Positions 1 through 64,000 of a stretch of DNA of 64,000 nucleotides are shown piece by piece. Source of the DNA: a virus (Duplodnaviria > Caudoviricetes). The stretch's first letter is position 1, and each line of letters starts with the position of its first letter. A program made the position numbers and the translations under genes. The notes under the pieces are model-generated. The model was not told the DNA's origin, did not search any database, and saw only the letters and a list, made by a program, of their open reading frames with translations. The stretch spans positions 32,001-96,000 of the IMG/VR virus record IMGVR_UViG_3300037067_004728; one strand, 5' to 3'.

Positions 1-115
1 TAGATCAAGCTGCCCTCCGTGAAGATTACCCAGAAGCCGTTTTAATGGCGATCAATTATACATTGATGGAATTGGAATTAGATTTGGCCGAGAAAACCGG
101 AGAGATTGAACCACG

Positions 116-556
116 ATGATTAAGGTTTCTATTGATCCACGAGTCTACAAAGATTATCACGGGTTGCTGCGAGCGGCTTGTGATTGGCTAAGAGAAACGC
201 AGCGTATTCCGCATAGATTAAATGTTACATTGTTTACCGACAAAAATATGCGAGAATTTGTGAGATTAGTTGATTATCCTGAAAAGAATGCATTGGGTAT
301 TTTCTTTTTAAATTCACGCGATATAATCATTAGACAGCGACGGTATGAAAATGTAAAAGTTGTCAAAGATGGTCGTAAATTTAAACATAGACTTGACCGA
401 TTCCTTTATGTAATAATGCACGAGTTTGCTCACTATGAACAATTCCGCGATGGAAAAGAATTAAGCCATCGTAACATTGAATCAAGAGGAATGCATTTGG
501 TTAGACAATTTAAGGATTATTGGCATGAACAATGCTCTCTATTACACAGTGCTTAA
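116..556 (+). CDS. HExxH zinc metallopeptidase-like protein
   Basis: MHEFAH motif followed by a downstream Glu (NIESRG). Confidence 0.5.
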   Translation: MIKVSIDPRVYKDYHGLLRAACDWLRETQRIPHRLNVTLFTDKNMREFVRLVDYPEKNALGIFFLNSRDIIIRQRRYENVKVVKDGRKFKHRLDRFLYVIMHEFAHYEQFRDGKELSHRNIESRGMHLVRQFKDYWHEQCSLLHSA

Positions 557-1385
557 TCATTTAGCGGAGAATACTAAACTCTCGCAGTTGATTTCTCTGC
601 TTGTCTATACTTATAAATTAGATGATATACCATTTCCAGAGGATAAATTAGTTGGGGACTGGGAAGTAGCGCGTCCTGGCCGAAGAGTAAAAATTACTTG
701 GACTGATCCATATCGTGTTGAGTATGGTTTTCTTTTTACATTACCAGGATTGTGCGAGGATTTATTTAAGGGCGGGTTGGTACAAATTCCTGAAAGTGAA
801 GATGATCCAACAACACAACGCTGGTATACTCTAAAGCATTTAGCAATTTTTGCAGACACATTAGAATTGGAGCCAGAATTATGAGCGAGAATCGTGATGT
901 TGAATTAGAAGTAGATAGCCTTGCGACCCGTGAGGTAAGGGCCTTGGCAAGTCAATGCAAGTTTGATGACTGGAAAACTGGACCAATTGCTAAGCTACGA
1001 CGAAAGATTGTAGACTTAGCAAAGACTAACCCCGAAATTCTTGATGGAGAAAAGGCATGAATTGGGAATCTGCTGTAAATACAATTCGTGGCAAGAATCT
1101 GGTTGGTTTAACAACCAAAGAAGATGTTGATTTACTTTTTCAATATATGGATAAAATTGAATTCGGTCTGGAACGTCTTGCAGGAGAGGGCGATGAAAAA
1201 GCCCTATGTGTTATTAAAGGCGACTGGCGAGAATACTGTGGGGTGGCTTAATGAGATATGCTTACATTTTATGGTGTTTACTTTGGCTTCCAGTTTTGTA
1301 TATTAGTCGTTATGTATTTTGTTTTAGTGTTTTAATGATTCACGGGGTCGAAAGATTTAACGACGCTCTTGATTGGACGCGATAG

Positions 1386-1829
1386 ATGGATAAGCCACGA
1401 ATTCGTAAACAGCATGGCCCTGAGTATGGCATACAACGTGCCATAGTCAAGTTTCTACGGCTACGTGGATGGCATGTGGAGCGTGTGGTTGGCATTGGTT
1501 GGCAGTATGGTTTGCCAGACCTTTATATTACACACCCTAAGTTTGGTCAGCGTTGGTTAGAAGTTAAGAATCCCGATGAATATACATTTACTAAACATCA
1601 AAGACAAAAGTTTCCAATCCTTGATGCATTTGGCACGGGCATCTGGATTATGGTAGGTGCAACTGAGGAAGAGTATGAGAAACTTTTTAAGTCACCTAAT
1701 TGGAAAGAATACTGGAAGGATTCTTGGGGAGAAATTGATATAGACGCCTTATTACTTGAAATAGAGGAAGAAGAAAATGCCAGTTCATACAACGACGAAG
1801 AACGGGAAACCGGCTTATCAATGGGGTAA
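1386..1829 (+). CDS. VRR-NUC domain nuclease
   Basis: E..IQ..IV..L, GLPDL, WLEVK and Q motifs typical of VRR-NUC (PD-(D/E)xK). Confidence 0.8.
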   Translation: MDKPRIRKQHGPEYGIQRAIVKFLRLRGWHVERVVGIGWQYGLPDLYITHPKFGQRWLEVKNPDEYTFTKHQRQKFPILDAFGTGIWIMVGATEEEYEKLFKSPNWKEYWKDSWGEIDIDALLLEIEEEENASSYNDEERETGLSMG

Positions 1830-1950
1830 TACCGGCAAAAAGTATACTTACACAGCCGGTAATGCTGCGAGCCGCGAGCGAGCTAAGAAGAAAGCAATCC
1901 AACAGGGGTTAGCGGTTGCTAACAGGACTGGAACGAAACCAGAATTATAA
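1777..1950 (+). CDS. small basic hypothetical phage protein (57 aa), not in ORF track
   Basis: ATG at 1777 with upstream GAGG; MPVHTTTKNGKPAYQWGNTGKKYTY...; stop overlaps next start (TAATG). Confidence 0.6.
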   Translation: MPVHTTTKNGKPAYQWGNTGKKYTYTAGNAASRERAKKKAIQQGLAVANRTGTKPEL

Positions 1951-2459
1951 TGTTATTACAAGTTAATCCTAATAGTTGGTCGTGTATGGCAGCCGCCTTT
2001 TCGACGGCATTAGGCATACGATTTGCTGATTTTATTAAGTTGATGGGGCATGATGGAAGTGGACAACCTTATGAAGATAAAAGATTTCATCGTGGTTTCC
2101 ATATTCAAGAGTGTATTGATCTATGTTTAATGACAGGATTTGCTTGTACTGAGATTCAATGCTATTATGGTTCAAAACCTTTTGTCGAGTCTATTGAGTC
2201 AGTTCCAGTTTATCCACTTAAAGACTGTGAATTTCGTTTTCAGCATTATCTACGAAAAACTAAACGTGGTGTTATTACTGGATTGGGACAATGTTTCGGT
2301 CATGCTGTAGCTTGGGACGGAAAATTTATTTATGATCCTCGCTCACCTGGATATATGTATCGGTTTGAGGACGCTGTAAAATATAATTTTCGGCCACAAA
2401 CATTATGGATATTGACAAAAATGGAGCCGGATGATGTCAAAAAGATTCTGGAAGGTTGA
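1950..2459 (+). CDS. papain/C39-like cysteine peptidase-fold protein
   Basis: Q...SC near N-terminus; HAVAWDG..IYDP. Confidence 0.5.
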   Translation: MLLQVNPNSWSCMAAAFSTALGIRFADFIKLMGHDGSGQPYEDKRFHRGFHIQECIDLCLMTGFACTEIQCYYGSKPFVESIESVPVYPLKDCEFRFQHYLRKTKRGVITGLGQCFGHAVAWDGKFIYDPRSPGYMYRFEDAVKYNFRPQTLWILTKMEPDDVKKILEG

Positions 2460-3096
2460 CGATCCATTGTTTGAATCGTTGCCTAACTATGATAAAACAA
2501 AAATTCAAGAATTACTAAAGTCTGTTCAGCTTGGTCGAACAGATATTAAAGATGAATTAACACTACAGTTATTATCACTTTGTAAAGTTATTCTTCAAAA
2601 ACGATTATATAAAAATCCTGCTTTGCAACGCTGCGCAGCGGATTTAGTCGGAAATTTGATGTTGCGAACTTGCACCTTTGTTGATGAAGTTTTGAATCAA
2701 AATTATTGCTGCGATGACTTATTTCGATATTATTGTCAAATCATAAAGAATGCTATTTATGATTTCAATATGGAGGATAACCCTGGTGTGACAGGTAGCG
2801 GTCCTAATAAGCAATATTGTCAACGGTATAGAAAAGGTCGAACAATGCCAGTGAGGGTTAAATTAAAGGATGAATTGCTACAAGTAAACCCGACATTGGT
2901 GGTAGAACTTGAAGATATACTCTTGACATTGGCTGAGACAGACCACGAGCGTGAGGTTATCGTCTTACGATTTCAAAATTATACTGAGTCTGAAATTGCT
3001 GATAAATTAGGTGTCACACAACAATGGATCAATCAAATACGTGTTGCATTAGAAAAGCGGTATGATGAATATTTACAACGTGAGCGCCTTACATAG
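2431..3096 (+). CDS. sigma-70 region 4-like HTH protein (possible phage sigma factor)
   Basis: C-terminal EREVIVLRFQNYTESEIADKLGVTQQWINQ. Confidence 0.6.
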   Translation: MMSKRFWKVDDPLFESLPNYDKTKIQELLKSVQLGRTDIKDELTLQLLSLCKVILQKRLYKNPALQRCAADLVGNLMLRTCTFVDEVLNQNYCCDDLFRYYCQIIKNAIYDFNMEDNPGVTGSGPNKQYCQRYRKGRTMPVRVKLKDELLQVNPTLVVELEDILLTLAETDHEREVIVLRFQNYTESEIADKLGVTQQWINQIRVALEKRYDEYLQRERLT

Positions 3097-3109
3097 AAAG
3101 GGACGTAGC

Positions 3110-3682
3110 ATGAGAAAGATTTTGTATCCTGTGTTGGCTGTGTTGGCATTGGCTGTGATCGTTGTCGATCATTATACAGTGAATACTTATCTTAGCGAAT
3201 TTGAGGAGGCCCGCAATTATAATACTGCGGAAATGGTGCAAGCCTTCCAGATGCAAGACACTGTATTGTTTGCACAAGGCTTACAAGAGACGTTGATGAT
3301 AACCAGTCGAAGACTTGAAAAGACAGAAAATCAAGTAATCGAGTGTGTTAAATACATCCAACAATTACGTGAAACAATTATGCAACAAGAGACGGCAGTA
3401 TTAAGTGCGTCTGCAACTATTAAGGAATTGACAGATGATAATGCTAAGTTGCAAAAGAGTCTTGATGAATGTTCTTCACAATTGGAACTAAAACGACGTG
3501 AATTGGAGCGTGTTAAAAAGGAATTGGAAGATTTAAAAGACACCACTAAAGATTTAAAGAAAGCTAAAAAGGATTTGGAAGCAACTAATAAGACGCTTGT
3601 AGATGGTATTAACTGGATTCGGGCCGAATATGAGCGTATTACTGGTACGCCTGCCCCACTTCCTCCTGACACGTTGAGGTAA
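3110..3682 (+). CDS. membrane-anchored coiled-coil protein
   Basis: N-terminal hydrophobic segment, long heptad-rich C-terminal half; ATG 3110 preferred over upstream start. Confidence 0.5.
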   Translation: MRKILYPVLAVLALAVIVVDHYTVNTYLSEFEEARNYNTAEMVQAFQMQDTVLFAQGLQETLMITSRRLEKTENQVIECVKYIQQLRETIMQQETAVLSASATIKELTDDNAKLQKSLDECSSQLELKRRELERVKKELEDLKDTTKDLKKAKKDLEATNKTLVDGINWIRAEYERITGTPAPLPPDTLR

Positions 3683-3875
3683 ATTATGCGGCTATTTTTA
3701 TTTGCATTATTGGTGTTTAGTGGCATAGGATTTGCTCAATATCATAGATGTGTTCAGGTGCAACGATGGCATTTAACACAACGAAATCTTGAGATTCAAC
3801 ACCAACTAAATCGCCTTCGTTATAAATTTGACTTACTGAGACAGCATACCGACGATTTACAATTGGAATTGTATA

Positions 3876-4967
3876 ATGTTAAAACGCCGTGAATTCTTAA
3901 TGCAGGCCCACAAATATAATGCTAAAAAGCATAATGTTAGTGGTCACTATATTTCAGAAAAATTAGACGGCACGCGCTGTTTCTGGGATGGCGGCATTAG
4001 TCGTGGTCTACCAACTGACCAGATACCGTGGGCGAATCTCTTTCACCCTAAGACTGGCGAAAGAAAATCAAAGATCAAGCCAGTGGCTTCTGGTTTGTGG
4101 AGTCGTTATGGTAATCCTATCATGGCTCCTGATTGGTGGCTTAATTTACTACCATGTATCCCATTAGACGGAGAACTATGGGCTGGTCGTGGTAATTTCC
4201 AACTATGCCGATCAATCTGTTCAAAGGATGAACCTATATCAGAAGAGTGGCAGAAAATTGATTATGCTGTTTGGGGCAGTCCGCCTTTTGAAGCTGTGTT
4301 TATGGACGGTCGCATTAACTGCCCACAATTCAGGCGGGAGGTTTATTTCGATGAAGTTACTAAATGGTTAAAAACTCGCCCGGAAGGATTTTTGCGCGAC
4401 TATCGTTTCTTGTCAATCGGCACAACCTTTGAGGCTGAGTTAAGTATTCTACGGAATGCAATACAGTCTGAGGGACAGATTTACCTGTGGCAACAAAAAC
4501 GACTTCCACTGGACGGAGCCGATGAGATTGTCGAACAGGAACTTAATCGAGTTTTAGATTGTGGCGGCGAGGGAGTTGTTATACGCGATCCTGATGGAAC
4601 ATGGATGCCTCAGCGCTTATATACGGTGTTAAAATACAAACCATTTGAAGATGCCGAAGGTACGATTGTTGGTTTTACAAGCGGTCGTGAAACGGAACGT
4701 GGGTCAAAACATCTTGGAAAGATTGGAGCATTGATTCTTGACTATGAGGGCCAACGACTTGAGTTATCCGGCTTAACGGATGAAGAACGCGAGTTTGCAG
4801 ATAAGGATGAATTTTTTGCCCGGACAAATCCTGGGGTTGATATGCCAAAGGGAGTTCAGGCAAAACATTTTAAATATGGACAAATAGTTACTTTTAAATA
4901 CCGTGAGCTATCGGACGATGGCATTCCTAAAGAAGCCCGGTACATGCGACAAAGGGGTGAAGAATGA
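3876..4967 (+). CDS. lig: ATP-dependent DNA ligase
   Basis: SEKLDGxR (motif I), LDGELW, GEGVVIR, LKYKP, C-terminal OB domain (GQIVTFKY..LS..GIP). Confidence 0.9.
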   Translation: MLKRREFLMQAHKYNAKKHNVSGHYISEKLDGTRCFWDGGISRGLPTDQIPWANLFHPKTGERKSKIKPVASGLWSRYGNPIMAPDWWLNLLPCIPLDGELWAGRGNFQLCRSICSKDEPISEEWQKIDYAVWGSPPFEAVFMDGRINCPQFRREVYFDEVTKWLKTRPEGFLRDYRFLSIGTTFEAELSILRNAIQSEGQIYLWQQKRLPLDGADEIVEQELNRVLDCGGEGVVIRDPDGTWMPQRLYTVLKYKPFEDAEGTIVGFTSGRETERGSKHLGKIGALILDYEGQRLELSGLTDEEREFADKDEFFARTNPGVDMPKGVQAKHFKYGQIVTFKYRELSDDGIPKEARYMRQRGEE

Positions 4968-5956
4968 GATTACCACATTATTTAAGTCCGTCACAGATTG
5001 CTCTTTGGTATTCAGATCGTGATGAATATTATTTGCGACATTTAGCTGAAATGCGTGTGCAAGCAATGCCGCAGGCGACTTATATGTCAATCGGTGCATC
5101 ATTTGATGCTTATGTTAAATCAGCAATGTTTGAAACAATTTTTGGTAAAGGGGCGGACCCTCGATTTGAATTTGATGCTATTTTTACCGATCAGGTAGAT
5201 GAAGTCAATCGTGACTGGGCGAAGGAACACGGCAAGTATGTTTTTGAATCATACAAATTATCGGGAGCGTATGATGAATTATTGTCGTTATTACAACAAA
5301 GCAAATACGCCCCTCAATTTGAGTTTAAGATTGAAGGCACAGTTGAAAATGTACCACTTTTAGGTAAGCCAGACTTGCGTTTTGTGCATCCTTTAGGTGC
5401 CCATGTTATTTTAGACTGGAAGGTAAACGGTTATTGTTCTAGGTCAGCTACAAGTCCTTGTAAGAATTATCGGCTAGTTAGGGATGGTTGGACTGCCGAA
5501 GTAGCAAAAGCGTCTCGTGGCGCTAATTCGCCACATAAGGATTATAAACCAATGGATTGGAAGGGCGTCGAGATTCATAATGGATGGCTGGAAGAAGCTA
5601 ATTCAGATTGGGCGGACCAATTAGCTATTTATTCATGGATGTTAGGAGAGGCTGTAGGGGATGAAAATGTAATCGTATGTATAGACCAAGTGGTAGCCAA
5701 ACCAAATGAACCACGGCCACTACTTAGAATTGCTAATCATAGGGCACGAATTTCATCCGTACATCAACAAAATTTAATGCGGAATATTCAAGCCTGCTGG
5801 ACGGCAATTACTACAGGTTATATTTTTGATGACTTGACTAGAGAAGAAAATGATGAGAAATGTGCGTTACTTGAACAGCAAGCAATCCGCACGAATATTG
5901 ATACACCAGAACAGCAATGTATTAACGATCTGACACGCCAACATAGGTTTAAGTAA
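4964..5956 (+). CDS. PD-(D/E)xK exonuclease (RecB/Cas4-like family)
   Basis: LSPSQ N-terminus, GKPDL, ILDWK, QLAIY. Confidence 0.75.
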   Translation: MRLPHYLSPSQIALWYSDRDEYYLRHLAEMRVQAMPQATYMSIGASFDAYVKSAMFETIFGKGADPRFEFDAIFTDQVDEVNRDWAKEHGKYVFESYKLSGAYDELLSLLQQSKYAPQFEFKIEGTVENVPLLGKPDLRFVHPLGAHVILDWKVNGYCSRSATSPCKNYRLVRDGWTAEVAKASRGANSPHKDYKPMDWKGVEIHNGWLEEANSDWADQLAIYSWMLGEAVGDENVIVCIDQVVAKPNEPRPLLRIANHRARISSVHQQNLMRNIQACWTAITTGYIFDDLTREENDEKCALLEQQAIRTNIDTPEQQCINDLTRQHRFK

Positions 5957-6459
5957 TGCTTACCAACATACGGAAGCCTGAACCGCAAGACTTAAATTAT
6001 ATCCTTGACATTGATTTAAAATGTTTTGAGGATAACTGGTCTTATAATGAGTGGAGAGAAACATTATATGACCCGCGTTATGGGGTTCTAGTTGGTACGT
6101 ACAGAAGTTTACCTGTTGGATTTATAGTGTGGTTTAGTGGAACAAAAGAAGGTTTAATTACACGCTTAGGAGTTAAACCAGCTTATCAACGAAAAGGTGT
6201 TGGCTCTCAACTTTTATCCGCTGTTGAAGTTATTTTAGTACAGCAAGCTATAAAGGAAGTTCATTTTCCTATTACAGAAAGTCTTTGCCAACCTGGACAA
6301 TCAAATGATGTAAGTCGTTGGTTGACAAAACGTGGTTATCGTGCTACTTGTTTGATACGCGGGAAGGGAATTTATTGCGGGGTGAAGGAAGATGAAATTG
6401 TCTTTCAAAAACTTTTAGAGGAGACAAGTAAACATGCGACAGAGAATCGCAAATCATAG
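5956..6459 (+). CDS. GNAT (RimI-like) acetyltransferase
   Basis: LGVKPAYQRKGVGSQLL acetyl-CoA binding motif A. Confidence 0.85.
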   Translation: MLTNIRKPEPQDLNYILDIDLKCFEDNWSYNEWRETLYDPRYGVLVGTYRSLPVGFIVWFSGTKEGLITRLGVKPAYQRKGVGSQLLSAVEVILVQQAIKEVHFPITESLCQPGQSNDVSRWLTKRGYRATCLIRGKGIYCGVKEDEIVFQKLLEETSKHATENRKS

Positions 6460-7211
6460 AATGAATCGAAGAGATTTCTTTGAATCCAGAGTACGTCCTG
6501 TACGCCCATTGACAAAATTAGAGGTACAAAAAAAAGCTGAACGGTTTGCAAAGAAATATTTAAAGGAACAGGGCTTAATTGGTCCTAAACTCCCTACTAT
6601 GTGGAAAGTAGATATTGGTGAAAAAGAGCCACTTATTGTTACGGCCTTAACTCGTTCAGATGCGAGGTCAGAAATTAAGAAAGAACTAGGCGTTAAGAAA
6701 CTTCCAGTTGGACTTAAAATTGAAAAGGTAGTTTATGAACCCCCTATTTACAGACAGATTAAAGGCAGCTAATCTCACTGGTGAAGTTATATTTAATATC
6801 TTCACACATTTAGAGACTATTTTGCGCGAGTCAAATTCAGGTCAAGCTGCATTGACTTTGGGCTACATTGCACCGACTGATGATATACAAGAAGGTGACT
6901 TAGTACCAACAATCAATGTTGTTTTGACACAATATCAAAAGCCGGACTACGATCATGCTAATAAATCCTGATGTGACACTATTGCCACGATTGCCAGAAG
7001 GGGCGGTGCCATTATCAGGAGTTGGGCACGTACAGTTAGCTATTTATAAGCAAACAAGGTATCATTGGTGCCCGGCATGTGATGGTTGGGTCGCAGGCGA
7101 CCCAATTACAACATTTGAACATGAACGTGGTATTTTATGTGGTAGGCACGGCACGTCATATCATTGCCGCCGCTGTAGAACAGAACTCAGTTTTGTAGGG
7201 TGCTATTTTTG

Positions 7212-8009
7212 ATGGATTATCCTCGCGTGATTCATATTGAAACAACCGGACGATGCAATTCACATTGCGTATTTTGTCCACACAGTCGGTCATACCGACG
7301 ACTGATGGATATGCCACAAATATTGTTTGAGAAAATTTTAAAGGATGTAAAAGATATACCACAACGAGTTATTATTGTACCTTTAAAACTTGGCGAACCA
7401 CTTGTGGACCCATTATTTTCAAAACGCTTGCTACAAATTGATGAACAGCTACCAGAGGCTTATTTAGAATTGCATACAAACCTTAATATATTACCACGCG
7501 AGTTTATTCCAACACTTAGAAAGTTACGGCGTGTTAATCACATCTGGGTGTCATTGAATTATTATACGGCAGCGAGTTACCAAGCGGCTACCGGAATGAA
7601 ATTTGACCAAACCCTGTACAACATTAAAAAGTTATTGGAAGCCCGACTACCACATACGATTGCCATTGGACGGGTTTTAGATTACACCATCGAGGACCAA
7701 AAATGGTTAGATTGGGTTAGACGCACTTTTCCACAAGCTAAACCGGCATTTTTACATCGTGGAGATTGGTGCAATAATATTGAAACACCAAATACTATCA
7801 ATGATGGATTTTGTAAGCGTACACTTGAAGTGTCTATTTGCTGTGATGGTAAGGTCGCACTTTGTTGTATGGATGGGTTGTGTGAATACCCATTAGGAGA
7901 TATAACTAAAGAGCATATTTTAGAGGTTTATAATGGGTCAAAAGCGAGCGCCCTGCGTCGTATGACACAGAGGTTACAAGAACCCTGTGCCTCTTGTACT
8001 TTTGTCTAA
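7212..8009 (+). CDS. radical SAM protein with SPASM/twitch domain
   Basis: CNSHCVFC, GEP, HTN; C-terminal C...DGKVALCC.D...C..C. Confidence 0.9.
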   Translation: MDYPRVIHIETTGRCNSHCVFCPHSRSYRRLMDMPQILFEKILKDVKDIPQRVIIVPLKLGEPLVDPLFSKRLLQIDEQLPEAYLELHTNLNILPREFIPTLRKLRRVNHIWVSLNYYTAASYQAATGMKFDQTLYNIKKLLEARLPHTIAIGRVLDYTIEDQKWLDWVRRTFPQAKPAFLHRGDWCNNIETPNTINDGFCKRTLEVSICCDGKVALCCMDGLCEYPLGDITKEHILEVYNGSKASALRRMTQRLQEPCASCTFV

Positions 8010-8022
8010 GGAGGCGACAAAT

Positions 8023-9276
8023 ATGTGGGAATTTTTAACGACTCAACTTGCTAATAATCAATTCTTATCCGGCGGTGCGGTACTAGCCATTTTTGGTGGA
8101 TTAGCATTATATCTACGAAGTATCCCTTCATATATTTTTACGTGGACAAAACATCGTTTAATTACAGAAATTGATATTCCAGATCGTGACGAAGCCTTCA
8201 AGTGGATGAATGTTTGGTTGTCTCAACATCCTTATAAAAAGCGTTGCCGTTGGTGGACGGTTCAAACACGTCGTCAAAGAGATTATGACGAAGGGCCAGG
8301 AGATTCACGGGAACGAAAGAAACCGAAGATTATTTTATCACCTGCCCCCGGCTTGCATTTTTTGTTTTATAAACAGAAGTTAATGATTTTGTATCGTGAA
8401 CGAAAAGATACTCAAGGTAAGGGTGACACGGCGGCATTAGGTTTTCGTGAAACTTTTACCATCAAGTTATTTAGCCGTAACAAACAAGTTGTTTATGATT
8501 TGATTGAAGAAGCAAGACTTGCTGCGCATCCAGTCGATTCAGAACGACTAAGGATTTTACGTCCTGACTATAATGAGTGGTGTGAAATTACAAAAAGATT
8601 ACTACGCCCATTCAAATCTGTCATTCTGGATAATGACCTCAGTGGTAGAATCCTACAAGATGTTAAACAGTTTATTGAGTCAGAAAAATGGTATAATGAA
8701 ATAGGTATACCATATCGTCGTGGGTATTTACTTTCTGGCCCTCCTGGTAACGGTAAAAGTTCATTAGTTACTGCAATTGCATCAGAGTTACGTCTTGATA
8801 TTTGTACCTTAAATTTAAGTAACCATAGTCTAAATGACGAAAAACTTGTGGAACTTATGGCGAATGTTCCAATGAATAGTTTAGTTTTAATCGAGGATGT
8901 TGACTGTGTATTCCATGAGCGCAAAAAGGTGGATGATAGTGAAAGTGTTACCTTTTCTGGTTTACTGAATGCAATTGATGGTGTAATGTCTAGTGAGGGC
9001 CGGATTTTATTTATGACAACCAATCATAAAGAAGTGCTGGACCCCGCTCTGATCCGCCCAGGTCGAGTTGATGTAGACATAACAATCGACAATGCATCAA
9101 GGGCACAGGCCAGTAATTTATTCCTTAGATTCTTTCCTGATATGCCTGATCTGGCTGAGGGCTTTGGTGATAAAATGACAAAAACGTCAGTAAGCATGGC
9201 ACAATTGCAAGGGCATTTGTTAAAATATCGGCACGATGCAATCTCGGCCTTGACTTACCCCGTAAATGAGGTATAA
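8023..9276 (+). CDS. Bcs1-like AAA ATPase with N-terminal TM and BCS1_N-like domain
   Basis: GIPYRRGYLLSGPPGNGKSS, IEDVD, TFSGLLNAIDG, MTTNH, LDPALIRPGRVD; AAGGAGG RBS before ATG 8023. Confidence 0.85.
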   Translation: MWEFLTTQLANNQFLSGGAVLAIFGGLALYLRSIPSYIFTWTKHRLITEIDIPDRDEAFKWMNVWLSQHPYKKRCRWWTVQTRRQRDYDEGPGDSRERKKPKIILSPAPGLHFLFYKQKLMILYRERKDTQGKGDTAALGFRETFTIKLFSRNKQVVYDLIEEARLAAHPVDSERLRILRPDYNEWCEITKRLLRPFKSVILDNDLSGRILQDVKQFIESEKWYNEIGIPYRRGYLLSGPPGNGKSSLVTAIASELRLDICTLNLSNHSLNDEKLVELMANVPMNSLVLIEDVDCVFHERKKVDDSESVTFSGLLNAIDGVMSSEGRILFMTTNHKEVLDPALIRPGRVDVDITIDNASRAQASNLFLRFFPDMPDLAEGFGDKMTKTSVSMAQLQGHLLKYRHDAISALTYPVNEV

Positions 9277-9281
9277 TTGTA

Positions 9282-10136
9282 ATGATGAAGCGTCTTTTAA
9301 TAGCCTTGATTATTTTTCTGCCAAATGTTGTATTTGCACAACAGGCTGATGAATTAAAGAAACACGTTGAGTACCTAGCGTCCCCTGAATTGGATGGACG
9401 ACAAGTTGGTACAGCCGGATGTGATAAAGCAGCGGAGTATATTATACAGCAATTAAAGGTATTTGGTTATACCCCAGAAGAACAACCATTTACCATGCAA
9501 CGAGTAACAGCAAAAAATGTAATTGCGGTGCGTAAAGGCAGCCTTGATACGGTAATTGTTGTAGGTGCCCATTATGACCACCTGGGACGCCGTGGTAATC
9601 GCTATTACCCTGGGGCCGATGATAATGCCTCTGGCACAGCAGCGGTTTTAGAGCTATCTAGGATGCTTAAAACGAGTCGGCGAACCATTGTGTTTATACT
9701 ATTCTCTGGGGAAGAGGATGGTTTATATGGTTCGACCTACTATGTAAAGCATCCTAAATATCCAAATGATAAAACGATATTTATGCTTAATCTTGATATG
9801 ATTGGGTATTTACGGCGCGATACACAAGCCTACGTACCAGATGTTCATAAAATATTGAAAGAGTTGTATATCCAATATCCGTGGGCACCGTCCATAGTTA
9901 TTTTGGGTGGTACGGCCAGCGACCAAGAACCTTTTGCAGATATTGGCATACCAGTTGCTTTCTTACATACTGGTTTGCATGGCAATTACCATAGAACAAC
10001 CGATACACCAGATAAACTTAATTATAAAGGAATGGAGCAGATTGTACGCTTTTCGTATGATTTGATTAAAGCCCTTGACACCCACGATTTACCAGACTAC
10101 AATATTACAGGAGTAAAGTATGAGCCAGTCAAGTGA
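9282..10136 (+). CDS. M28 family aminopeptidase with signal peptide
   Basis: GAHYDH, GADDNASG, GEEDG, NLDMIG, YH..TDT. Confidence 0.9.
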   Translation: MMKRLLIALIIFLPNVVFAQQADELKKHVEYLASPELDGRQVGTAGCDKAAEYIIQQLKVFGYTPEEQPFTMQRVTAKNVIAVRKGSLDTVIVVGAHYDHLGRRGNRYYPGADDNASGTAAVLELSRMLKTSRRTIVFILFSGEEDGLYGSTYYVKHPKYPNDKTIFMLNLDMIGYLRRDTQAYVPDVHKILKELYIQYPWAPSIVILGGTASDQEPFADIGIPVAFLHTGLHGNYHRTTDTPDKLNYKGMEQIVRFSYDLIKALDTHDLPDYNITGVKYEPVK

Positions 10137-10373
10137 AAGTCTAACTTTGAAGTATTATGGTTTAGAACGGGATTATGAAGGTAAGGGGGAGTGGATTGCT
10201 TGCGGTATTGTTGGCGCAACGTCTGATGTAACGTATTCCGAAGTACGAGAAGCACTTTCTATTTTGGAAAATTTTAGAGTGCGCCCGATTGAGGACAAAA
10301 ACGCATGGGCCGATGTATTCAAGGCCGGAAAAATTATTGAATTCAAAACTCTTTGTACGGCAATTTTGATTCT

Positions 10374-11021
10374 ATGTACCAAGTAATTTGTACGGACGCA
10401 TTGACCTTATTAGATTCCATAGATTATGTCCGCATGATTTTTGTGGACCCGCCAGATACTACCAAACGCTCTGGTTATATGCTGTGGTTAGCGGATATTA
10501 TTGAAATGGCCGCAGCAAAATCCGATATATTCTGGTTGTCATACAATTCTAAATGGACTTTTGAAGTCGGGGCAGTTATTGCTAGTTTGTTGCATAGGTA
10601 TGAAGGGCTACAAGCAAAGCCTTGTGTTCAAATCTATGAGGACAAGCATCGGCCACTTATTCGTATAACACAGTCAAATGTGGAATTATACCCCACACCT
10701 GATAATCAAACTTTAAGCGATGTATTTGTATACCCTCGCATTAGTGATACATTGATTGAACGCTGTGTGCGGCTTTGTTGCAAGCCGTATGATACGGTGG
10801 TCGATCCATTTGCAGGCAATGGGACGACTTTACGAGTATGCAAGCGCTTAGGAATATCTTGTACGACTGGTGATATTGATCCAAATTATTGTAAGATGAT
10901 TGCCGAGGAAAATGGATTACAACCTGCGATTACTAAATTTTGGCCAGCAGGTCGTTGGTATGGTGGAAAAGGAATAGGACTTGCCCATGCACCAAAGGAA
11001 CTGACTAATGGACGAGAATAA
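10374..11021 (+). CDS. beta-class N4/N6 DNA methyltransferase-like (DPPD variant)
   Basis: VDPPD in motif IV position; VVDPFAGNGTT motif I near C-terminus. Confidence 0.7.
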   Translation: MYQVICTDALTLLDSIDYVRMIFVDPPDTTKRSGYMLWLADIIEMAAAKSDIFWLSYNSKWTFEVGAVIASLLHRYEGLQAKPCVQIYEDKHRPLIRITQSNVELYPTPDNQTLSDVFVYPRISDTLIERCVRLCCKPYDTVVDPFAGNGTTLRVCKRLGISCTTGDIDPNYCKMIAEENGLQPAITKFWPAGRWYGGKGIGLAHAPKELTNGRE

Positions 11022-11828
11022 TATTCAGTTTGGCGACGGTGTGTGTTTGGACTGTGGATTATTTTGGTCGGAGGCATTATGTAAAGATGAAGATGCAAGT
11101 ATTTTAGAATGCTTACGATGTGGTAGTAAAAATTGTCGCTTTGATCCAGTTGAAGGTACTATAGAAGAATTATTTGGGCCATTTAATGATTAAAGACGAA
11201 CAAATTGAAGGCTGGATAGTAGGATACGATGAATGTCGTATTTGTGGTTATACAGGTGTGTTTGTAGCACCTGCAATTTGTGACCTTGATAATATGGAAT
11301 GTGCCAATTGTGGTAATATGACATGCGAAATGATTGGAGACGAACATGGCAGACATTGTATGTGATTTTGGTGGCCGTCCTATTGAGCCGGGTGATGTGG
11401 TTGCGTACCCTGTGAGGCGTGGATCAGAAATGTGGCTTCGATCCCTACGAGTGTCACATATTGAAGTTATCCGTTCTACTCCACCAGTTTATCGAATTGC
11501 TGGTTCAAATGATTCAGGGCGTCCAGTCAAATTAGAAAATCCTGATAGATGTGTTATTCTAACAAAGGTGGTGAAAAATGCCGGGACCAGTAAGTGATGC
11601 GTATGATCCTGTGTGGGGTACAACAGATAATGCTAATGAAGTTAGACGCGCTATAAAAAGTGTGCGTGAAATGGTGTCGCATTTGATTGGCAGCGATCCA
11701 CAATATATTTTAGATGTAATTCGTTATCAGAATAACAATGAAAATTTAAGGCATGTAACTTTAAGTGAACGCCAGTTACGTATTATTAGATTCTGTTTAA
11801 GTGTGGCTTTGAATGAGGAGGTTGTCTG

Positions 11829-12098
11829 ATGCCAACTTATGATTATACTTGTCAAGCATGTGGCGAAACTTTTACTGAAAATCAACGCTATGATGATCCT
11901 ATGCCATCCTGTCCTAAATGTAAATCAAAAGATACATTACGACATTTTCCATGCCCGGCTGTGCATGTTTTTTATTCACCTTGCCATCCAAGGCATAATC
12001 GTGGAATGGTAGATCAAAAACCACCTAAGATTCAACCTCAATTTCGCAATGGTGTAGGCCCAAAGAAGAAAAGGCGCACTAAAAATGACAAAAACTGA
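11829..12098 (+). CDS. FmdB-family zinc ribbon protein
   Basis: MPTYDYTCQACG...CPKC. Confidence 0.85.
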   Translation: MPTYDYTCQACGETFTENQRYDDPMPSCPKCKSKDTLRHFPCPAVHVFYSPCHPRHNRGMVDQKPPKIQPQFRNGVGPKKKRRTKNDKN

Positions 12099-12561
12099 AA
12101 AACGATTTATTAAAGCGAGTTTGCATGTTATAAAGTTATTGTTGATTGCAATTGCAATAGAAGTAGCCCTTCCATTTGCGGGTGGTATTTGGTATTCTAA
12201 TTGTGGGGAGAGATATGTAGAGCAAGTTTGGCTAGACCGAGCAATTTTTCATTTGAAAATTTTGCGTAGGCGATGTACCGACCCTGAATTGATTAGTGTT
12301 TTAGATTATACGATCAATCGGTATCATCATGTCGGCGGATTTGATGTAATGGTAGCTCCGTGCTTTTCTCCTGGTCGTGACTATAAAATAATAGGGCTTA
12401 ATCAACCATATTGCCCCGGAGTTACAATTGATCCAGAAGTCATGTTTTACCCAATCCATGAAGGGGCTTTAGTTTTAGTTCACGAAGCACTACATGATTA
12501 TTTTCCATATTGGGGTCATTCGCATGTTACACCCATTATGAAAAGGATTGAAGCGCTTTGA
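12085..12561 (+). CDS. membrane-anchored HExxH protein
   Basis: TM segment; LVHEALH...GH. Confidence 0.45.
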   Translation: MTKTEKRFIKASLHVIKLLLIAIAIEVALPFAGGIWYSNCGERYVEQVWLDRAIFHLKILRRRCTDPELISVLDYTINRYHHVGGFDVMVAPCFSPGRDYKIIGLNQPYCPGVTIDPEVMFYPIHEGALVLVHEALHDYFPYWGHSHVTPIMKRIEAL

Positions 12562-13040
12562 CCAGCCTTGAATTTAAGTTGACGACTCGTTTTAACACAG
12601 AAAAATTGAGTCGTAAATTGAGAAAAGATTGGTTAAGTACCTGTCATCGGTATCGTATTACGTGGCGAAAACAATTTATGGGCGTGTCTGTATTGCCACG
12701 GTACTATGCCATGCGGCTTAATCGCCGACCTGATGGTACAACTTTTTGGGACTTTGCATTGGATAGCGAACGTCGTCCATATAAGACATTTAAAAGGGCG
12801 TATCAAGCATGTTGTAAGGCAGCGGGTATTCAACTCGAAGAAGAGTTACCTAAACGCCGAAAAAAGAAGGAAAAGAAATATACCATTACTATTTCTAAAT
12901 CACAGCTTTTGTCGCACTCGCACGAGGATAACGGATGCGATATTTCAGCCGGTGTGCCAACTTTGGCACAAGATTTGCCCATTAAACGTAAACGTGGACG
13001 ACCAAAGGGTAGTAAAAATAAGCCGAAAGATATAAAATGA
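12558..13040 (+). CDS. basic protein with C-terminal AT-hook
   Basis: KRKRGRPKGSKNKP. Confidence 0.55.
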   Translation: MTSLEFKLTTRFNTEKLSRKLRKDWLSTCHRYRITWRKQFMGVSVLPRYYAMRLNRRPDGTTFWDFALDSERRPYKTFKRAYQACCKAAGIQLEEELPKRRKKKEKKYTITISKSQLLSHSHEDNGCDISAGVPTLAQDLPIKRKRGRPKGSKNKPKDIK

Positions 13041-13164
13041 GCGATAATATTGTGCTTATACTTGGATTCCTAGTGATTATAGTTGCAGGATTTTTGTGCG
13101 GCTATTTGATGTTTTCTATGCTTAAAATACTTTATGAATTGGCACTTATGCAGGTAGTTATTCC

Positions 13165-13821
13165 ATGAATTATACAAAAGAACAGATAGCCGCTGCGCTT
13201 GATTATGCTGTCTTAAAACCAACGGCAACTTTGGATGATGTTCAGCGGGCGTGTTTTTTAGCTCAGAGAGAACACTTCGCCTCAGTCTGTGTTCGGCCTT
13301 GCGATGTTCAATTTGCCGCCCAATTCTGTGATGTTCCAATTTCAACGGTTGTTGGTTTTCCACATGGAACTAATGCACCAGAAATCAAACGATTAGAGGC
13401 GCAACAAGCAATACGCGACGGTGCCGAAGAACTTGATATTGTTATGAATTACTCTCGTCTTTTAGGAAAAGACTATGCGTATGTTTATAATGAATTACTT
13501 TACATAACAGAACGACTGCCGTTGAAACCAATTATAAAGGTAATTTTGGAAACGTGTTATTTAACACCGGAGCAAATTACCTCGGCATGTTTATACATTC
13601 AAAAAGTACCTCGCGCGTCGTTTGTTAAAACTTCAACAGGTTTTGGTTCAGGTGGGGCAACTTGTATGGCCGTTGAAATTATGGCTGAGGCAATAAAAAC
13701 TTCAACACTACAAATAAAAGCAAGTGGTGGTATCAATACCTATCAAGATGTTTGCACCTTTTTAGACTTGGGGTGTACTCGTTTAGGTTCGTCGAAATGG
13801 AGCGAATTGTTACCATGCTAA
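13165..13821 (+). CDS. deoC: deoxyribose-phosphate aldolase
   Basis: VVGFPHG, GAEELDIV, KVILET, FVKTSTGF, IKASGGI, RLGSS. Confidence 0.95.
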   Translation: MNYTKEQIAAALDYAVLKPTATLDDVQRACFLAQREHFASVCVRPCDVQFAAQFCDVPISTVVGFPHGTNAPEIKRLEAQQAIRDGAEELDIVMNYSRLLGKDYAYVYNELLYITERLPLKPIIKVILETCYLTPEQITSACLYIQKVPRASFVKTSTGFGSGGATCMAVEIMAEAIKTSTLQIKASGGINTYQDVCTFLDLGCTRLGSSKWSELLPC

Positions 13822-14642
13822 ATGTACCACCCATTTATATCAATCTTGCAGACCAACTTCGATTAAAACAATGTCGATATGGTCCAATGCTATTTCTTGC
13901 CAATGATAGATATATTGGCGGGGCTTTAGATAAATATGGAGAGTTTTCAGAAGGGGAAGTCCACTTGTTTAGGCAGCTTGTGCAACCAAACTGGACAGTT
14001 ATGGATGTAGGAGCCAATCACGGAACTCATACAGTAGCCTTAGCTCAAATAGTTGGAGCTTTTGGTAGAGTTTATGCGTTTGAACCGCAACGGGTTCTAT
14101 TTCAACTGGTATGTGCTAATCTTGCTTTGAATTCACTCGGAAATGTATATGCTTATTGTGGTGGTGTAGGCCGTGAATTAGGCTTTCTTAATGTTCCGCA
14201 AGTTGATTATACACGCCCAAATAATTTTGGAGCCTTGGAAATGGGAGGCATTGGTGGAGATTCTGTGCCATTAGTTACTATTGATTCCTTAACCTTACCA
14301 CAATTGCATTTTGCGAAAATTGACGCCGAAGGTATGGAAGGTGATGTGATAATAGGTGCGACAGAAACAATTGCTAGGTATCGACCATTATTGTACATGG
14401 AAAATGATCGTGAAGATAAGTCCCCCGCACTTATCCAACAAATGTGGGACTTAGACTACGAATTATATTACCATATTCCATTCTACTATAATCGGTACAA
14501 TTTTTACGGAGTCGCCGAGAATATTTATGGAGGAACAATATCGGTTAATATGCTTTGTGTACCGAACGACAAGCCAATAACAGTGCCTAATGAATGCCAT
14601 CCAATAAAAAATGTAACTGACACTTGGAGAATTTGTGTATGA
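13815..14642 (+). CDS. FkbM-family SAM methyltransferase
   Basis: DVGANHG, AFEPQ, KIDAEGME. Confidence 0.9.
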   Translation: MLNVPPIYINLADQLRLKQCRYGPMLFLANDRYIGGALDKYGEFSEGEVHLFRQLVQPNWTVMDVGANHGTHTVALAQIVGAFGRVYAFEPQRVLFQLVCANLALNSLGNVYAYCGGVGRELGFLNVPQVDYTRPNNFGALEMGGIGGDSVPLVTIDSLTLPQLHFAKIDAEGMEGDVIIGATETIARYRPLLYMENDREDKSPALIQQMWDLDYELYYHIPFYYNRYNFYGVAENIYGGTISVNMLCVPNDKPITVPNECHPIKNVTDTWRICV

Positions 14643-15205
14643 ACAGATTGTTTTATAATCGTGTTTATTTAGCTGGACCAATTGACTTAGCGCCTGATTT
14701 TGGAGTTGGGTGGCGTATAAGAATTCAAGAGGACTTGAAAGATTTGAATTTAATTTTTCTTGATCCTTGTCATAAACCAATGTTTCCTGGATATGAGTGT
14801 CCAGATTTGGAAGATCATGTAGCTCGACAGCGTTTGAAAGAACGGGGTGACTGGGAAACTTTATCGAAACAAATGCGTGAGATACGTTGCATCGACCTTC
14901 GATTATGTGATATTTGTGATTTTTCCATCGTGCATCTTGATATGAATGCCTACTCAACTGGTACAATGGAAGAATGGACAACTCTCAACCGACGTAAGGC
15001 ACCAATTCTTTTGCACATGGAACAAGGTTTACGAGCCGTTCCCGATTGGTTACGCGGCGTCCTTCCACCAGAAATGATGTTTGAACGCTGGTGTGATTTA
15101 ACGGCGTATGTCAGACATATTGCTTATGATAGAGAAATTGATACATTAGGTCGATGGCGATTTTTTGATTGGTCACGACTCTATAAGATTCCTCAAGCAC
15201 AATGA
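14639..15205 (+). CDS. nucleoside 2-deoxyribosyltransferase-like / nucleotide N-glycosidase
   Basis: VYLAGPI..WR, DL..CDICD, STGTMEE. Confidence 0.75.
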   Translation: MNRLFYNRVYLAGPIDLAPDFGVGWRIRIQEDLKDLNLIFLDPCHKPMFPGYECPDLEDHVARQRLKERGDWETLSKQMREIRCIDLRLCDICDFSIVHLDMNAYSTGTMEEWTTLNRRKAPILLHMEQGLRAVPDWLRGVLPPEMMFERWCDLTAYVRHIAYDREIDTLGRWRFFDWSRLYKIPQAQ

Positions 15206-15570
15206 ATGAACCACATTATATTTGCGGCTCCTCCCTTAGCGGTCTTATCGTTAATAAAATACTGGGCGATAATCAAGTTAGTTTAACTTGTCATCGAAGT
15301 ATAGCAGTTTCTACCCAACGTGGGGATTTAACGTCGCCTATTACTACTTCTGAGTGGTGGTTGTATTGGCAGCATGGCACCCTTCTTATTGGGGATATGC
15401 CAGAGTATGAAGCTCGTGAAGCCGCTGCGTTATTTGTATACCTCTATGGGCAGGGTATTCCTTATCCAATAGCCAGTGTAATCGCTATAGATGCGATAAA
15501 CTGGCGTCTAAAATGCAAAAATCGTTGAGTATCTGCTTGACAACGATAAAATTCATGCTAAAGTTGTAGT

Positions 15571-16107
15571 ATGAAGATACTCAAACGTCGTTTATCCAGT
15601 GGTTTCGTCAAGTATCCGAAAGATTTTGATAGGCGTATTATTGATGGAACCGCCCGGTTTCGTACAAAATGCGATATGCTTGTCGGACCTTGTGCTTGTG
15701 GAGGCGTTCATCAAGAACATGACGATTGGGTCCAACAGCTATTAGGGGATAATGACGCTGTTATTGAGCCATTGATGCTGGCCCCAGAAGAATCTGGAAT
15801 CATACTCATCCCACGGTATTGGTTGAGGCCACGCGGCCACGAGCGTTGTACGGTATTGTCAGGACGATGTGCTTGTGGACGTAATCATACTGCCAACGAG
15901 CGCTGGGTTGTTGACTTGCTTGCGAGTCATGGGGCTAAACTTATTGGATGTAAAGAAGTAGATTTGCCGCCTGTAGGTGACGTGGCTAATGAAATAAACG
16001 AGTACGATGATGCTGGTGGAGCGACTATTGGATGCCCGTGCGAAAATTGTCAGCATCGTAGACAAAATGCTCGATTCGGGCGACGATTAAATCGGAGTCA
16101 GATTTAA
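15571..16107 (+). CDS. Cys/His-rich protein with internal duplication
   Basis: CDMLVGPCACGGVH...WV..LL and CTVLSGRCACGRNH...WV..LL; leaderless start 6 nt after the -10 box. Confidence 0.6.
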   Translation: MKILKRRLSSGFVKYPKDFDRRIIDGTARFRTKCDMLVGPCACGGVHQEHDDWVQQLLGDNDAVIEPLMLAPEESGIILIPRYWLRPRGHERCTVLSGRCACGRNHTANERWVVDLLASHGAKLIGCKEVDLPPVGDVANEINEYDDAGGATIGCPCENCQHRRQNARFGRRLNRSQI

Positions 16108-16395
16108 TGCGATTGCAAGAATTTATGGTTGAATATCCGCAAGATGTAAAGCGGATGAAAACACAAATTATTAGTATGACAAAAATTTTCAGCGTTCTTG
16201 AAATGAAGGACGGTGAGGTTTTTGTAGAAACTGAGGATACGGATGAAGAAGGGGTTACTACTATTGAAGTATTACGTAGTAGGGATAGAACCCACTTCAC
16301 GATAGTATGGCGTGAGCGTAAGGGGGTTGAGCATAATGAAATGCGATCATACCCCCGTGATAATCAATTCCCTCTTTTTAGTGTTGTAAGACTTA

Positions 16396-17700
16396 ATGCC
16401 AGTATTTAGTAGAACATATCGTCGCCCGGCAAACCATGATCCACGACCAGTTTTTATGCGCCCGGATGCAGAAATCCGTCGTGAAGATGTGGTCTTTGAA
16501 ACCGTAGATCGACATTTTGATATTAGTTGGGATCAGCCAACCGATGAAGTAGCCCTTATTTTTGATCGTGACCACCCGGAAAACAGACCAATTATGTGCC
16601 GGGCTAGTGCAGGAGATTTTGCGGCGATTGAGCGAGAAATTTATCGGCTGATGGATGAAGAACGTGCCAATGAGGACCGCCAACGCCATCATTCTTGGTT
16701 CCACGGCGTTGATGTGGGCCGTGATCCCCAGTTGATCGAACATACATTTTATGGCCCAGACTCTCATGCCGATCAATTTCATAGAGAGTACATGGCAGAA
16801 CCGCTTGAAGAAGTCCCTGCGGTTACTCCTGGTTTGATTGAAGAACAGGAACGTCGAGCTAGGGACGATTACCGACGATTCATGGACAATTATATTGCCA
16901 ATCGCCTTAATATACCATCGCCAACACAACCTGCCCCTAATGCTCAAAATCTAACGCCTGGGGCCGAAGTATTTTCGCATTGGGTGTCGGACGAATCCTC
17001 TAGTGTTAGCGGGTCGTTGGTACAGCAATTAGCTCGAATGGACCGTGATAGAGAGACTCAGAGGCAGCGAACACGTCGGAACCGTAATTATTTGACATGG
17101 ATGCCATATAGTAGCTATCGTAAGTGTGCAGCTTGTTTTGAAGATTCTGATCTAAAGCACATGCGAGTTAATATACTGCGAACATTACGATACCTTGAAC
17201 GTAATTCTCGGCCAACACGGCACAAGGCGGTTGAACTGTGGCGCGGTTTTGAACAGTCACTAATTAGATATGGGATTGCAATTGCCTTAGAATGTCGTCA
17301 AAGAGGTTTTAGTGACACGTCATTAGTTACCTTACGATCAAAGTACCGGCACGGCTATAGTCAAAAGCCGGATTGGGTTTATTGGACCGACTTACAAGAA
17401 TCACATCGGGCCTATTTACTGTTACGTAATGAACGCCGATTTGCTGTTAAATTGTTAGGTCACTATGCTCGTCGAACAGTAACAGAATGGTGTAGTCATC
17501 GAGATTTCTGTCACAATATTGGAATCCGTGCCAAGCGTGAGTGGACGGTAGATGATATAAACACTATTCGTCATGTTATGGGGGATGTTAGTGGCGGAAA
17601 TATAAATCTTGTAAATGATAATTTTTATCGTCAGTATGGATGGACTCAAGAACCAACTGAGTCTTTCCGCTATCCACAGGATAATTTATGCTCAGCATAG
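16396..17700 (+). CDS. hypothetical protein with C-terminal MSMEG_6728/pyrimidine-dimer glycosylase-like domain
   Basis: TWMPYSSY, HKAVELWRGFEQSLIRYG, RGFSD, PDW, SHR motifs. Confidence 0.6.
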   Translation: MPVFSRTYRRPANHDPRPVFMRPDAEIRREDVVFETVDRHFDISWDQPTDEVALIFDRDHPENRPIMCRASAGDFAAIEREIYRLMDEERANEDRQRHHSWFHGVDVGRDPQLIEHTFYGPDSHADQFHREYMAEPLEEVPAVTPGLIEEQERRARDDYRRFMDNYIANRLNIPSPTQPAPNAQNLTPGAEVFSHWVSDESSSVSGSLVQQLARMDRDRETQRQRTRRNRNYLTWMPYSSYRKCAACFEDSDLKHMRVNILRTLRYLERNSRPTRHKAVELWRGFEQSLIRYGIAIALECRQRGFSDTSLVTLRSKYRHGYSQKPDWVYWTDLQESHRAYLLLRNERRFAVKLLGHYARRTVTEWCSHRDFCHNIGIRAKREWTVDDINTIRHVMGDVSGGNINLVNDNFYRQYGWTQEPTESFRYPQDNLCSA

Positions 17701-18096
17701 GAATGTTAGTCGAGTTTATTAAAGACCTTCGCGGGATAGTCCCTGAACCTGCGAGAAGTGAAATTGCTCATCGGCTGGGGGATTTAATTTCAAATGTTTT
17801 AAGAAACGCCGATAATGATAATTACCGTCGGTGGGTGTCCGAAGATAGACTGCGATTTCTGCGGCATTGTGAGCTAGTCAATCTTGATCGTTGGGTGCCG
17901 GATGATTTATATATTGAACCTACGGTATTGGCTGAATTTTGCAATCGGTGGATGAGTTGCAATCTCTTCAAAATTCGTAATGACCCCTCAGCAGAGTGGA
18001 AGCCAATTACTCCCGAAATGAATGGATTACGTGTAACAATGATCGAGGAACTACGTTCACTTGACAAGGCGGGAAAATAGTGTATAGTTATGGTAT

Positions 18097-18450
18097 ATGA
18101 CTTTACCCGATTTAGTAACGCAGAAGTTAAGCGGGCTGTCCGCCCCAGCCGCTTACGATCTCTTAGCAGCCCTGGGACATGCCAATGTGTTCATTTATTT
18201 ACAGGGGCAGCTAGTGGTGGTGAAGGATTGGGTCAAGGACGACGAAGTGGCATGGTTGCCAGCGAACAACACACCAGAGACCACCTTCTGGGGAGGTCCA
18301 CCAACCAAATTGGGGTACTACCAAGGGAACCTTTACATATTGTTACTGGACAGGATTTACGATTACTTATTAACACACACTTTGGGCGAACTCTATCAGA
18401 CGATGGGGATAACGCCGAAGCAAAGGACATTTCAATGGTTGTCCGCGTAA
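18097..18450 (+). CDS. GGPP-family paralog 1 (unknown function)
   Basis: LSGLSAPAAYDLL ... FWGGPPTKLGYYQGNLYILLLD; promoter at 18061-18088. Confidence 0.75.
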   Translation: MTLPDLVTQKLSGLSAPAAYDLLAALGHANVFIYLQGQLVVVKDWVKDDEVAWLPANNTPETTFWGGPPTKLGYYQGNLYILLLDRIYDYLLTHTLGELYQTMGITPKQRTFQWLSA

Positions 18451-18791
18451 CAAATAAAAATCCGACACTATACACCGCCCTACGTGAGAAGCTAAGCAAA
18501 TTATCGGCAGCCCGCGCGGTTAATTACCTAAATTATAGTTTTGATGCGGGCTTTGAAGAAATAGAAATCAACGGAGTTAAATCAACGCCAGTAGCATTGA
18601 TGAGTGATTTGCCCGGATTGCAAACTGTATTGGCCTGTGAAGTTGCCCCTCTTTCATTTTGGGGTGGTCCCCCTGGGAAGCGAACTTGGTATGATGGCAG
18701 CCTTTTAACACTTCTAGCCGATCATATCATGCGAGCCGCCGATGCAGGCAATTTAGCATTGCTAGGGCGGTTTCTGAATCTAACAATATGA
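18435..18791 (+). CDS. GGPP-family paralog 2
   Basis: ATG 18435 with AAGGA; LSKLSAARAVNYL ... FWGGPPGKRTWYDGSLLTLLAD. Confidence 0.75.
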   Translation: MVVRVTNKNPTLYTALREKLSKLSAARAVNYLNYSFDAGFEEIEINGVKSTPVALMSDLPGLQTVLACEVAPLSFWGGPPGKRTWYDGSLLTLLADHIMRAADAGNLALLGRFLNLTI

Positions 18792-19147
18792 AAAAGAATC
18801 ATTTGAAACAGGCCGAAGCATTAGTCGGCCATTTTAAGCCGATTGACTTGGACTGTGCTTATACATTGGCGTATGCCCTGGGGCATCAAGATACAGATGT
18901 ACTCTTAATGACACCCAATGTGCGAACAACAGTGCGCCAGATTTATGCAGGAACGGCCCCTGGCTGTCCTGCGGATCGGATTCATATTCAATTTTATGGT
19001 GGTCCTGTGGGTCATGGGGCTTGGTATACTGGTACTATCTACAGTTTTATTTTAGATATTGTTGCCGCAAAGATTCAAATGGAAGGCTTTGAAAGGGTAC
19101 GACAATTATTGAGACTAAGACGCCAATCTGGATGTCCGCCATTCTAG
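18788..19147 (+). CDS. GGPP-family paralog 3
   Basis: FYGGPVGHGAWYTGTIYSFILD. Confidence 0.75.
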   Translation: MKKNHLKQAEALVGHFKPIDLDCAYTLAYALGHQDTDVLLMTPNVRTTVRQIYAGTAPGCPADRIHIQFYGGPVGHGAWYTGTIYSFILDIVAAKIQMEGFERVRQLLRLRRQSGCPPF

Positions 19148-19494
19148 CAACTTTGTATTCATCGTTAGGTAATTTAACGGTGATTCAATTTGTACAGAAT
19201 ATGCGTGAATTGAATTCTATGGATGATACATTGACTATTCCTGCTTTCAAAGGTAATGGTCGCTGTTCAGTTTGGGAATTAGGTACTGTTTCATTTGGAT
19301 TGGCAAAAGCCCGAACTATTCCATGTCGTTTTTATGGTGGACCGCCACATAATAGAGCAATGTATACTGGAACACTATTAACTATGTTTATTGATAGATT
19401 GCTTACAACTGCTTTAGAACGTAATTTCAATGTAATCGACAAATTCGTCCCCGCTGAAATCCCTGATGGCCCAGCAATGGGTTGGATTGGTTGA
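19132..19494 (+). CDS. GGPP-family paralog 4
   Basis: FYGGPPHNRAMYTGTLLTMFID. Confidence 0.75.
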   Translation: MSAILATLYSSLGNLTVIQFVQNMRELNSMDDTLTIPAFKGNGRCSVWELGTVSFGLAKARTIPCRFYGGPPHNRAMYTGTLLTMFIDRLLTTALERNFNVIDKFVPAEIPDGPAMGWIG

Positions 19495-19524
19495 CAATCT
19501 TCTTTTGTGTGCTATTATTAAGGT

Positions 19525-19872
19525 ATGGCGATTGACAGCAATCTTTTAAATGAACTTTCGGAAATAAGTGCAGAAGATGCCATCGAATTACTTTGCACTG
19601 AATTTGGTTTGGGTCGCTCTTGGATAACCTTTGTCAATACTCATAATAGAGCGGAAGTCAAATCATTTTTAGGCGCGATTTATTTACGTGGTATAGCGGC
19701 GGCGGATGTTGGACCAATTGAATTTTGGGGTGGGCCTCCGACTCGAAAAGGGTATCAAAAAGGTACGCTATTAACTTATCTTTGTGACGCGATTCTTTTA
19801 CACTGGGCAATCGAAGGTAATTACGCGGATATGGTTCAAGGAACACATGAAGATCAACTTTACGTTACTTAA
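19525..19872 (+). CDS. GGPP-family paralog 5
   Basis: LSEISAEDAIELL ... FWGGPPTRKGYQKGTLLTYLCD; leaderless from promoter 19491-19518. Confidence 0.75.
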   Translation: MAIDSNLLNELSEISAEDAIELLCTEFGLGRSWITFVNTHNRAEVKSFLGAIYLRGIAAADVGPIEFWGGPPTRKGYQKGTLLTYLCDAILLHWAIEGNYADMVQGTHEDQLYVT

Positions 19873-20176
19873 AAACCGTTTTGGTGACATATCCGCATTA
19901 GATGCTCTTGAACTGCTTTGTTGGACCTTTGGAGCAGATAAGGCATATATAACCGTTGATGGTATGCGTATGCCATTAGTCGATTTATATGATGATACTG
20001 GAATGTTTACTTGGAAAGCATCGGATGTTGACCTTCAATTTTATGGAGGACCGCCACCTGCAAAATGGTGGGATGGTACACTTTTAACTATGCTTCTGGA
20101 TCATTTTCTCTATGCTTATTCTAAAAATGATTTGGTCAAGGTACATAAAGCCTTGAAAGTACATGCGACCGTTTGA
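19847..20176 (+). CDS. GGPP-family paralog 6
   Basis: ATG 19847 with AAGGA; FGDISALDALELL ... FYGGPPPAKWWDGTLLTMLLD. Confidence 0.75.
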   Translation: MKINFTLLKNRFGDISALDALELLCWTFGADKAYITVDGMRMPLVDLYDDTGMFTWKASDVDLQFYGGPPPAKWWDGTLLTMLLDHFLYAYSKNDLVKVHKALKVHATV

Positions 20177-20504
20177 AGATTATCAACGTGAATTTGCAGA
20201 TTTGTCAGCCGGTGACGCCATTACAATTCTGTCAGAAATGGGTGTGGAAAAAGATCGGATTATTATACAAAGCCCGTCGGGCAACGTAATGACAACGCCA
20301 ATGAAATTATGTTTCAAACTGCCTTATAATTACCCTGCCAGAGAGGTAGGACCAATTCAATTTTGTGGCGGTCCACCTGGACAATATAACTGGATCGAAG
20401 GCTCATTAACTACAATGGTTATGGATCATGTTATGCACCATGATGCAACCGAAGAACAAAAATCTCGTCTTTATGGCACAAAAATTGCAGGGTTAGGCTG
20501 CTAA
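20163..20504 (+). CDS. GGPP-family paralog 7
   Basis: FADLSAGDAITIL ... FCGGPPGQYNWIEGSLTTMVMD. Confidence 0.75.
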   Translation: MRPFEDYQREFADLSAGDAITILSEMGVEKDRIIIQSPSGNVMTTPMKLCFKLPYNYPAREVGPIQFCGGPPGQYNWIEGSLTTMVMDHVMHHDATEEQKSRLYGTKIAGLGC

Positions 20505-20668
20505 ATGGGACACACATTTCGTCGAAACAGTGATTACGGGTATAAGCACGATTACCGTGAACGCAATGAGCGTAAGTTGAAGAAATACAACAAACGGTTG
20601 CGAAAAGTCACCAATCAAAAACGTATTACCTTCACTCCACCCCCACAAGAGGGACAGGAGTTAGTGTA

Positions 20669-21379
20669 ATGTGTCGTTATATATCAGTCAATAGTGGAAT
20701 TGGAAGTTTTGATTTAGCTTTACAGAGACTTCATAGTTGGACACCAGCTTGTTATGTGGAAAAGAATACCAGAAACATTGAGACACTCATCCAGAGATTC
20801 CGCGATGATACGATCCAAGATGCTCCAATCTGGGATGATTTCGCCACATTCGACGGGCGACCTTGGCGTGGATGCGTGGATTGCATTGCTGGCGTCGAAT
20901 TGGCCGAAATTGACAGCGAATCCCGCGAGTGTTCTACAGCATCTTCAAATAAACTCATTAGTCTTACAAAAGAAGTGGAACCGAGCCACATCCTCTGGCA
21001 ATTCTCATCTGCGACTAAAGCGGAGGCAGTCGCAAGTGCGGATTATCTCGCCAACGGGCTTGAAATTCTTGGCTACCGCACGGCAATTCTCAAAGTGCGG
21101 TCGAGTGATTTGGGCGCTGACCATAGACGGACTAGATTGTTTGTCTGCGCAGAAATGGCGAACACCCAACCAGCAAATGGCGGGGAACGAATCGAGGAAA
21201 TCGACGAACGCCTGTCAACACCTTGCCGAGCAACTAGGTGGACTTCCGCACCCCGAATTTGTCGAAGAACTGATGGGATTACCGATAGGATGGAGCGCCT
21301 TGACGCACTTGGACGAAGCACGATACCGGCAATGGTCTCAGCGGTTTCGACGATTCTCGATGCAGGAATTGTGTTTTAA
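20669..21379 (+). CDS. degenerate C5-cytosine DNA methyltransferase (catalytic PC motif absent)
   Basis: SGIG motif I, IWDD..TFDG.PWRG.VD, GA.HRRTRLF, DRMERL.ALG are present; PCQ and ENV are missing. Confidence 0.65.
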   Translation: MCRYISVNSGIGSFDLALQRLHSWTPACYVEKNTRNIETLIQRFRDDTIQDAPIWDDFATFDGRPWRGCVDCIAGVELAEIDSESRECSTASSNKLISLTKEVEPSHILWQFSSATKAEAVASADYLANGLEILGYRTAILKVRSSDLGADHRRTRLFVCAEMANTQPANGGERIEEIDERLSTPCRATRWTSAPRICRRTDGITDRMERLDALGRSTIPAMVSAVSTILDAGIVF

Positions 21380-22214
21380 TGGACCAAACTGGGCAATAAA
21401 TAGGCGGCACTAATGCGATGCGATCAATTTGCGGGATTACCTGATGATGCGGTAAAGTTTCTCAATGAGAATACGAAACCACCAATTATCTGCCCAACAT
21501 GCAATTGTGTTCGACCAGTTCAAATAGATGTAGTTGGGCACTATGCGGGTATGTTTGGCGATAATTATGATTTGCACCGTCATAAGTTAAATGATGGTGG
21601 GTATGCGGACGAGTATGTACAGGCAGCACCCTGGTCTAGTGGGCCAGTATTTTTTATAGGGCTGCATGTGTATGATAAACATGGTGTTCTTAGGCATAGT
21701 TTTCTGTGGTCTGAGGACGAAATTTGCAATGCTTAGGAGGGTTTTATGATTCGTCGAGTTTTACAGCGTGTGTTGAAGATTGTTGGTCGTGTACTTCGAT
21801 TAACGACGGCGGTATTGACGTTCGCGTATGTAGTGCCGGTCATTTTAATCGGATATGTTTATGGACTGACGACGGCTAGTTTTAGATTGGGGCGCACGTT
21901 GTCTGCGGTGGCGGCAGCAACGGCAATTAACAAGGTATTTGAAAGGATACAGTAATGATTAGTTACACAGTTATTGTTGACACGAGAGAGGGTGATCGGT
22001 TTCGTGGGATTTATCCTACTGTTCCTACACGGGATCAAGTAATTGAGGGTATTCGTAGTAGTGGTACAGATGCAAAATCTGTCACTCGTCTCATTGCTCT
22101 TGTTAAGACGGCAAAGAATTGGCCTGACCGAATTGTTGCTCGTCGTGTCGAAGTTGTCCGCGTTGAGGCAACAATTATTGGAAAGATTGTTTTTGATGTA
22201 CAGCGAGGTCGTTA

Positions 22215-22754
22215 ATGGGTCTTTTATTCAAGGATTATACTTGTCCTAAATGTGGTAAGACATTTAGAGCGTTTAAATTTGGAACGCCAAAGTGTCCTTA
22301 TTGTACCCCGATTGTAATTCCCAATTACGATATTATTGGGACTGTACCAACGGGCGGATTTTCTGATACGGCGTCTGGTTTGATTGAGGCGGGTAAGGTT
22401 TATTCAGGAGCGCATGTTTGTGAATCTGAGATTCATTCTGCTTTAATGGCAATGGCTACACGCCATGCTCAATATCAGGCCGCACATAAGACACAAGGCC
22501 ATCAGCTTTTTGATGCGAGAGTGGCAGAGTTGCGAAAAACAATGACTAATCAGTCATTTGCAGAAATTTGTGCGGAGTCTTGGAAGGAACAGAAGAACGA
22601 CACCAAGCGAGCATTAGGCGATGAAATGTTTAAGTGCTGGCGTCAATCTCCTGGTCACTGGTCCGTTGCCAGTAAAAAGCATAAATATTATGGCGCCGAC
22701 ATGGCAATGGGTTCCAATGGTGTTTGGTATGCCTGTATTATTGTTGCAGATTAA
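22215..22754 (+). CDS. CAP/SCP domain protein with N-terminal Zn ribbon
   Basis: CPKC..CPYC; A..HA..QA, GH, AEICA, W.QSPGH. Confidence 0.75.
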   Translation: MGLLFKDYTCPKCGKTFRAFKFGTPKCPYCTPIVIPNYDIIGTVPTGGFSDTASGLIEAGKVYSGAHVCESEIHSALMAMATRHAQYQAAHKTQGHQLFDARVAELRKTMTNQSFAEICAESWKEQKNDTKRALGDEMFKCWRQSPGHWSVASKKHKYYGADMAMGSNGVWYACIIVAD

Positions 22755-23652
22755 ATGAGATACTGGGTTGATGTTCGAGTAGGTTGTTGTGCTATCAGGG
22801 ATTCCAGAATTTCTGGTGATGAACTGGATGTAATTTTAAATCCCAATCTACCCAGTGTTATTTACTTTTGGGCCGGGAGTACAAAGGTCGTTAAAACGGA
22901 ACACGGTGAATATTTGACTCCCACCCATTGTCAAGTTCCAGAGGAAGAATTACTCTATGCACGGAAACTATGTGAGGAATTAAATGAGCAAGACAAAAAC
23001 CACAGGATGGCAGCGCACGATGCGATGGTTGGATGCTCCCGCACTAAAGCGTTGGTACAAAAAGTTTGTAAGTCGTCGGAATCGTCGCCAAGCAAAGGAA
23101 AAGACTAGACAAGGCGACGATGATTTTAGAGATAAACCACTTGATCCTTGGGCCATTGATTAGGAACTTTTATGTCGATTGCTAGACAAGTTTTACAACG
23201 TCTTTATGAGGCGACTAATGTAGGTTTAGCGGACCATGAGTTAGTTACCTTATGTCCGGCTATTTGTAGTGCCACAGTACGGGGAGCGCGAAAGGATTTA
23301 GAACGCAATGACTTATGTTCCCGTACTGGGCGAACATCCAGAACACCAACAGGATGCTATGGAGCGGTGTATGTGATAACTTCATTAGGTCGTCAGTATA
23401 TTGAGTCTGGCAGAGAATTACCACCCAAACAATTCCCTGATACGGATGATTCAATTTTACGACGTATTGCACAGAAAATCAAACAAGGATATGATTTTCA
23501 GTGTGGTCGGATTGAGGGTGAAAAGAAATATTATGCTGGTTTCTTTGATAATACGGCTAAACGATGCGAAATTTGTGGCGCGCCTAGTTTGGAGCAAGAT
23601 ATTCTTGGTATTAGTGACTCCATTGAAACTGCAATCTTAAAGGCTTTAAACC

Positions 23653-24003
23653 ATGACTGATAGTTCTTTATTACGATGGTATGTCTATTTGTGGTTGGTT
23701 GATGTAGACGAACATCCTGAGTATTGTGGTAAGGGATGTGGCGACCGGGATGTAAGCCATCTTAAATTAGATATGAGTTGTCCATTCTGGCATAAACGGC
23801 TACAATATATTCTCGACCATAATATTCCAAATCGCGTGATACGCATTGAAACTTCCTTAACAAATGATGAAGCATTTGCTATTGAAGCAAAAACGATTTC
23901 TAAATATGGTCGCATTATTGATGGTTCAGGAGTATTATATAATATTCACCCTGGCGGTCGCATTAGATGTCATACACGTTATGGAAGTAAAGAATTTTTT
24001 TGA
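23653..24003 (+). CDS. GIY-YIG-like nuclease domain protein
   Basis: YVY...YCGKG..DR..H, EAF.IE..I..YGR...G.LYN. Confidence 0.6.
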   Translation: MTDSSLLRWYVYLWLVDVDEHPEYCGKGCGDRDVSHLKLDMSCPFWHKRLQYILDHNIPNRVIRIETSLTNDEAFAIEAKTISKYGRIIDGSGVLYNIHPGGRIRCHTRYGSKEFF

Positions 24004-24255
24004 TGAATTAGCTGATTTATCAATTGAATTTGCCAGGGACGAGTTAATTAGGGCTGGGGTTTCGCCGGGGTCAGATGATTGGTTAGTTTTAGACAGCAAA
24101 AAAGAACTCTTATGCAATATTGTTAAACGCTGTTATGCTGACCATGTGCCTGATTCCGATATGCACCCTTATCCGTATACTGATGAGTGGCTGTTAAAGT
24201 TGTGGGTGACACATAGAAAACGACCAGAAAATTATGCGCGAAAAGTAAAAAAAGT

Positions 24256-25068
24256 ATGTCTTTAAATATATTCCGGTATCCTGGTGGCAAATCAAAAGCA
24301 AGTATTCGAGATTGGATACTGTCTCAGATGCCAGATGACACCTTAGAATACCGAGAACCGTTTGTTGGTGGTGGTGGAATTTTCTTTGCTGTTCCACAGC
24401 ATTTACGACGCTGGATAAATGATATTCATCCGGGTTTAATTGCAGTTTATAAAGCATTAAAACGAAATGACGGATTTATTGAATCGTGTAAGCGAATTAA
24501 GGCGGCACAACCAACTGAACCTTTGAATGGCAGGTATAATGCACGACTAGGAAGAGTTTTTGATCGGTTCAAAGCTAATGAGCAAATGGATCAAGCCCTT
24601 CGATACTTTTTTCTAAATAGAACAGTTTTCGCCGGACGAGTGAATTATGCGATTCCATCCCGGCTTTATTATAGTCATCCAGATGGTTGGAATATTGTCA
24701 ATACGACAAAATTAGAACAAGCATCTGATTGCTTACAACACGTTAAAATTACCTGCCGTGATTATGCTCATTTATTAAGTACGCCGGGGGAAAAAGTCTG
24801 GGTATACATTGACCCTCCGTATGTTGTCAATACAAATTTAACTGCATCTTCTCAATTATACCAGTATAATTTTACTCTCGACGATCATAGACTGCTGGCA
24901 ACACGGATTCGAGATTGTCAGCATCGTGTATGTGTAAGCTATGACGATCATCCATTGATTAGAGAACTATATAAAGATTTTCGTATTTTGAATCATTTGA
25001 ATACAAACTGCGGAACAACAAATAGTACCAAACAACGAGTAACAGAACTTTTAATTTTGAACTACTAG
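24256..25068 (+). CDS. dam: Dam-like (D12 class) N6-adenine DNA methyltransferase
   Basis: FRYPGGKS, YREPFVGGG, IND, YIDPPY, SYDD, ELLILNY. Confidence 0.9.
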   Translation: MSLNIFRYPGGKSKASIRDWILSQMPDDTLEYREPFVGGGGIFFAVPQHLRRWINDIHPGLIAVYKALKRNDGFIESCKRIKAAQPTEPLNGRYNARLGRVFDRFKANEQMDQALRYFFLNRTVFAGRVNYAIPSRLYYSHPDGWNIVNTTKLEQASDCLQHVKITCRDYAHLLSTPGEKVWVYIDPPYVVNTNLTASSQLYQYNFTLDDHRLLATRIRDCQHRVCVSYDDHPLIRELYKDFRILNHLNTNCGTTNSTKQRVTELLILNY

Positions 25069-25675
25069 AGGAGATTGATGATGGACTCGGTTAAATTGCA
25101 CATGGGTAAAAGTTTAGACGATAGATACCAATTTCAACCTTGGTATATCAAGTTGTATCGTCAATTACGATGGGGTCCACAATATTGGCTGTTAGCTTGC
25201 TATATCATTATCAAATGGTTTATAACTTTTCGTGGCCAGATTCCACAAGAAGAACGCGATTGGTTTGTCAGTCGGTGTGATTATGTGAAGCATCTTTGGC
25301 GATTAGTGGCTTCATTAGGGTCGATGAAAATGAAGCATTATTACACATTAGATGAAGTAATGGAAAATTGCAAGAGGAAAATTCAATGTCTGAATTCAAA
25401 GTAGAAGGTTTACCTGATTTAGAAAAGTTACGTAATAAAGAAGTAACATGGACCCCTCCACATTCTTTAGAGGAGTTTCTTGATTTGGTAAGCATGGTAA
25501 TTGAAACTAGCAAGTATACAGATTCTTTTATGGACGGAAGCGAGCAGACACTTGAAAATTTGCGGGCATTTGTTCAGGTTAAGGCCAACAGAATTAAAAT
25601 GCACCCGGATGTAGAAGAGTGTATTGATGTAGCAGCTTATGCTTACATGGTTTATCATATTCTTATGGAGAAGTC

Positions 25676-26053
25676 ATGCAGGGTTGGATCGGAGTAGATT
25701 TAGATGGTACGCTGGCTCATTGGGATCATTGGCATGAAGCCGGTATAATTGGTAAGCCTATTGAACCAATGGTCGAGCGGGTTCGTAAATGGCTTGCCGA
25801 AGGTAAGGCCGTGCGAATTTTTACCGCAAGAGCCGATGAAAATGAAGCTGGTTATAAGACAAACATGATCGGCATTAGACTTTGGTGCCAAGATGTATTT
25901 GGGCAAGTCTTACCTATTACAAATAAAAAAGACAGGTGGATGATAGAATTGTGGGATGACAGATGTATTCAAGTTGGTTTAAATACGGGACAACCAGTTG
26001 TACCTTATCTTGAAGGGCAGTGTCGTGAACCTGATAGGGATATGCCTCATTAG
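25676..26053 (+). CDS. HAD-family phosphatase (PNKP 3'-phosphatase-like)
   Basis: VDLDGTLA, IFTAR, K, WDDR. Confidence 0.75.
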   Translation: MQGWIGVDLDGTLAHWDHWHEAGIIGKPIEPMVERVRKWLAEGKAVRIFTARADENEAGYKTNMIGIRLWCQDVFGQVLPITNKKDRWMIELWDDRCIQVGLNTGQPVVPYLEGQCREPDRDMPH

Positions 26054-26714
26054 TGCGATTGTAGCCCAACCAATTGTTCGTGTTGAATCAATTGAACGTG
26101 GGTCTACTTCTTGGGGCACAGGGACGTGCGTTGCCAGTACAAATGAGTCATTGATTATTACAGCGTGGCATGTTATTAGAGACGGGCATGAATTTAAAGT
26201 CAATGGAAAACCTGCAAAGTTAATCAAAGCCGACAAGACATGGGACTTGGCGGCTTTGATTATTGATGAACGAATGCCAACTTTTAATATTGGAAACCAC
26301 CGGCCTAAAATTGGCGAAACATTGATGGTTTGTGGATATGGAAGTGGTGATTACCGGGAATCAAAAGGTCAAATAACGCAGTATGTTAGCCCTAATAGTG
26401 TGCAACCTGCCGATATTATAGAATGCACGGCAAAAGCACGAAATGGAGACTCTGGCGGGCCAATTTTTGATACACATGGCATATTAGTTGCAGTATTATT
26501 TGGCACAGATCAAGTTGGTGCGCATGGAAGTTGTTGTATACAAGTACGTAAGTTTATAGAAAGTTTAACAATTGATGTGAGGCTAAAACAACAGGCTCTT
26601 ATTATTCCGTATGTATTTTATGATAAAACCAAAATCCGCTCAAGAAATAATGGCAGACGCCGGTGTAGTAAATATGTTACAAGGACGGCATTTAACTTTG
26701 AGGTTGTTCAATGA
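26025..26714 (+). CDS. secreted trypsin-like serine protease
   Basis: signal-like N-terminus; ITAWHV, DLA, GDSGGP catalytic triad motifs. Confidence 0.85.
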   Translation: MNLIGICLISAIVAQPIVRVESIERGSTSWGTGTCVASTNESLIITAWHVIRDGHEFKVNGKPAKLIKADKTWDLAALIIDERMPTFNIGNHRPKIGETLMVCGYGSGDYRESKGQITQYVSPNSVQPADIIECTAKARNGDSGGPIFDTHGILVAVLFGTDQVGAHGSCCIQVRKFIESLTIDVRLKQQALIIPYVFYDKTKIRSRNNGRRRCSKYVTRTAFNFEVVQ

Positions 26715-27018
26715 ATTCAGACTTTTTAGCCGCGCGGCTACGAAAACAGGTCGGACTAGAATGGGAGGATGCAATAGTTTGGATAACAAAGGTAGAGAAG
26801 GTAACAGAGAAACAGGTAGTTTGTAAAAATCGTACACGTAAGCCAGGTAAAAAGAATATTGTCGGTTATTCTACTCTTATGAATGAATCACCTAACAACG
26901 GTCATGCCGGTTGTTTTAATCGTAGGGTTTTTATCGAAGATGCCAATGGCATTGCACCAGAAGCGGCGTTCCCTGGCGTACCTCTTGACAAGTGCCGATA
27001 GTATGGTAGAATATAAGT

Positions 27019-27441
27019 ATGGAAGAAACCTTGACAAAAACTTTAGAAGTCGATATTCAAAACCTGATAATGGCTTTTGAAGCCCTGTCAACTGGTAAAA
27101 CTTTAGATGATGCGTATTTGCTCGTCGAAGATTTAGGTTATAAGGACCGAATTATTCTTGTCGGGCATAAAGGTATTACCACTCTTTCGAGGGTCTGTAC
27201 TGAGCCAGATTGGGCAAAGCAGCCAATGGAGAAGGTTATCATTAAATTCAAAGGTGGCCCTGGGCCTGAAATTTGTGGCCATTCAATTTTTACTGCGAGT
27301 GTGCGGGCGTATGTTGTGGACCGACTAATTAAGACTGTAATGGCAAGCGGAGTAGAACCGGCTTTAGAAGCCATTAAGGTTATTTGGGGCATTAACGTGA
27401 AGTGCGGAGCATCAATAGATGATCCGGTATTATCAAACTGA
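27019..27441 (+). CDS. distant GGPP-family member (possible paralog 8)
   Basis: LDDAYLLV ... IKFKGGPGP...FTASVRAYVVD; leaderless from promoter 26985-27012. Confidence 0.5.
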   Translation: MEETLTKTLEVDIQNLIMAFEALSTGKTLDDAYLLVEDLGYKDRIILVGHKGITTLSRVCTEPDWAKQPMEKVIIKFKGGPGPEICGHSIFTASVRAYVVDRLIKTVMASGVEPALEAIKVIWGINVKCGASIDDPVLSN

Positions 27442-27898
27442 TAAAGGTTATGTTGCGACTGATAGCAGTGTACGTTTACGTGCGAATGATTCGTCCGTCG
27501 GCAATGCTGTGGTTTTCGGGCGCGGCCCGACTGTGGGTTGGGATATTAGCTCGATTACCGACCAAGTTTTTGTCCCCAAGTCGCTTGGGGTAGAAGTGGA
27601 GGCCGATAGCGTACCTCAAGAGTGGCAAGATGCTTTGGGGTTAGCTACTGTGAAAAGTCCTGTCAAGACGGGTGGTTTGTCTCACTCAAGCGGGCTGCCC
27701 GACCTAACAAAGCAAGACGCCGAGCAGGATAGAGGACCGGATCAGGTGGCAAGATTTTTGATGTTTGCGGCGGGCGTTTTTGTAGGTCTAGTATTGGCTT
27801 ACTATTTTACAATCTGAATAGTAGTTGTGGAGAAAACTACTTCTGTGACGTGATGTGAGTGGCGGCGGCTGCGGAGCATGACATGGATACCCGCCGAT

Positions 27899-27982
27899 GG
27901 GAGAATTGAGCATTGGCAGGCTCAACTGACTGTAAATCAGCCTACCCAAAAGGTACTGTAGGTTCAACTCCTGCTTCTCCCA
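27899..27982 (+). tRNA. tRNA-Tyr(GTA)
   Basis: GGGAGAA/TTCTCCC acceptor stem, CTGA-CTGTAAA-TCAG, long variable arm, GGTTCAACTCC; CCA not encoded. Confidence 0.92.
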
Positions 27983-28357
27983 CTTTAACCATAGGAGCAT
28001 TTATATGGAAAAATTGATTGTCCTGATTTTGATTTTCATTGTGAGTCTTGTAGGTTTTATGATTACTGACGCTGCATTTAGCACGTCAGAAACCACTCAA
28101 GGTGTTGTGTTGGAAAAGGTTTATTCTCCTGCAACAACTGGCACGGGAGTTGGTGTAGCCGCAGGCGGAAAGACAATAACGCCAGTAGTTGTGGTTACTT
28201 CTTCGGCAGAAGATTTTGTAGTTTTGGTGAAATGCCCGTATGGCACTTTTTCTAGCCATACTACTGCCGGTATCTATGGAAGTGTCGATAAGGGCGTTAT
28301 TGTTACTTTAATTGTTAATAGGGGTTATTGGACAAACGGTATTTGGTGTGTAAAAAT

Positions 28358-28429
28358 TGCAATGTAGCTCAATGGTAGAGCGCCTGCCTGTTAAGCAGTG
28401 GGTTGGAGGTTCGAGTCCTCCCGTTGCAG
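28358..28429 (+). tRNA. tRNA-Asn(GTT)
   Basis: TGCAATG/CGTTGCA acceptor stem, CTGC-CTGTTAA-GCAG, GGTTCGAGTCC, G73. Confidence 0.95.
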
Positions 28430-28431
28430 CT

Positions 28432-28504
28432 AGGCCCGTAGCTCAGTGGTTAGAGCAGGGGCCTTATAAGCCCAAGGTCGCAGGTTCGATTCCTGCCGGG
28501 CCTA
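28432..28504 (+). tRNA. tRNA-Ile(TAT)
   Basis: AGGCCCG/CGGGCCT acceptor stem, GGGC-CTTATAA-GCCC, GGTTCGATTCC, A73. Confidence 0.92.
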
Positions 28505-29530
28505 CTAGGAGATTTATGATGTATTACATGCTTGAAAGATTTGCTTTTCCATATTGGATTTCTATGGGAATTATCTTGCAAGGTGATTTTCGTAAACACA
28601 TGGTTGTGTTAGAGACATTTCGTAACTTGCATCCTGAAACGGATTTTCGTGCAAAACGTATTAGCGACAAAGCTGCTATGATTTTTGCCGCTCGTGGAAT
28701 GACTATTATGACCGCCCCAGATGTATTAAAAAATGTCTAAAATTAGGAAGGTAAAAAAGTCGTATTGACTCATGTTTAGAACGCCGCGATTACTGCTGGA
28801 AGCACATAACGCGGACGGCTGGAAGCCAGTTAGAATTTACTGTAATTTCAAGTCAGTTCGCTTGATGCTAAATGTTTTACCACGTATTGCACAGGCATAC
28901 GGCGGTATTGATAATGTGCGTGTAAAATATTTAGCAACACACGAACAAATTGCAGAAGCAAAATTAGCTATTGATAGGCAAAATAGACCATGACAGAACA
29001 TATAAATAAGTGGCAAGTATCGAATGAGAAAATGACGGTATTGGTGCAAACTAGAAACGGTATTATTACAAACGCCGCGCCCGTTGTTCAAATTTTTATT
29101 GGTCAGCCATTAGATAATTTGGCAGTTTGGATGAGTAAAATGGGGTCAACAACTATTACCCCTTTAGAAGGGCATATATGCTAAAACGAATTGTGTTTGG
29201 CACGATATTTGCTTATTTGATTCTAGGTTTGCCGGTATTGGCAATGGGGTTTATTTTTCCAGCGGCAGCCGGTGCCCCATTATGGCAAGCTATTTTATTT
29301 GCTATTTTTGCTTGGTTGCTGTGGCCATTTATTATTACAGGAACTTTTTGTGGTTGACGATATTGTTGATTGCATTATAATGTGGATTGTTGTAATCATA
29401 GTCGCTATAGGCGCTATTGGATCAGTAATTGGATGGGCGCTCTTGTATCTTGTGTATGCCATTGCAGTAGCCGGTGTTTATGGGCTGGCCTATTGTATTT
29501 TACCATTTGTCTGGTTACGGAGAAAAATAA

Positions 29531-30109
29531 ATGCGTTACGTGAGTCTTGATATAGAAACAACGGGCTTGGGTGATAATTGTCAGATTCTACAATTAGCTG
29601 CCGTACTTGATGATACAAACAAGCTACTGACTGATTCTCTGACGTTTAATGCTTTGGTGTATGATTATTGGTATGGCGGTGAACCTTTTGCTTTAGCCTT
29701 GAATCATAAGATTTTTGAAACTTTGTCTAAATGTAAGCCGGGCGATATTTCAGTTCACAATGGTAAGACAGTTTTGATTCTGGAACCGCATACATTGATT
29801 CCCGCATTTAGTCTCTGGTTGAAGGAAATTGGAGAAGAAAAGATTTTACTTGCAGGTAAGAATGTTGCCAGTTTTGATCTTCGTTTTCTAAAGAACATGG
29901 AGGGCTGGTCAGACGTTAAGCATCATTACCGTTTTCTCGATCCTGGTAATCTTTTCCTATTACCAACTGACACCATTCCACCAAGTACCGATGAATGTTT
30001 GAAACGGGCTGGGATTAAGAAGGAAGTATCTCACGACGCTTTAGATGATGCGTATGATGTTTGTATGCTAATTCGTAATTGGATTTGTAGACAGGAACAA
30101 TTACGATGA
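29531..30109 (+). CDS. DEDDh 3'-5' exonuclease
   Basis: LDIETTG, GKNVASFD..FL, HDALDDA. Confidence 0.88.
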   Translation: MRYVSLDIETTGLGDNCQILQLAAVLDDTNKLLTDSLTFNALVYDYWYGGEPFALALNHKIFETLSKCKPGDISVHNGKTVLILEPHTLIPAFSLWLKEIGEEKILLAGKNVASFDLRFLKNMEGWSDVKHHYRFLDPGNLFLLPTDTIPPSTDECLKRAGIKKEVSHDALDDAYDVCMLIRNWICRQEQLR

Positions 30110-30490
30110 CGAGTATATTTGAATTATATGGATTGATTACAGAAGGCAAATTAAGTAGGATTAGAAAGTGTGTCGGAATAGATCGGACTGGGCGTAAAAA
30201 ATATGAAGAAGTCTGTATTAGCACAACCGAAGAATATGCCCGTCTTATTATAACTTTATTAAATCAATCTATTGATGACACATTTGACGGGACACCCGGC
30301 GCTCATCCGGCATATTGGCGCGGTCAAGATGATGCTCTTGCGGCAATATGCCTCAAAATAAATCAAATTCTTGATGGTAAAGATGATGGGCGCGGCGTTG
30401 CCAATGAACCGTGGGAATCTGTGCGGCGTCGATTATTGAATTTGACAGAAGCCTATAATCTATACCTTCATTGTAGAACTAGGTCATAGC

Positions 30491-30907
30491 ATGGACTACC
30501 TAAAACACGCAATTGAACTAGCCCGAAATAGTAAGGGTGGACCATTTGGAGCCTGCTTAGTTAAAGCCGGAGTGTTAGTAGAGGGTCAAAATGAGGTTGT
30601 GCCTACACATGACCCTACGGCACATGCAGAAATTGTGGCTATTCGCAAAGCCTGTGCGGCTATTGGTAGCCATGATTTGAGTGAATGGACTTTGTATTCG
30701 AGTTGTGAACCATGTCCCATGTGTCTTGGAGCAATTCAATGGGCGCGTATCAAAAAGGTTGTGTATGCGGCGACTCGGTTTGATGCTCAGGAAGTTGGTT
30801 TTGACGATGTGGCTTTTTATGGTCGGCCTACAATTAGTATTGAACAAGGTAATCTTTGGAAAGAGGCTCGTGAAATGATGCTATCGTGGAAAGGACAAAT
30901 ATACTAA
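30491..30907 (+). CDS. guanine/nucleoside deaminase (CDA fold, GuaD-like)
   Basis: GGPFGA, DPTAHAE, CEPCPMC, DA..GFDD. Confidence 0.85.
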   Translation: MDYLKHAIELARNSKGGPFGACLVKAGVLVEGQNEVVPTHDPTAHAEIVAIRKACAAIGSHDLSEWTLYSSCEPCPMCLGAIQWARIKKVVYAATRFDAQEVGFDDVAFYGRPTISIEQGNLWKEAREMMLSWKGQIY

Positions 30908-31230
30908 TGTGGACGCCAGAAATTGAAAGTATGTGGAAGTCTCGGTTTGAATTTATGAAGCATCCTGACTGGGCGTTCCATGATTTTGTAACAATGTGTT
31001 CGGAGCAGGAGGCTTTGCAAGATTTAGAATTGGCAATTGCCGAGATTGAGAGGCTTCGTGAAACCAGTAAAACGTGATGATGGTTGGTGGGTCACAGAAA
31101 TACCAGATTGCGATGATTGTGGCCCTTATGCTACTAAAGCGGACGCTGAGGACACTAGACGTGGATTACAGCGAACTTTTGACAACATGGATGATTGGAG
31201 TTTTTGGACCTCTGAACCGGAGCCTAAGAA

Positions 31231-32199
31231 ATGTTAAGATTAGCGCATAGAATACTGAGTCAAAGGAAAAATCAATTACCAGATGCCTATAAACCTGAAA
31301 TGAAGGAAGTTGTCGGAGGTATCTGGAACTCAACCCAAAAAGTTTTAACCGATGGGCAACCAATTATTATTGCCGATAACATTGCAGAGTATGTAAATAA
31401 TCTATATGCTGACACTGCTACGGCACCTACATCATATCATATTTTTCCACCCTGCCCGCCGCCATTTAAATCATTTTTTATTGAATGGAATTGTCCACCT
31501 GGAATCAGGTATCCAGGGACTCGAACTTTTAGAGAACATGGCTATGTACAAGTTGGTTGTCAAATTGAAACCTTCGACTCTCGAAAAAATTCAAGAGTTG
31601 AATTGGATGATCTTAGAAAAACTATGGTTGATGATAAACTTATAAATATATTTGATTCCATTGACTGGCGGTGGTTTTTAATTGGAATAAGTTTTGCATG
31701 TTTACGTGATGGTCGTGCTGTTCCAGTTGAATTTACTGAAATTTTCCTAGATGAAGATGGTAATTATATGCAGGCATTGGGATATAGTTTATTTGAATTT
31801 TGCAGAAATGAATCTACTCCAATGTTATATGCAGAAGCAATCGTAATGCAAACTCTTGCATTTATGCAATGCAAAAATGTAAATACTATTGATGTTACTG
31901 AATCCGAGGGGCCAGAACGTCGTTGGTGTCGCCGACAACGTGTTCCTGAATTAAAATATCAAATGTTGCAGATTGATCCTAATTCAACCCGAACTTTGCG
32001 TCGAGGTCAATCCGAATCAAATGAATCAAATAGAGCCTTTCACATTTGTCGTGGGCATTTTGCTCACTATGAAGATGATGGTGTAAGCAAGGGTCTCTTT
32101 GGTCAAGGACGTTATGGAACATTTTGGATTCCATCCCACATACGCGGTTCGCTGGAGAATGGTCGAATAATTAACACTTATAACGTCTTAGCGCCGTGA
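31231..32199 (+). CDS. hypothetical phage protein (H.CRGH C-terminal motif)
   Basis: 322-aa ORF; HICRGHF...FWIP.H.RG. Confidence 0.55.
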   Translation: MLRLAHRILSQRKNQLPDAYKPEMKEVVGGIWNSTQKVLTDGQPIIIADNIAEYVNNLYADTATAPTSYHIFPPCPPPFKSFFIEWNCPPGIRYPGTRTFREHGYVQVGCQIETFDSRKNSRVELDDLRKTMVDDKLINIFDSIDWRWFLIGISFACLRDGRAVPVEFTEIFLDEDGNYMQALGYSLFEFCRNESTPMLYAEAIVMQTLAFMQCKNVNTIDVTESEGPERRWCRRQRVPELKYQMLQIDPNSTRTLRRGQSESNESNRAFHICRGHFAHYEDDGVSKGLFGQGRYGTFWIPSHIRGSLENGRIINTYNVLAP

Positions 32200-33084
32200 T
32201 TATACTTGTATCGAGACTACTAAAAAGATGGTTGACTAAAACCTATTGGTTTCGTGTACATTTTGTATGGCAAAAGAAAGTTTGGATAGGGAATCTGTGG
32301 GTAACAAACGCTGATGAAGCCGCCGCAATACTATCCGAAAAAGCAGTACGTATCAAGTTAATTGAAAATAGGGGCAAAGAGCGGAATCCTTATATTTTTC
32401 GAGCAGGAATTGCTTGGCAGTTGGAGGACTCATCAATTTGGGTTAGTATACAATGATTACAATTGAAGGCAAGAAATATAAAGTAGTTGAATCACTCGGC
32501 TATAACCACGATGCTGGCACGTATGGCAAAGTTGTTTTAGTCGATGGTAAAGAACGAATTGCCGTAGGCACAAGAGGATGTTGGAAATTTTGGGAGCCAC
32601 AGCTTAGACCAGGAAGTAAAGTAACAGGAGCATAATATGCCACGATTCACAAATTTTTATATATGCTGGAAGGGTGTGGATAATTTTGAAGCTACAAAGC
32701 ATCTTGACCGAGCTATAGCTTCTACACAGATTAAGGTTGCGAGTCGAATTGATACGTATAAGGAAGAAGGCGATATAAAAACACTTGATGCTTTGATTGA
32801 ACACGCGCCTGATTGTCAATGTGAGGAATGCACAGGACAGCCTGTACCACCTTATATTGTTCCAATTGATCCGCTTGATTATTACAAGTCTATTATACGA
32901 AATGGTAGCGGTATGATTACCCTGCCACAAGGATTAGGAGTGATGGTTGGAAACGATGCTACTAAAGCACCAGCCGGTTGGTTGTTTGTTGATATTAAAG
33001 ATTTGACACCCGAAGCATTAAAAGAGTATATTGATGCTGTTCGTGATGGGCGTCAAGCATGGCCTAAAAACTGAGGAGATAAAA

Positions 33085-33717
33085 ATGCGGAATGATTTGA
33101 CGGATGTGACATTGGTTATTGATCGTAGTGGTTCAATGGCGAGCCGTAAAAAGGATGCTGAGGGTGGTATTAACACTTTTGTTAATGAACAGAAGAAACA
33201 GCCCGGAGAGTGTTTACTTTCATTGGTACAATTTGACACAGATTACGAGTTTGTTCATCGTGGTATCAAGATTCAGGACGTACCAGCTTATACCTTAGTA
33301 CCACGAGGTTGGACTGCATTACTGGATGCTGTTGGTCGGGCGATCAATGAAACAGGGGATCGTTTGGCGGCAATGCCAGAAGATCAACGTCCTGGGTTAG
33401 TCATTGTAGCAATCGTAACCGACGGTGAAGAAAACAGTAGCCGTGAGTTTACAAAGGCTCAAATTAAGCAAATGGTTGAGCGGCAGACCAATGAGTATTC
33501 GTGGCAATTTACTTTCTTGGGTGCAAATCAAGACGCATTTGCTGAGGCGCGACAACTTGGTATTTCGCGTGTTGGTACGTGTGACTATAATCCACAGAAT
33601 TCAGTGCAAGCATATCGAGCCTTGTCTGATAATGTGTCACGTATGCGAACGGCTAGCGCACAAGGAACCGAAGTTATGTGCTGTTACACTGAGGATGAAC
33701 GAAAGGCAATGTCCTAA
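33085..33717 (+). CDS. von Willebrand factor A domain protein
   Basis: VIDRSGSM (MIDAS), TALLDA, VTDGEEN, FLGANQD; GAGGAG RBS. Confidence 0.88.
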   Translation: MRNDLTDVTLVIDRSGSMASRKKDAEGGINTFVNEQKKQPGECLLSLVQFDTDYEFVHRGIKIQDVPAYTLVPRGWTALLDAVGRAINETGDRLAAMPEDQRPGLVIVAIVTDGEENSSREFTKAQIKQMVERQTNEYSWQFTFLGANQDAFAEARQLGISRVGTCDYNPQNSVQAYRALSDNVSRMRTASAQGTEVMCCYTEDERKAMS

Positions 33718-33718
33718 A

Positions 33719-34243
33719 ATGCTTCCGCATTTGTTACTAATATGTTGTTGCTGCTTAATGCCTGTTCGTGATGGAAGTATCATATTTTGGCAAGACGGTT
33801 TTCTTGTTAAGCCAATTATGAAAAATACGGGCAGCAACATCGTGCATGTTGCGATTGTACTCTATGAAAATGATGGCCCTTATGTCTATGAAGCCACTTG
33901 GCCGCGTGTACGTAAAATGCCATTAGCAGATTATTTACAACTCTTAGCCGATAAGCGATTTAAGCATGTTCCATCAAAACGCGGGTTTCGTTGGTTTATG
34001 ATGCAGCCACGCGAGGAATATACACCTAAGCAACTTGAATCAATGAAGCAATATGCACGGTCACAATTGGGGCGCCGATATATGATGCGTGGATGGTGGA
34101 AGAATAAAGAAGTCCGAGGAATCATGTGTTCGCAATTTGTTGGTAATTGTATTGAAAAATCGGGCAAAATCAAATCGGCTAATTTTAAAGAATCACCTGT
34201 TAGTTTAAAAGAAAAAGTGGAGACGTTTTATGAAGGGAACTAA
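33719..34243 (+). CDS. YiiX/YebB-like permuted papain-fold enzyme
   Basis: HVAI upstream, A..QLG..Y, MCSQFV; signal-like N-terminus. Confidence 0.7.
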   Translation: MLPHLLLICCCCLMPVRDGSIIFWQDGFLVKPIMKNTGSNIVHVAIVLYENDGPYVYEATWPRVRKMPLADYLQLLADKRFKHVPSKRGFRWFMMQPREEYTPKQLESMKQYARSQLGRRYMMRGWWKNKEVRGIMCSQFVGNCIEKSGKIKSANFKESPVSLKEKVETFYEGN

Positions 34244-34916
34244 GAAACAATCGGCATTATTACAAGTAGCCGAGCTAACGTGTGGCGCGGCTTTTGTTGC
34301 CGGGGCTTTTATTGCATGGCGTAGCTATGATTTACCAGGACTGTTTGCAATTATTGCTGCTGGTATAGGAGTAAGTATGTTAGCTCATGTTTTTGGAGTT
34401 GAATTATGAATTATGAGTGGTGGGACGTAGGCGAAGAACAACTGTTGCGGGGAGCCTTTCCTAATTTTGGAAAAACCTCGACCTCGAAAATAATGCAGGC
34501 TCTAATTCAGTTGGATGGACAAATGACTAGCTCGATTGTTTTTGGTGACAATAATATGCGGGCAGCAAGTCGTAGTGTAGTCTATCGCATTGCTTTACCG
34601 GAGGGTAAGCGGAGTGAATTTGAACAATTAACAGGCTACGCCTGTTCGTTGCCGCGAAAGGTGCATGTGAACTAATTATGTCTAAGTCGCTTCAAGATAA
34701 ATTTTTAGTTTTTGATGATGCTGGAAATCTTAAAGATGATGGCATTTATCGGGCTGAGACTATATTAAAAGAAGCCGGAGCAACGATAGAAAGAGGACTT
34801 ATTTTTGCCCCCTGTCAGTGGGATTTTGACAGGCACACGCAGGGGGATATGTTTGATGCTTTGGATTGGCTTTGCGATGAGTGGGATTATTCGTTTATTC
34901 CCTATGAGGATTTTTA

Positions 34917-35004
34917 GGAAGGGAGCCGAATACGGTTGGTCGGGCCGGTTTGCTAAACCGTGCGACCCTTCGGGGTCATGCGGGTTCAAATCCCGCCCCT
35001 TCCG
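34917..35004 (+). tRNA. tRNA-Ser(GCT)
   Basis: GGAAGGG/CCCTTCC acceptor stem, CGGT-TTGCTAA-ACCG, long variable arm with UUCG, G73. Confidence 0.93.
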
Positions 35005-35392
35005 CTTGACAAATCAAAATTGTATGATATGATTAAGATATGCTAAAGGCAATTAGATTTGACTTGCGATTGAATCTTCTTAAAGTGCATGTTGGTGTGC
35101 GCATACGTCCGCTTATACGATCATGGAAGTGGTTTCCGTATGGTTTGATCCCTACTTGTTTGTGGTTGGGGCCAATAGAGTTTACAGTTTTTGCAGGGAA
35201 ATACGCCAAGTGGCTTGATTTTTCATGCTCGGTGGATTTTGATTTGAAGGAAGAGGGTATTTCATTCCGATTTAATCCATTTTGGTGGGAATTAGGAACA
35301 ACTTTTTCATTAGACGGTATGAATGGGTATTTTACTGCCTATCCAAAATGTGGCCCCCTTCATATTTACGCATACAAATGGCTAGAACGTGT

Positions 35393-36121
35393 ATGAAACC
35401 ACTTAATCAAAAATGCTACGGGAGTATCGGCCACTTGCCCGGTTCACGGGTAGGTAAAACCGATCATTATATCACTGACGGGCAGGCTCGTATTGCAACT
35501 GTTAAGGGACGAGATTGTCACGATGTAGTGATCGTGCAGGAAAAATTAGATGGCGCATGTGTCGGGGTCGCTAAAATAAATAACGAGTTAGTAGCATTGA
35601 CTCGTGCTGGTAATTTGTGCGTTCGGTCGCAATTTCCTCATCATCATACTTTTGTGGAATGGATGTATCGCCACTATAATCGTTTTAATGCCCTACTTGA
35701 TGAAGGCGAACGAGTTGTTGGAGAATGGTTAGCTCTTGCTCACGGGACATTATATAATAATCAACAGAAAGGTTGGGAACCTTTTGTAGCTTTTGACCTA
35801 ATGAAAGGTACTGAACGATTAGTCTATCAGTTATTTAGCAGAAGGGTCAATAAATTTTTTAATACGCCACCGCTTATTTCTGAGGGCCTCCCCCGTACTA
35901 TTGACTGGGTTCGAGAAGAGTGTCCTGAAAGTCGATATGGCGGTGAGCATGTTGAGGGCTACATTTGGCGGGTTGAACGAAATCCGTATGCAAAGAATGG
36001 TCCGTATGTTGACTATCTTTGCAAATGGGTGAATCCTACTTATGTTGCAGGTAAGTATCTTCCAGAAATAAGTAATACTTTACCTGTTTGGAATTATTAT
36101 GAGGCCCCGGTACGCGCATGA
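35393..36121 (+). CDS. ATP-dependent RNA ligase family protein
   Basis: Y.SI.HLPGS, VQEKLDG, GEWL...H...Y, FVAFD, EGYIWR, CKWV; no OB domain. Confidence 0.8.
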   Translation: MKPLNQKCYGSIGHLPGSRVGKTDHYITDGQARIATVKGRDCHDVVIVQEKLDGACVGVAKINNELVALTRAGNLCVRSQFPHHHTFVEWMYRHYNRFNALLDEGERVVGEWLALAHGTLYNNQQKGWEPFVAFDLMKGTERLVYQLFSRRVNKFFNTPPLISEGLPRTIDWVREECPESRYGGEHVEGYIWRVERNPYAKNGPYVDYLCKWVNPTYVAGKYLPEISNTLPVWNYYEAPVRA

Positions 36122-36229
36122 GCGCTGAACCCATAAAACTACCGGGCTGGCGACTGGGATGGGTAACGCCTGGACCCCTAAAGGTATTGCGGCGTGGCGT
36201 CCGCATGTCCGGTATTGTTCCGGGGCCTC
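36101..36229 (+). ncRNA. candidate structured RNA with pseudoknot
   Basis: GAGGCCCCGG/CCGGGGCCTC closing helix, nested multibranch stems, ACCCAT/ATGGGT pseudoknot. Confidence 0.55.
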
Positions 36230-36735
36230 TACAAAATTATGTATAAATTTCTGCGCTGTAATACGGATATACGATTACCGACGCTTGAAGGTTGGTATTT
36301 AGAGGTACAGAGGGATGATTTTGCAACAATAATGGACCTTCATCTTGGTGTGGTGTCGTCTTATTGTACACGATTTGGTAGAAACCCTCATGCTGATCCC
36401 ACGAATATTTACAATCCTGTGCAACTGGCAAATCAATGGACTGCTATGCTTACTAAATTATTGAAACAGGATGGTAAAGTATTAGTCAATTCATGCGGCG
36501 GTTTTCTTCCCTTAACAAACATTAGAATTTTAAGTTGGATTGACGCGACTAAATTGCGTTGGCCGGATATTTATGCGGATGAAATTATTACAATTTCTCG
36601 CTGGCCCGAAGGTAGACATTATTATCTATCCAGCAATCATAATCGCATTTTTGTTCCTGCAAAATTTTCAACCTACGCAGGGGCTAGAGAATTAGCTACT
36701 GTGTATGTCAATGCTTCACAAATAAAATCAAACGC

Positions 36736-37878
36736 ATGAAAATACGAATTGTGGTTTACACGACGTTATTATTTGCCATTATTGGTGGCATTTATATTAA
36801 CACCTATTCCGATGTTTATGAAACATCGCAAGCGATAATCGTGCGAAATGATACTTCGCATGTTGAATCCGGTCCCGGTAAATTTCGGTATCCAGAAGAA
36901 ATGAAAAATCATCAGGAAGTCTTAGTCGAATTGGCTAGGAATATGGGCGCAAAAATCAAACCACCTAAAGGTGCAGAATTAGGTAAAACTGAAATCTGTT
37001 ACCTTGTTGGCGGATCATTTTATAAATTGCAGAGACAATTTCAAAATCTGCGAGCCGCACAAGCTCGTAGTATGTTGACAGAATTGCGGGACGCTGCTAG
37101 TATTGCTAAAGCCAATTTACTCGATGCCACAACACGATTAACTAAACTTGAAAAGAAACTAGGTGGCGATCTTGCTGAGTTACGCTCTATGCAAGAATGG
37201 ACAACTGGTGATAGCGCTCTACGTCGTACTGTCGAGGAACTACGCGCTAAAATAGCTGACATTAGTTGCCAAGAGAAAATTTATCAGAAACTATTGTTAG
37301 CTATTGATAGTATGCAAGAAGCTACTTTATCTTCAAGACTCTTAGACGCCCACCCACCATTGAAAAGACTCAAGGAAGGATTATCAGAGGCACATTTACG
37401 AACGGCCACACTCTTAGGAACCTACACTGAGAATCATCCTAAAGTAATAGCGGCTGTAGAATCAGAACGAATTGTTCACGAAAAATTAAAGCATGAGTTA
37501 ATTTTAGCATACGGAGGTATTAAACTTGAATGTGTCATGTTGTCAGTGACCCATAGATCATTAGACCAGCAACTAGCCACTGTAACCGCTAGATTACAGA
37601 ATCTTGCGAGTTTACGGGCTGAATATGTAAACACAATTGCTGAGGTTAAAAATTATAGTAGCTTTTTGGATCAAACTCAACGTAATTTGTTTGAAGCCCA
37701 GACCCTTGTTTATAATGATAGTTTGATTCTTCGAGTAGGGGAGCCAGTAGTGTCAATTAAACAACCCGCCCGACTGGTGGTTTTCTTAACCAGTATTTTG
37801 GGTGGTATACTCACTGGTATCGGATTAGTTTGTCTTATTTATCCGCCTGATTTGACAAAGTACAAACCTGTGATATAG
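36736..37878 (+). CDS. GumC/Wzc-like polysaccharide chain-length determinant
   Basis: N- and C-terminal TM helices, long coiled coil, YTENHPKV, GxxxGxG C-terminal TM. Confidence 0.7.
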   Translation: MKIRIVVYTTLLFAIIGGIYINTYSDVYETSQAIIVRNDTSHVESGPGKFRYPEEMKNHQEVLVELARNMGAKIKPPKGAELGKTEICYLVGGSFYKLQRQFQNLRAAQARSMLTELRDAASIAKANLLDATTRLTKLEKKLGGDLAELRSMQEWTTGDSALRRTVEELRAKIADISCQEKIYQKLLLAIDSMQEATLSSRLLDAHPPLKRLKEGLSEAHLRTATLLGTYTENHPKVIAAVESERIVHEKLKHELILAYGGIKLECVMLSVTHRSLDQQLATVTARLQNLASLRAEYVNTIAEVKNYSSFLDQTQRNLFEAQTLVYNDSLILRVGEPVVSIKQPARLVVFLTSILGGILTGIGLVCLIYPPDLTKYKPVI

Positions 37879-37887
37879 TTATGGTAT

Positions 37888-37968
37888 GGGCAGGTGGCGA
37901 AATGGCAAACGCTGGGGTCTTAAAAGCCCCTACCTGCGGGTTTGCGGGTTCGAGTCCCGCCCTGCCTA
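37888..37968 (+). tRNA. tRNA-Leu(TAA)
   Basis: GGGCAGG/CCTGCCT acceptor stem, GGGGT-CTTAAAA-GCCCC, variable arm, GGTTCGAGTCC. Confidence 0.93.
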
Positions 37969-38571
37969 CTTGACAATCTAAAAATTTGAGGTATAATTAA
38001 GATATGAAGTTTGGATACCTGAATAGATTTGGTGATTACTGGTATATGCCCCGGATGGATGGCTTGAGCGTTTTTAATGCTACCACTGGGGACCGAGTAG
38101 CTGAATGGTATGTCCATGATTCTAGGAATGAATGGAAAACATGGTCCTTTCATTGTTTAGTAAATACCTTGCCACCTGATGTGGCAAGCCGATTCGGGCA
38201 TGTTGTCCGCGATTGGGAAAAGTATGTGGATGATCGGCTTGTTGAATGTTTTAATTATTCGCGTCAGGACTAACTATGCGCCCCGCTCGAATTGTCAATT
38301 ATATCACATTTGCCGCTGACCGATGTGAATTTGAACTTGAAGTAAGTTTTTGGTATACTCCTGGCGATGAATGGGATGGGCCAGAGATTGAACTGGGTAG
38401 AGTACAAAGAGTTTTAGCCATTGTAACTCCATCTGGTTTAGTGATCGAGCAGCGGTGGTTAGAACAACGTGGATTTTATGCGTGGGCAAAACAATATGCC
38501 GAGAGAGAACTTGATCGGCGTTTGCAGCCCGATAGCCGAGTTTGGTGGGATTTATTAAGGATAGCAGAAGA

Positions 38572-38718
38572 ATGTTAAGCACATTTCACTGGTTTGTAGT
38601 GGCTTTGGTGGCCTTCTTGCTCTTTGGTAACAGATTGCCGTCAGTGATGAAGTCATTGGGGCAGGGAATCAATGAGTTTAAGAAGGGATTAAACGATCCA
38701 GACGAACCGAAGCATTGA
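38572..38718 (+). CDS. tatA: twin-arginine translocase subunit TatA (48 aa, not in ORF track)
   Basis: MLSTFHWFVVALVAFLLFGNRLPSVMKSLGQGINEFKKGLND: TM helix, FG hinge, amphipathic helix, EFKKG. Confidence 0.88.
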   Translation: MLSTFHWFVVALVAFLLFGNRLPSVMKSLGQGINEFKKGLNDPDEPKH

Positions 38719-38933
38719 TATTGATGCCGTGGCTTGTACCACGAGAAGCAGGATTATGCCTGCCGGTTCGCATTTTTAGGAGATTTATCATGGTTACTTT
38801 TGGTCGTGTACCCTTGACGCCGGATGAACGTAAAGCCCGCCGTCGTAAGGTATTGGCGGTGTTGGGTGTGCTAACCGCGATTGGCGGCACTATTGCCGGT
38901 CTTATTGCGGCAGGCGTTGCATATTTTAAGTAA

Positions 38934-39005
38934 GCCGCTGTAGAATAGTGGTTAGTTTACCGGCCCTTCAAGTCGGATACCTGGGTTCGAGTCCCAGCAG
39001 CGGTA
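38934..39005 (+). tRNA. tRNA-Glu(TTC), atypical C33
   Basis: GCCGCTG/CAGCGGT acceptor stem, CCGGC-CCTTCAA-GTCGG, 4-nt variable loop, GGTTCGAGTCC. Confidence 0.8.
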
Positions 39006-39007
39006 CT

Positions 39008-39081
39008 GTGACTGTAGCTCAATTGGTTAGAGCGGCAGGTTGTGGTCCTGCATGTTGCGGGTTCGACTCCCGCCAGTCACC
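39008..39081 (+). tRNA. tRNA-His(GTG)
   Basis: GTGACTG/CAGTCAC acceptor stem, CAGG-TTGTGGT-CCTG, C73; the -1 position is T. Confidence 0.92.
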
Positions 39082-39342
39082 TTATGAATAATTATAAACT
39101 CGCGGAAATAATCAGCAGGGGTATTAGAGCAAGAGGCTACAAAAGCAAGTCTCACCGATTACATCAGTTATTCGGTGGTAAATGGATTTATGACTATAGG
39201 TGTAGTTGGTGGTGTGATGATGATAAACGCCATGTTAGCCGATGCTCAGCCGGTGTTGATGAATTTGATAATGAGGTAGGACCGCCAGAGTATTGGTTAT
39301 ATGGTGATGGCGAACCGAAACGAGTTTATTTTTAGATTTTAC

Positions 39343-39370
39343 TTGACAAACTGAGTTTTTGAGATATAAT
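39343..39370 (+). promoter_or_regulatory. sigma70-type promoter driving the Y-like RNA array and rsr
   Basis: TTGACA-N16-TATAAT; predicted +1 near 39377, immediately before RNA unit 1. Confidence 0.85.
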
Positions 39371-39377
39371 TAAGTTA

Positions 39378-39438
39378 TAGGGCCGAAGCGGCTAGGTTAT
39401 CACTGTTAATGATTCCGCCTACCGCGTTCCTTGCCCTA
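39378..39438 (+). ncRNA. Y RNA-like hairpin 1
   Basis: TAGGGC(C)GAAG...CCTTGCCCTA bulged-C stem; inner stem GCGGCTAGG/CCTACCGC; TTATCA loop start. Confidence 0.8.
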
Positions 39439-39448
39439 ACCGTATTTG

Positions 39449-39507
39449 TGGGCCGAAGGTAGTCGGTTATCATTACATGGCGAAACCCGATTACCACACC
39501 TTGCCCA
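39449..39507 (+). ncRNA. Y RNA-like hairpin 2
   Basis: TGGGC(C)GAAG...CCTTGCCCA; inner stem GGTAGTCGG/CCGATTACC; TTATCA. Confidence 0.8.
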
Positions 39508-39518
39508 TTTTGAACTTA

Positions 39519-39580
39519 GGGGCCGAAGATTATCGGTTATCAATTTGGTTTTGACGCACCCGATAGTCAACCCTTGCCCC
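39519..39580 (+). ncRNA. Y RNA-like hairpin 3
   Basis: GGGGC(C)GAAG...CCTTGCCCC; inner stem GATTATCGG/CCGATAGTC; TTATCA. Confidence 0.8.
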
Positions 39581-39601
39581 GCTTTTTAATTTGGAGATTT
39601 T

Positions 39602-41206
39602 ATGCACAATTTGGCTAAGCACATTTCCGTTAAGACAACCCCTCAAAGCCGCGCTATCCCTGGTAAGAATCAGGTGCAGAATAATGCTGGCGGCTTTGTT
39701 TATTCCCTCGACTGTTGGAAGCGTTTGCAGAGATTCCTTATTCTAGGGTCAGATGGCGGAACTTATTATGCTACGGAAGCCAAGTTGACGATTGACAATG
39801 CTGGTGTGGTTGCCGAATGTGCAGCCACGGATGCACGGCGAACAGTCGATATGATTGTGGAAATTAGCCAGTCTGGTCGCGCACCGAAGAATGATGCGGC
39901 TATTCTTGCACTGGCTATTCTAGCCGCCAATGATAATGATGCTGTGCGACAATTGGCTTTGTCGGCGGTGTCAAAGGTTTGCCGTATCGGAACCCATATT
40001 TTCCAGTTTACGGCGGCATGTCGTGAATTGCGTGGTTTCGGTCGTGGGTTGCGAGAAGCAATTGCAGGCTGGTATAATGATAAGCCCGTTGCTGACCTTG
40101 CTTATCAGGTTACAAAGTATCGAAATCGTGCAGGATATACGCATAGGGATTTGTTGCGGCTAAGCCACCCCAATCCTGTCAGCGAGCAACGTGATGATTT
40201 GTACGGTTGGATTGTTGGCAAAGGTAAGAACTGGGTTGAAGCCCCTAATGTCGATGATCCTTTGGCTTACACGTATGCACTTGATCGAATCGGCGAATTG
40301 GACCCGGCAAGTTTCAGGGATGCAATCCGACTGATTGAGGACTATAATCTAGCGTTTGAGCATGTACCGACTTGCTTCTTGAATAATGCTAATGTTTGGG
40401 ATGCCTTGTTGCCGAATCTCAAGCCGACTTCATTGATCCGAAATCTTGGTAAGATGACTACTGTTGGCTTGTTGAAGCCGTTGTCTAAGTCTACAAGCTA
40501 TGTCTGTGAGGTCTTGAACAATGCGGAGCGAATTCGTAAGGCACGGGTACACCCACTTTCTATCTTACTGGCGCTGAATACTTATCAGCAGGGGCATGGG
40601 TTACTTGGCAATCTATCGTGGCGTCCTGTTCCTCAGATTACGTCGGCCTTGGAGTCCGCATTTTATCTGGCCTTTGATGCCGTTGAACCGACGAACAAGC
40701 GGCACTTTTTGGCTGTTGATGTTTCTGGGTCGATGGGTTGGTCATATTTGGCTAATACCCGCTTGTCGGCTCGTGAGGCTTCTGCTTGCATGTCGCTGGT
40801 GACTAGCAAGGTTGAGCCGAATACGTACACGCTTGGATTCTCGGATGAGTTGACTGATTTGGGTATCACGTCTCATTCTAATCTGAATGACGTATTGAAT
40901 ACGATTAAGAATCTCCGTATGCGTCGTACTGACTGTGCTTTGCCTATGATCTATGCGAAGCAGAATAAGTTGGAGGTTGATGCGTTTATTGTCTACACTG
41001 ACAATGAGACATGGTTTGGGAGTATTCATCCCAGTCAGGCGCTTGACCAGTATCGTCAGGCCAGCGGTATTGATGCGAAGTTGATTGTAGCTGGTATGAC
41101 GGCCACAGGCTTCACTATTGCTGACCCCAATGATACAGGCATGTTGGATGTTGTCGGTTTTGATGCCGCTTGCCCGGCTATTATGGCGAATTTTGTGAGG
41201 TCTTGA
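39602..41206 (+). CDS. rsr: Ro60/TROVE-domain RNA-binding protein (Rsr)
   Basis: N.AGG..Y, RFLILGS.GGTYY, KYR.R.G..HRDLLRL.HP, RNLGKM, RVHP, vWA MIDAS DVSGSM, TDNET, DVVGFD. Confidence 0.95.
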   Translation: MHNLAKHISVKTTPQSRAIPGKNQVQNNAGGFVYSLDCWKRLQRFLILGSDGGTYYATEAKLTIDNAGVVAECAATDARRTVDMIVEISQSGRAPKNDAAILALAILAANDNDAVRQLALSAVSKVCRIGTHIFQFTAACRELRGFGRGLREAIAGWYNDKPVADLAYQVTKYRNRAGYTHRDLLRLSHPNPVSEQRDDLYGWIVGKGKNWVEAPNVDDPLAYTYALDRIGELDPASFRDAIRLIEDYNLAFEHVPTCFLNNANVWDALLPNLKPTSLIRNLGKMTTVGLLKPLSKSTSYVCEVLNNAERIRKARVHPLSILLALNTYQQGHGLLGNLSWRPVPQITSALESAFYLAFDAVEPTNKRHFLAVDVSGSMGWSYLANTRLSAREASACMSLVTSKVEPNTYTLGFSDELTDLGITSHSNLNDVLNTIKNLRMRRTDCALPMIYAKQNKLEVDAFIVYTDNETWFGSIHPSQALDQYRQASGIDAKLIVAGMTATGFTIADPNDTGMLDVVGFDAACPAIMANFVRS

Positions 41207-41640
41207 TGGAACGTCAGTGTAGAAATTGTGAGTATTATCTATCATGGGCTAATGAATGCCGTAGACATTCACCACAAACACACGAAGCGAGTGTTAAAAT
41301 TAAACCTGGATTTATGAGTGGGCCAGTTGATTTGGGTACACGATTGGTTCATACGACAGTGTTTCCAAAAGTACAGGCAGCGGATTGGTGTGGAGAATTT
41401 ACACTAGCAAAAGAATTCGTAAAATGATTGGTGAAAAAGCAGCATTGATAGTGCAGGCTGAGGAGCATGTTTTACAGGCTCGACGCGAACTTTATATTGC
41501 AATGAATCGGCTACGATCTTTGGAAAATATGGTTACACCCAATGTTGCGCGTATGCTGGAAACTCTACGTATAGGTGTACAAGCCAAAATCAACGATTTG
41601 GAAATTGAGAAGTTTCAAACACGTTTACGTGTATTATGCG

Positions 41641-41756
41641 ATGCTGGACCATAGGGTCTGTCCACGGGAAGCAGGAACAGGTGTGCCGTGGCCTCAATCA
41701 CGAAGGGCCAAAATGTCATAAGACAGGCGTGTGGTGAAGGGGATTCCTGCCAGCAT
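41641..41756 (+). ncRNA. candidate structured intergenic RNA
   Basis: ATGCTGG/CCAGCAT, GCAGGAA/TTCCTGC, GGCC/GGCC and TGTC/GACA nested stems. Confidence 0.4.
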
Positions 41757-42042
41757 TATTATAGATTATGACTAGACATTGTATAAATCTTGCGTATGAT
41801 GACCAGAGGCCATTTTGTATTGTTCATGCCTTAGAAGGGCATGGTTGTTGCTGCGGATACACTGGTGATGATTGCCATGTTGTTACTCTAAATGGTAAGC
41901 GTCGAATTCAGTGCGGAGGCGAGAAGTTAGGTATCCCCACGTTAGTAGGGGTATGTCAAGACTTTGAGCCGGAGCCGTGGTTAAAAATGCATTTAGGTGT
42001 TGAGCCACTTGACTATTCGATTTAATAAGCTATACTAGAGGT

Positions 42043-42450
42043 ATGATAGGAACAAGGACGCACGGTTGGTGGCATATTGCTGAATACCCATTGGTTGATG
42101 TTATACGTAATCAACATCCACGATTCATTACAATTGATGGCCTAGTCTATCGCGTGAGGGCGCGAGTCGGGCGTAATCGTATCTTTCGGTCAGCCCATTG
42201 TCAATGTGCATGTTGCGGAGTAGAGTGTACACTGGCAATTTTAGACACTAGCCACATTGGATCGGGCTTGGCCTCTTTTAACATTTACAGCAGCGACGGG
42301 GCTGTTATGCTAACACGGGATCATATTCTACCACAGTGTTTAGGTGGAACAAATGATCGACTGAATATGCAAGCCTTATGTAATCGTTGCAATCACGTTA
42401 AAGATAATAAGACTATTAGTTTGAGGCAGTTACGTGTCCTTGTTTCGTAA
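42043..42450 (+). CDS. HNH endonuclease
   Basis: CACCG, TRDHILP..LGG.N...N.Q.LC..CN..K. Confidence 0.85.
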   Translation: MIGTRTHGWWHIAEYPLVDVIRNQHPRFITIDGLVYRVRARVGRNRIFRSAHCQCACCGVECTLAILDTSHIGSGLASFNIYSSDGAVMLTRDHILPQCLGGTNDRLNMQALCNRCNHVKDNKTISLRQLRVLVS

Positions 42451-42678
42451 ACTTGTTACAGCAATGCGAGAAGCCGGGTATATCATGTTTACAATAAAAC
42501 ATGATAAAGCCAATCCTGGTGCAAGTCTGATTATAGTCGAACAAGAAATTAGTCGCTTAGGGACACACCCATCATTTTGGGACGTACTTGACCGCTTGGG
42601 CTTAGATGGACGTTTTGGATCGGTTCGCTATCATCAAGTTAATAGAGAATTACCCGAAGGGACTTATTTGACTTTTGT

Positions 42679-43209
42679 ATGAAACGGCTATTTGATATAT
42701 TGGCTAGTAGTGTCCTGTTAATTGCATTGCTGCCACTAATGATTTTAATTGCTGCCGGGGTCAAGTTGACTTCGCGTGGTCCTATTTTCTTTCGTCAAGT
42801 TAGAATTGGCTGGTATACTGAACCCTTCCAGATTTGGAAATTTCGGACGCTTTATACCGGCAATCACGTTGGTCAAGTAACACGAAATGATCCACAAGTT
42901 ACATGGTTTGGTAGATTTTTGAGGAAAACTTCTTTGGATGAGCTACCACAACTATGGAACATTCTTATCGGTGATATGTCCTTGGTTGGTCCTCGGCCAT
43001 TGACGCCGAATTTTTATTACGAGTACAATATCCCTATTGAACGTAGTATTGTTCGTCCTGGGTTGACTGGCTTGGCTCAGATATTGGGCCACCGTGGAAT
43101 TTGTGACATGGCTACCCGTGTTAAATTAGATTTGGAATATAAACCATCCGTTAGCGGCGATTTGAAAATCATTATTCAAACAATACCAGTCGTGTTTACT
43201 GGGTATTAA
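42679..43209 (+). CDS. bacterial sugar transferase (WcaJ/priming glycosyltransferase catalytic domain)
   Basis: KRLFDI, GPIFFRQ.R.G, KFRT, GRFLRKTSLDELPQLWNIL.GDMSLVGPRP, PGLTGLAQ. Confidence 0.95.
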   Translation: MKRLFDILASSVLLIALLPLMILIAAGVKLTSRGPIFFRQVRIGWYTEPFQIWKFRTLYTGNHVGQVTRNDPQVTWFGRFLRKTSLDELPQLWNILIGDMSLVGPRPLTPNFYYEYNIPIERSIVRPGLTGLAQILGHRGICDMATRVKLDLEYKPSVSGDLKIIIQTIPVVFTGY

Positions 43210-43879
43210 AATGAAGTTAATTCTCTGTCCAAAATGTCAAGATGTAGTTAAAGGCGATTATGCGCCGCGTACTTGTAAATGTGGTGCTAGTGGACTACAA
43301 TACTTAAAAGACGGTCTTAATGCCATCTATTGGGGTGAGGCAATACCACTTGGATTTGCCAACAGTACCCTAGTCAAAGCAGTTAATAATCAACCTGCTA
43401 CAGGTATGGGGCGTACTTTTGAGGCTTTTGTGATCCCTAAAGACTGTCCTACTTTTAAGAAACAATGCCCACATGAATGGTCGGGAGCCTATATCGCTAA
43501 AGATGGGTTCACTTGTAATCAAAGGTGTACAAAATGTGGTTTGACAAAGCCATATTCTGATGTATAATTGAATATGAAGGTGAACGATATAGCTATGGGA
43601 GTAGAGCATGAAACAATGTAGCTGGGTCGAGTGTGTTGCTTGTACTAAACCGATTCCTAAACCGCGAATTCGGAAATGGAACTGGATCAAGATTTATGAA
43701 AATGATGTAGTTAATTTCTGGGTTTGCGAACAAGACTTAAAAGAGTCATTTGTGCAAGAAGCACATATTGCCTTTGGCAAGGCTCTCGATCAGGTAATAC
43801 GCCTTGGGGCCTATCCAGAAGTTCTCTTTCCAGTTGTGGCCCGGCATCGTAGGGAATTGACAGTGGAGCAACAAAATCC

Positions 43880-44266
43880 ATGAGCGATGAAACGAATATC
43901 CTTGCCATTGAGCATGTCGGTAGTAGGATAACTTGCAATCCGCCTCCAACGGATACTGACGATGACTGGTTGTATCTGGTCGTCAACATTGAAGAATTTG
44001 TCCAAAGTTTTAAGCGGGATGGATTCTATGTCGATGGCTCATTGATGGGTGGGAATATAGTTGCCGAGAATGAAGTATGTAAACATGGTCTTTTTGTCTC
44101 GATGAAACATCCGGTTGATGATGTAAATTTGATTGCAACCTCAGACCGTGAGTTCTTTCAACGATTTCTTGCGGCTACGGCTGTTTGTCGCCGATTGAAT
44201 TTGATGAATAAAACAGATCGAATTGATTTGTTTCAAGCAGTTTTATACGGAGTCGATAATGGATGA
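43880..44266 (+). CDS. pol-beta nucleotidyltransferase-like phage protein
   Basis: VGSR...TDTDDD (GS..DxD pattern). Confidence 0.45.
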   Translation: MSDETNILAIEHVGSRITCNPPPTDTDDDWLYLVVNIEEFVQSFKRDGFYVDGSLMGGNIVAENEVCKHGLFVSMKHPVDDVNLIATSDREFFQRFLAATAVCRRLNLMNKTDRIDLFQAVLYGVDNG

Positions 44267-44981
44267 GCAGGTAGCCACACTAAATGCTAGTGTTGCCCGC
44301 GCGTTAATTCGGGCAATGGGTATGCAGGCTGAGAATCAAGATAGACTGGCTCGTGGTTTAGCAATAGCTTATACTGAACAGGCATTTGTTGACGTTATCA
44401 ATGATGAAGGCTTGGGATATAATTCAGTACGGATTAGTCTCTATGGAAGCTAGGTGGGTGGGTCAAAAATTGACCGGGATTTTATGCCCCGTATTTGCCA
44501 GAAAATTAAAGCGCCTTATACGGCGCACATATATGCAAAGTGGGCACAGTTAATTTGTAATTTGAGAGAGGATTGGTGTTAGATGGCGGTTGAACCCCAT
44601 GCAGTGATGCGAGCAAAACACGTTTGTCAGGAGATATTGCCAGAGGAGGCATTTCTATACGCAACAATTGATGATATTACGTTGACCAAAGTAAATCGAG
44701 CCGAATTGAAACCAAACGGTAAGGTTCAGTTATTTTTTATCAAGGATAATCGGCGTCGGCAATTAACAGTTGATGGCGATGAAATTTTGATCGTGAGTTT
44801 TCAAGAACTTTCTGGTCAAAGTGTAGCAAGTATTTTACGTCAGGCAAGGCACGCTGCCTCTCCGTTTCGTGGATTCGGGGCACCAACACGGGCAACCGCG
44901 ATGGAACCCCACGCAACATCTGTACTAGCGGCGATGCACGGCTCAAATTTCTTTGGCTAAACGGGTCTTGCCTAACTTCAC

Positions 44982-45015
44982 GAGCCACGCTACTGGAAGT
45001 ACCGTGGCTCTTTTT
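44982..45015 (+). terminator. intrinsic terminator ending the dense left gene block
   Basis: GAGCCACG/CGTGGCTC stem plus T-run. Confidence 0.75.
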
Positions 45016-45128
45016 ATTTATAACATAGATAGCTGATTTATTTGCTTAACGAATCCAAAATTTCTGCCGCCGCAAATAAAATTGTAATTACAATGTAATT
45101 ACATGGCGGCTATCTGTGTTATATCTAT

Positions 45129-45191
45129 AAAAATGCCCGGAATTAAAATTTCGCCACCATGCTAGGAGAAATTTTAATTCCGGGCATTTTT
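45129..45191. repeat. 24-bp perfect inverted repeat (15-nt loop)
   Basis: AAAAATGCCCGGAATTAAAATTTC / GAAATTTTAATTCCGGGCATTTTT. Confidence 0.9.
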
Positions 45192-45203
45192 TGATTTTGA
45201 CCC

Positions 45204-45233
45204 TGGTGGAAATTTTAGGGTCGCAATGTAGGG
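45204..45233. repeat. 30-bp element repeated at 61445-61474
   Basis: TGGTGGAAATTT(T/G)AGGGTCGCAATGTAGGG, one mismatch. Confidence 0.85.
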
Positions 45234-45463
45234 AGTAACCGTATCGCCTGTATCAGACGTATCATCAAGCGGGGTCAGACTTGGTTATATCAATCCTAAC
45301 GCTGGATTGCGTCATACTGATTGTAACGAAGATTCTGTCAAGACACAGTTAGAGCGGGCCGGTACACCCGGCATATACATGACGGTTGTAACGGCTACTC
45401 AAGTCGTGGTTAGTCTGTTGTTTTTATCTCCTGTATGTTTACAAAAATTTTCCACACGTTTCA

Positions 45464-45492
45464 ACTATACCACATGGCGTCAAGTTTGTCAA
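45464..45492 (-). promoter_or_regulatory. leftward promoter over non-coding DNA
   Basis: TTGACA-N17-TATAGT with TG extension on the minus strand. Confidence 0.65.
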
Positions 45493-45940
45493 CATACAGG
45501 TTAATTCTGTAAATCTACTTGTCGGGGTCATAATGATTAACGGGGTCTCGCGTGCGCGTCACGCGATTAAATAATGTCGGCTTGACTTTTAACGCCAGCA
45601 TGTTATACTAGAGTGGAGGGAAAATTATGCGTCATTGGCCTGTTGAATTAGTTGTTGAGTCTTTTAATCCACGTTGCGGAATGTGGGAAGCCGTCGAATC
45701 TGTAAGTATTCGTGGGTATGAATTACCCCGTACTCTCGATGATTATAAATCTGCCCGTTTTGCAGCTTATGAGATTGTCGAGCGGCAAGAGGGAACGTGT
45801 CGTATAGTTGAGGTATTTGACGATAACCAGCGTTGGATATTGTGGTCTGATGGCAAGTGGGCACGTACCGGGATGGAAAGTTTACATGAAGATGATTCAT
45901 GGTAACTTGACAACGGCAATTTTTGTGGTATAGTTAATAA

Positions 45941-46170
45941 TGGAGGCTGACGGGTGGCAGGGCAAAACGTAATTGTCGTACCCATCCACGATGCCTTTTC
46001 GTTAGAAAGTCCTAGTAACCTGTTGCGGTGGGGACTAGGCCCGGTACACGCCCGGTAGCGGGGAAGTGGCCGGATTTATTATCGGTCGAAAGGCCCGGAG
46101 ATAGAACCGCCATAGGGCCGAGTAGTAAGCTACCGACGCGCGGGGGAGGGGCGCCCCTCCCCATCTTTTT
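45941..46170 (+). ncRNA. candidate ~230-nt structured RNA bounded by promoter and terminator
   Basis: promoter 45907-45934; stems CTGACGG/TCGTTAG, CCTAGT/ACTAGG, CGGTAGC/GCTACCG, GGCCC/GGGCC; terminator 46143-46170. Confidence 0.55.
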
Positions 46171-47434
46171 GTTAATAGAAAGGGGACATTATGCTAGTTG
46201 CGTATTCGTACTCAAATGAGGTTTTGGTTTGCCATGCAAAAGATGAAGCCAAGATGCTTGATGTGTGGTTTGCCAATGGAGGACGTGACCCGGAAGATTA
46301 CGACCGCGAAGAATTCGACTCAGTTGTGCGTGTTGGTTCACGAACTCATTGCAAAGGGGACTAATCATGTTTTGGCCGTGGTTTGCTTGTTTGTGTTTTG
46401 TCGTTGTGCGCGGCATGATGTCTCATGCCATTTTGTGGTCGCAGTTAGATAGCCGACAAAAACTGCCGCCGTGGACACTCATTAGTGCCCTTGTCTCGGA
46501 TTTTGTAGTGCCGCTTGCGATTGTAGCGGCTGCCCTTGCGTTTAAGCCAGTTCCTTTCAACCCATGCTAAACCTAAACGGCGTCAACAAAGCATCTAAAC
46601 CTTGTCATGTTTCTACGAATGAGCATGGCGAAGTAGTTAAATGGTGGCTTTGTCCATCCCTGAATGAGTGGGCACGACATTGCGGCGTGAATGTAAGATG
46701 CTGGATTGTGGAAATTGCTGGCCGGGATTCGTATGTCTTGACAGATGAAACTAAGGTCATTTTCGAGACACAATTACTTGAAGATGCCGCTTGCCATATC
46801 GACATTATGAAACTTGACAAAACGATTCCATGTGGTAAGATTCAAGTATGAAAGTGCAAATTTTCAAGGATGCTGGATATGGTGGTGGTAAACTTTGCTG
46901 GGTGCAAGTCACTAAAACAGAGGCGCTTGCACTTATCCAGAGTCTTGCTGAACAGTTGAAAACCGGAAATCCGAATAGTGGGCGGCTTGAAAGCCGTTGC
47001 CGTGGTGATGTATCTGAGTTGTCAATTTGCGTACATGAAAGGGATTAAATGAAGTATCGGGTTTATGTGCCTGTTACGGGTTATAACGTCTACACCGTGG
47101 ATGCGAATAGCCCAGAGGATGCAGTTGAAACGGTTGCATCGGGTGATTGTGACCCCGATGGTGATACCGCTCTAACAGAGGAAGATGTTGACACTGGATT
47201 GTGGGATGTTGAACCTGACAATAACTAAAGCAACAGTTATCCAAGGCCACGGGGCTGATCTTGTTTGCTTGCATACTGATTTGCCTAGTCCCATGCCTAA
47301 GTTTGTCGATGCGCCGCTGGAACTTGACTTTCAGGTGGAACGTGATAAGGGCGTGGATTATGTGGTTTATACGCTAGGCATTGACCCTAGCTTGGTGTGC
47401 CTCATCAAACGGGAGAATCCTCCCTATTCATTCC

Positions 47435-47465
47435 GAAACCGGGGTTAATCTGCCCGGTTTCTTTT
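47435..47465 (+). terminator. intrinsic terminator
   Basis: GAAACCGGG/CCCGGTTTC plus T-run. Confidence 0.75.
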
Positions 47466-47588
47466 CTAAGGATTGTCGGGGTCATAAATTGATTACCAAA
47501 ATAAACATGCCATGACCCCGCTTAGTGGAATAATCGGAATGTTTATGTTATGGCTTGACAAGCGGTGATTCTGTGATACAGTAGTAGT

Positions 47589-48083
47589 ATGCAGATAACT
47601 AAGCAATTTGTTGTCGCCGGAAATGCAAAATTTACCGTAAGCAACGCGGACGGTATTAAATTTGCGTATCAGGTGAAAAGCACAAGCCGGGATGCCGACG
47701 CTAACCGTCAAGGTATGTTCCTTGTGTATACATTTGCTGAGAACGGACGGCGGTTGTATGTAGGCCGCTTAAATTCGCATACCGGATTGGTAACGATTGG
47801 GCGACGGAGCAAGGTTAATGAGTCTAGCCTTATGTTTCAAGTGATTCGTTGGGCTTGTAACGTGTTATGGCTCGGTAATGACTTTCCACCCGGCTATCAA
47901 GCCGAAACGGTAGGCCGGTGTGGTTGTTGTGGGCGTCGATTAGCGAACCCTCGGCAGTTATTTGGCCCAGAGTGTCGCCCTGAAACACGCTCACACAGAG
48001 CATACTCCCGCCGACGCGCTCGCCCCGCCTTGCGTGATTTAGACTGGGGCTGTTGTACGGGTATAAGTGGGGAGGGACAATGA
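47589..48083 (+). CDS. phage protein with C-terminal Zn ribbon (DUF6011-like)
   Basis: GNAKFTVS N-terminus; GRCGCCGRRL...GPEC; leaderless start. Confidence 0.55.
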   Translation: MQITKQFVVAGNAKFTVSNADGIKFAYQVKSTSRDADANRQGMFLVYTFAENGRRLYVGRLNSHTGLVTIGRRSKVNESSLMFQVIRWACNVLWLGNDFPPGYQAETVGRCGCCGRRLANPRQLFGPECRPETRSHRAYSRRRARPALRDLDWGCCTGISGEGQ

Positions 48084-50157
48084 CGGGTTTACTAATCAAT
48101 ATCGGTATCCTCTTTATGGGTGTCTGGTGCTGGCAGTTTATCAAAGTAATTGACAGCCCAGCCGATCCGAAAGCGGAAGCGGATTTTTGGAAAGTTTGTT
48201 TTTTCACAGAGTATTGGCATGGACCTGACGACAAGATTTAGAATCCTGAATACGGAGCTAGAATTTCTACCCGTTGCTGAACGCATGGCCCAATTAGCAG
48301 CCCCGGATAAACGCAATAAGGTGATACGCCTCATTGCCGCTATTGACCAGGATATTGCTAAACAACGGGACGAGATAGACCGGGAGGTAGAATGGCGCAG
48401 GTAGTATTGCTAAAACCACGGGTTACGGTCCAAGACCTAAAAATGGTCGAACTTGATTTAGGAGAGGCCGAAATTGACGCCCGTGAAGAGGGCTACCCAA
48501 AGATGGCGGATTGTTTGGGCCGGATGAAAGCGGCAATTCGATCCATGCTTTTTGATTTGGGTGAAGCTCATTGGCTAAACGCCACCCAAGAGAGTGAGAA
48601 TCACTAATGTACTTTGTGCTAGTCAAGGTAACGGATAAGGGAAAAGAAACTCTTGTCGATTTTGCCGATTGTCCCAATGAGTTGGAATATCATCGTTTGC
48701 AACACTGCTACGAATGGTTTGTTTATGCTCATTGGATAAATGGCACACGTACAAAGATTGCGGCAGTGAATTGGTCCGGTGGTGCAAGCTATTGTTTCGA
48801 TGACCCGTATGCAGAGAATCGGTGTTGTATCAAAGAACACGATCATATTGTCCCAATGGTACGCGGGGCATTGTTTTACAACCATTTATTTAAGCGGTAT
48901 CAGGATTGCCAAACGGCAAAGACGATTGCCGTGTTTCCAGTGGATGCGTAATTATGCGTTTTATTCTACGTGATTATGCGGATAGTGAAGTGGCCGATAT
49001 TGCGGTAGCTGACACTCCCGCCGAACTTTTCGATAATATCTCTTTGTTGAGTGGCCGTATCTGGCGGGTTATTGCCGAACATGATAGTGGTGCCCGTGGT
49101 GAAGATGTTGCGGTTATTGACTTAACTACCGGAATACATGGTTATAATGTCTTTAATCATCAGACCGTTTCTCATGCTGACCACATGACAAGTGCAGTGT
49201 GTATGGTTCGTAACTTGTTGCAGCATTATTATGTTAATGGGAAACTTAACGATCATGTTGATTTACTGGGTGTGAGGGTTTGCCCGGCATGAGTGAATTT
49301 TTCTCATTTACCGTGAATTGCATTTATACCGATTTTGTTCAACGAATTGACTTTGATCGGTTAGAGGATGCGCGGGCTTATTATGATCGGCACATTTATG
49401 ACAAACGAATGTGTCTTATCGAATTGGTTGGATTTAGTTGTTTGCTCGGCAGTCTTACGATTTTGTCAAGCCCCCGACTTGACAAACCAAAAAAGTGAGG
49501 TATGATTCACGTATGCGAGAAGTAGAAAGCCTGTTGCTTGAACTTGATACCGACGAAATTCAGGAATTCGCGGAACTTCATTGTGGTTGGTATGATTCTG
49601 ACTACTATGATGAATGTGAATACGATGAGGAATACGACGAATGGGAAGGCCCACGGGATGGCTATTCTATCGTCGATTCGGCTCTTGACGCTATCCGCGA
49701 ATGGGTGGGCGAAGCGCCTGAAAATATCGAGGTTTTGAGAAGCTATGTCACTGTTTGATGACGTGCATTGCCGAACAAGGATATTTAGTTTGATCGGTCG
49801 CCCGGTCATACTTACGCATGAATACTACCCTAATAAGCCCGGTGTGATTGTGGCAAAGGGCAAAGGTATGAATTTTCGTATCCGGCTTGACAGCGGTAGT
49901 GAAATCTGGTTTGCTAGAGCAGACTTTAAGTTGCCGCCCTTGCCGCCGGAACAACGCCGCCCGGAATGGGTATCAGACTATTCATCGGGTTTTGATTATG
50001 AGGGATTAGAGGGTTTCTAATGACTGCGTATCAAAAAGCAGAATTAAGCGGGCGGATTCAATACTACTTGAAACGCGCCGAAGATGCAATCGACCATTAT
50101 GAGTTTGCGAAATTTGATGAGTTTGTTGCCATAGCAATTAAACTCCGTCAACAATAT

Positions 50158-50505
50158 GGGGACGAATCGGATTCGACCGGATAGCTAGAAGTGTAGGATG
50201 CGTGCCGTGGTTGGACGACAGGCCACGTAAAAAGTCGCCCGTTAAATCTTAATTGCCAAGCCTAGCTTTGCAATGGCTGCGTAAAGCAGCCCCGGTTGAG
50301 AGTCCTAGCCCGATGGACTTGACTACCGGCCATAAATCGGGACCGCCTTGACCGACGCCAGTGAGTCAAGGTTAAATAAACTGGATAGCAACCCGCCAAC
50401 CTTGTCGATTTGGGAAGCGGGAAGCGAAATATCAAAAATCGACTATGCACGTAGACGACTGCATGGAAGTATCGCGGGACGCGGGTTCAATTCCCGCCGT
50501 CTCCA
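50158..50505 (+). ncRNA. ssrA: tmRNA; tag ORF 50255-50284 = AKPSFAMAA*
   Basis: GGGGACG/CGTCTCC acceptor stem with G3-U, GGATTCGAC, PK1, TAATT-GCC resume context, T-arm GCGGGTTCAATTCCCGC. Confidence 0.93.
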
Positions 50506-50767
50506 CTTAACCATAGCTCGGCAGTTATGGTGCCGCCCGTTGTGGCCGGGCGGCAATTTTATTTGGAGGTTTTATGGATCGTGAATTAGTAGAAACTGTG
50601 CGTGATTTTGTGAAAAATGGTAAGGTGTTTGTGCATCTTATCACAGAATCTAAGATTGTCGAATTTCCTGCCAGCGGTGTGCATAGTGCGGGCGGGTATT
50701 TGGTGGTCGAAGTCAAAATTCCAGAGCTACCACTTGACAAGCATTAAATGTGTGGTAGTATTGAATA

Positions 50768-51012
50768 GTGCGCGGTTGCTTGTGCCTGTAAGTAGGCCAA
50801 GGTTCATAGAAACTACCAACCTCTCACGGTTAGCTGCCGAGACATAGGGGTAGTGGTGAATGAATACAGCTTATTAGAGAAAAGAGCGACCCGTCAGGTT
50901 TTCTAGGGGCCGGACGTTAAAGTGTGGTGGGATGCCTATAGATAATTATGATTAAAAACTAAAATCATTGGCACAAGTGAAAAGGCTAGGACTCATCCCC
51001 CTAGCCTTTTCT
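50768..51012 (+). ncRNA. candidate ~240-nt structured RNA bounded by promoter and terminator
   Basis: promoter 50734-50761; GCTTGTGCC/GGCACAAGT long-range closing helix; terminator AAAAGGCTAGG/CCTAGCCTTTT. Confidence 0.55.
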
Positions 51013-51127
51013 GTTGATTTTTCAAGCCAGTTGTCGGGGTCACGAATTGACAACTTTTAATTATGACCCCGACAATAAGATATGTATAGTTATCGGGGTC
51101 AGAAAACATTAAAATTTGACAAAAGTG

Positions 51128-51178
51128 GTTTTTAATGGTAGACTAAACTTAAATTAAGTTTAGTCTACCATTAAAAAC
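51128..51178. repeat. 51-bp palindrome (perfect 25-bp arms, 1-nt centre)
   Basis: GTTTTTAATGGTAGACTAAACTTAA-A-TTAAGTTTAGTCTACCATTAAAAAC. Confidence 0.92.
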
Positions 51179-51445
51179 TAAACTATGCCCCTACGACCCC
51201 GATAATGTGAAATTTTTGCGTGTTTCTTGACAATGGCATATTTTGATGATAAGATATTGTTATGCTGCGATTCTATCCATACCATCCGCGCGATACCGAC
51301 GCCTTAGCGGCGGTTTGCCAAGTGGTTGATATTTGCCGCATTGTTGAGGGCCGCTATGAAGTGGTTGCCGATAACCTAACGTATATGGACGCCATAACAA
51401 TGGCGGAAAACCTTAATCTGCAATCTGCCGTAGAAAGCTAAACCT

Positions 51446-52726
51446 ATGCCGAGTTGTTGGGAATGTGGTGGCGATTTTGCTTTGTCCGAGTTGACGCAAC
51501 GCGGGCAAGCCCATTTTTGTCAACAATGCTACGCCACTTTATATTGCCGCTGTTCGGTATGTGGCCGGGAAGTTGAACATGATGAGGCAATTTTTAGTGC
51601 CACCGACCACCGGCCATACTGTCAGGCTTGCTATCAAGAGCGGTTAGTACACTGCCATAATTGCGGGCGCGAAACAAACAGAAACACTCGGCACACAATC
51701 GAGGACCATAGCTATTGTAGCTCATGCTTTGATCGGTTGTATACGCATTGTGCTAACTGCGATACCATTTTGCATCGGCATGATACGTGGTCCACCCCCG
51801 GTAACGATAGATACTGTCAACGCTGTTTTGACGAAAATTGCAGCGTATGTAGCCGTTGCGGTGAAACATTTTGGAATTGCGATATGCGCCGTACCGACCA
51901 CGGCGTATTTTGTGATGAATGTTATCGTGAAAATGATGAGTGGTCGGCGGGCGAATTCATTATTTCCGATCCGCATTATGATGTAATCGGATCGAAACGC
52001 CGCTATGGTGTCGAACTTGAAACTTCACGATGCAATGATTATCGGTCACTGCATGGCAATACAATATGGGAATGTAAAACAGATTGCTCGATTGAGGGGC
52101 GCGAGTTTGTTTCCCCAATTCTGTGCGGGGATGAGGGGTTAATGGAAATCACTGCATTTTGTACCATTGCTCGCCGAAAGCGTTGGCAAGTCAATAGATA
52201 CTGTGGTTATCATGCCCATTTCGATGTGGCCGATGAAAGCTGGGAAGCCTTGCGAAGTATCGCGTATGCGTACCGCAAAACGTATGACTTATGGTGTTGT
52301 CTAGTGTCAGAACAACGGGCAAACAACCCTTATGCTGGGTCGCCGGATTATATGCCAGAGGATGTACGGGCTATTCGCAATGCTTCCGATTGGGATTATT
52401 TTGTCGGTGCGCGTGACCGATTCGAGTTTGTCAACTGGCGGGCTTATCTGGTACACGGAAGTTTTGAGGTTCGATCCCATGATGCTACTCTTGACGCGAA
52501 TGTCATTTGTAACTGGATTAAACTTCATGCTCGCTTTATGGATCGTGTTAAGACAATGACTCTTGACGAAATTGACGACCAATTTAGTGGTAACATAGCA
52601 TCACAATTTGCAGCTTTGAGCGAATTTGTGGGTGAAGAATTATCTTTGGAATACGCTGTTATTGCCGAAGAATTTGGGCATACCCTCATACCGAGGGAGA
52701 TTGTGGCCCTTGCCCCGCCGTTTTAA
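51446..52726 (+). CDS. putative amidoligase (COOH-NH2 ligase) with 10 N-terminal CxxC motifs
   Basis: YGVELET, DCSI..EFVSPIL, CGYHAHFD, EVRSH, CNWIK. Confidence 0.82.
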   Translation: MPSCWECGGDFALSELTQRGQAHFCQQCYATLYCRCSVCGREVEHDEAIFSATDHRPYCQACYQERLVHCHNCGRETNRNTRHTIEDHSYCSSCFDRLYTHCANCDTILHRHDTWSTPGNDRYCQRCFDENCSVCSRCGETFWNCDMRRTDHGVFCDECYRENDEWSAGEFIISDPHYDVIGSKRRYGVELETSRCNDYRSLHGNTIWECKTDCSIEGREFVSPILCGDEGLMEITAFCTIARRKRWQVNRYCGYHAHFDVADESWEALRSIAYAYRKTYDLWCCLVSEQRANNPYAGSPDYMPEDVRAIRNASDWDYFVGARDRFEFVNWRAYLVHGSFEVRSHDATLDANVICNWIKLHARFMDRVKTMTLDEIDDQFSGNIASQFAALSEFVGEELSLEYAVIAEEFGHTLIPREIVALAPPF

Positions 52727-52856
52727 TTTTGACTTGACTTTTCCACGACCTGTGGTATAGTTAATAGAGTGAGGGGCGATAAAAAGCCGTCGCCTAGCAA
52801 AACTCACTAGGCTGTAGTAGCCCAACTGTCAGGCTTGTGAGAGTGAGGTATTTTGC

Positions 52857-53771
52857 ATGTGTGGTTTGTTTGGTGCGATTGGTTTGGGTTGGAATGAGGG
52901 CGTCATTAGGGCGCTGACGTGGGCGAACCAAGAGAGGGGTACAGATTCTCTTGGTTTCTTCGATTCGTCCGGCAAGATGATTAAGTGTGCTGAAACCCCC
53001 AGTGATGCGCTGTGTAAGGATAACATTTCGCGCTGGCTTGATGCGTCTTGCCGTGGGTCTGAAAAGCTGGGTCGGGCCGCGAGTTGGTTTATTGCCGGGC
53101 ATACTCGGCTTGCCACCCGTGGTAAGGTGAACCGTCAGAATTCGCACCCGTTCCGATACGGTCGAATTATCGGTTCCCACAATGGAATGATCGACGCCCC
53201 CAAGGGGTATGTGGTCGATTCGCAGCATTTGTTCGATGCGTTGCACAAGGCCAAGGGTGACTATAATTCGGCATGGGCCGATATTACGGGTTACTGGGCG
53301 GTAACGTGGTTTGACGATAATGCTTTCTATCTGCAAGTCCATAATGGCGACTTGACGGTGGCCCGTAAGGGAGAGGTATGGTACTACTCCTCGGCATGGT
53401 CTCACCTGGAAAGCTGCATCGGCACTGCCGATGAGGTTATCACGCTGAAAGAGGGCGAAACCCTGCGGTTTACTCTTGAAAATGGCGTGATTGTCAAGTC
53501 CGATGCTCCTAAGTTTGTGTCGGCTGCCCCGGATTACTGGGTTAAGAAATACGGTTGCAGCAATACCAACGATTGGGAGGATGAATACTACGGGTCGGGC
53601 CGTTCCTTCCGTCGTCACGGTAGCCGTGGCAAGGGTTCATGGTACGATCACCATGATTACACAAGCACGACTACCCCAACAAGCACGGGCACTGTCAAGG
53701 ATTATGATGCCGATTGGCGGGAAGCATGGGAAGCCTACTCTACGGAGAGTGAACACGCCAAGGTTGACTAA
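52857..53771 (+). CDS. class II (Ntn) glutamine amidotransferase
   Basis: MCGLFG N-terminal Cys, RG.DS.G, GHTRLAT, NSHPF, HNG, DS. Confidence 0.9.
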   Translation: MCGLFGAIGLGWNEGVIRALTWANQERGTDSLGFFDSSGKMIKCAETPSDALCKDNISRWLDASCRGSEKLGRAASWFIAGHTRLATRGKVNRQNSHPFRYGRIIGSHNGMIDAPKGYVVDSQHLFDALHKAKGDYNSAWADITGYWAVTWFDDNAFYLQVHNGDLTVARKGEVWYYSSAWSHLESCIGTADEVITLKEGETLRFTLENGVIVKSDAPKFVSAAPDYWVKKYGCSNTNDWEDEYYGSGRSFRRHGSRGKGSWYDHHDYTSTTTPTSTGTVKDYDADWREAWEAYSTESEHAKVD

Positions 53772-53788
53772 TGGTTGTCGGTTTCTAC

Positions 53789-53825
53789 GGGCGGTAACAT
53801 AAAAACTTGCCGCCCATTTTTATTT
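53789..53825 (+). terminator. intrinsic terminator
   Basis: GGGCGGTAA/TTGCCGCCC plus T-run. Confidence 0.7.
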
Positions 53826-53881
53826 GACTTCCCCTTTTTTTGATGATATAGTTAAGTTGTTCACTTAACCATGAGGTACTA

Positions 53882-54937
53882 ATGCCAGCATCAAGTTTAC
53901 CCTTACCCGATCTAGCGGATACCCCCACACAGTCACGATACCAATGTCGGTTATGTGGCCGTCGATTCACGGAGAATCCGTGCCGTGGCCCAGAGAATAT
54001 GTGTCTGTGCCAAAATTGCTACGACCGTGAATGTTTCGTTTGCACTGTTTGCGGACGAATCGAATTTAGCAACGGTCGCCGACAACTGGCGCTAGAACCC
54101 AATGGCCCGCCCGTCGCTATTTGCCGCAACTGTGAGCATGAATATCGAACGTGGAATCATGCGGAATTTGTAGTTGAAGATGCAAGCTACAAAAAGATTC
54201 GCAGTACCCGCAAGTTTGGTATCGAGTTGGAAACATCGGATTGCCCCAATTATCGCAGTCTAAAAGGGGCAACGCCTTTTGGCGCGAAAGTTGATTGCTC
54301 GATTCATGGTATGGAATTCACTTCTCCGATTTTGTATGGCGATGAGGGTCTTGCCGCTGTTGAAGAATTTTGCAATCACGCTGATCGTCTCGATTTTGAC
54401 GTGGATAGCGATTGCGGGTATCACCTGCATATTGATATGCGGGGTGAATCGGTTGACGCCTTGAAGTCGGTTGCGTATGCGTACACGAAAGCAGACTCGG
54501 TATGGCGTTTGCTTGTCGATTCATTCCGAGCGAATGATTGCGGTTACTGCCGCCGCCCGGAATTTGGTCGGAGTGAAATTTCGCGGGTATGGGATGAGTA
54601 CAGCATGGAGAGATTTTGCGACCGGCAGAATCGCTACACTCTATGCAATCTTAATGCCTACACTAAGTTTGGCAGTTATGAGATTAGGTTGCATCAGGGA
54701 AGTTTAGATGCCCGTGTCATTTGCAACTGGATTAAGGCCCATTTGCGGTTTGTCGATTGGGCGAAAGATAAGACATTCGACGAAATTGACGACGCCTTTC
54801 GTGGATCGGATTTAGCCCGCTGGGAATCACTGAAAGCCATTTTTGGCGATATTGACCTTAACCGCTACTATGGCCGTGTACGTCGTGGCCGGTTGAACGA
54901 AAGCACCGAACGTGAACGGGCCGAAGTTGCTGTATAG
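53882..54937 (+). CDS. putative amidoligase with 4 N-terminal CxxC motifs
   Basis: FGIELET, DCSI..EFTSPIL, CGYHLHID, EIRLHQGSLD, CNWIK. Confidence 0.82.
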   Translation: MPASSLPLPDLADTPTQSRYQCRLCGRRFTENPCRGPENMCLCQNCYDRECFVCTVCGRIEFSNGRRQLALEPNGPPVAICRNCEHEYRTWNHAEFVVEDASYKKIRSTRKFGIELETSDCPNYRSLKGATPFGAKVDCSIHGMEFTSPILYGDEGLAAVEEFCNHADRLDFDVDSDCGYHLHIDMRGESVDALKSVAYAYTKADSVWRLLVDSFRANDCGYCRRPEFGRSEISRVWDEYSMERFCDRQNRYTLCNLNAYTKFGSYEIRLHQGSLDARVICNWIKAHLRFVDWAKDKTFDEIDDAFRGSDLARWESLKAIFGDIDLNRYYGRVRRGRLNESTERERAEVAV

Positions 54938-54976
54938 CGATAGGCCCTGTTTTACAACCCCTCACTCATAGGGGAG

Positions 54977-55006
54977 AACCCGACCTAATAAGTCGGGTTT
55001 CTTTTT
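54977..55006 (+). terminator. intrinsic terminator
   Basis: AACCCGAC/GTCGGGTT plus T-run. Confidence 0.75.
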
Positions 55007-55925
55007 AATCGGTTGGTCCATTTGTCGGGGTCATATTTCCAGACGTGCGCTTCTATGACCCCGATCATTGGAATCTTTAGAAAATTACCACCTATACTTG
55101 ACAAGCTAAAAGACTATGATATAGTTTTAATATGTCACTCAAAAATGGTGGTTTTAAGTTGAGACACATGCGTTGGCTGCCTAAGCCACATTGGATCGGA
55201 GTCAATATGTCGCCTCTGGGCGAGTTAGCGTTTTGTATCTTCTGGGGTATCATCGGCCTTATCTGTTTATGGATAGCTCATTCGTAAAGACATGGGTTTT
55301 TCAACTGATGGCTACGGGTTGTGACTATCTTACTGGTAGTCATAATCGCACCGTGTATAGCATAACAGTTTTTGCTACCCGTGAATTGGCCGAGAGCCGA
55401 ATCGAAAGTTTCAAGTCTGCCTGTCTAAATCGACTATTGGAAGCCCCTATTAAAGTGGTAGTTATGCCACTAGAAGTGATTAGCGAATAATTCACTTGAC
55501 TTTCTCGAAAAAGATGATAGGGTAGTAGTATGACACACCTGACTGAATTACCGCCGATCAAACTACCACAACTTGTATCAGCACCGTTCTTTATGCTGGT
55601 ACAAGAGGGTGAGATTCTGGATTGTTGCCAAAATCCAAACGCCCTTATGTGGTCCCTCTTGAATGACGATACTGATTTTTCGGTGGCCGTGGGTGTAATC
55701 AATGAGGATGGCAAGCGGGAAATCGTTGGTACTTGCGCTGAGTTTAAGACTAGGCCCAACAGCACTATTGCCTATCTTACATCGGATATGGACGGCTACC
55801 GTCGGCTGGTAAGCAAAGGTGACGCCGCCGACTGCATCCGTAATCGAGTCTGTACGTTGTATGGAAAAGGCCATTTGTCCGATCCATGCAATTTTTCCAA
55901 GGTCGAAATGATTGAGGGTTAATCC

Positions 55926-56861
55926 ATGCCACGTTGTCACACCTGTAATGCTCTAGTCCCAACCGATCAAATGCACCGTACTCCCTACGGGGAGAATGTT
56001 TGCTGGCAATGTTTTGATCGAGACTTCATACATTGCAATGAATGTGGTCGCCCGGCATGGCGCGGCGATTGTCCTAACGATGACTTGTGCTATGAATGTT
56101 GGGACCGGGTACGATTTTGGAATTCGGAGGAAGTGAGCCACCTTACCACGATTAAAAAGACTGGCAGTGGCCGTTGTTTTGGTATCGAGTTGGAAACTTC
56201 GCAGTGTGACAACTACCCCAAAATGCGGGGTGAAACCTGTTTTGGGGTGAAAGAGGATGGATCGGTTGACGGCATGGAATTTTACTCCCCGATTTTGTGC
56301 GGAGATAAGGGCCTTGCAGAAATCCGAAAATTTTGCCGGTTGGCAAAGCGGCATGACTTCGAGGTTGATGATACTTGCGGGTATCACCTGCATCTTGATA
56401 TGCGGGATACTACCATTGTTCAACGCAAACGAATCGCGTATGCGTATCGCCTGACATTTAGCTTGTGGCAGCATTTGGTACGGGAGGACCGATGGCACAA
56501 TACGTTTTGCGAAGGCCCTAATTACAGCCCGCAAGAGCTACGGGATACCCATAATTTTACTACGTTCGAGCGCCGGCAATGCCGCTATCAGTTTGTCAAC
56601 CTGCGGGCATTTTGTGACCATAGCACGTATGAACTGCGTGGCTTTCAGGGGACACTTGACTACCGCGAAATTTGCAACTGGATTAAAGCCCATTTGCGTT
56701 TTGTCGAATTCGTAAAAGACACGCCGATGGCTGAACTTGATGCCATGTTTGGGCAGGGATTACGTAAAGCCAAACGGAGTTTGCGTAAGGTACTTGGCAC
56801 TTCACTAAGCAACTACTATGCAAAACTCTGGCGTAAACATGCCCATAGGGTGGCCGTATGA
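55926..56861 (+). CDS. putative amidoligase with 4 N-terminal CxxC motifs
   Basis: FGIELET, EDGSV..EFYSPIL, CGYHLHLD, ELRGFQGTLD, CNWIK. Confidence 0.82.
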   Translation: MPRCHTCNALVPTDQMHRTPYGENVCWQCFDRDFIHCNECGRPAWRGDCPNDDLCYECWDRVRFWNSEEVSHLTTIKKTGSGRCFGIELETSQCDNYPKMRGETCFGVKEDGSVDGMEFYSPILCGDKGLAEIRKFCRLAKRHDFEVDDTCGYHLHLDMRDTTIVQRKRIAYAYRLTFSLWQHLVREDRWHNTFCEGPNYSPQELRDTHNFTTFERRQCRYQFVNLRAFCDHSTYELRGFQGTLDYREICNWIKAHLRFVEFVKDTPMAELDAMFGQGLRKAKRSLRKVLGTSLSNYYAKLWRKHAHRVAV

Positions 56862-58645
56862 ACTTGAACCCGTTACGCTATCAGTTAATGACCCAGGTTG
56901 AAAGCCTGATTCGTGGGACTGAAACCCTATTAGCCGATCCTCAGATTCAGAGCCGGATACTGGTTGCTGTTGTAGCGCGTGACTGTCTCATACGCCAATT
57001 ATTTTGGGGTGAGCAATTACTGGCGACATTGCGGGATGAGGGAAACTATTATCATGCCCGCGATGAGTTTAACATTGCAAGCCGGGCGAGTGAGAAAGCC
57101 CTAAACATACTCCATGATTTTCATAACCCAAGGTGTTCATAATGTTTTCAGTTAGACAAAAACGCGAAATCGCCGACGCCGTGCAACGTATTCTAAGGGA
57201 TACTAACCACCCCGAATTGCCCGCCGGTGAGATTCAATTCAAGCTGCATGTTGATGGTGCCCGACCAGGAAGTAGTTGGGCGGATATACAGAATAACGGG
57301 GCTGTACCGAATCCAACGGTTAATCCGCATAATGAGCGGCAGGATTCACTTGACAAACCAACAAAATAAGGTAGAATAGATTATATGAAATACGCCATTC
57401 GATTAAGTCACCTACCGCCCGTCGTTATCTACGCCACCCTCAAGCGCTCGGCTGAGGATGTTGTAGCGGCCTTGTGTGAGGAAGCTACCGAAGCGAAGCA
57501 ATGCGGCATGGGTATTTGTGGTTATGTCAACAAGGTTCTACGCTGGTTGTCTGACGATCTTCTGTGCGAATCGTGCCAACTGGTTGAAGATGATACCCGA
57601 CTTGTCTTTACCGATACGCGGGATGCTGATTATCTTATCACTAAGACGGATAAGGGCTTTGACGTGGTGCGCCTAACCGATTCGTATGATCGGGAGCTAT
57701 TGGGCCGATAAGCATGATATTCAACGAATGGTGGACGCGATACGGTAGTGCTTGTGTTGGCATGGAAACTATGCAAGAGGTAGCCCGCCTAGCTTATGAG
57801 GAGGGGGTTAAGGCTGGGTATGATACCGGATATGATGAGGGTTATTCTAACGGCTATGATACCGGCAGCAATGACGAAAGAGAGGTTCATTTCGGATGAC
57901 ATTCGATCAGTGGTGGGAAGAAAATAAAGAGGATTGCACATACTCCGAACTGCCAACCGACGTGATAAAGTTGATTGCGATGGCTGCGTATGATGCCGGG
58001 TGGGAGGAAGGGTGGGACAAAGGCTGTATTGTCCCGTCAATACAATGAGATACGCAATACAAACCCCCATTGCTGTTTTCTGTTGCCGATTGTTTTTGCC
58101 AAAACAATTAGTGATAGACCGATTGCATACACGTAATACGTCATGCGCGGGGGTCTACACTAGAACACGTTGGATACACGAAAAGTTACTTGCGATGAAT
58201 CCATCGTTGGCTATCTTGGACCATTTCAACCAGGATGATGATAGACTTCCTAGCAATCAAACCCCGGAAGAATGGTGCGAAGTACGAATCTTTGCCTATG
58301 ATTTAGGATTCTGAAAATGAAGTATGCCGTAATTATGAGGGACGTGATTTTCTGTTGTGAATTGCACGATACCCCTACCGATGTTCTTAACGCCTTGAAT
58401 GAATGGGATAACCATGATCTTGGCCCCTTTCAGCGTAAGAGTCTAGCCCGCGATTGCTTGGAAGATTTGGAATTGAACCAGTGGCATAGCGGCGATGTTC
58501 ATGTTATCGAGGATAGCTTGCCGCTGATGGACAACCAGCCGGTCAACCATTGGGCGAATCATGTAATCTTGTGGGATGCCACTAGCGGCTTTTATTTTGA
58601 GCGCTGTTTATCGGGCGATTGCGGCAACTGTAACTGTGGTGGGAA

Positions 58646-59218
58646 ATGCTAACCAGTTTGCAATTTACTGAGAAGTGGCGTTGCTTTGCAGAGGGCGATA
58701 CTATTAAGTTTCGCCCCGGCGTTAATCTACTGGTTGGCGATCAAGGCAGTGGTAAGAGTAGCGTACTACAGGCTATTGCAGCTAGTGCTAAGGCAAAGAA
58801 ATACACGTATCAAGTTGACCTTGGCAAAAAGGTCAAGGTGGTGGCTGATAAGATGCCTGCGGGCGGCTTTGATTTTGAGAAGGATAACCGCCGTACACGT
58901 CCCTACTTTGACCATGATAATTTTCAAGCACACATAGCAATGATGTGGTCAAGCCACGGGCAATCAAACCTTGCAATCTTGCGTAGTATGGCAAAGATGC
59001 AAGGTACTTTGATATTCCTTGATGAGCCGGATATGGCCCTTAGCATACGGTCGGTCTACAAATTGATCGACCTGTTAAATGCGGCTGCTATTCGTAAATG
59101 TCAAATTGTTGCCGCCGTTCATAACCCGATTTTAATTCAGGCATACCCCGAAGTTTACTCATTAGAAAAACGAAAGTGGGTATACAGTGACGAATTCATT
59201 TTGAGTCAAACACCATGA
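58646..59218 (+). CDS. ABC/AAA_21-type ATPase
   Basis: GDQGSGKS Walker A, SHGQ signature, FLDEPD Walker B, H-loop. Confidence 0.82.
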   Translation: MLTSLQFTEKWRCFAEGDTIKFRPGVNLLVGDQGSGKSSVLQAIAASAKAKKYTYQVDLGKKVKVVADKMPAGGFDFEKDNRRTRPYFDHDNFQAHIAMMWSSHGQSNLAILRSMAKMQGTLIFLDEPDMALSIRSVYKLIDLLNAAAIRKCQIVAAVHNPILIQAYPEVYSLEKRKWVYSDEFILSQTP

Positions 59219-60554
59219 TTCAGTGGTACGTTATAGTACGAAAAGATAATGGCTATCCGCTACAAATTTATGCGGATAAGGAACTAGCAGAACAGATTGC
59301 CCGTGCGAATGGCGAGAAAGTTGTACCCGTAACCCCGGTGACAAAATGACTTGGTATGAAGCGATTAGCGAGTTGTGCTTGCAAGTTGATAGTGAAGAAA
59401 CTATCAAAGATATTCTAGCGACGGCGGTTGATGAGTGTATGATTACGTCGCATGATGCCGATAGCATTGCTAAAATGGTTCATGTAGTGAGGCCAGTATG
59501 AAAAACGAACAATTTGAGGAATGGTGGGCGACAATGGAACCCGGTTTTCGGGACGTGCAACCCGTGCTGATGTTGGCTTTCAAGGAAATTGCCGAGAAGG
59601 CATGGGATAATGGTTTCGATTGTGGATGGGATGCTTGTGGCGATACACTTTACTGGGGAACCGATGGATAAGGAATTCGAGAAGTGGTGGGCTGCGGTCG
59701 AGCAATCGGCCCCGTGGATGCGCCTGCGCGGCTTGGACTATGCAATCAAGGCGATTGCATGGTCAGCGTGGAAAGCTAGTCGAGGTCTAATATGATTTAT
59801 GCTTTGGTAAGCGGCGGCAAGTTTCTACACGGCCTCTATACTGATCCTCGAAAAGCTGCGGCATTGATTGCCCGGCAAGATAAGTATGGCGATTGGGATG
59901 CCATTACCGCTTTGCTGGCGGCTGGGGAAGCGTATGCTTGTTGGACACTGATACCCTTGTCGCTTGACTGTGAATTCAAGGGGGACATACGGCTATGAAA
60001 GTACAATTTTTCTGTGATAGCGGGGCTAACATTCATTCCTGCCATAAGTCTGGTATCTTGGATACTGTCAAAGATTTGGGGCTTGATGATGATGAGTGGG
60101 AAGCACTCTCGGATAATGAAAAGTATAAGTTAGCTGAGGAATGGGCTAACAACTACCTGGAAATCTACTTCGAGGAATCCTAATGCACATCATCGGATTC
60201 GTACCGCCTGAATGGCTTGATGCCATTGTCGAGTCAATGAACGCGGAATTTCCAGGGTGGTGTTTTTCAGGTGTAGACTTGGATACCATTGTAGCTGAGT
60301 ATTTGCCCCATGATGCAATCATGCCCTTGATTGAAGCCTACCTTGACGGTGTAAATGATGCGTGGGAACTATGATGGAATATAAACACTGGCGAATTATG
60401 ATCGGGCAACGCAAGGATGGTTGGTATTACCTTGTGGAGATATTGCCCAACAAAACATTCAAGGCCACTTATGGCCCGTTTGCCGGGCCAGAAAGTGCGG
60501 AGTATGACGCTAAGCAAGTGATTGATGTACTCGAAAAATACTTGGAGTGGTAGC

Positions 60555-60690
60555 GCTTTAAGACGTGCCGGATTCATGGCCGGAAGGGTGCAAGTCCCAA
60601 TAAGGTCTAGTAGACCAACCGGGTGCAAGGCCCGGCTATCATTCTAAAGCCCGCTATACCGGATGGCCGGTCACTGGCGGGTTTCCTTTT
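60555..60690 (+). ncRNA. candidate small RNA with two UGCAAG-loop hairpins, ending in a terminator
   Basis: GGG-TGCAAGT-CCC, GGTCTA/TAGACC, CCGGG-TGCAAGG-CCCGG; terminator hairpin 60648-60690. Confidence 0.4.
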
Positions 60691-61048
60691 ACCCAGGGGG
60701 TCTAATTGTCGGGGTCGATTTTTGTTGAAAATAAACCCCAGAAATTTTAAGGCCCTATACGGCAGATTATCGGGGTCATATTCGATGTCCAATTCGGACG
60801 TACAATTATCGGGGTCATGGATTAACTTATATTTTAGTTATATTTCTTGGACCCCGCTATTCCGAATTATCCGACGCTCTAACCCAGAAATTAAAAAGGT
60901 TAATTGCTGATAAACTGTGACCCCGATAGTCGCCTGTATGTTGCTGGCGTCACTAAGGGTTTATCCGATTCTAGCCGCACGGCAAGAATCCCTCACAGAT
61001 TTTTACCGCTGGCCTTGACTTTGTTGCAAAACGTGGTATAGTTAAGAT

Positions 61049-61330
61049 GTTGAGGGAAATTGTGCTACCGAAAACTTATAGGAGATACAGCCAACCGACT
61101 TTCAATTCCGTAACCGCTTAAAAGCTACTGCCCGCCTTGATACTGTAAGTATCTCTATGTCGGGATTCCCGGTACTCGCGGTAGAATAGCCGTATCATCG
61201 GCACTATAAGTCTTGGCAACGCAACCTCTTGCGGTAATCCTTGTTTCGGCCTCAATGCTTGTAGCTGGTTGTTGTTCCTCCCTTGCACACGGGCGGGTAG
61301 GTGTGTGGCCTATCCCGCCCATTCTTTTTG
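61049..61330 (+). ncRNA. candidate ~280-nt structured RNA bounded by promoter and terminator
   Basis: promoter 61015-61042; CCGAAA/TTTCGG, ACTTATAG/CTATAAGT, GAGATAC/GTATCTC pairings; terminator 61291-61329; no ORF of 60 aa or more. Confidence 0.5.
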
Positions 61331-61738
61331 TCCGATTAAGTCGATTGTCGGGGTCATGGATAACATAAAAATTTTTATGTTGCGCTTTTTTCGGCTCGCT
61401 AACCCCAGGTAAAATAAGAACTTACGACTTTTTGGATTCCAGCTTGGTGGAAATTTGAGGGTCGCAATGTAGGGGAAACCGGCACCCCTTGACCGTTATA
61501 ATTGATATAATCGGCCAAGTAGCGGTACAATCGTTAAGATCGTTAAAACCGTTAGAACCGATAAGATTATTATAAACGATCTAATCGGAAACCCCACTGG
61601 GATCGGCACAAGAGTTGTGACCGATACAACCGGCAGAATTGCAACGTATTGACGTTGCAATCGGTAGAATCGCTACAATCGGTAGCATTTGACGGTCTAA
61701 CCGTCAAAATCGCACCATTCGCTATCCTAACACTATCT

Positions 61739-61766
61739 ATTATACCACGCCGTTGTGGTTTGTCAA
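61739..61766 (-). promoter_or_regulatory. leftward promoter over non-coding DNA
   Basis: TTGACA-N16-TATAAT on the minus strand. Confidence 0.7.
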
Positions 61767-62044
61767 CTACAATCCAGATAAACGGCCTTTTCTGGTTGGC
61801 GGGGTGATGCCAAGATTGTCGATTGTCGGGGTCATGGCATTTTACGCGCCTGCGCGTAATATAGTATAATGTCAAAATCTGCGCCGGAATAATTGTAAAA
61901 TGTGATAGATCGAAAAAATCTGTTGCAATCTGAAAAAATCTTTGCAGGTTTCCGAACTATCGGCCAATTTTGCTTGACACCCGCCGACGGCATGGTAAGA
62001 TACAATGTAAGTCTGATTTTCCCTATCTAACGGAGGGCTAGGCA

Positions 62045-63454
62045 ATGGCGATAGCTACGTCGAAAATCGAATTACCCAACCATACACAATGCCCGGATTG
62101 TCGGCAATGGTATGAGGGGGAAGGGGCAACGGCATACGGCAATGGTGACACCCGTACAGTATGCCCTAATTGTGCGGAATTGGCGGGATATGTTGCTTGT
62201 GACGATTGCGGCAAGCTATTCCCCGAATTGCACGATTGCGACGGGGATAACTATTGCGACGATTGCGCCGATTCGCACGGGTTTAAGCAATGTTCGCAAT
62301 GTGACGAATGGATGGATTCTGACGATCTGGAAGAATATGACGATGAGTTGTATTGCCGGGAATGTGCCGATGCCGCCGATCTATACCATTGTGACGATTG
62401 CGGCAAGCTATTCCACACTGACGATTTAACCGATTGCGACGGTAACTACTATTGCGACCGTTGCAAGGATAACAATGGGTATACGGAATGTTACCATTGC
62501 CATGATACTATCCATCGGGACCATTGTAGCACGGGTGCCGATGATGAGGATTATTGCGAATCGTGCTGGTGTGACCATTTTTCGGTTTGTGAGGATTGTG
62601 GCACAACTATCTGGACTGACGATTGTGTCTATACTAGGGATGCTTGCTATTGTAGCGATTGTGCCCCTGGTGCCGAGAATTACGAACCGAAGCGTTTTGA
62701 CGGTTCTAACAATACTTTCACAAAAATCGGTCAGCGCGCCTTTGGCGTAGAAATCGAGACTGACGAATGTGATGGTTATGAGGATTACGACGGTCGGGGC
62801 GCCTTTGGCGCAAAACCCGATGCTTCCGTAAATGGCAAAGAGTTTTATTCTGACATTCTTTCCGGGGATAAGGGTCTTGCGGAAATTGAGCAGTTTTGCC
62901 GTTTTGCGGATCGTAACGGTTTTGCCGTTGATTCCAGTTGTGGGCTTCATGCCCATTTTGACATGCGGAACGAAAATAACGATAGCATGAAGTCTATCGC
63001 TTGTGCCATGCTTTCCACTTATGAGGTTTGGAAGGCTTTTGTCGATGAGGCAAGACACGACAATCATTACTGTCATGCTAGTTGTGCCAGTTTGGGCGAA
63101 GTTTACGGCGTTACCGATTTTAGGGATTGGGGCGGTCGTAGGCGTCGTTACGAATGGCTCAATTTTGTGGCCTATTACGAACATAGGAGTATTGAGGTTC
63201 GGTTGCATCATGGCAGTCTTAACGCCACTGAGATATGTAACTGGATTAGGGGTATTTCCTTGTGGATGGATTGGGCCGCAAGTAAGGGTTGGAAGGAAGT
63301 AAGGGATTCTCTGATTTACAAGAGTTATGCCGAAAGATTCGCCCTTATGTGCAAGGTTTGGGAAAATGCCGGTTGTGCCGATCTTGTCGATTGGTTCAAG
63401 GAACGGGTTGAAGCATCGGAAATCGAATGGGCCGAATTAGCCGAAGTAGCCTAA
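62045..63454 (+). CDS. putative amidoligase with 12 N-terminal CxxC motifs
   Basis: FGVEIET, DASV..EFYSDIL, CGLHAHFD, EVRLHHGSL, CNWI; own promoter 61974-62001. Confidence 0.82.
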   Translation: MAIATSKIELPNHTQCPDCRQWYEGEGATAYGNGDTRTVCPNCAELAGYVACDDCGKLFPELHDCDGDNYCDDCADSHGFKQCSQCDEWMDSDDLEEYDDELYCRECADAADLYHCDDCGKLFHTDDLTDCDGNYYCDRCKDNNGYTECYHCHDTIHRDHCSTGADDEDYCESCWCDHFSVCEDCGTTIWTDDCVYTRDACYCSDCAPGAENYEPKRFDGSNNTFTKIGQRAFGVEIETDECDGYEDYDGRGAFGAKPDASVNGKEFYSDILSGDKGLAEIEQFCRFADRNGFAVDSSCGLHAHFDMRNENNDSMKSIACAMLSTYEVWKAFVDEARHDNHYCHASCASLGEVYGVTDFRDWGGRRRRYEWLNFVAYYEHRSIEVRLHHGSLNATEICNWIRGISLWMDWAASKGWKEVRDSLIYKSYAERFALMCKVWENAGCADLVDWFKERVEASEIEWAELAEVA

Positions 63455-63470
63455 TTGGAGGGTTAGGCCG

Positions 63471-63502
63471 TAGGGCGGGGTCATACCCGCCCTATCTTTT
63501 TT
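63471..63502 (+). terminator. intrinsic terminator
   Basis: TAGGGCGGG/CCCGCCCTA plus T-run. Confidence 0.75.
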
Positions 63503-64000
63503 GCCAGTTTGTCCGATTGTCGGGGTCATACCTGGCGCTCCCGCGCATTCGTTATGACCCCGATGATAGTAATAAACGGCCTGTATTCCCTCTGACGTTA
63601 CAATCGGACCCTAGCCCCGTGGTTTTCCACGCTATCCCGTCGATTTTGCTTGACTAAGCAAAATGCCGATCTATGCTTGTATAGTGGAGGGCGGGAGTTT
63701 ACAACACTAGCCTATTGTGGAGGGTGCTAAAATGGACCTAGTTTGTATCCGTTGTGGCAATGCGTTTGTGTCTAGTCGGTCCCATGATCTATGCCCCGAT
63801 TGTCGCAAGAGGGAATCCCGCAAGCGCGCCTATCTGCGCAGAAAAGAGCGGGAATCCATTTTGCGGGATTGCGGGCTAGTCAAGGTTAGGGGCGCTCTTG
63901 GCGGGGTCTATTGGGAGTAGAAAAAATCTACTTGACAACCCGCAACCTTGACCTATGCTTGATATAGAAGGGGAGGGCGAAACAATGCTTTACCTGATTT

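Follow-up and report, generated by a model that had tools for sequence, protein, structure and literature searches.

The window, i.e., the stretch of 64,000 nucleotides of phage DNA analysed here, carries eight open reading frames of a single protein family, all on the plus strand. Seven are arranged in tandem (18097-20504), the eighth lies apart (27019-27441), and exactly eight copies are present in the whole 105-kb record. The phage is uncultured, with a dsDNA genome of about 130 kb. The array is situated in a non-structural region with many DNA methyltransferases. In order of position the features are:

17688..18080, plus strand, upstream neighbour, a 130-aa protein of unknown function; its stop codon TAG (18078-18080) falls within the spacer of promoter P1
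18061..18088, plus strand, promoter P1, TTGACA-N16-TATAGT; counted from the -10 hexamer, the ATG of member 1 is at +9 and that of the long frame at +2
18090..18791, plus strand, long ORF of 233 codons, i.e., member 2 preceded in frame by 115 codons that lie in the +2 frame of member 1
18097..18450, plus strand, member 1, 117 aa, family domain, the putatively overprinted gene
18435..18791, plus strand, short form of member 2, 118 aa from an internal ATG; 16-nt overlap with the end of member 1
18788..19147, plus strand, member 3, 119 aa; ATGA start/stop overlap with member 2
19132..19494, plus strand, member 4, 120 aa; 16-nt overlap with member 3
19491..19518, plus strand, promoter P2, TTGACA-N16-TATTAT; ATG of member 5 at +7, leaderless type
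19525..19872, plus strand, member 5, 115 aa
19847..20176, plus strand, member 6, 109 aa counted from ATG 19847; 26-nt overlap with member 5, AAGGA upstream
20163..20504, plus strand, member 7, 113 aa; 14-nt overlap with member 6
26985..27012, plus strand, promoter P3, TTGACA-N16-TAGAAT; ATG of member 8 at +7
27019..27441, plus strand, member 8, 140 aa, detached, the best-conserved paralog, motif FKGGPG

The promoters at 18061 and 19491, noticed already in a previous sequence-only reading, and that of member 8 at 26985 are all near-consensus. Their class, TTGACA-N16-TAnnnT, is present in 15 copies on the plus strand of the window compared to 0.54 expected. These sigma-70-type promoters, each at a distance of 6-8 nt from an ATG, define three blocks: P1 precedes members 1 to 4, P2 members 5 to 7, and P3 member 8. 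Two promoters for seven tandem genes, which overlap by 4-26 nt inside each block, constitute a layout for co-expression as far as sequence can tell. From this layout we infer leaderless starts of array genes and translational coupling within the array. The product of 17688..18080 adjoins the array in 21 of 22 loci (tblastn), and has no match in Pfam, PHROG or PDB.

The family is defined by a constant core around a variable middle of the alignment. F64, G66, G67, P68, and D85 are invariant, and the N-terminal LxxLSAxDAxxLL pattern is present; both the N-terminal and the C-terminal motif are thus as initially described. Profile HMMs were built for each member from its orthologues in other genomes, the window excluded, and used to search the 362 six-frame ORFs of the window. 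Those of members 1 to 7 each recover all members of the tandem array with E-values of 1e-6 to 1e-20, and zero matches outside the family were obtained among the 362 ORFs. Member 8 is connected to members 3 and 7 by reciprocal matches, and its HMM also matches member 4. Coordinates, invariant residues and leave-out HMMs therefore agree with the proposal that the seven tandem ORFs and the distant eighth are one family. At the DNA level the sole repeats in the array are short motif-coding stretches.

The family had been called unrecognised, and database searches bear this out. Using all eight proteins, Pfam, PHROGs, and PADLOC (none a dedicated anti-defence collection) returned nothing at E<=1. 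The INPHARED phage collection contained neither a DNA nor a protein match, a PDB sequence profile search gave no match below E 0.17, and the ESM Atlas none that was usable. A scan of 185,579 species genomes (one genome per species) found no copy, hence no clue to the host. Only uncultured phages, known from virus and metagenome contigs, were seen to have related loci. Nevertheless the family is large: 393 cluster representatives at E<=1e-3 (clusters at 50% identity), without a name, a matching structure or a known role. A search for longer forms found no fusions to known domains; Pfam recognised nothing, neither in ten of the long forms from the databases nor in nine extended ones encoded at the loci. 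Most of the long database forms are the long member 2 discussed below.

The predicted structures conform to this picture. AlphaFold (AF2) models member 1 confidently (pLDDT 91.6) and the domain of member 2 with a pLDDT of 85-92; both have the same order of secondary-structure elements, and no characterised domain emerged, i.e., neither unrelated folds nor a domain of known function. The family members are predicted to be alpha/beta proteins of 109-140 aa, in which FxGGP would be positioned on a beta-hairpin and the invariant Asp on a helix; the member 1 model includes a four-stranded sheet. Foldseek against PDB and BFVD gave no match at E<=0.001. In a wide VIA-align comparison the whole model superimposes loosely on death domains with Z-scores of 2.6-4.6, which according to the tool's own notes is the range of noise and common arrangements; 4.6 was the best score overall. 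The N-terminal helix pair, LxxLSAxDAxxLLxxLG, superimposes loosely on helices of SAP, LEM, and Rho-N. The SAP/HeH/LEM comparison is weak (VIA-align Z 2.6-3.4 over 41-59 residues; no Pfam match at E<=1). Unlike SAP, LEM, HeH, and death domains, the family has a four-stranded sheet.

A different perspective emerges when related loci are compared. With the member 2 alignment as a query, about 35 related metagenomic phage loci with arrays were retrieved (designated L009, L010 etc. below); complete arrays have 5-8 members. In the clade of the window the order 1-2-3-(4)-5-6-7...8 is constant in 11 related genomes. Orthology is 1:1, best and second-best scores being about 300 and 100, respectively. 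Every paralog has its own orthologue in phages which are just 40-50% identical, and this supports the suggestion of an old expansion. In L009, L013, L014, L017, and L018 an orthologue of member 8 follows the array at a distance of 4-8 kb. Copy number, compared across these phages, does not vary except for member 4, the sole member which some relatives lack (L011, L014, L017, L020, and L021), and copy turnover between close relatives was not seen. In two close pairs (L011/L020 and L017/L021) dN/dS is 0.05-0.13 for every member. In a distant clade 5-8 members are present and orthology is unclear. The fixed order, the 1:1 orthology and the low dN/dS values do not support the diversifying selection which had been proposed. 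Judged by the genomes compared, the eight paralogs constitute an ancient set whose make-up is fixed, and purifying selection on them is strong.

Such a set points to a core function with several parts, not to disposable accessory genes. The layout and the orthology suggest that the eight proteins are non-redundant and co-produced, and that they most likely belong to a single assembly as its partners or subunits, a reading whose chances we place slightly short of even. Subunits of a hetero-oligomer remain the most economical reading. Paralog sets which build hetero-oligomers are well known, e.g., Lsm1-7 and the alpha and beta subunits of the proteasome. The phage set would resemble them in the number and age of its paralogs (seven or eight, all old), in their equal size, in the separate orthologues of each, and in their joint production. 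What separates it from them is a predicted fold without relation to theirs, a member that may be absent, and a number of members which is not constant in the distant clade. In L009 members 5 and 6 are naturally fused in frame, a hint of a physical partnership. The loss of member 4 in five genomes and the distant clade, with its variable count and unclear orthology, count against an assembly.

Tentatively, and with a lesser though respectable claim, the proteins could instead be a fixed set of adaptors, each with its own binding target on a shared scaffold. The array may also be a fixed panel of independent binders without any arms race. The sequence-only reading had offered, beside subunits of a hetero-oligomer, a panel of anti-defence or host-binding paralogs with distinct specificities under diversifying selection. 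In such an arms race the paralogs would act independently and evolve under positive selection. Small tandem genes in a non-structural region where DNA methyltransferases abound, an alignment middle that varies around a constant core, the dispensability of member 4 in some genomes, and isoelectric points between 4.6 and 9.1, suggesting differing surfaces, would all suit such a panel. However, order is constant and orthologues correspond 1:1 across phages 40-50% identical, dN/dS is 0.05-0.13 in both close pairs, close relatives show no copy turnover, and the tight gene overlaps suggest equal co-production. A constant set under purifying selection makes an arms race unlikely. The same comparison applies to the internal-protein loci of T4-type phages and to anti-CRISPR loci, where small tandem accessory genes turn over quickly. 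These share with the array small tandem genes of the same family, a non-structural region and strong promoters; order, 1:1 orthology, purifying selection and the lack of similarity to a known family set the array apart. The range of isoelectric points also led us to reject the idea that the proteins are DNA mimics. A fixed set under purifying selection is a promising subject for studies of structure and interaction.

The second peculiarity of the locus concerns the start of member 2. ATG 18435 had been designated its true start and the longer ORF a product of a wrong one. The first part of this statement holds. AAGGA is positioned 8 nt upstream of ATG 18435 in the window, the end of member 1 contains an in-frame ATG in 12 of 12 clade genomes, and this conserved codon can also give the 118-aa short member 2, to judge from its context. 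The second part is partly wrong, because the frame is maintained. The +2 frame over member 1 is stop-free in 11 diverged genomes with 40-50% amino-acid identity (the set named comprises the window, L009, L010, L011, L013, L016, L017, L018, L020, and L022). The same frame of the other members has 3-16 stops each; per 100 codons 7.6-11.8 are observed in these paralogs, close to the 7.2-10.1 expected. In member 1, 0.17 stops per 100 codons are observed compared to 3.6 expected from its own composition. In other words, 2 stops are found in about 1,200 codons when about 43 are expected, some 20 times fewer. At the same time T-ending codons are halved in member 1 only (T3 codon share 0.186 vs. 0.35-0.39 in other members). 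Members 5 and 8, likewise first behind such promoters, show no T3 or stop bias.

In outline, Schlub et al. (2018; PMC6188560) detect overlapping genes by comparing ORF length with null models from codon permutation and synonymous randomisation. Applied here, this logic gives a significant result, to which 11 diverged genomes and the seven paralogs per genome as controls are added. Synonymous shuffling yields P = 0.004 for the window and 0.0005-0.08 per genome among the stop-free genomes; combined over nine deep lineages with the gene's own codons, Fisher P is 4.6e-9, and for the shuffle tests a Fisher P of 5e-24 is also given. The excess of identity in alternative frames has a z of 8.5 in member 1 vs. 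<=3.7 in the paralogs. Frame +1 shares this excess, which counts against the overprint. In the tree open-frame genomes are on one side of a split with 100/100 support and the distant clade is closed; the label 'open' of L039 is probably an artefact, since an upstream member there is presumably in the same frame. This distribution suggests that the family domain is older and that the extension came later. Long forms are found in at least 10 database proteins with a mutual identity of <50%. New in this locus, then, is a 233-codon ORF (18090-18791), previously dismissed as a wrong start, which by all these comparisons is kept open: the +2 frame stays without stops along all of member 1 and leads directly into the reading frame of member 2. 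It would encode a long member 2 of 233 aa, of which the first ~115 residues are predicted to be disordered (pLDDT of the extension 33-47). It is mainly the openness of the frame that is under selection, and the sequence of the extension only weakly so.

Might the long ORF nevertheless remain untranslated, its open frame a by-product of the odd codon usage of member 1, and its annotation due to gene callers which pick the longest ORF? A low T3 share by itself brings the expectation down from about 9 stops per 100 codons to 3.6. However, stops remain about 20-fold below expectation when it is based on the codons of member 1 itself, with the Fisher P of 4.6e-9 cited above, and no other member has the bias, including members 5 and 8 behind leaderless-type promoters. 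We are aware of no other cause that would deplete T-ending codons along a whole gene in just one paralog out of eight expressed together. Further points in favour of an untranslated ORF are that the position of the start is not conserved and that the extension is barely constrained. The long ORF starts at an ATG +2 or +5 past the -10 hexamer in seven genomes; in four others its start is an ATG within member 1, 10-30 codons from the beginning of that gene. A clear ribosome-binding site does not precede these starts in the genomes examined. The +2 frame has one stop each in L014 and L021 and two in L030; in L014 and L030 it is open over the second half of member 1 only. Synonymous differences at conserved residues are overall not reduced (0.608 in member 1 vs. 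0.57-0.64). On balance, we consider an untranslated by-product improbable. Programmed -1 ribosomal frameshifting, in which translation would begin on member 1 and shift to the long frame to yield a two-domain member 1 - member 2 fusion, would fit a frame that is the -1 frame of member 1 and continuous with member 2, the two-domain fusion of members 5 and 6 in L009, and the half-open frames of L014 and L030, but it is most improbable and was rejected: it requires openness past the slip site only, whereas in seven genomes the open stretch begins where member 1 begins and has its own ATG, and no conserved slippery heptamer was noticed when the sequence around the motif was read by eye.

Taken as a whole, a fixed, ancient set of eight paralogs with an overprinted member 1 that encodes a long member 2 is a probable reading, although by no means a secure one. 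Embedded and overprinted phage genes are well known, e.g., Rz/Rz1 of lambda as well as B within A and E within D of phiX174. As in these overlaps, a second frame inside an existing gene would be held open by selection, and the younger product would be disordered and compositionally skewed. Unlike them, the overprinted frame is an N-terminal extension of ~115 codons to the next gene, which is itself a paralog; the phage is a ~130-kb dsDNA phage without obvious genome-size pressure; and selection is seen mainly on openness, known here from sequence alone. For a large dsDNA phage the locus is a clean example, well supported by statistics, of a gene putatively read in two frames over its whole length, with seven paralogs in each genome as built-in controls. 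It would escape any gene caller or reader that takes the long ORF for a wrong start.

How could such an arrangement operate? The eight paralogs would be subunits of a hetero-oligomeric phage machine with a new fold, and genes 1 and 2 a frame switch which depends on the transcript. A short transcript from P1, its 5' end at or beside the AUG of member 1, would give member 1 and the short member 2. Read-through transcripts, or those which start slightly earlier, would expose the AUG 4-7 nt upstream and give the long member 2 with its disordered tail. The choice of the mRNA 5' end would then set the subunit composition of the assembly during infection. Machine and switch taken jointly are a long shot. 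The P1 layout with two ATGs 4-7 nt apart is found also in L009, L010, L013, L014, L016, and L018. In the window ATG 18090 is at +2 after the -10 hexamer, and is therefore probably carried only by read-through transcripts from upstream. The sequence TATAGTTATGGTATG stands also upstream of a tRNA-Leu at 37888; ATG 18090 may therefore be mere promoter sequence. The phage group which hosts this conserved block also carries tRNAs, a tmRNA, Ro60 with Y RNAs and many modification enzymes.

The seven consecutive ORFs at 18097-20504 and an eighth at 27019-27441, described in the sequence-only reading as diverged paralogs of an 'F-x-GGPP' protein of about 115 aa, are present as stated. The eight proteins can be aligned end to end. 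Residues F64, G66, G67, P68 and D85 are invariant, and an N-terminal pattern LxxLSAxDAxxLL is common to all eight. Against circularity, each leave-out profile was made from a single member's orthologues in genomes other than that of the window. Run on the window's 362 six-frame ORFs, the profiles of members 1-7 each match all members of the tandem array (E 1e-6 to 1e-20) and nothing outside the family; member 8 is joined to the family via members 3 and 7. The full parent IMG/VR record (105,376 bp, 79% complete by the CheckV estimate), of which the window covers 32001-96000, has exactly eight copies. DNA-level repeats in the array are limited to short motif-coding stretches.

Array features of the window (all + strand)
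18061: promoter P1, before member 1
18090-18791: long ORF in the +2 frame across member 1, continuing in frame into member 2 (long form)
18097-18450: member 1
18435-18791: member 2, short form
19491: promoter P2, before member 5
19525-19872: member 5
19847-20176: member 6
26985: promoter P3, before member 8
27019-27441: member 8, detached

Scans with the member-2 alignment yielded related loci on three contigs of viral and 36 of metagenome origin; among the 36, three are duplicates of the viral ones. At every related locus the family members stand in tandem and share a strand, complete arrays having 5-8 of them, and several loci have a detached copy 4-8 kb downstream. In the clade of the window (L009, L010, L011, L013, L014, L016, L017, L018, L020, L021 and L022) gene order is strictly 1-2-3-(4)-5-6-7...8, member 4 being the only one sometimes missing. 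For each clade gene one window member is far ahead of the others, typically with an alignment score of 300 vs 100. Mean orthologue identity is 42-52%, and dN/dS is 0.05-0.13 for every member in two close, unsaturated genome pairs. With order fixed, one best match per gene and such dN/dS values, the earlier proposal of a diversifying panel is not borne out; judged from these comparisons, the eight genes are an old set of fixed composition, non-redundant and subject to purifying selection. In L009 (7451-8098, a contig shared with L012) a single 216-codon open frame spans members 5 and 6. It has two FxGGPP motifs and an internal Met at the usual start of member 6, and is a natural two-domain fusion seen in this one genome. 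In a distant clade the last or second-to-last tandem member carries about 80-140 extra in-frame codons after the domain (L025:11364-12002, L027:3379-4104, L031:11992-12624, L032:11727-12425, L036:2269-2979, L037:11498-12112, L039:12024-12701); five of these seven frames were scanned with Pfam and gave no match.

The 233-codon ORF at 18090-18791 had been regarded as a mere wrong start hiding member 2, a view at odds with a frame that is stop-free in most relatives of its clade. Across member 1 the +2 frame has zero stops in the window and in all loci of its clade except L014 and L021 (one each); the related locus L030 has two. The other members in the same genomes have 3-16 stops each in this frame. 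In the pool of 12 genomes the stop rate of member 1 is 0.17 per 100 codons, where its own codon composition predicts 3.6; members 2-8 have 7.6-11.8, near the expected 7.2-10.1. Of the codons of member 1, 18.6% end in T, vs 35-39% in all other members. Transcript position is not the explanation, since members 5 and 8, likewise first genes behind such promoters, have no such bias. In a synonymous shuffle which keeps both the protein and the gene's own codons, P is 0.0005-0.08 for each stop-free genome and 4.6e-9 (Fisher) over nine deep lineages; with paralog codon usage the combined P is 5e-24.

Further, at least ten database proteins of 179-242 aa, with a mutual identity below 50%, consist of a C-terminal member-2 domain and an N-terminal extension containing LGRS(T/P)xQ. 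This motif corresponds to FWGGPP with the reading frame moved back by one base; therefore, these relatives represent the same long ORF across a member-1-like gene elsewhere. In a tree of member 2 a split with 100/100 support separates all closed-frame genomes, as one clade, from the open-frame genomes, which points to either one old gain or one loss of the extension.

How strongly the silent sites of member 1 are constrained was gauged in three ways. At conserved residues the share of synonymous differences in member 1 (0.608) is no lower than in the paralogs (0.57-0.64). The dS of member 1 is lowest in one close pair (0.43 vs 0.66-1.9) and not lowest in the other. Alternative-frame identity exceeds the synonymous-shuffle null with a z of 8.5 in member 1 and of 3.7 or less in the paralogs, and a similar excess is found in the +1 frame of member 1, which is full of stops. 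Taken together, these measures argue for some extra conservation of silent sites, the main signal being a frame kept open. Residues 1-123 of the long form are predicted to be disordered (AlphaFold pLDDT 33-47), and G, R, L and S are abundant in the extension. Disorder and skewed composition are typical of young overprinted products.

The expression layout was read from the sequence. The pattern TTGACA-N15-18-TAnnnT-N4-10-ATG has 15 + strand copies in the window vs 0.54 expected. They lie between 15537 and 57387 and have the form TTGACA-N16-TAnnnT, the ATG following the -10 hexamer at a distance of 5-8 nt. Most often the start codon begins at the seventh base past this hexamer, which implies that leaderless mRNAs would be widespread in the window. 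One promoter, at 37852, directly precedes a tRNA-Leu gene (37888) and has the text TATAGTTATGGTATG in common with P1. Within promoter blocks neighbouring array genes overlap by 4-26 nt, as would be usual for coupled translation.

An in-frame ATG at the very end of member 1 is kept in 12/12 genomes, and its window copy (18435) has AAGGA 8 nt upstream, so short member 2 is likely also made. Seven genomes have a long-frame ATG at position +2 or +5 counted from the -10 hexamer, and there the ATG of member 1 is always at +9, two bases past the usual +7; in four genomes the first long-frame ATG is 10-30 codons inside member 1. In the window, ATG 18090 appears too near the -10 hexamer to be present on the P1 transcript and is 9 nt past the stop of the upstream gene. 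The likely template of the long form would then be read-through transcripts from upstream.

The family has no match at E<=1 to Pfam, PHROG and PADLOC models, none in the GenBank phage collection and none in a sequence profile search of the PDB. Two ESM Atlas look-ups found nothing, and a scan of 185,579 prokaryotes, one genome per species, yielded no copy. A profile search of 1.84 billion representatives gives 393 clusters at E<=1e-3 and 117 at E<=1e-10, with source names that are 'hypothetical protein' or blank. The family is undescribed, yet large. In a subgroup of 200-219 aa (P0112, P0120, P0148, P0156) the family domain is C-terminal and the N-terminal half has SWFGG...GYT; the latter resembles a degenerate second, same-frame motif copy, and tandem-domain forms are possible. 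P0112, the one subgroup protein scanned, has no Pfam match.

The AlphaFold2 model of member 1 (43-sequence alignment, pLDDT 91.6, pTM 0.82) consists of two helices, a hairpin, two short helices, a second hairpin and two helices, with GGPP at the turn of the second hairpin and the invariant Asp on the first of the two final helices. The model of the member 2 domain (pLDDT 85-92) has the same order of elements. Foldseek gives no match in PDB and BFVD at E<=0.001. The best row of an exhaustive structural aligner is death domains (Z 4.6), SAP/LEM-like helix pairs reaching a Z of about 3, a range which the aligner's own notes assign to common arrangements. On these grounds the predicted fold is classed as one without a recognisable match, as distinct from a proven new fold.

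The genomic context of the array contains no gene naming a function. In 13-21 of 22 loci the array is accompanied by the upstream block (13165-17700), and downstream genes are variable. The block codes for a DeoC-like aldolase, a weak nucleoside 2-deoxyribosyltransferase-like protein, a 434-aa protein with a Pyr_excise domain (T4 endonuclease V-type pyrimidine-dimer-glycosylase) and three proteins of unknown function, and may be a DNA-modification or nucleotide-salvage module; an FkbM-type methyltransferase gene within it is matched in only 4/22 loci. Given that the set is fixed, that selection is purifying and that the layout fits coupled translation, we consider it nearly an even call that the array proteins are partners of one assembly; a fixed adaptor set with different targets is a reasonable, somewhat less favoured reading, and a minor share is left to something other than these two. 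The in-frame 5-6 fusion in L009 is a weak hint that neighbouring members might physically act together.

The window genes are almost all on the + strand, and all annotated ones are non-structural. They include DNA and RNA ligases, a glutamine amidotransferase, a radical SAM enzyme and several DNA methyltransferases, next to seven tRNAs and one tmRNA. The phage-borne tmRNA gene (50158-50506) has the tag peptide AKPSFAMAA (ARAGORN). Four paralogs with an Amidoligase_2 domain are located within 51446-63454 (starts 51446, 53882, 55926 and 62045), the first with N-terminal zinc ribbons, and a glutamine-amidotransferase-like gene lies at 52857 in the same stretch. Consecutive genes at 7200-10136 code for a radical SAM/SPASM enzyme, a BCS1-like AAA ATPase and an M28 peptidase; the ATPase, of a type unusual for a phage, has the BCS1 N-terminal domain.
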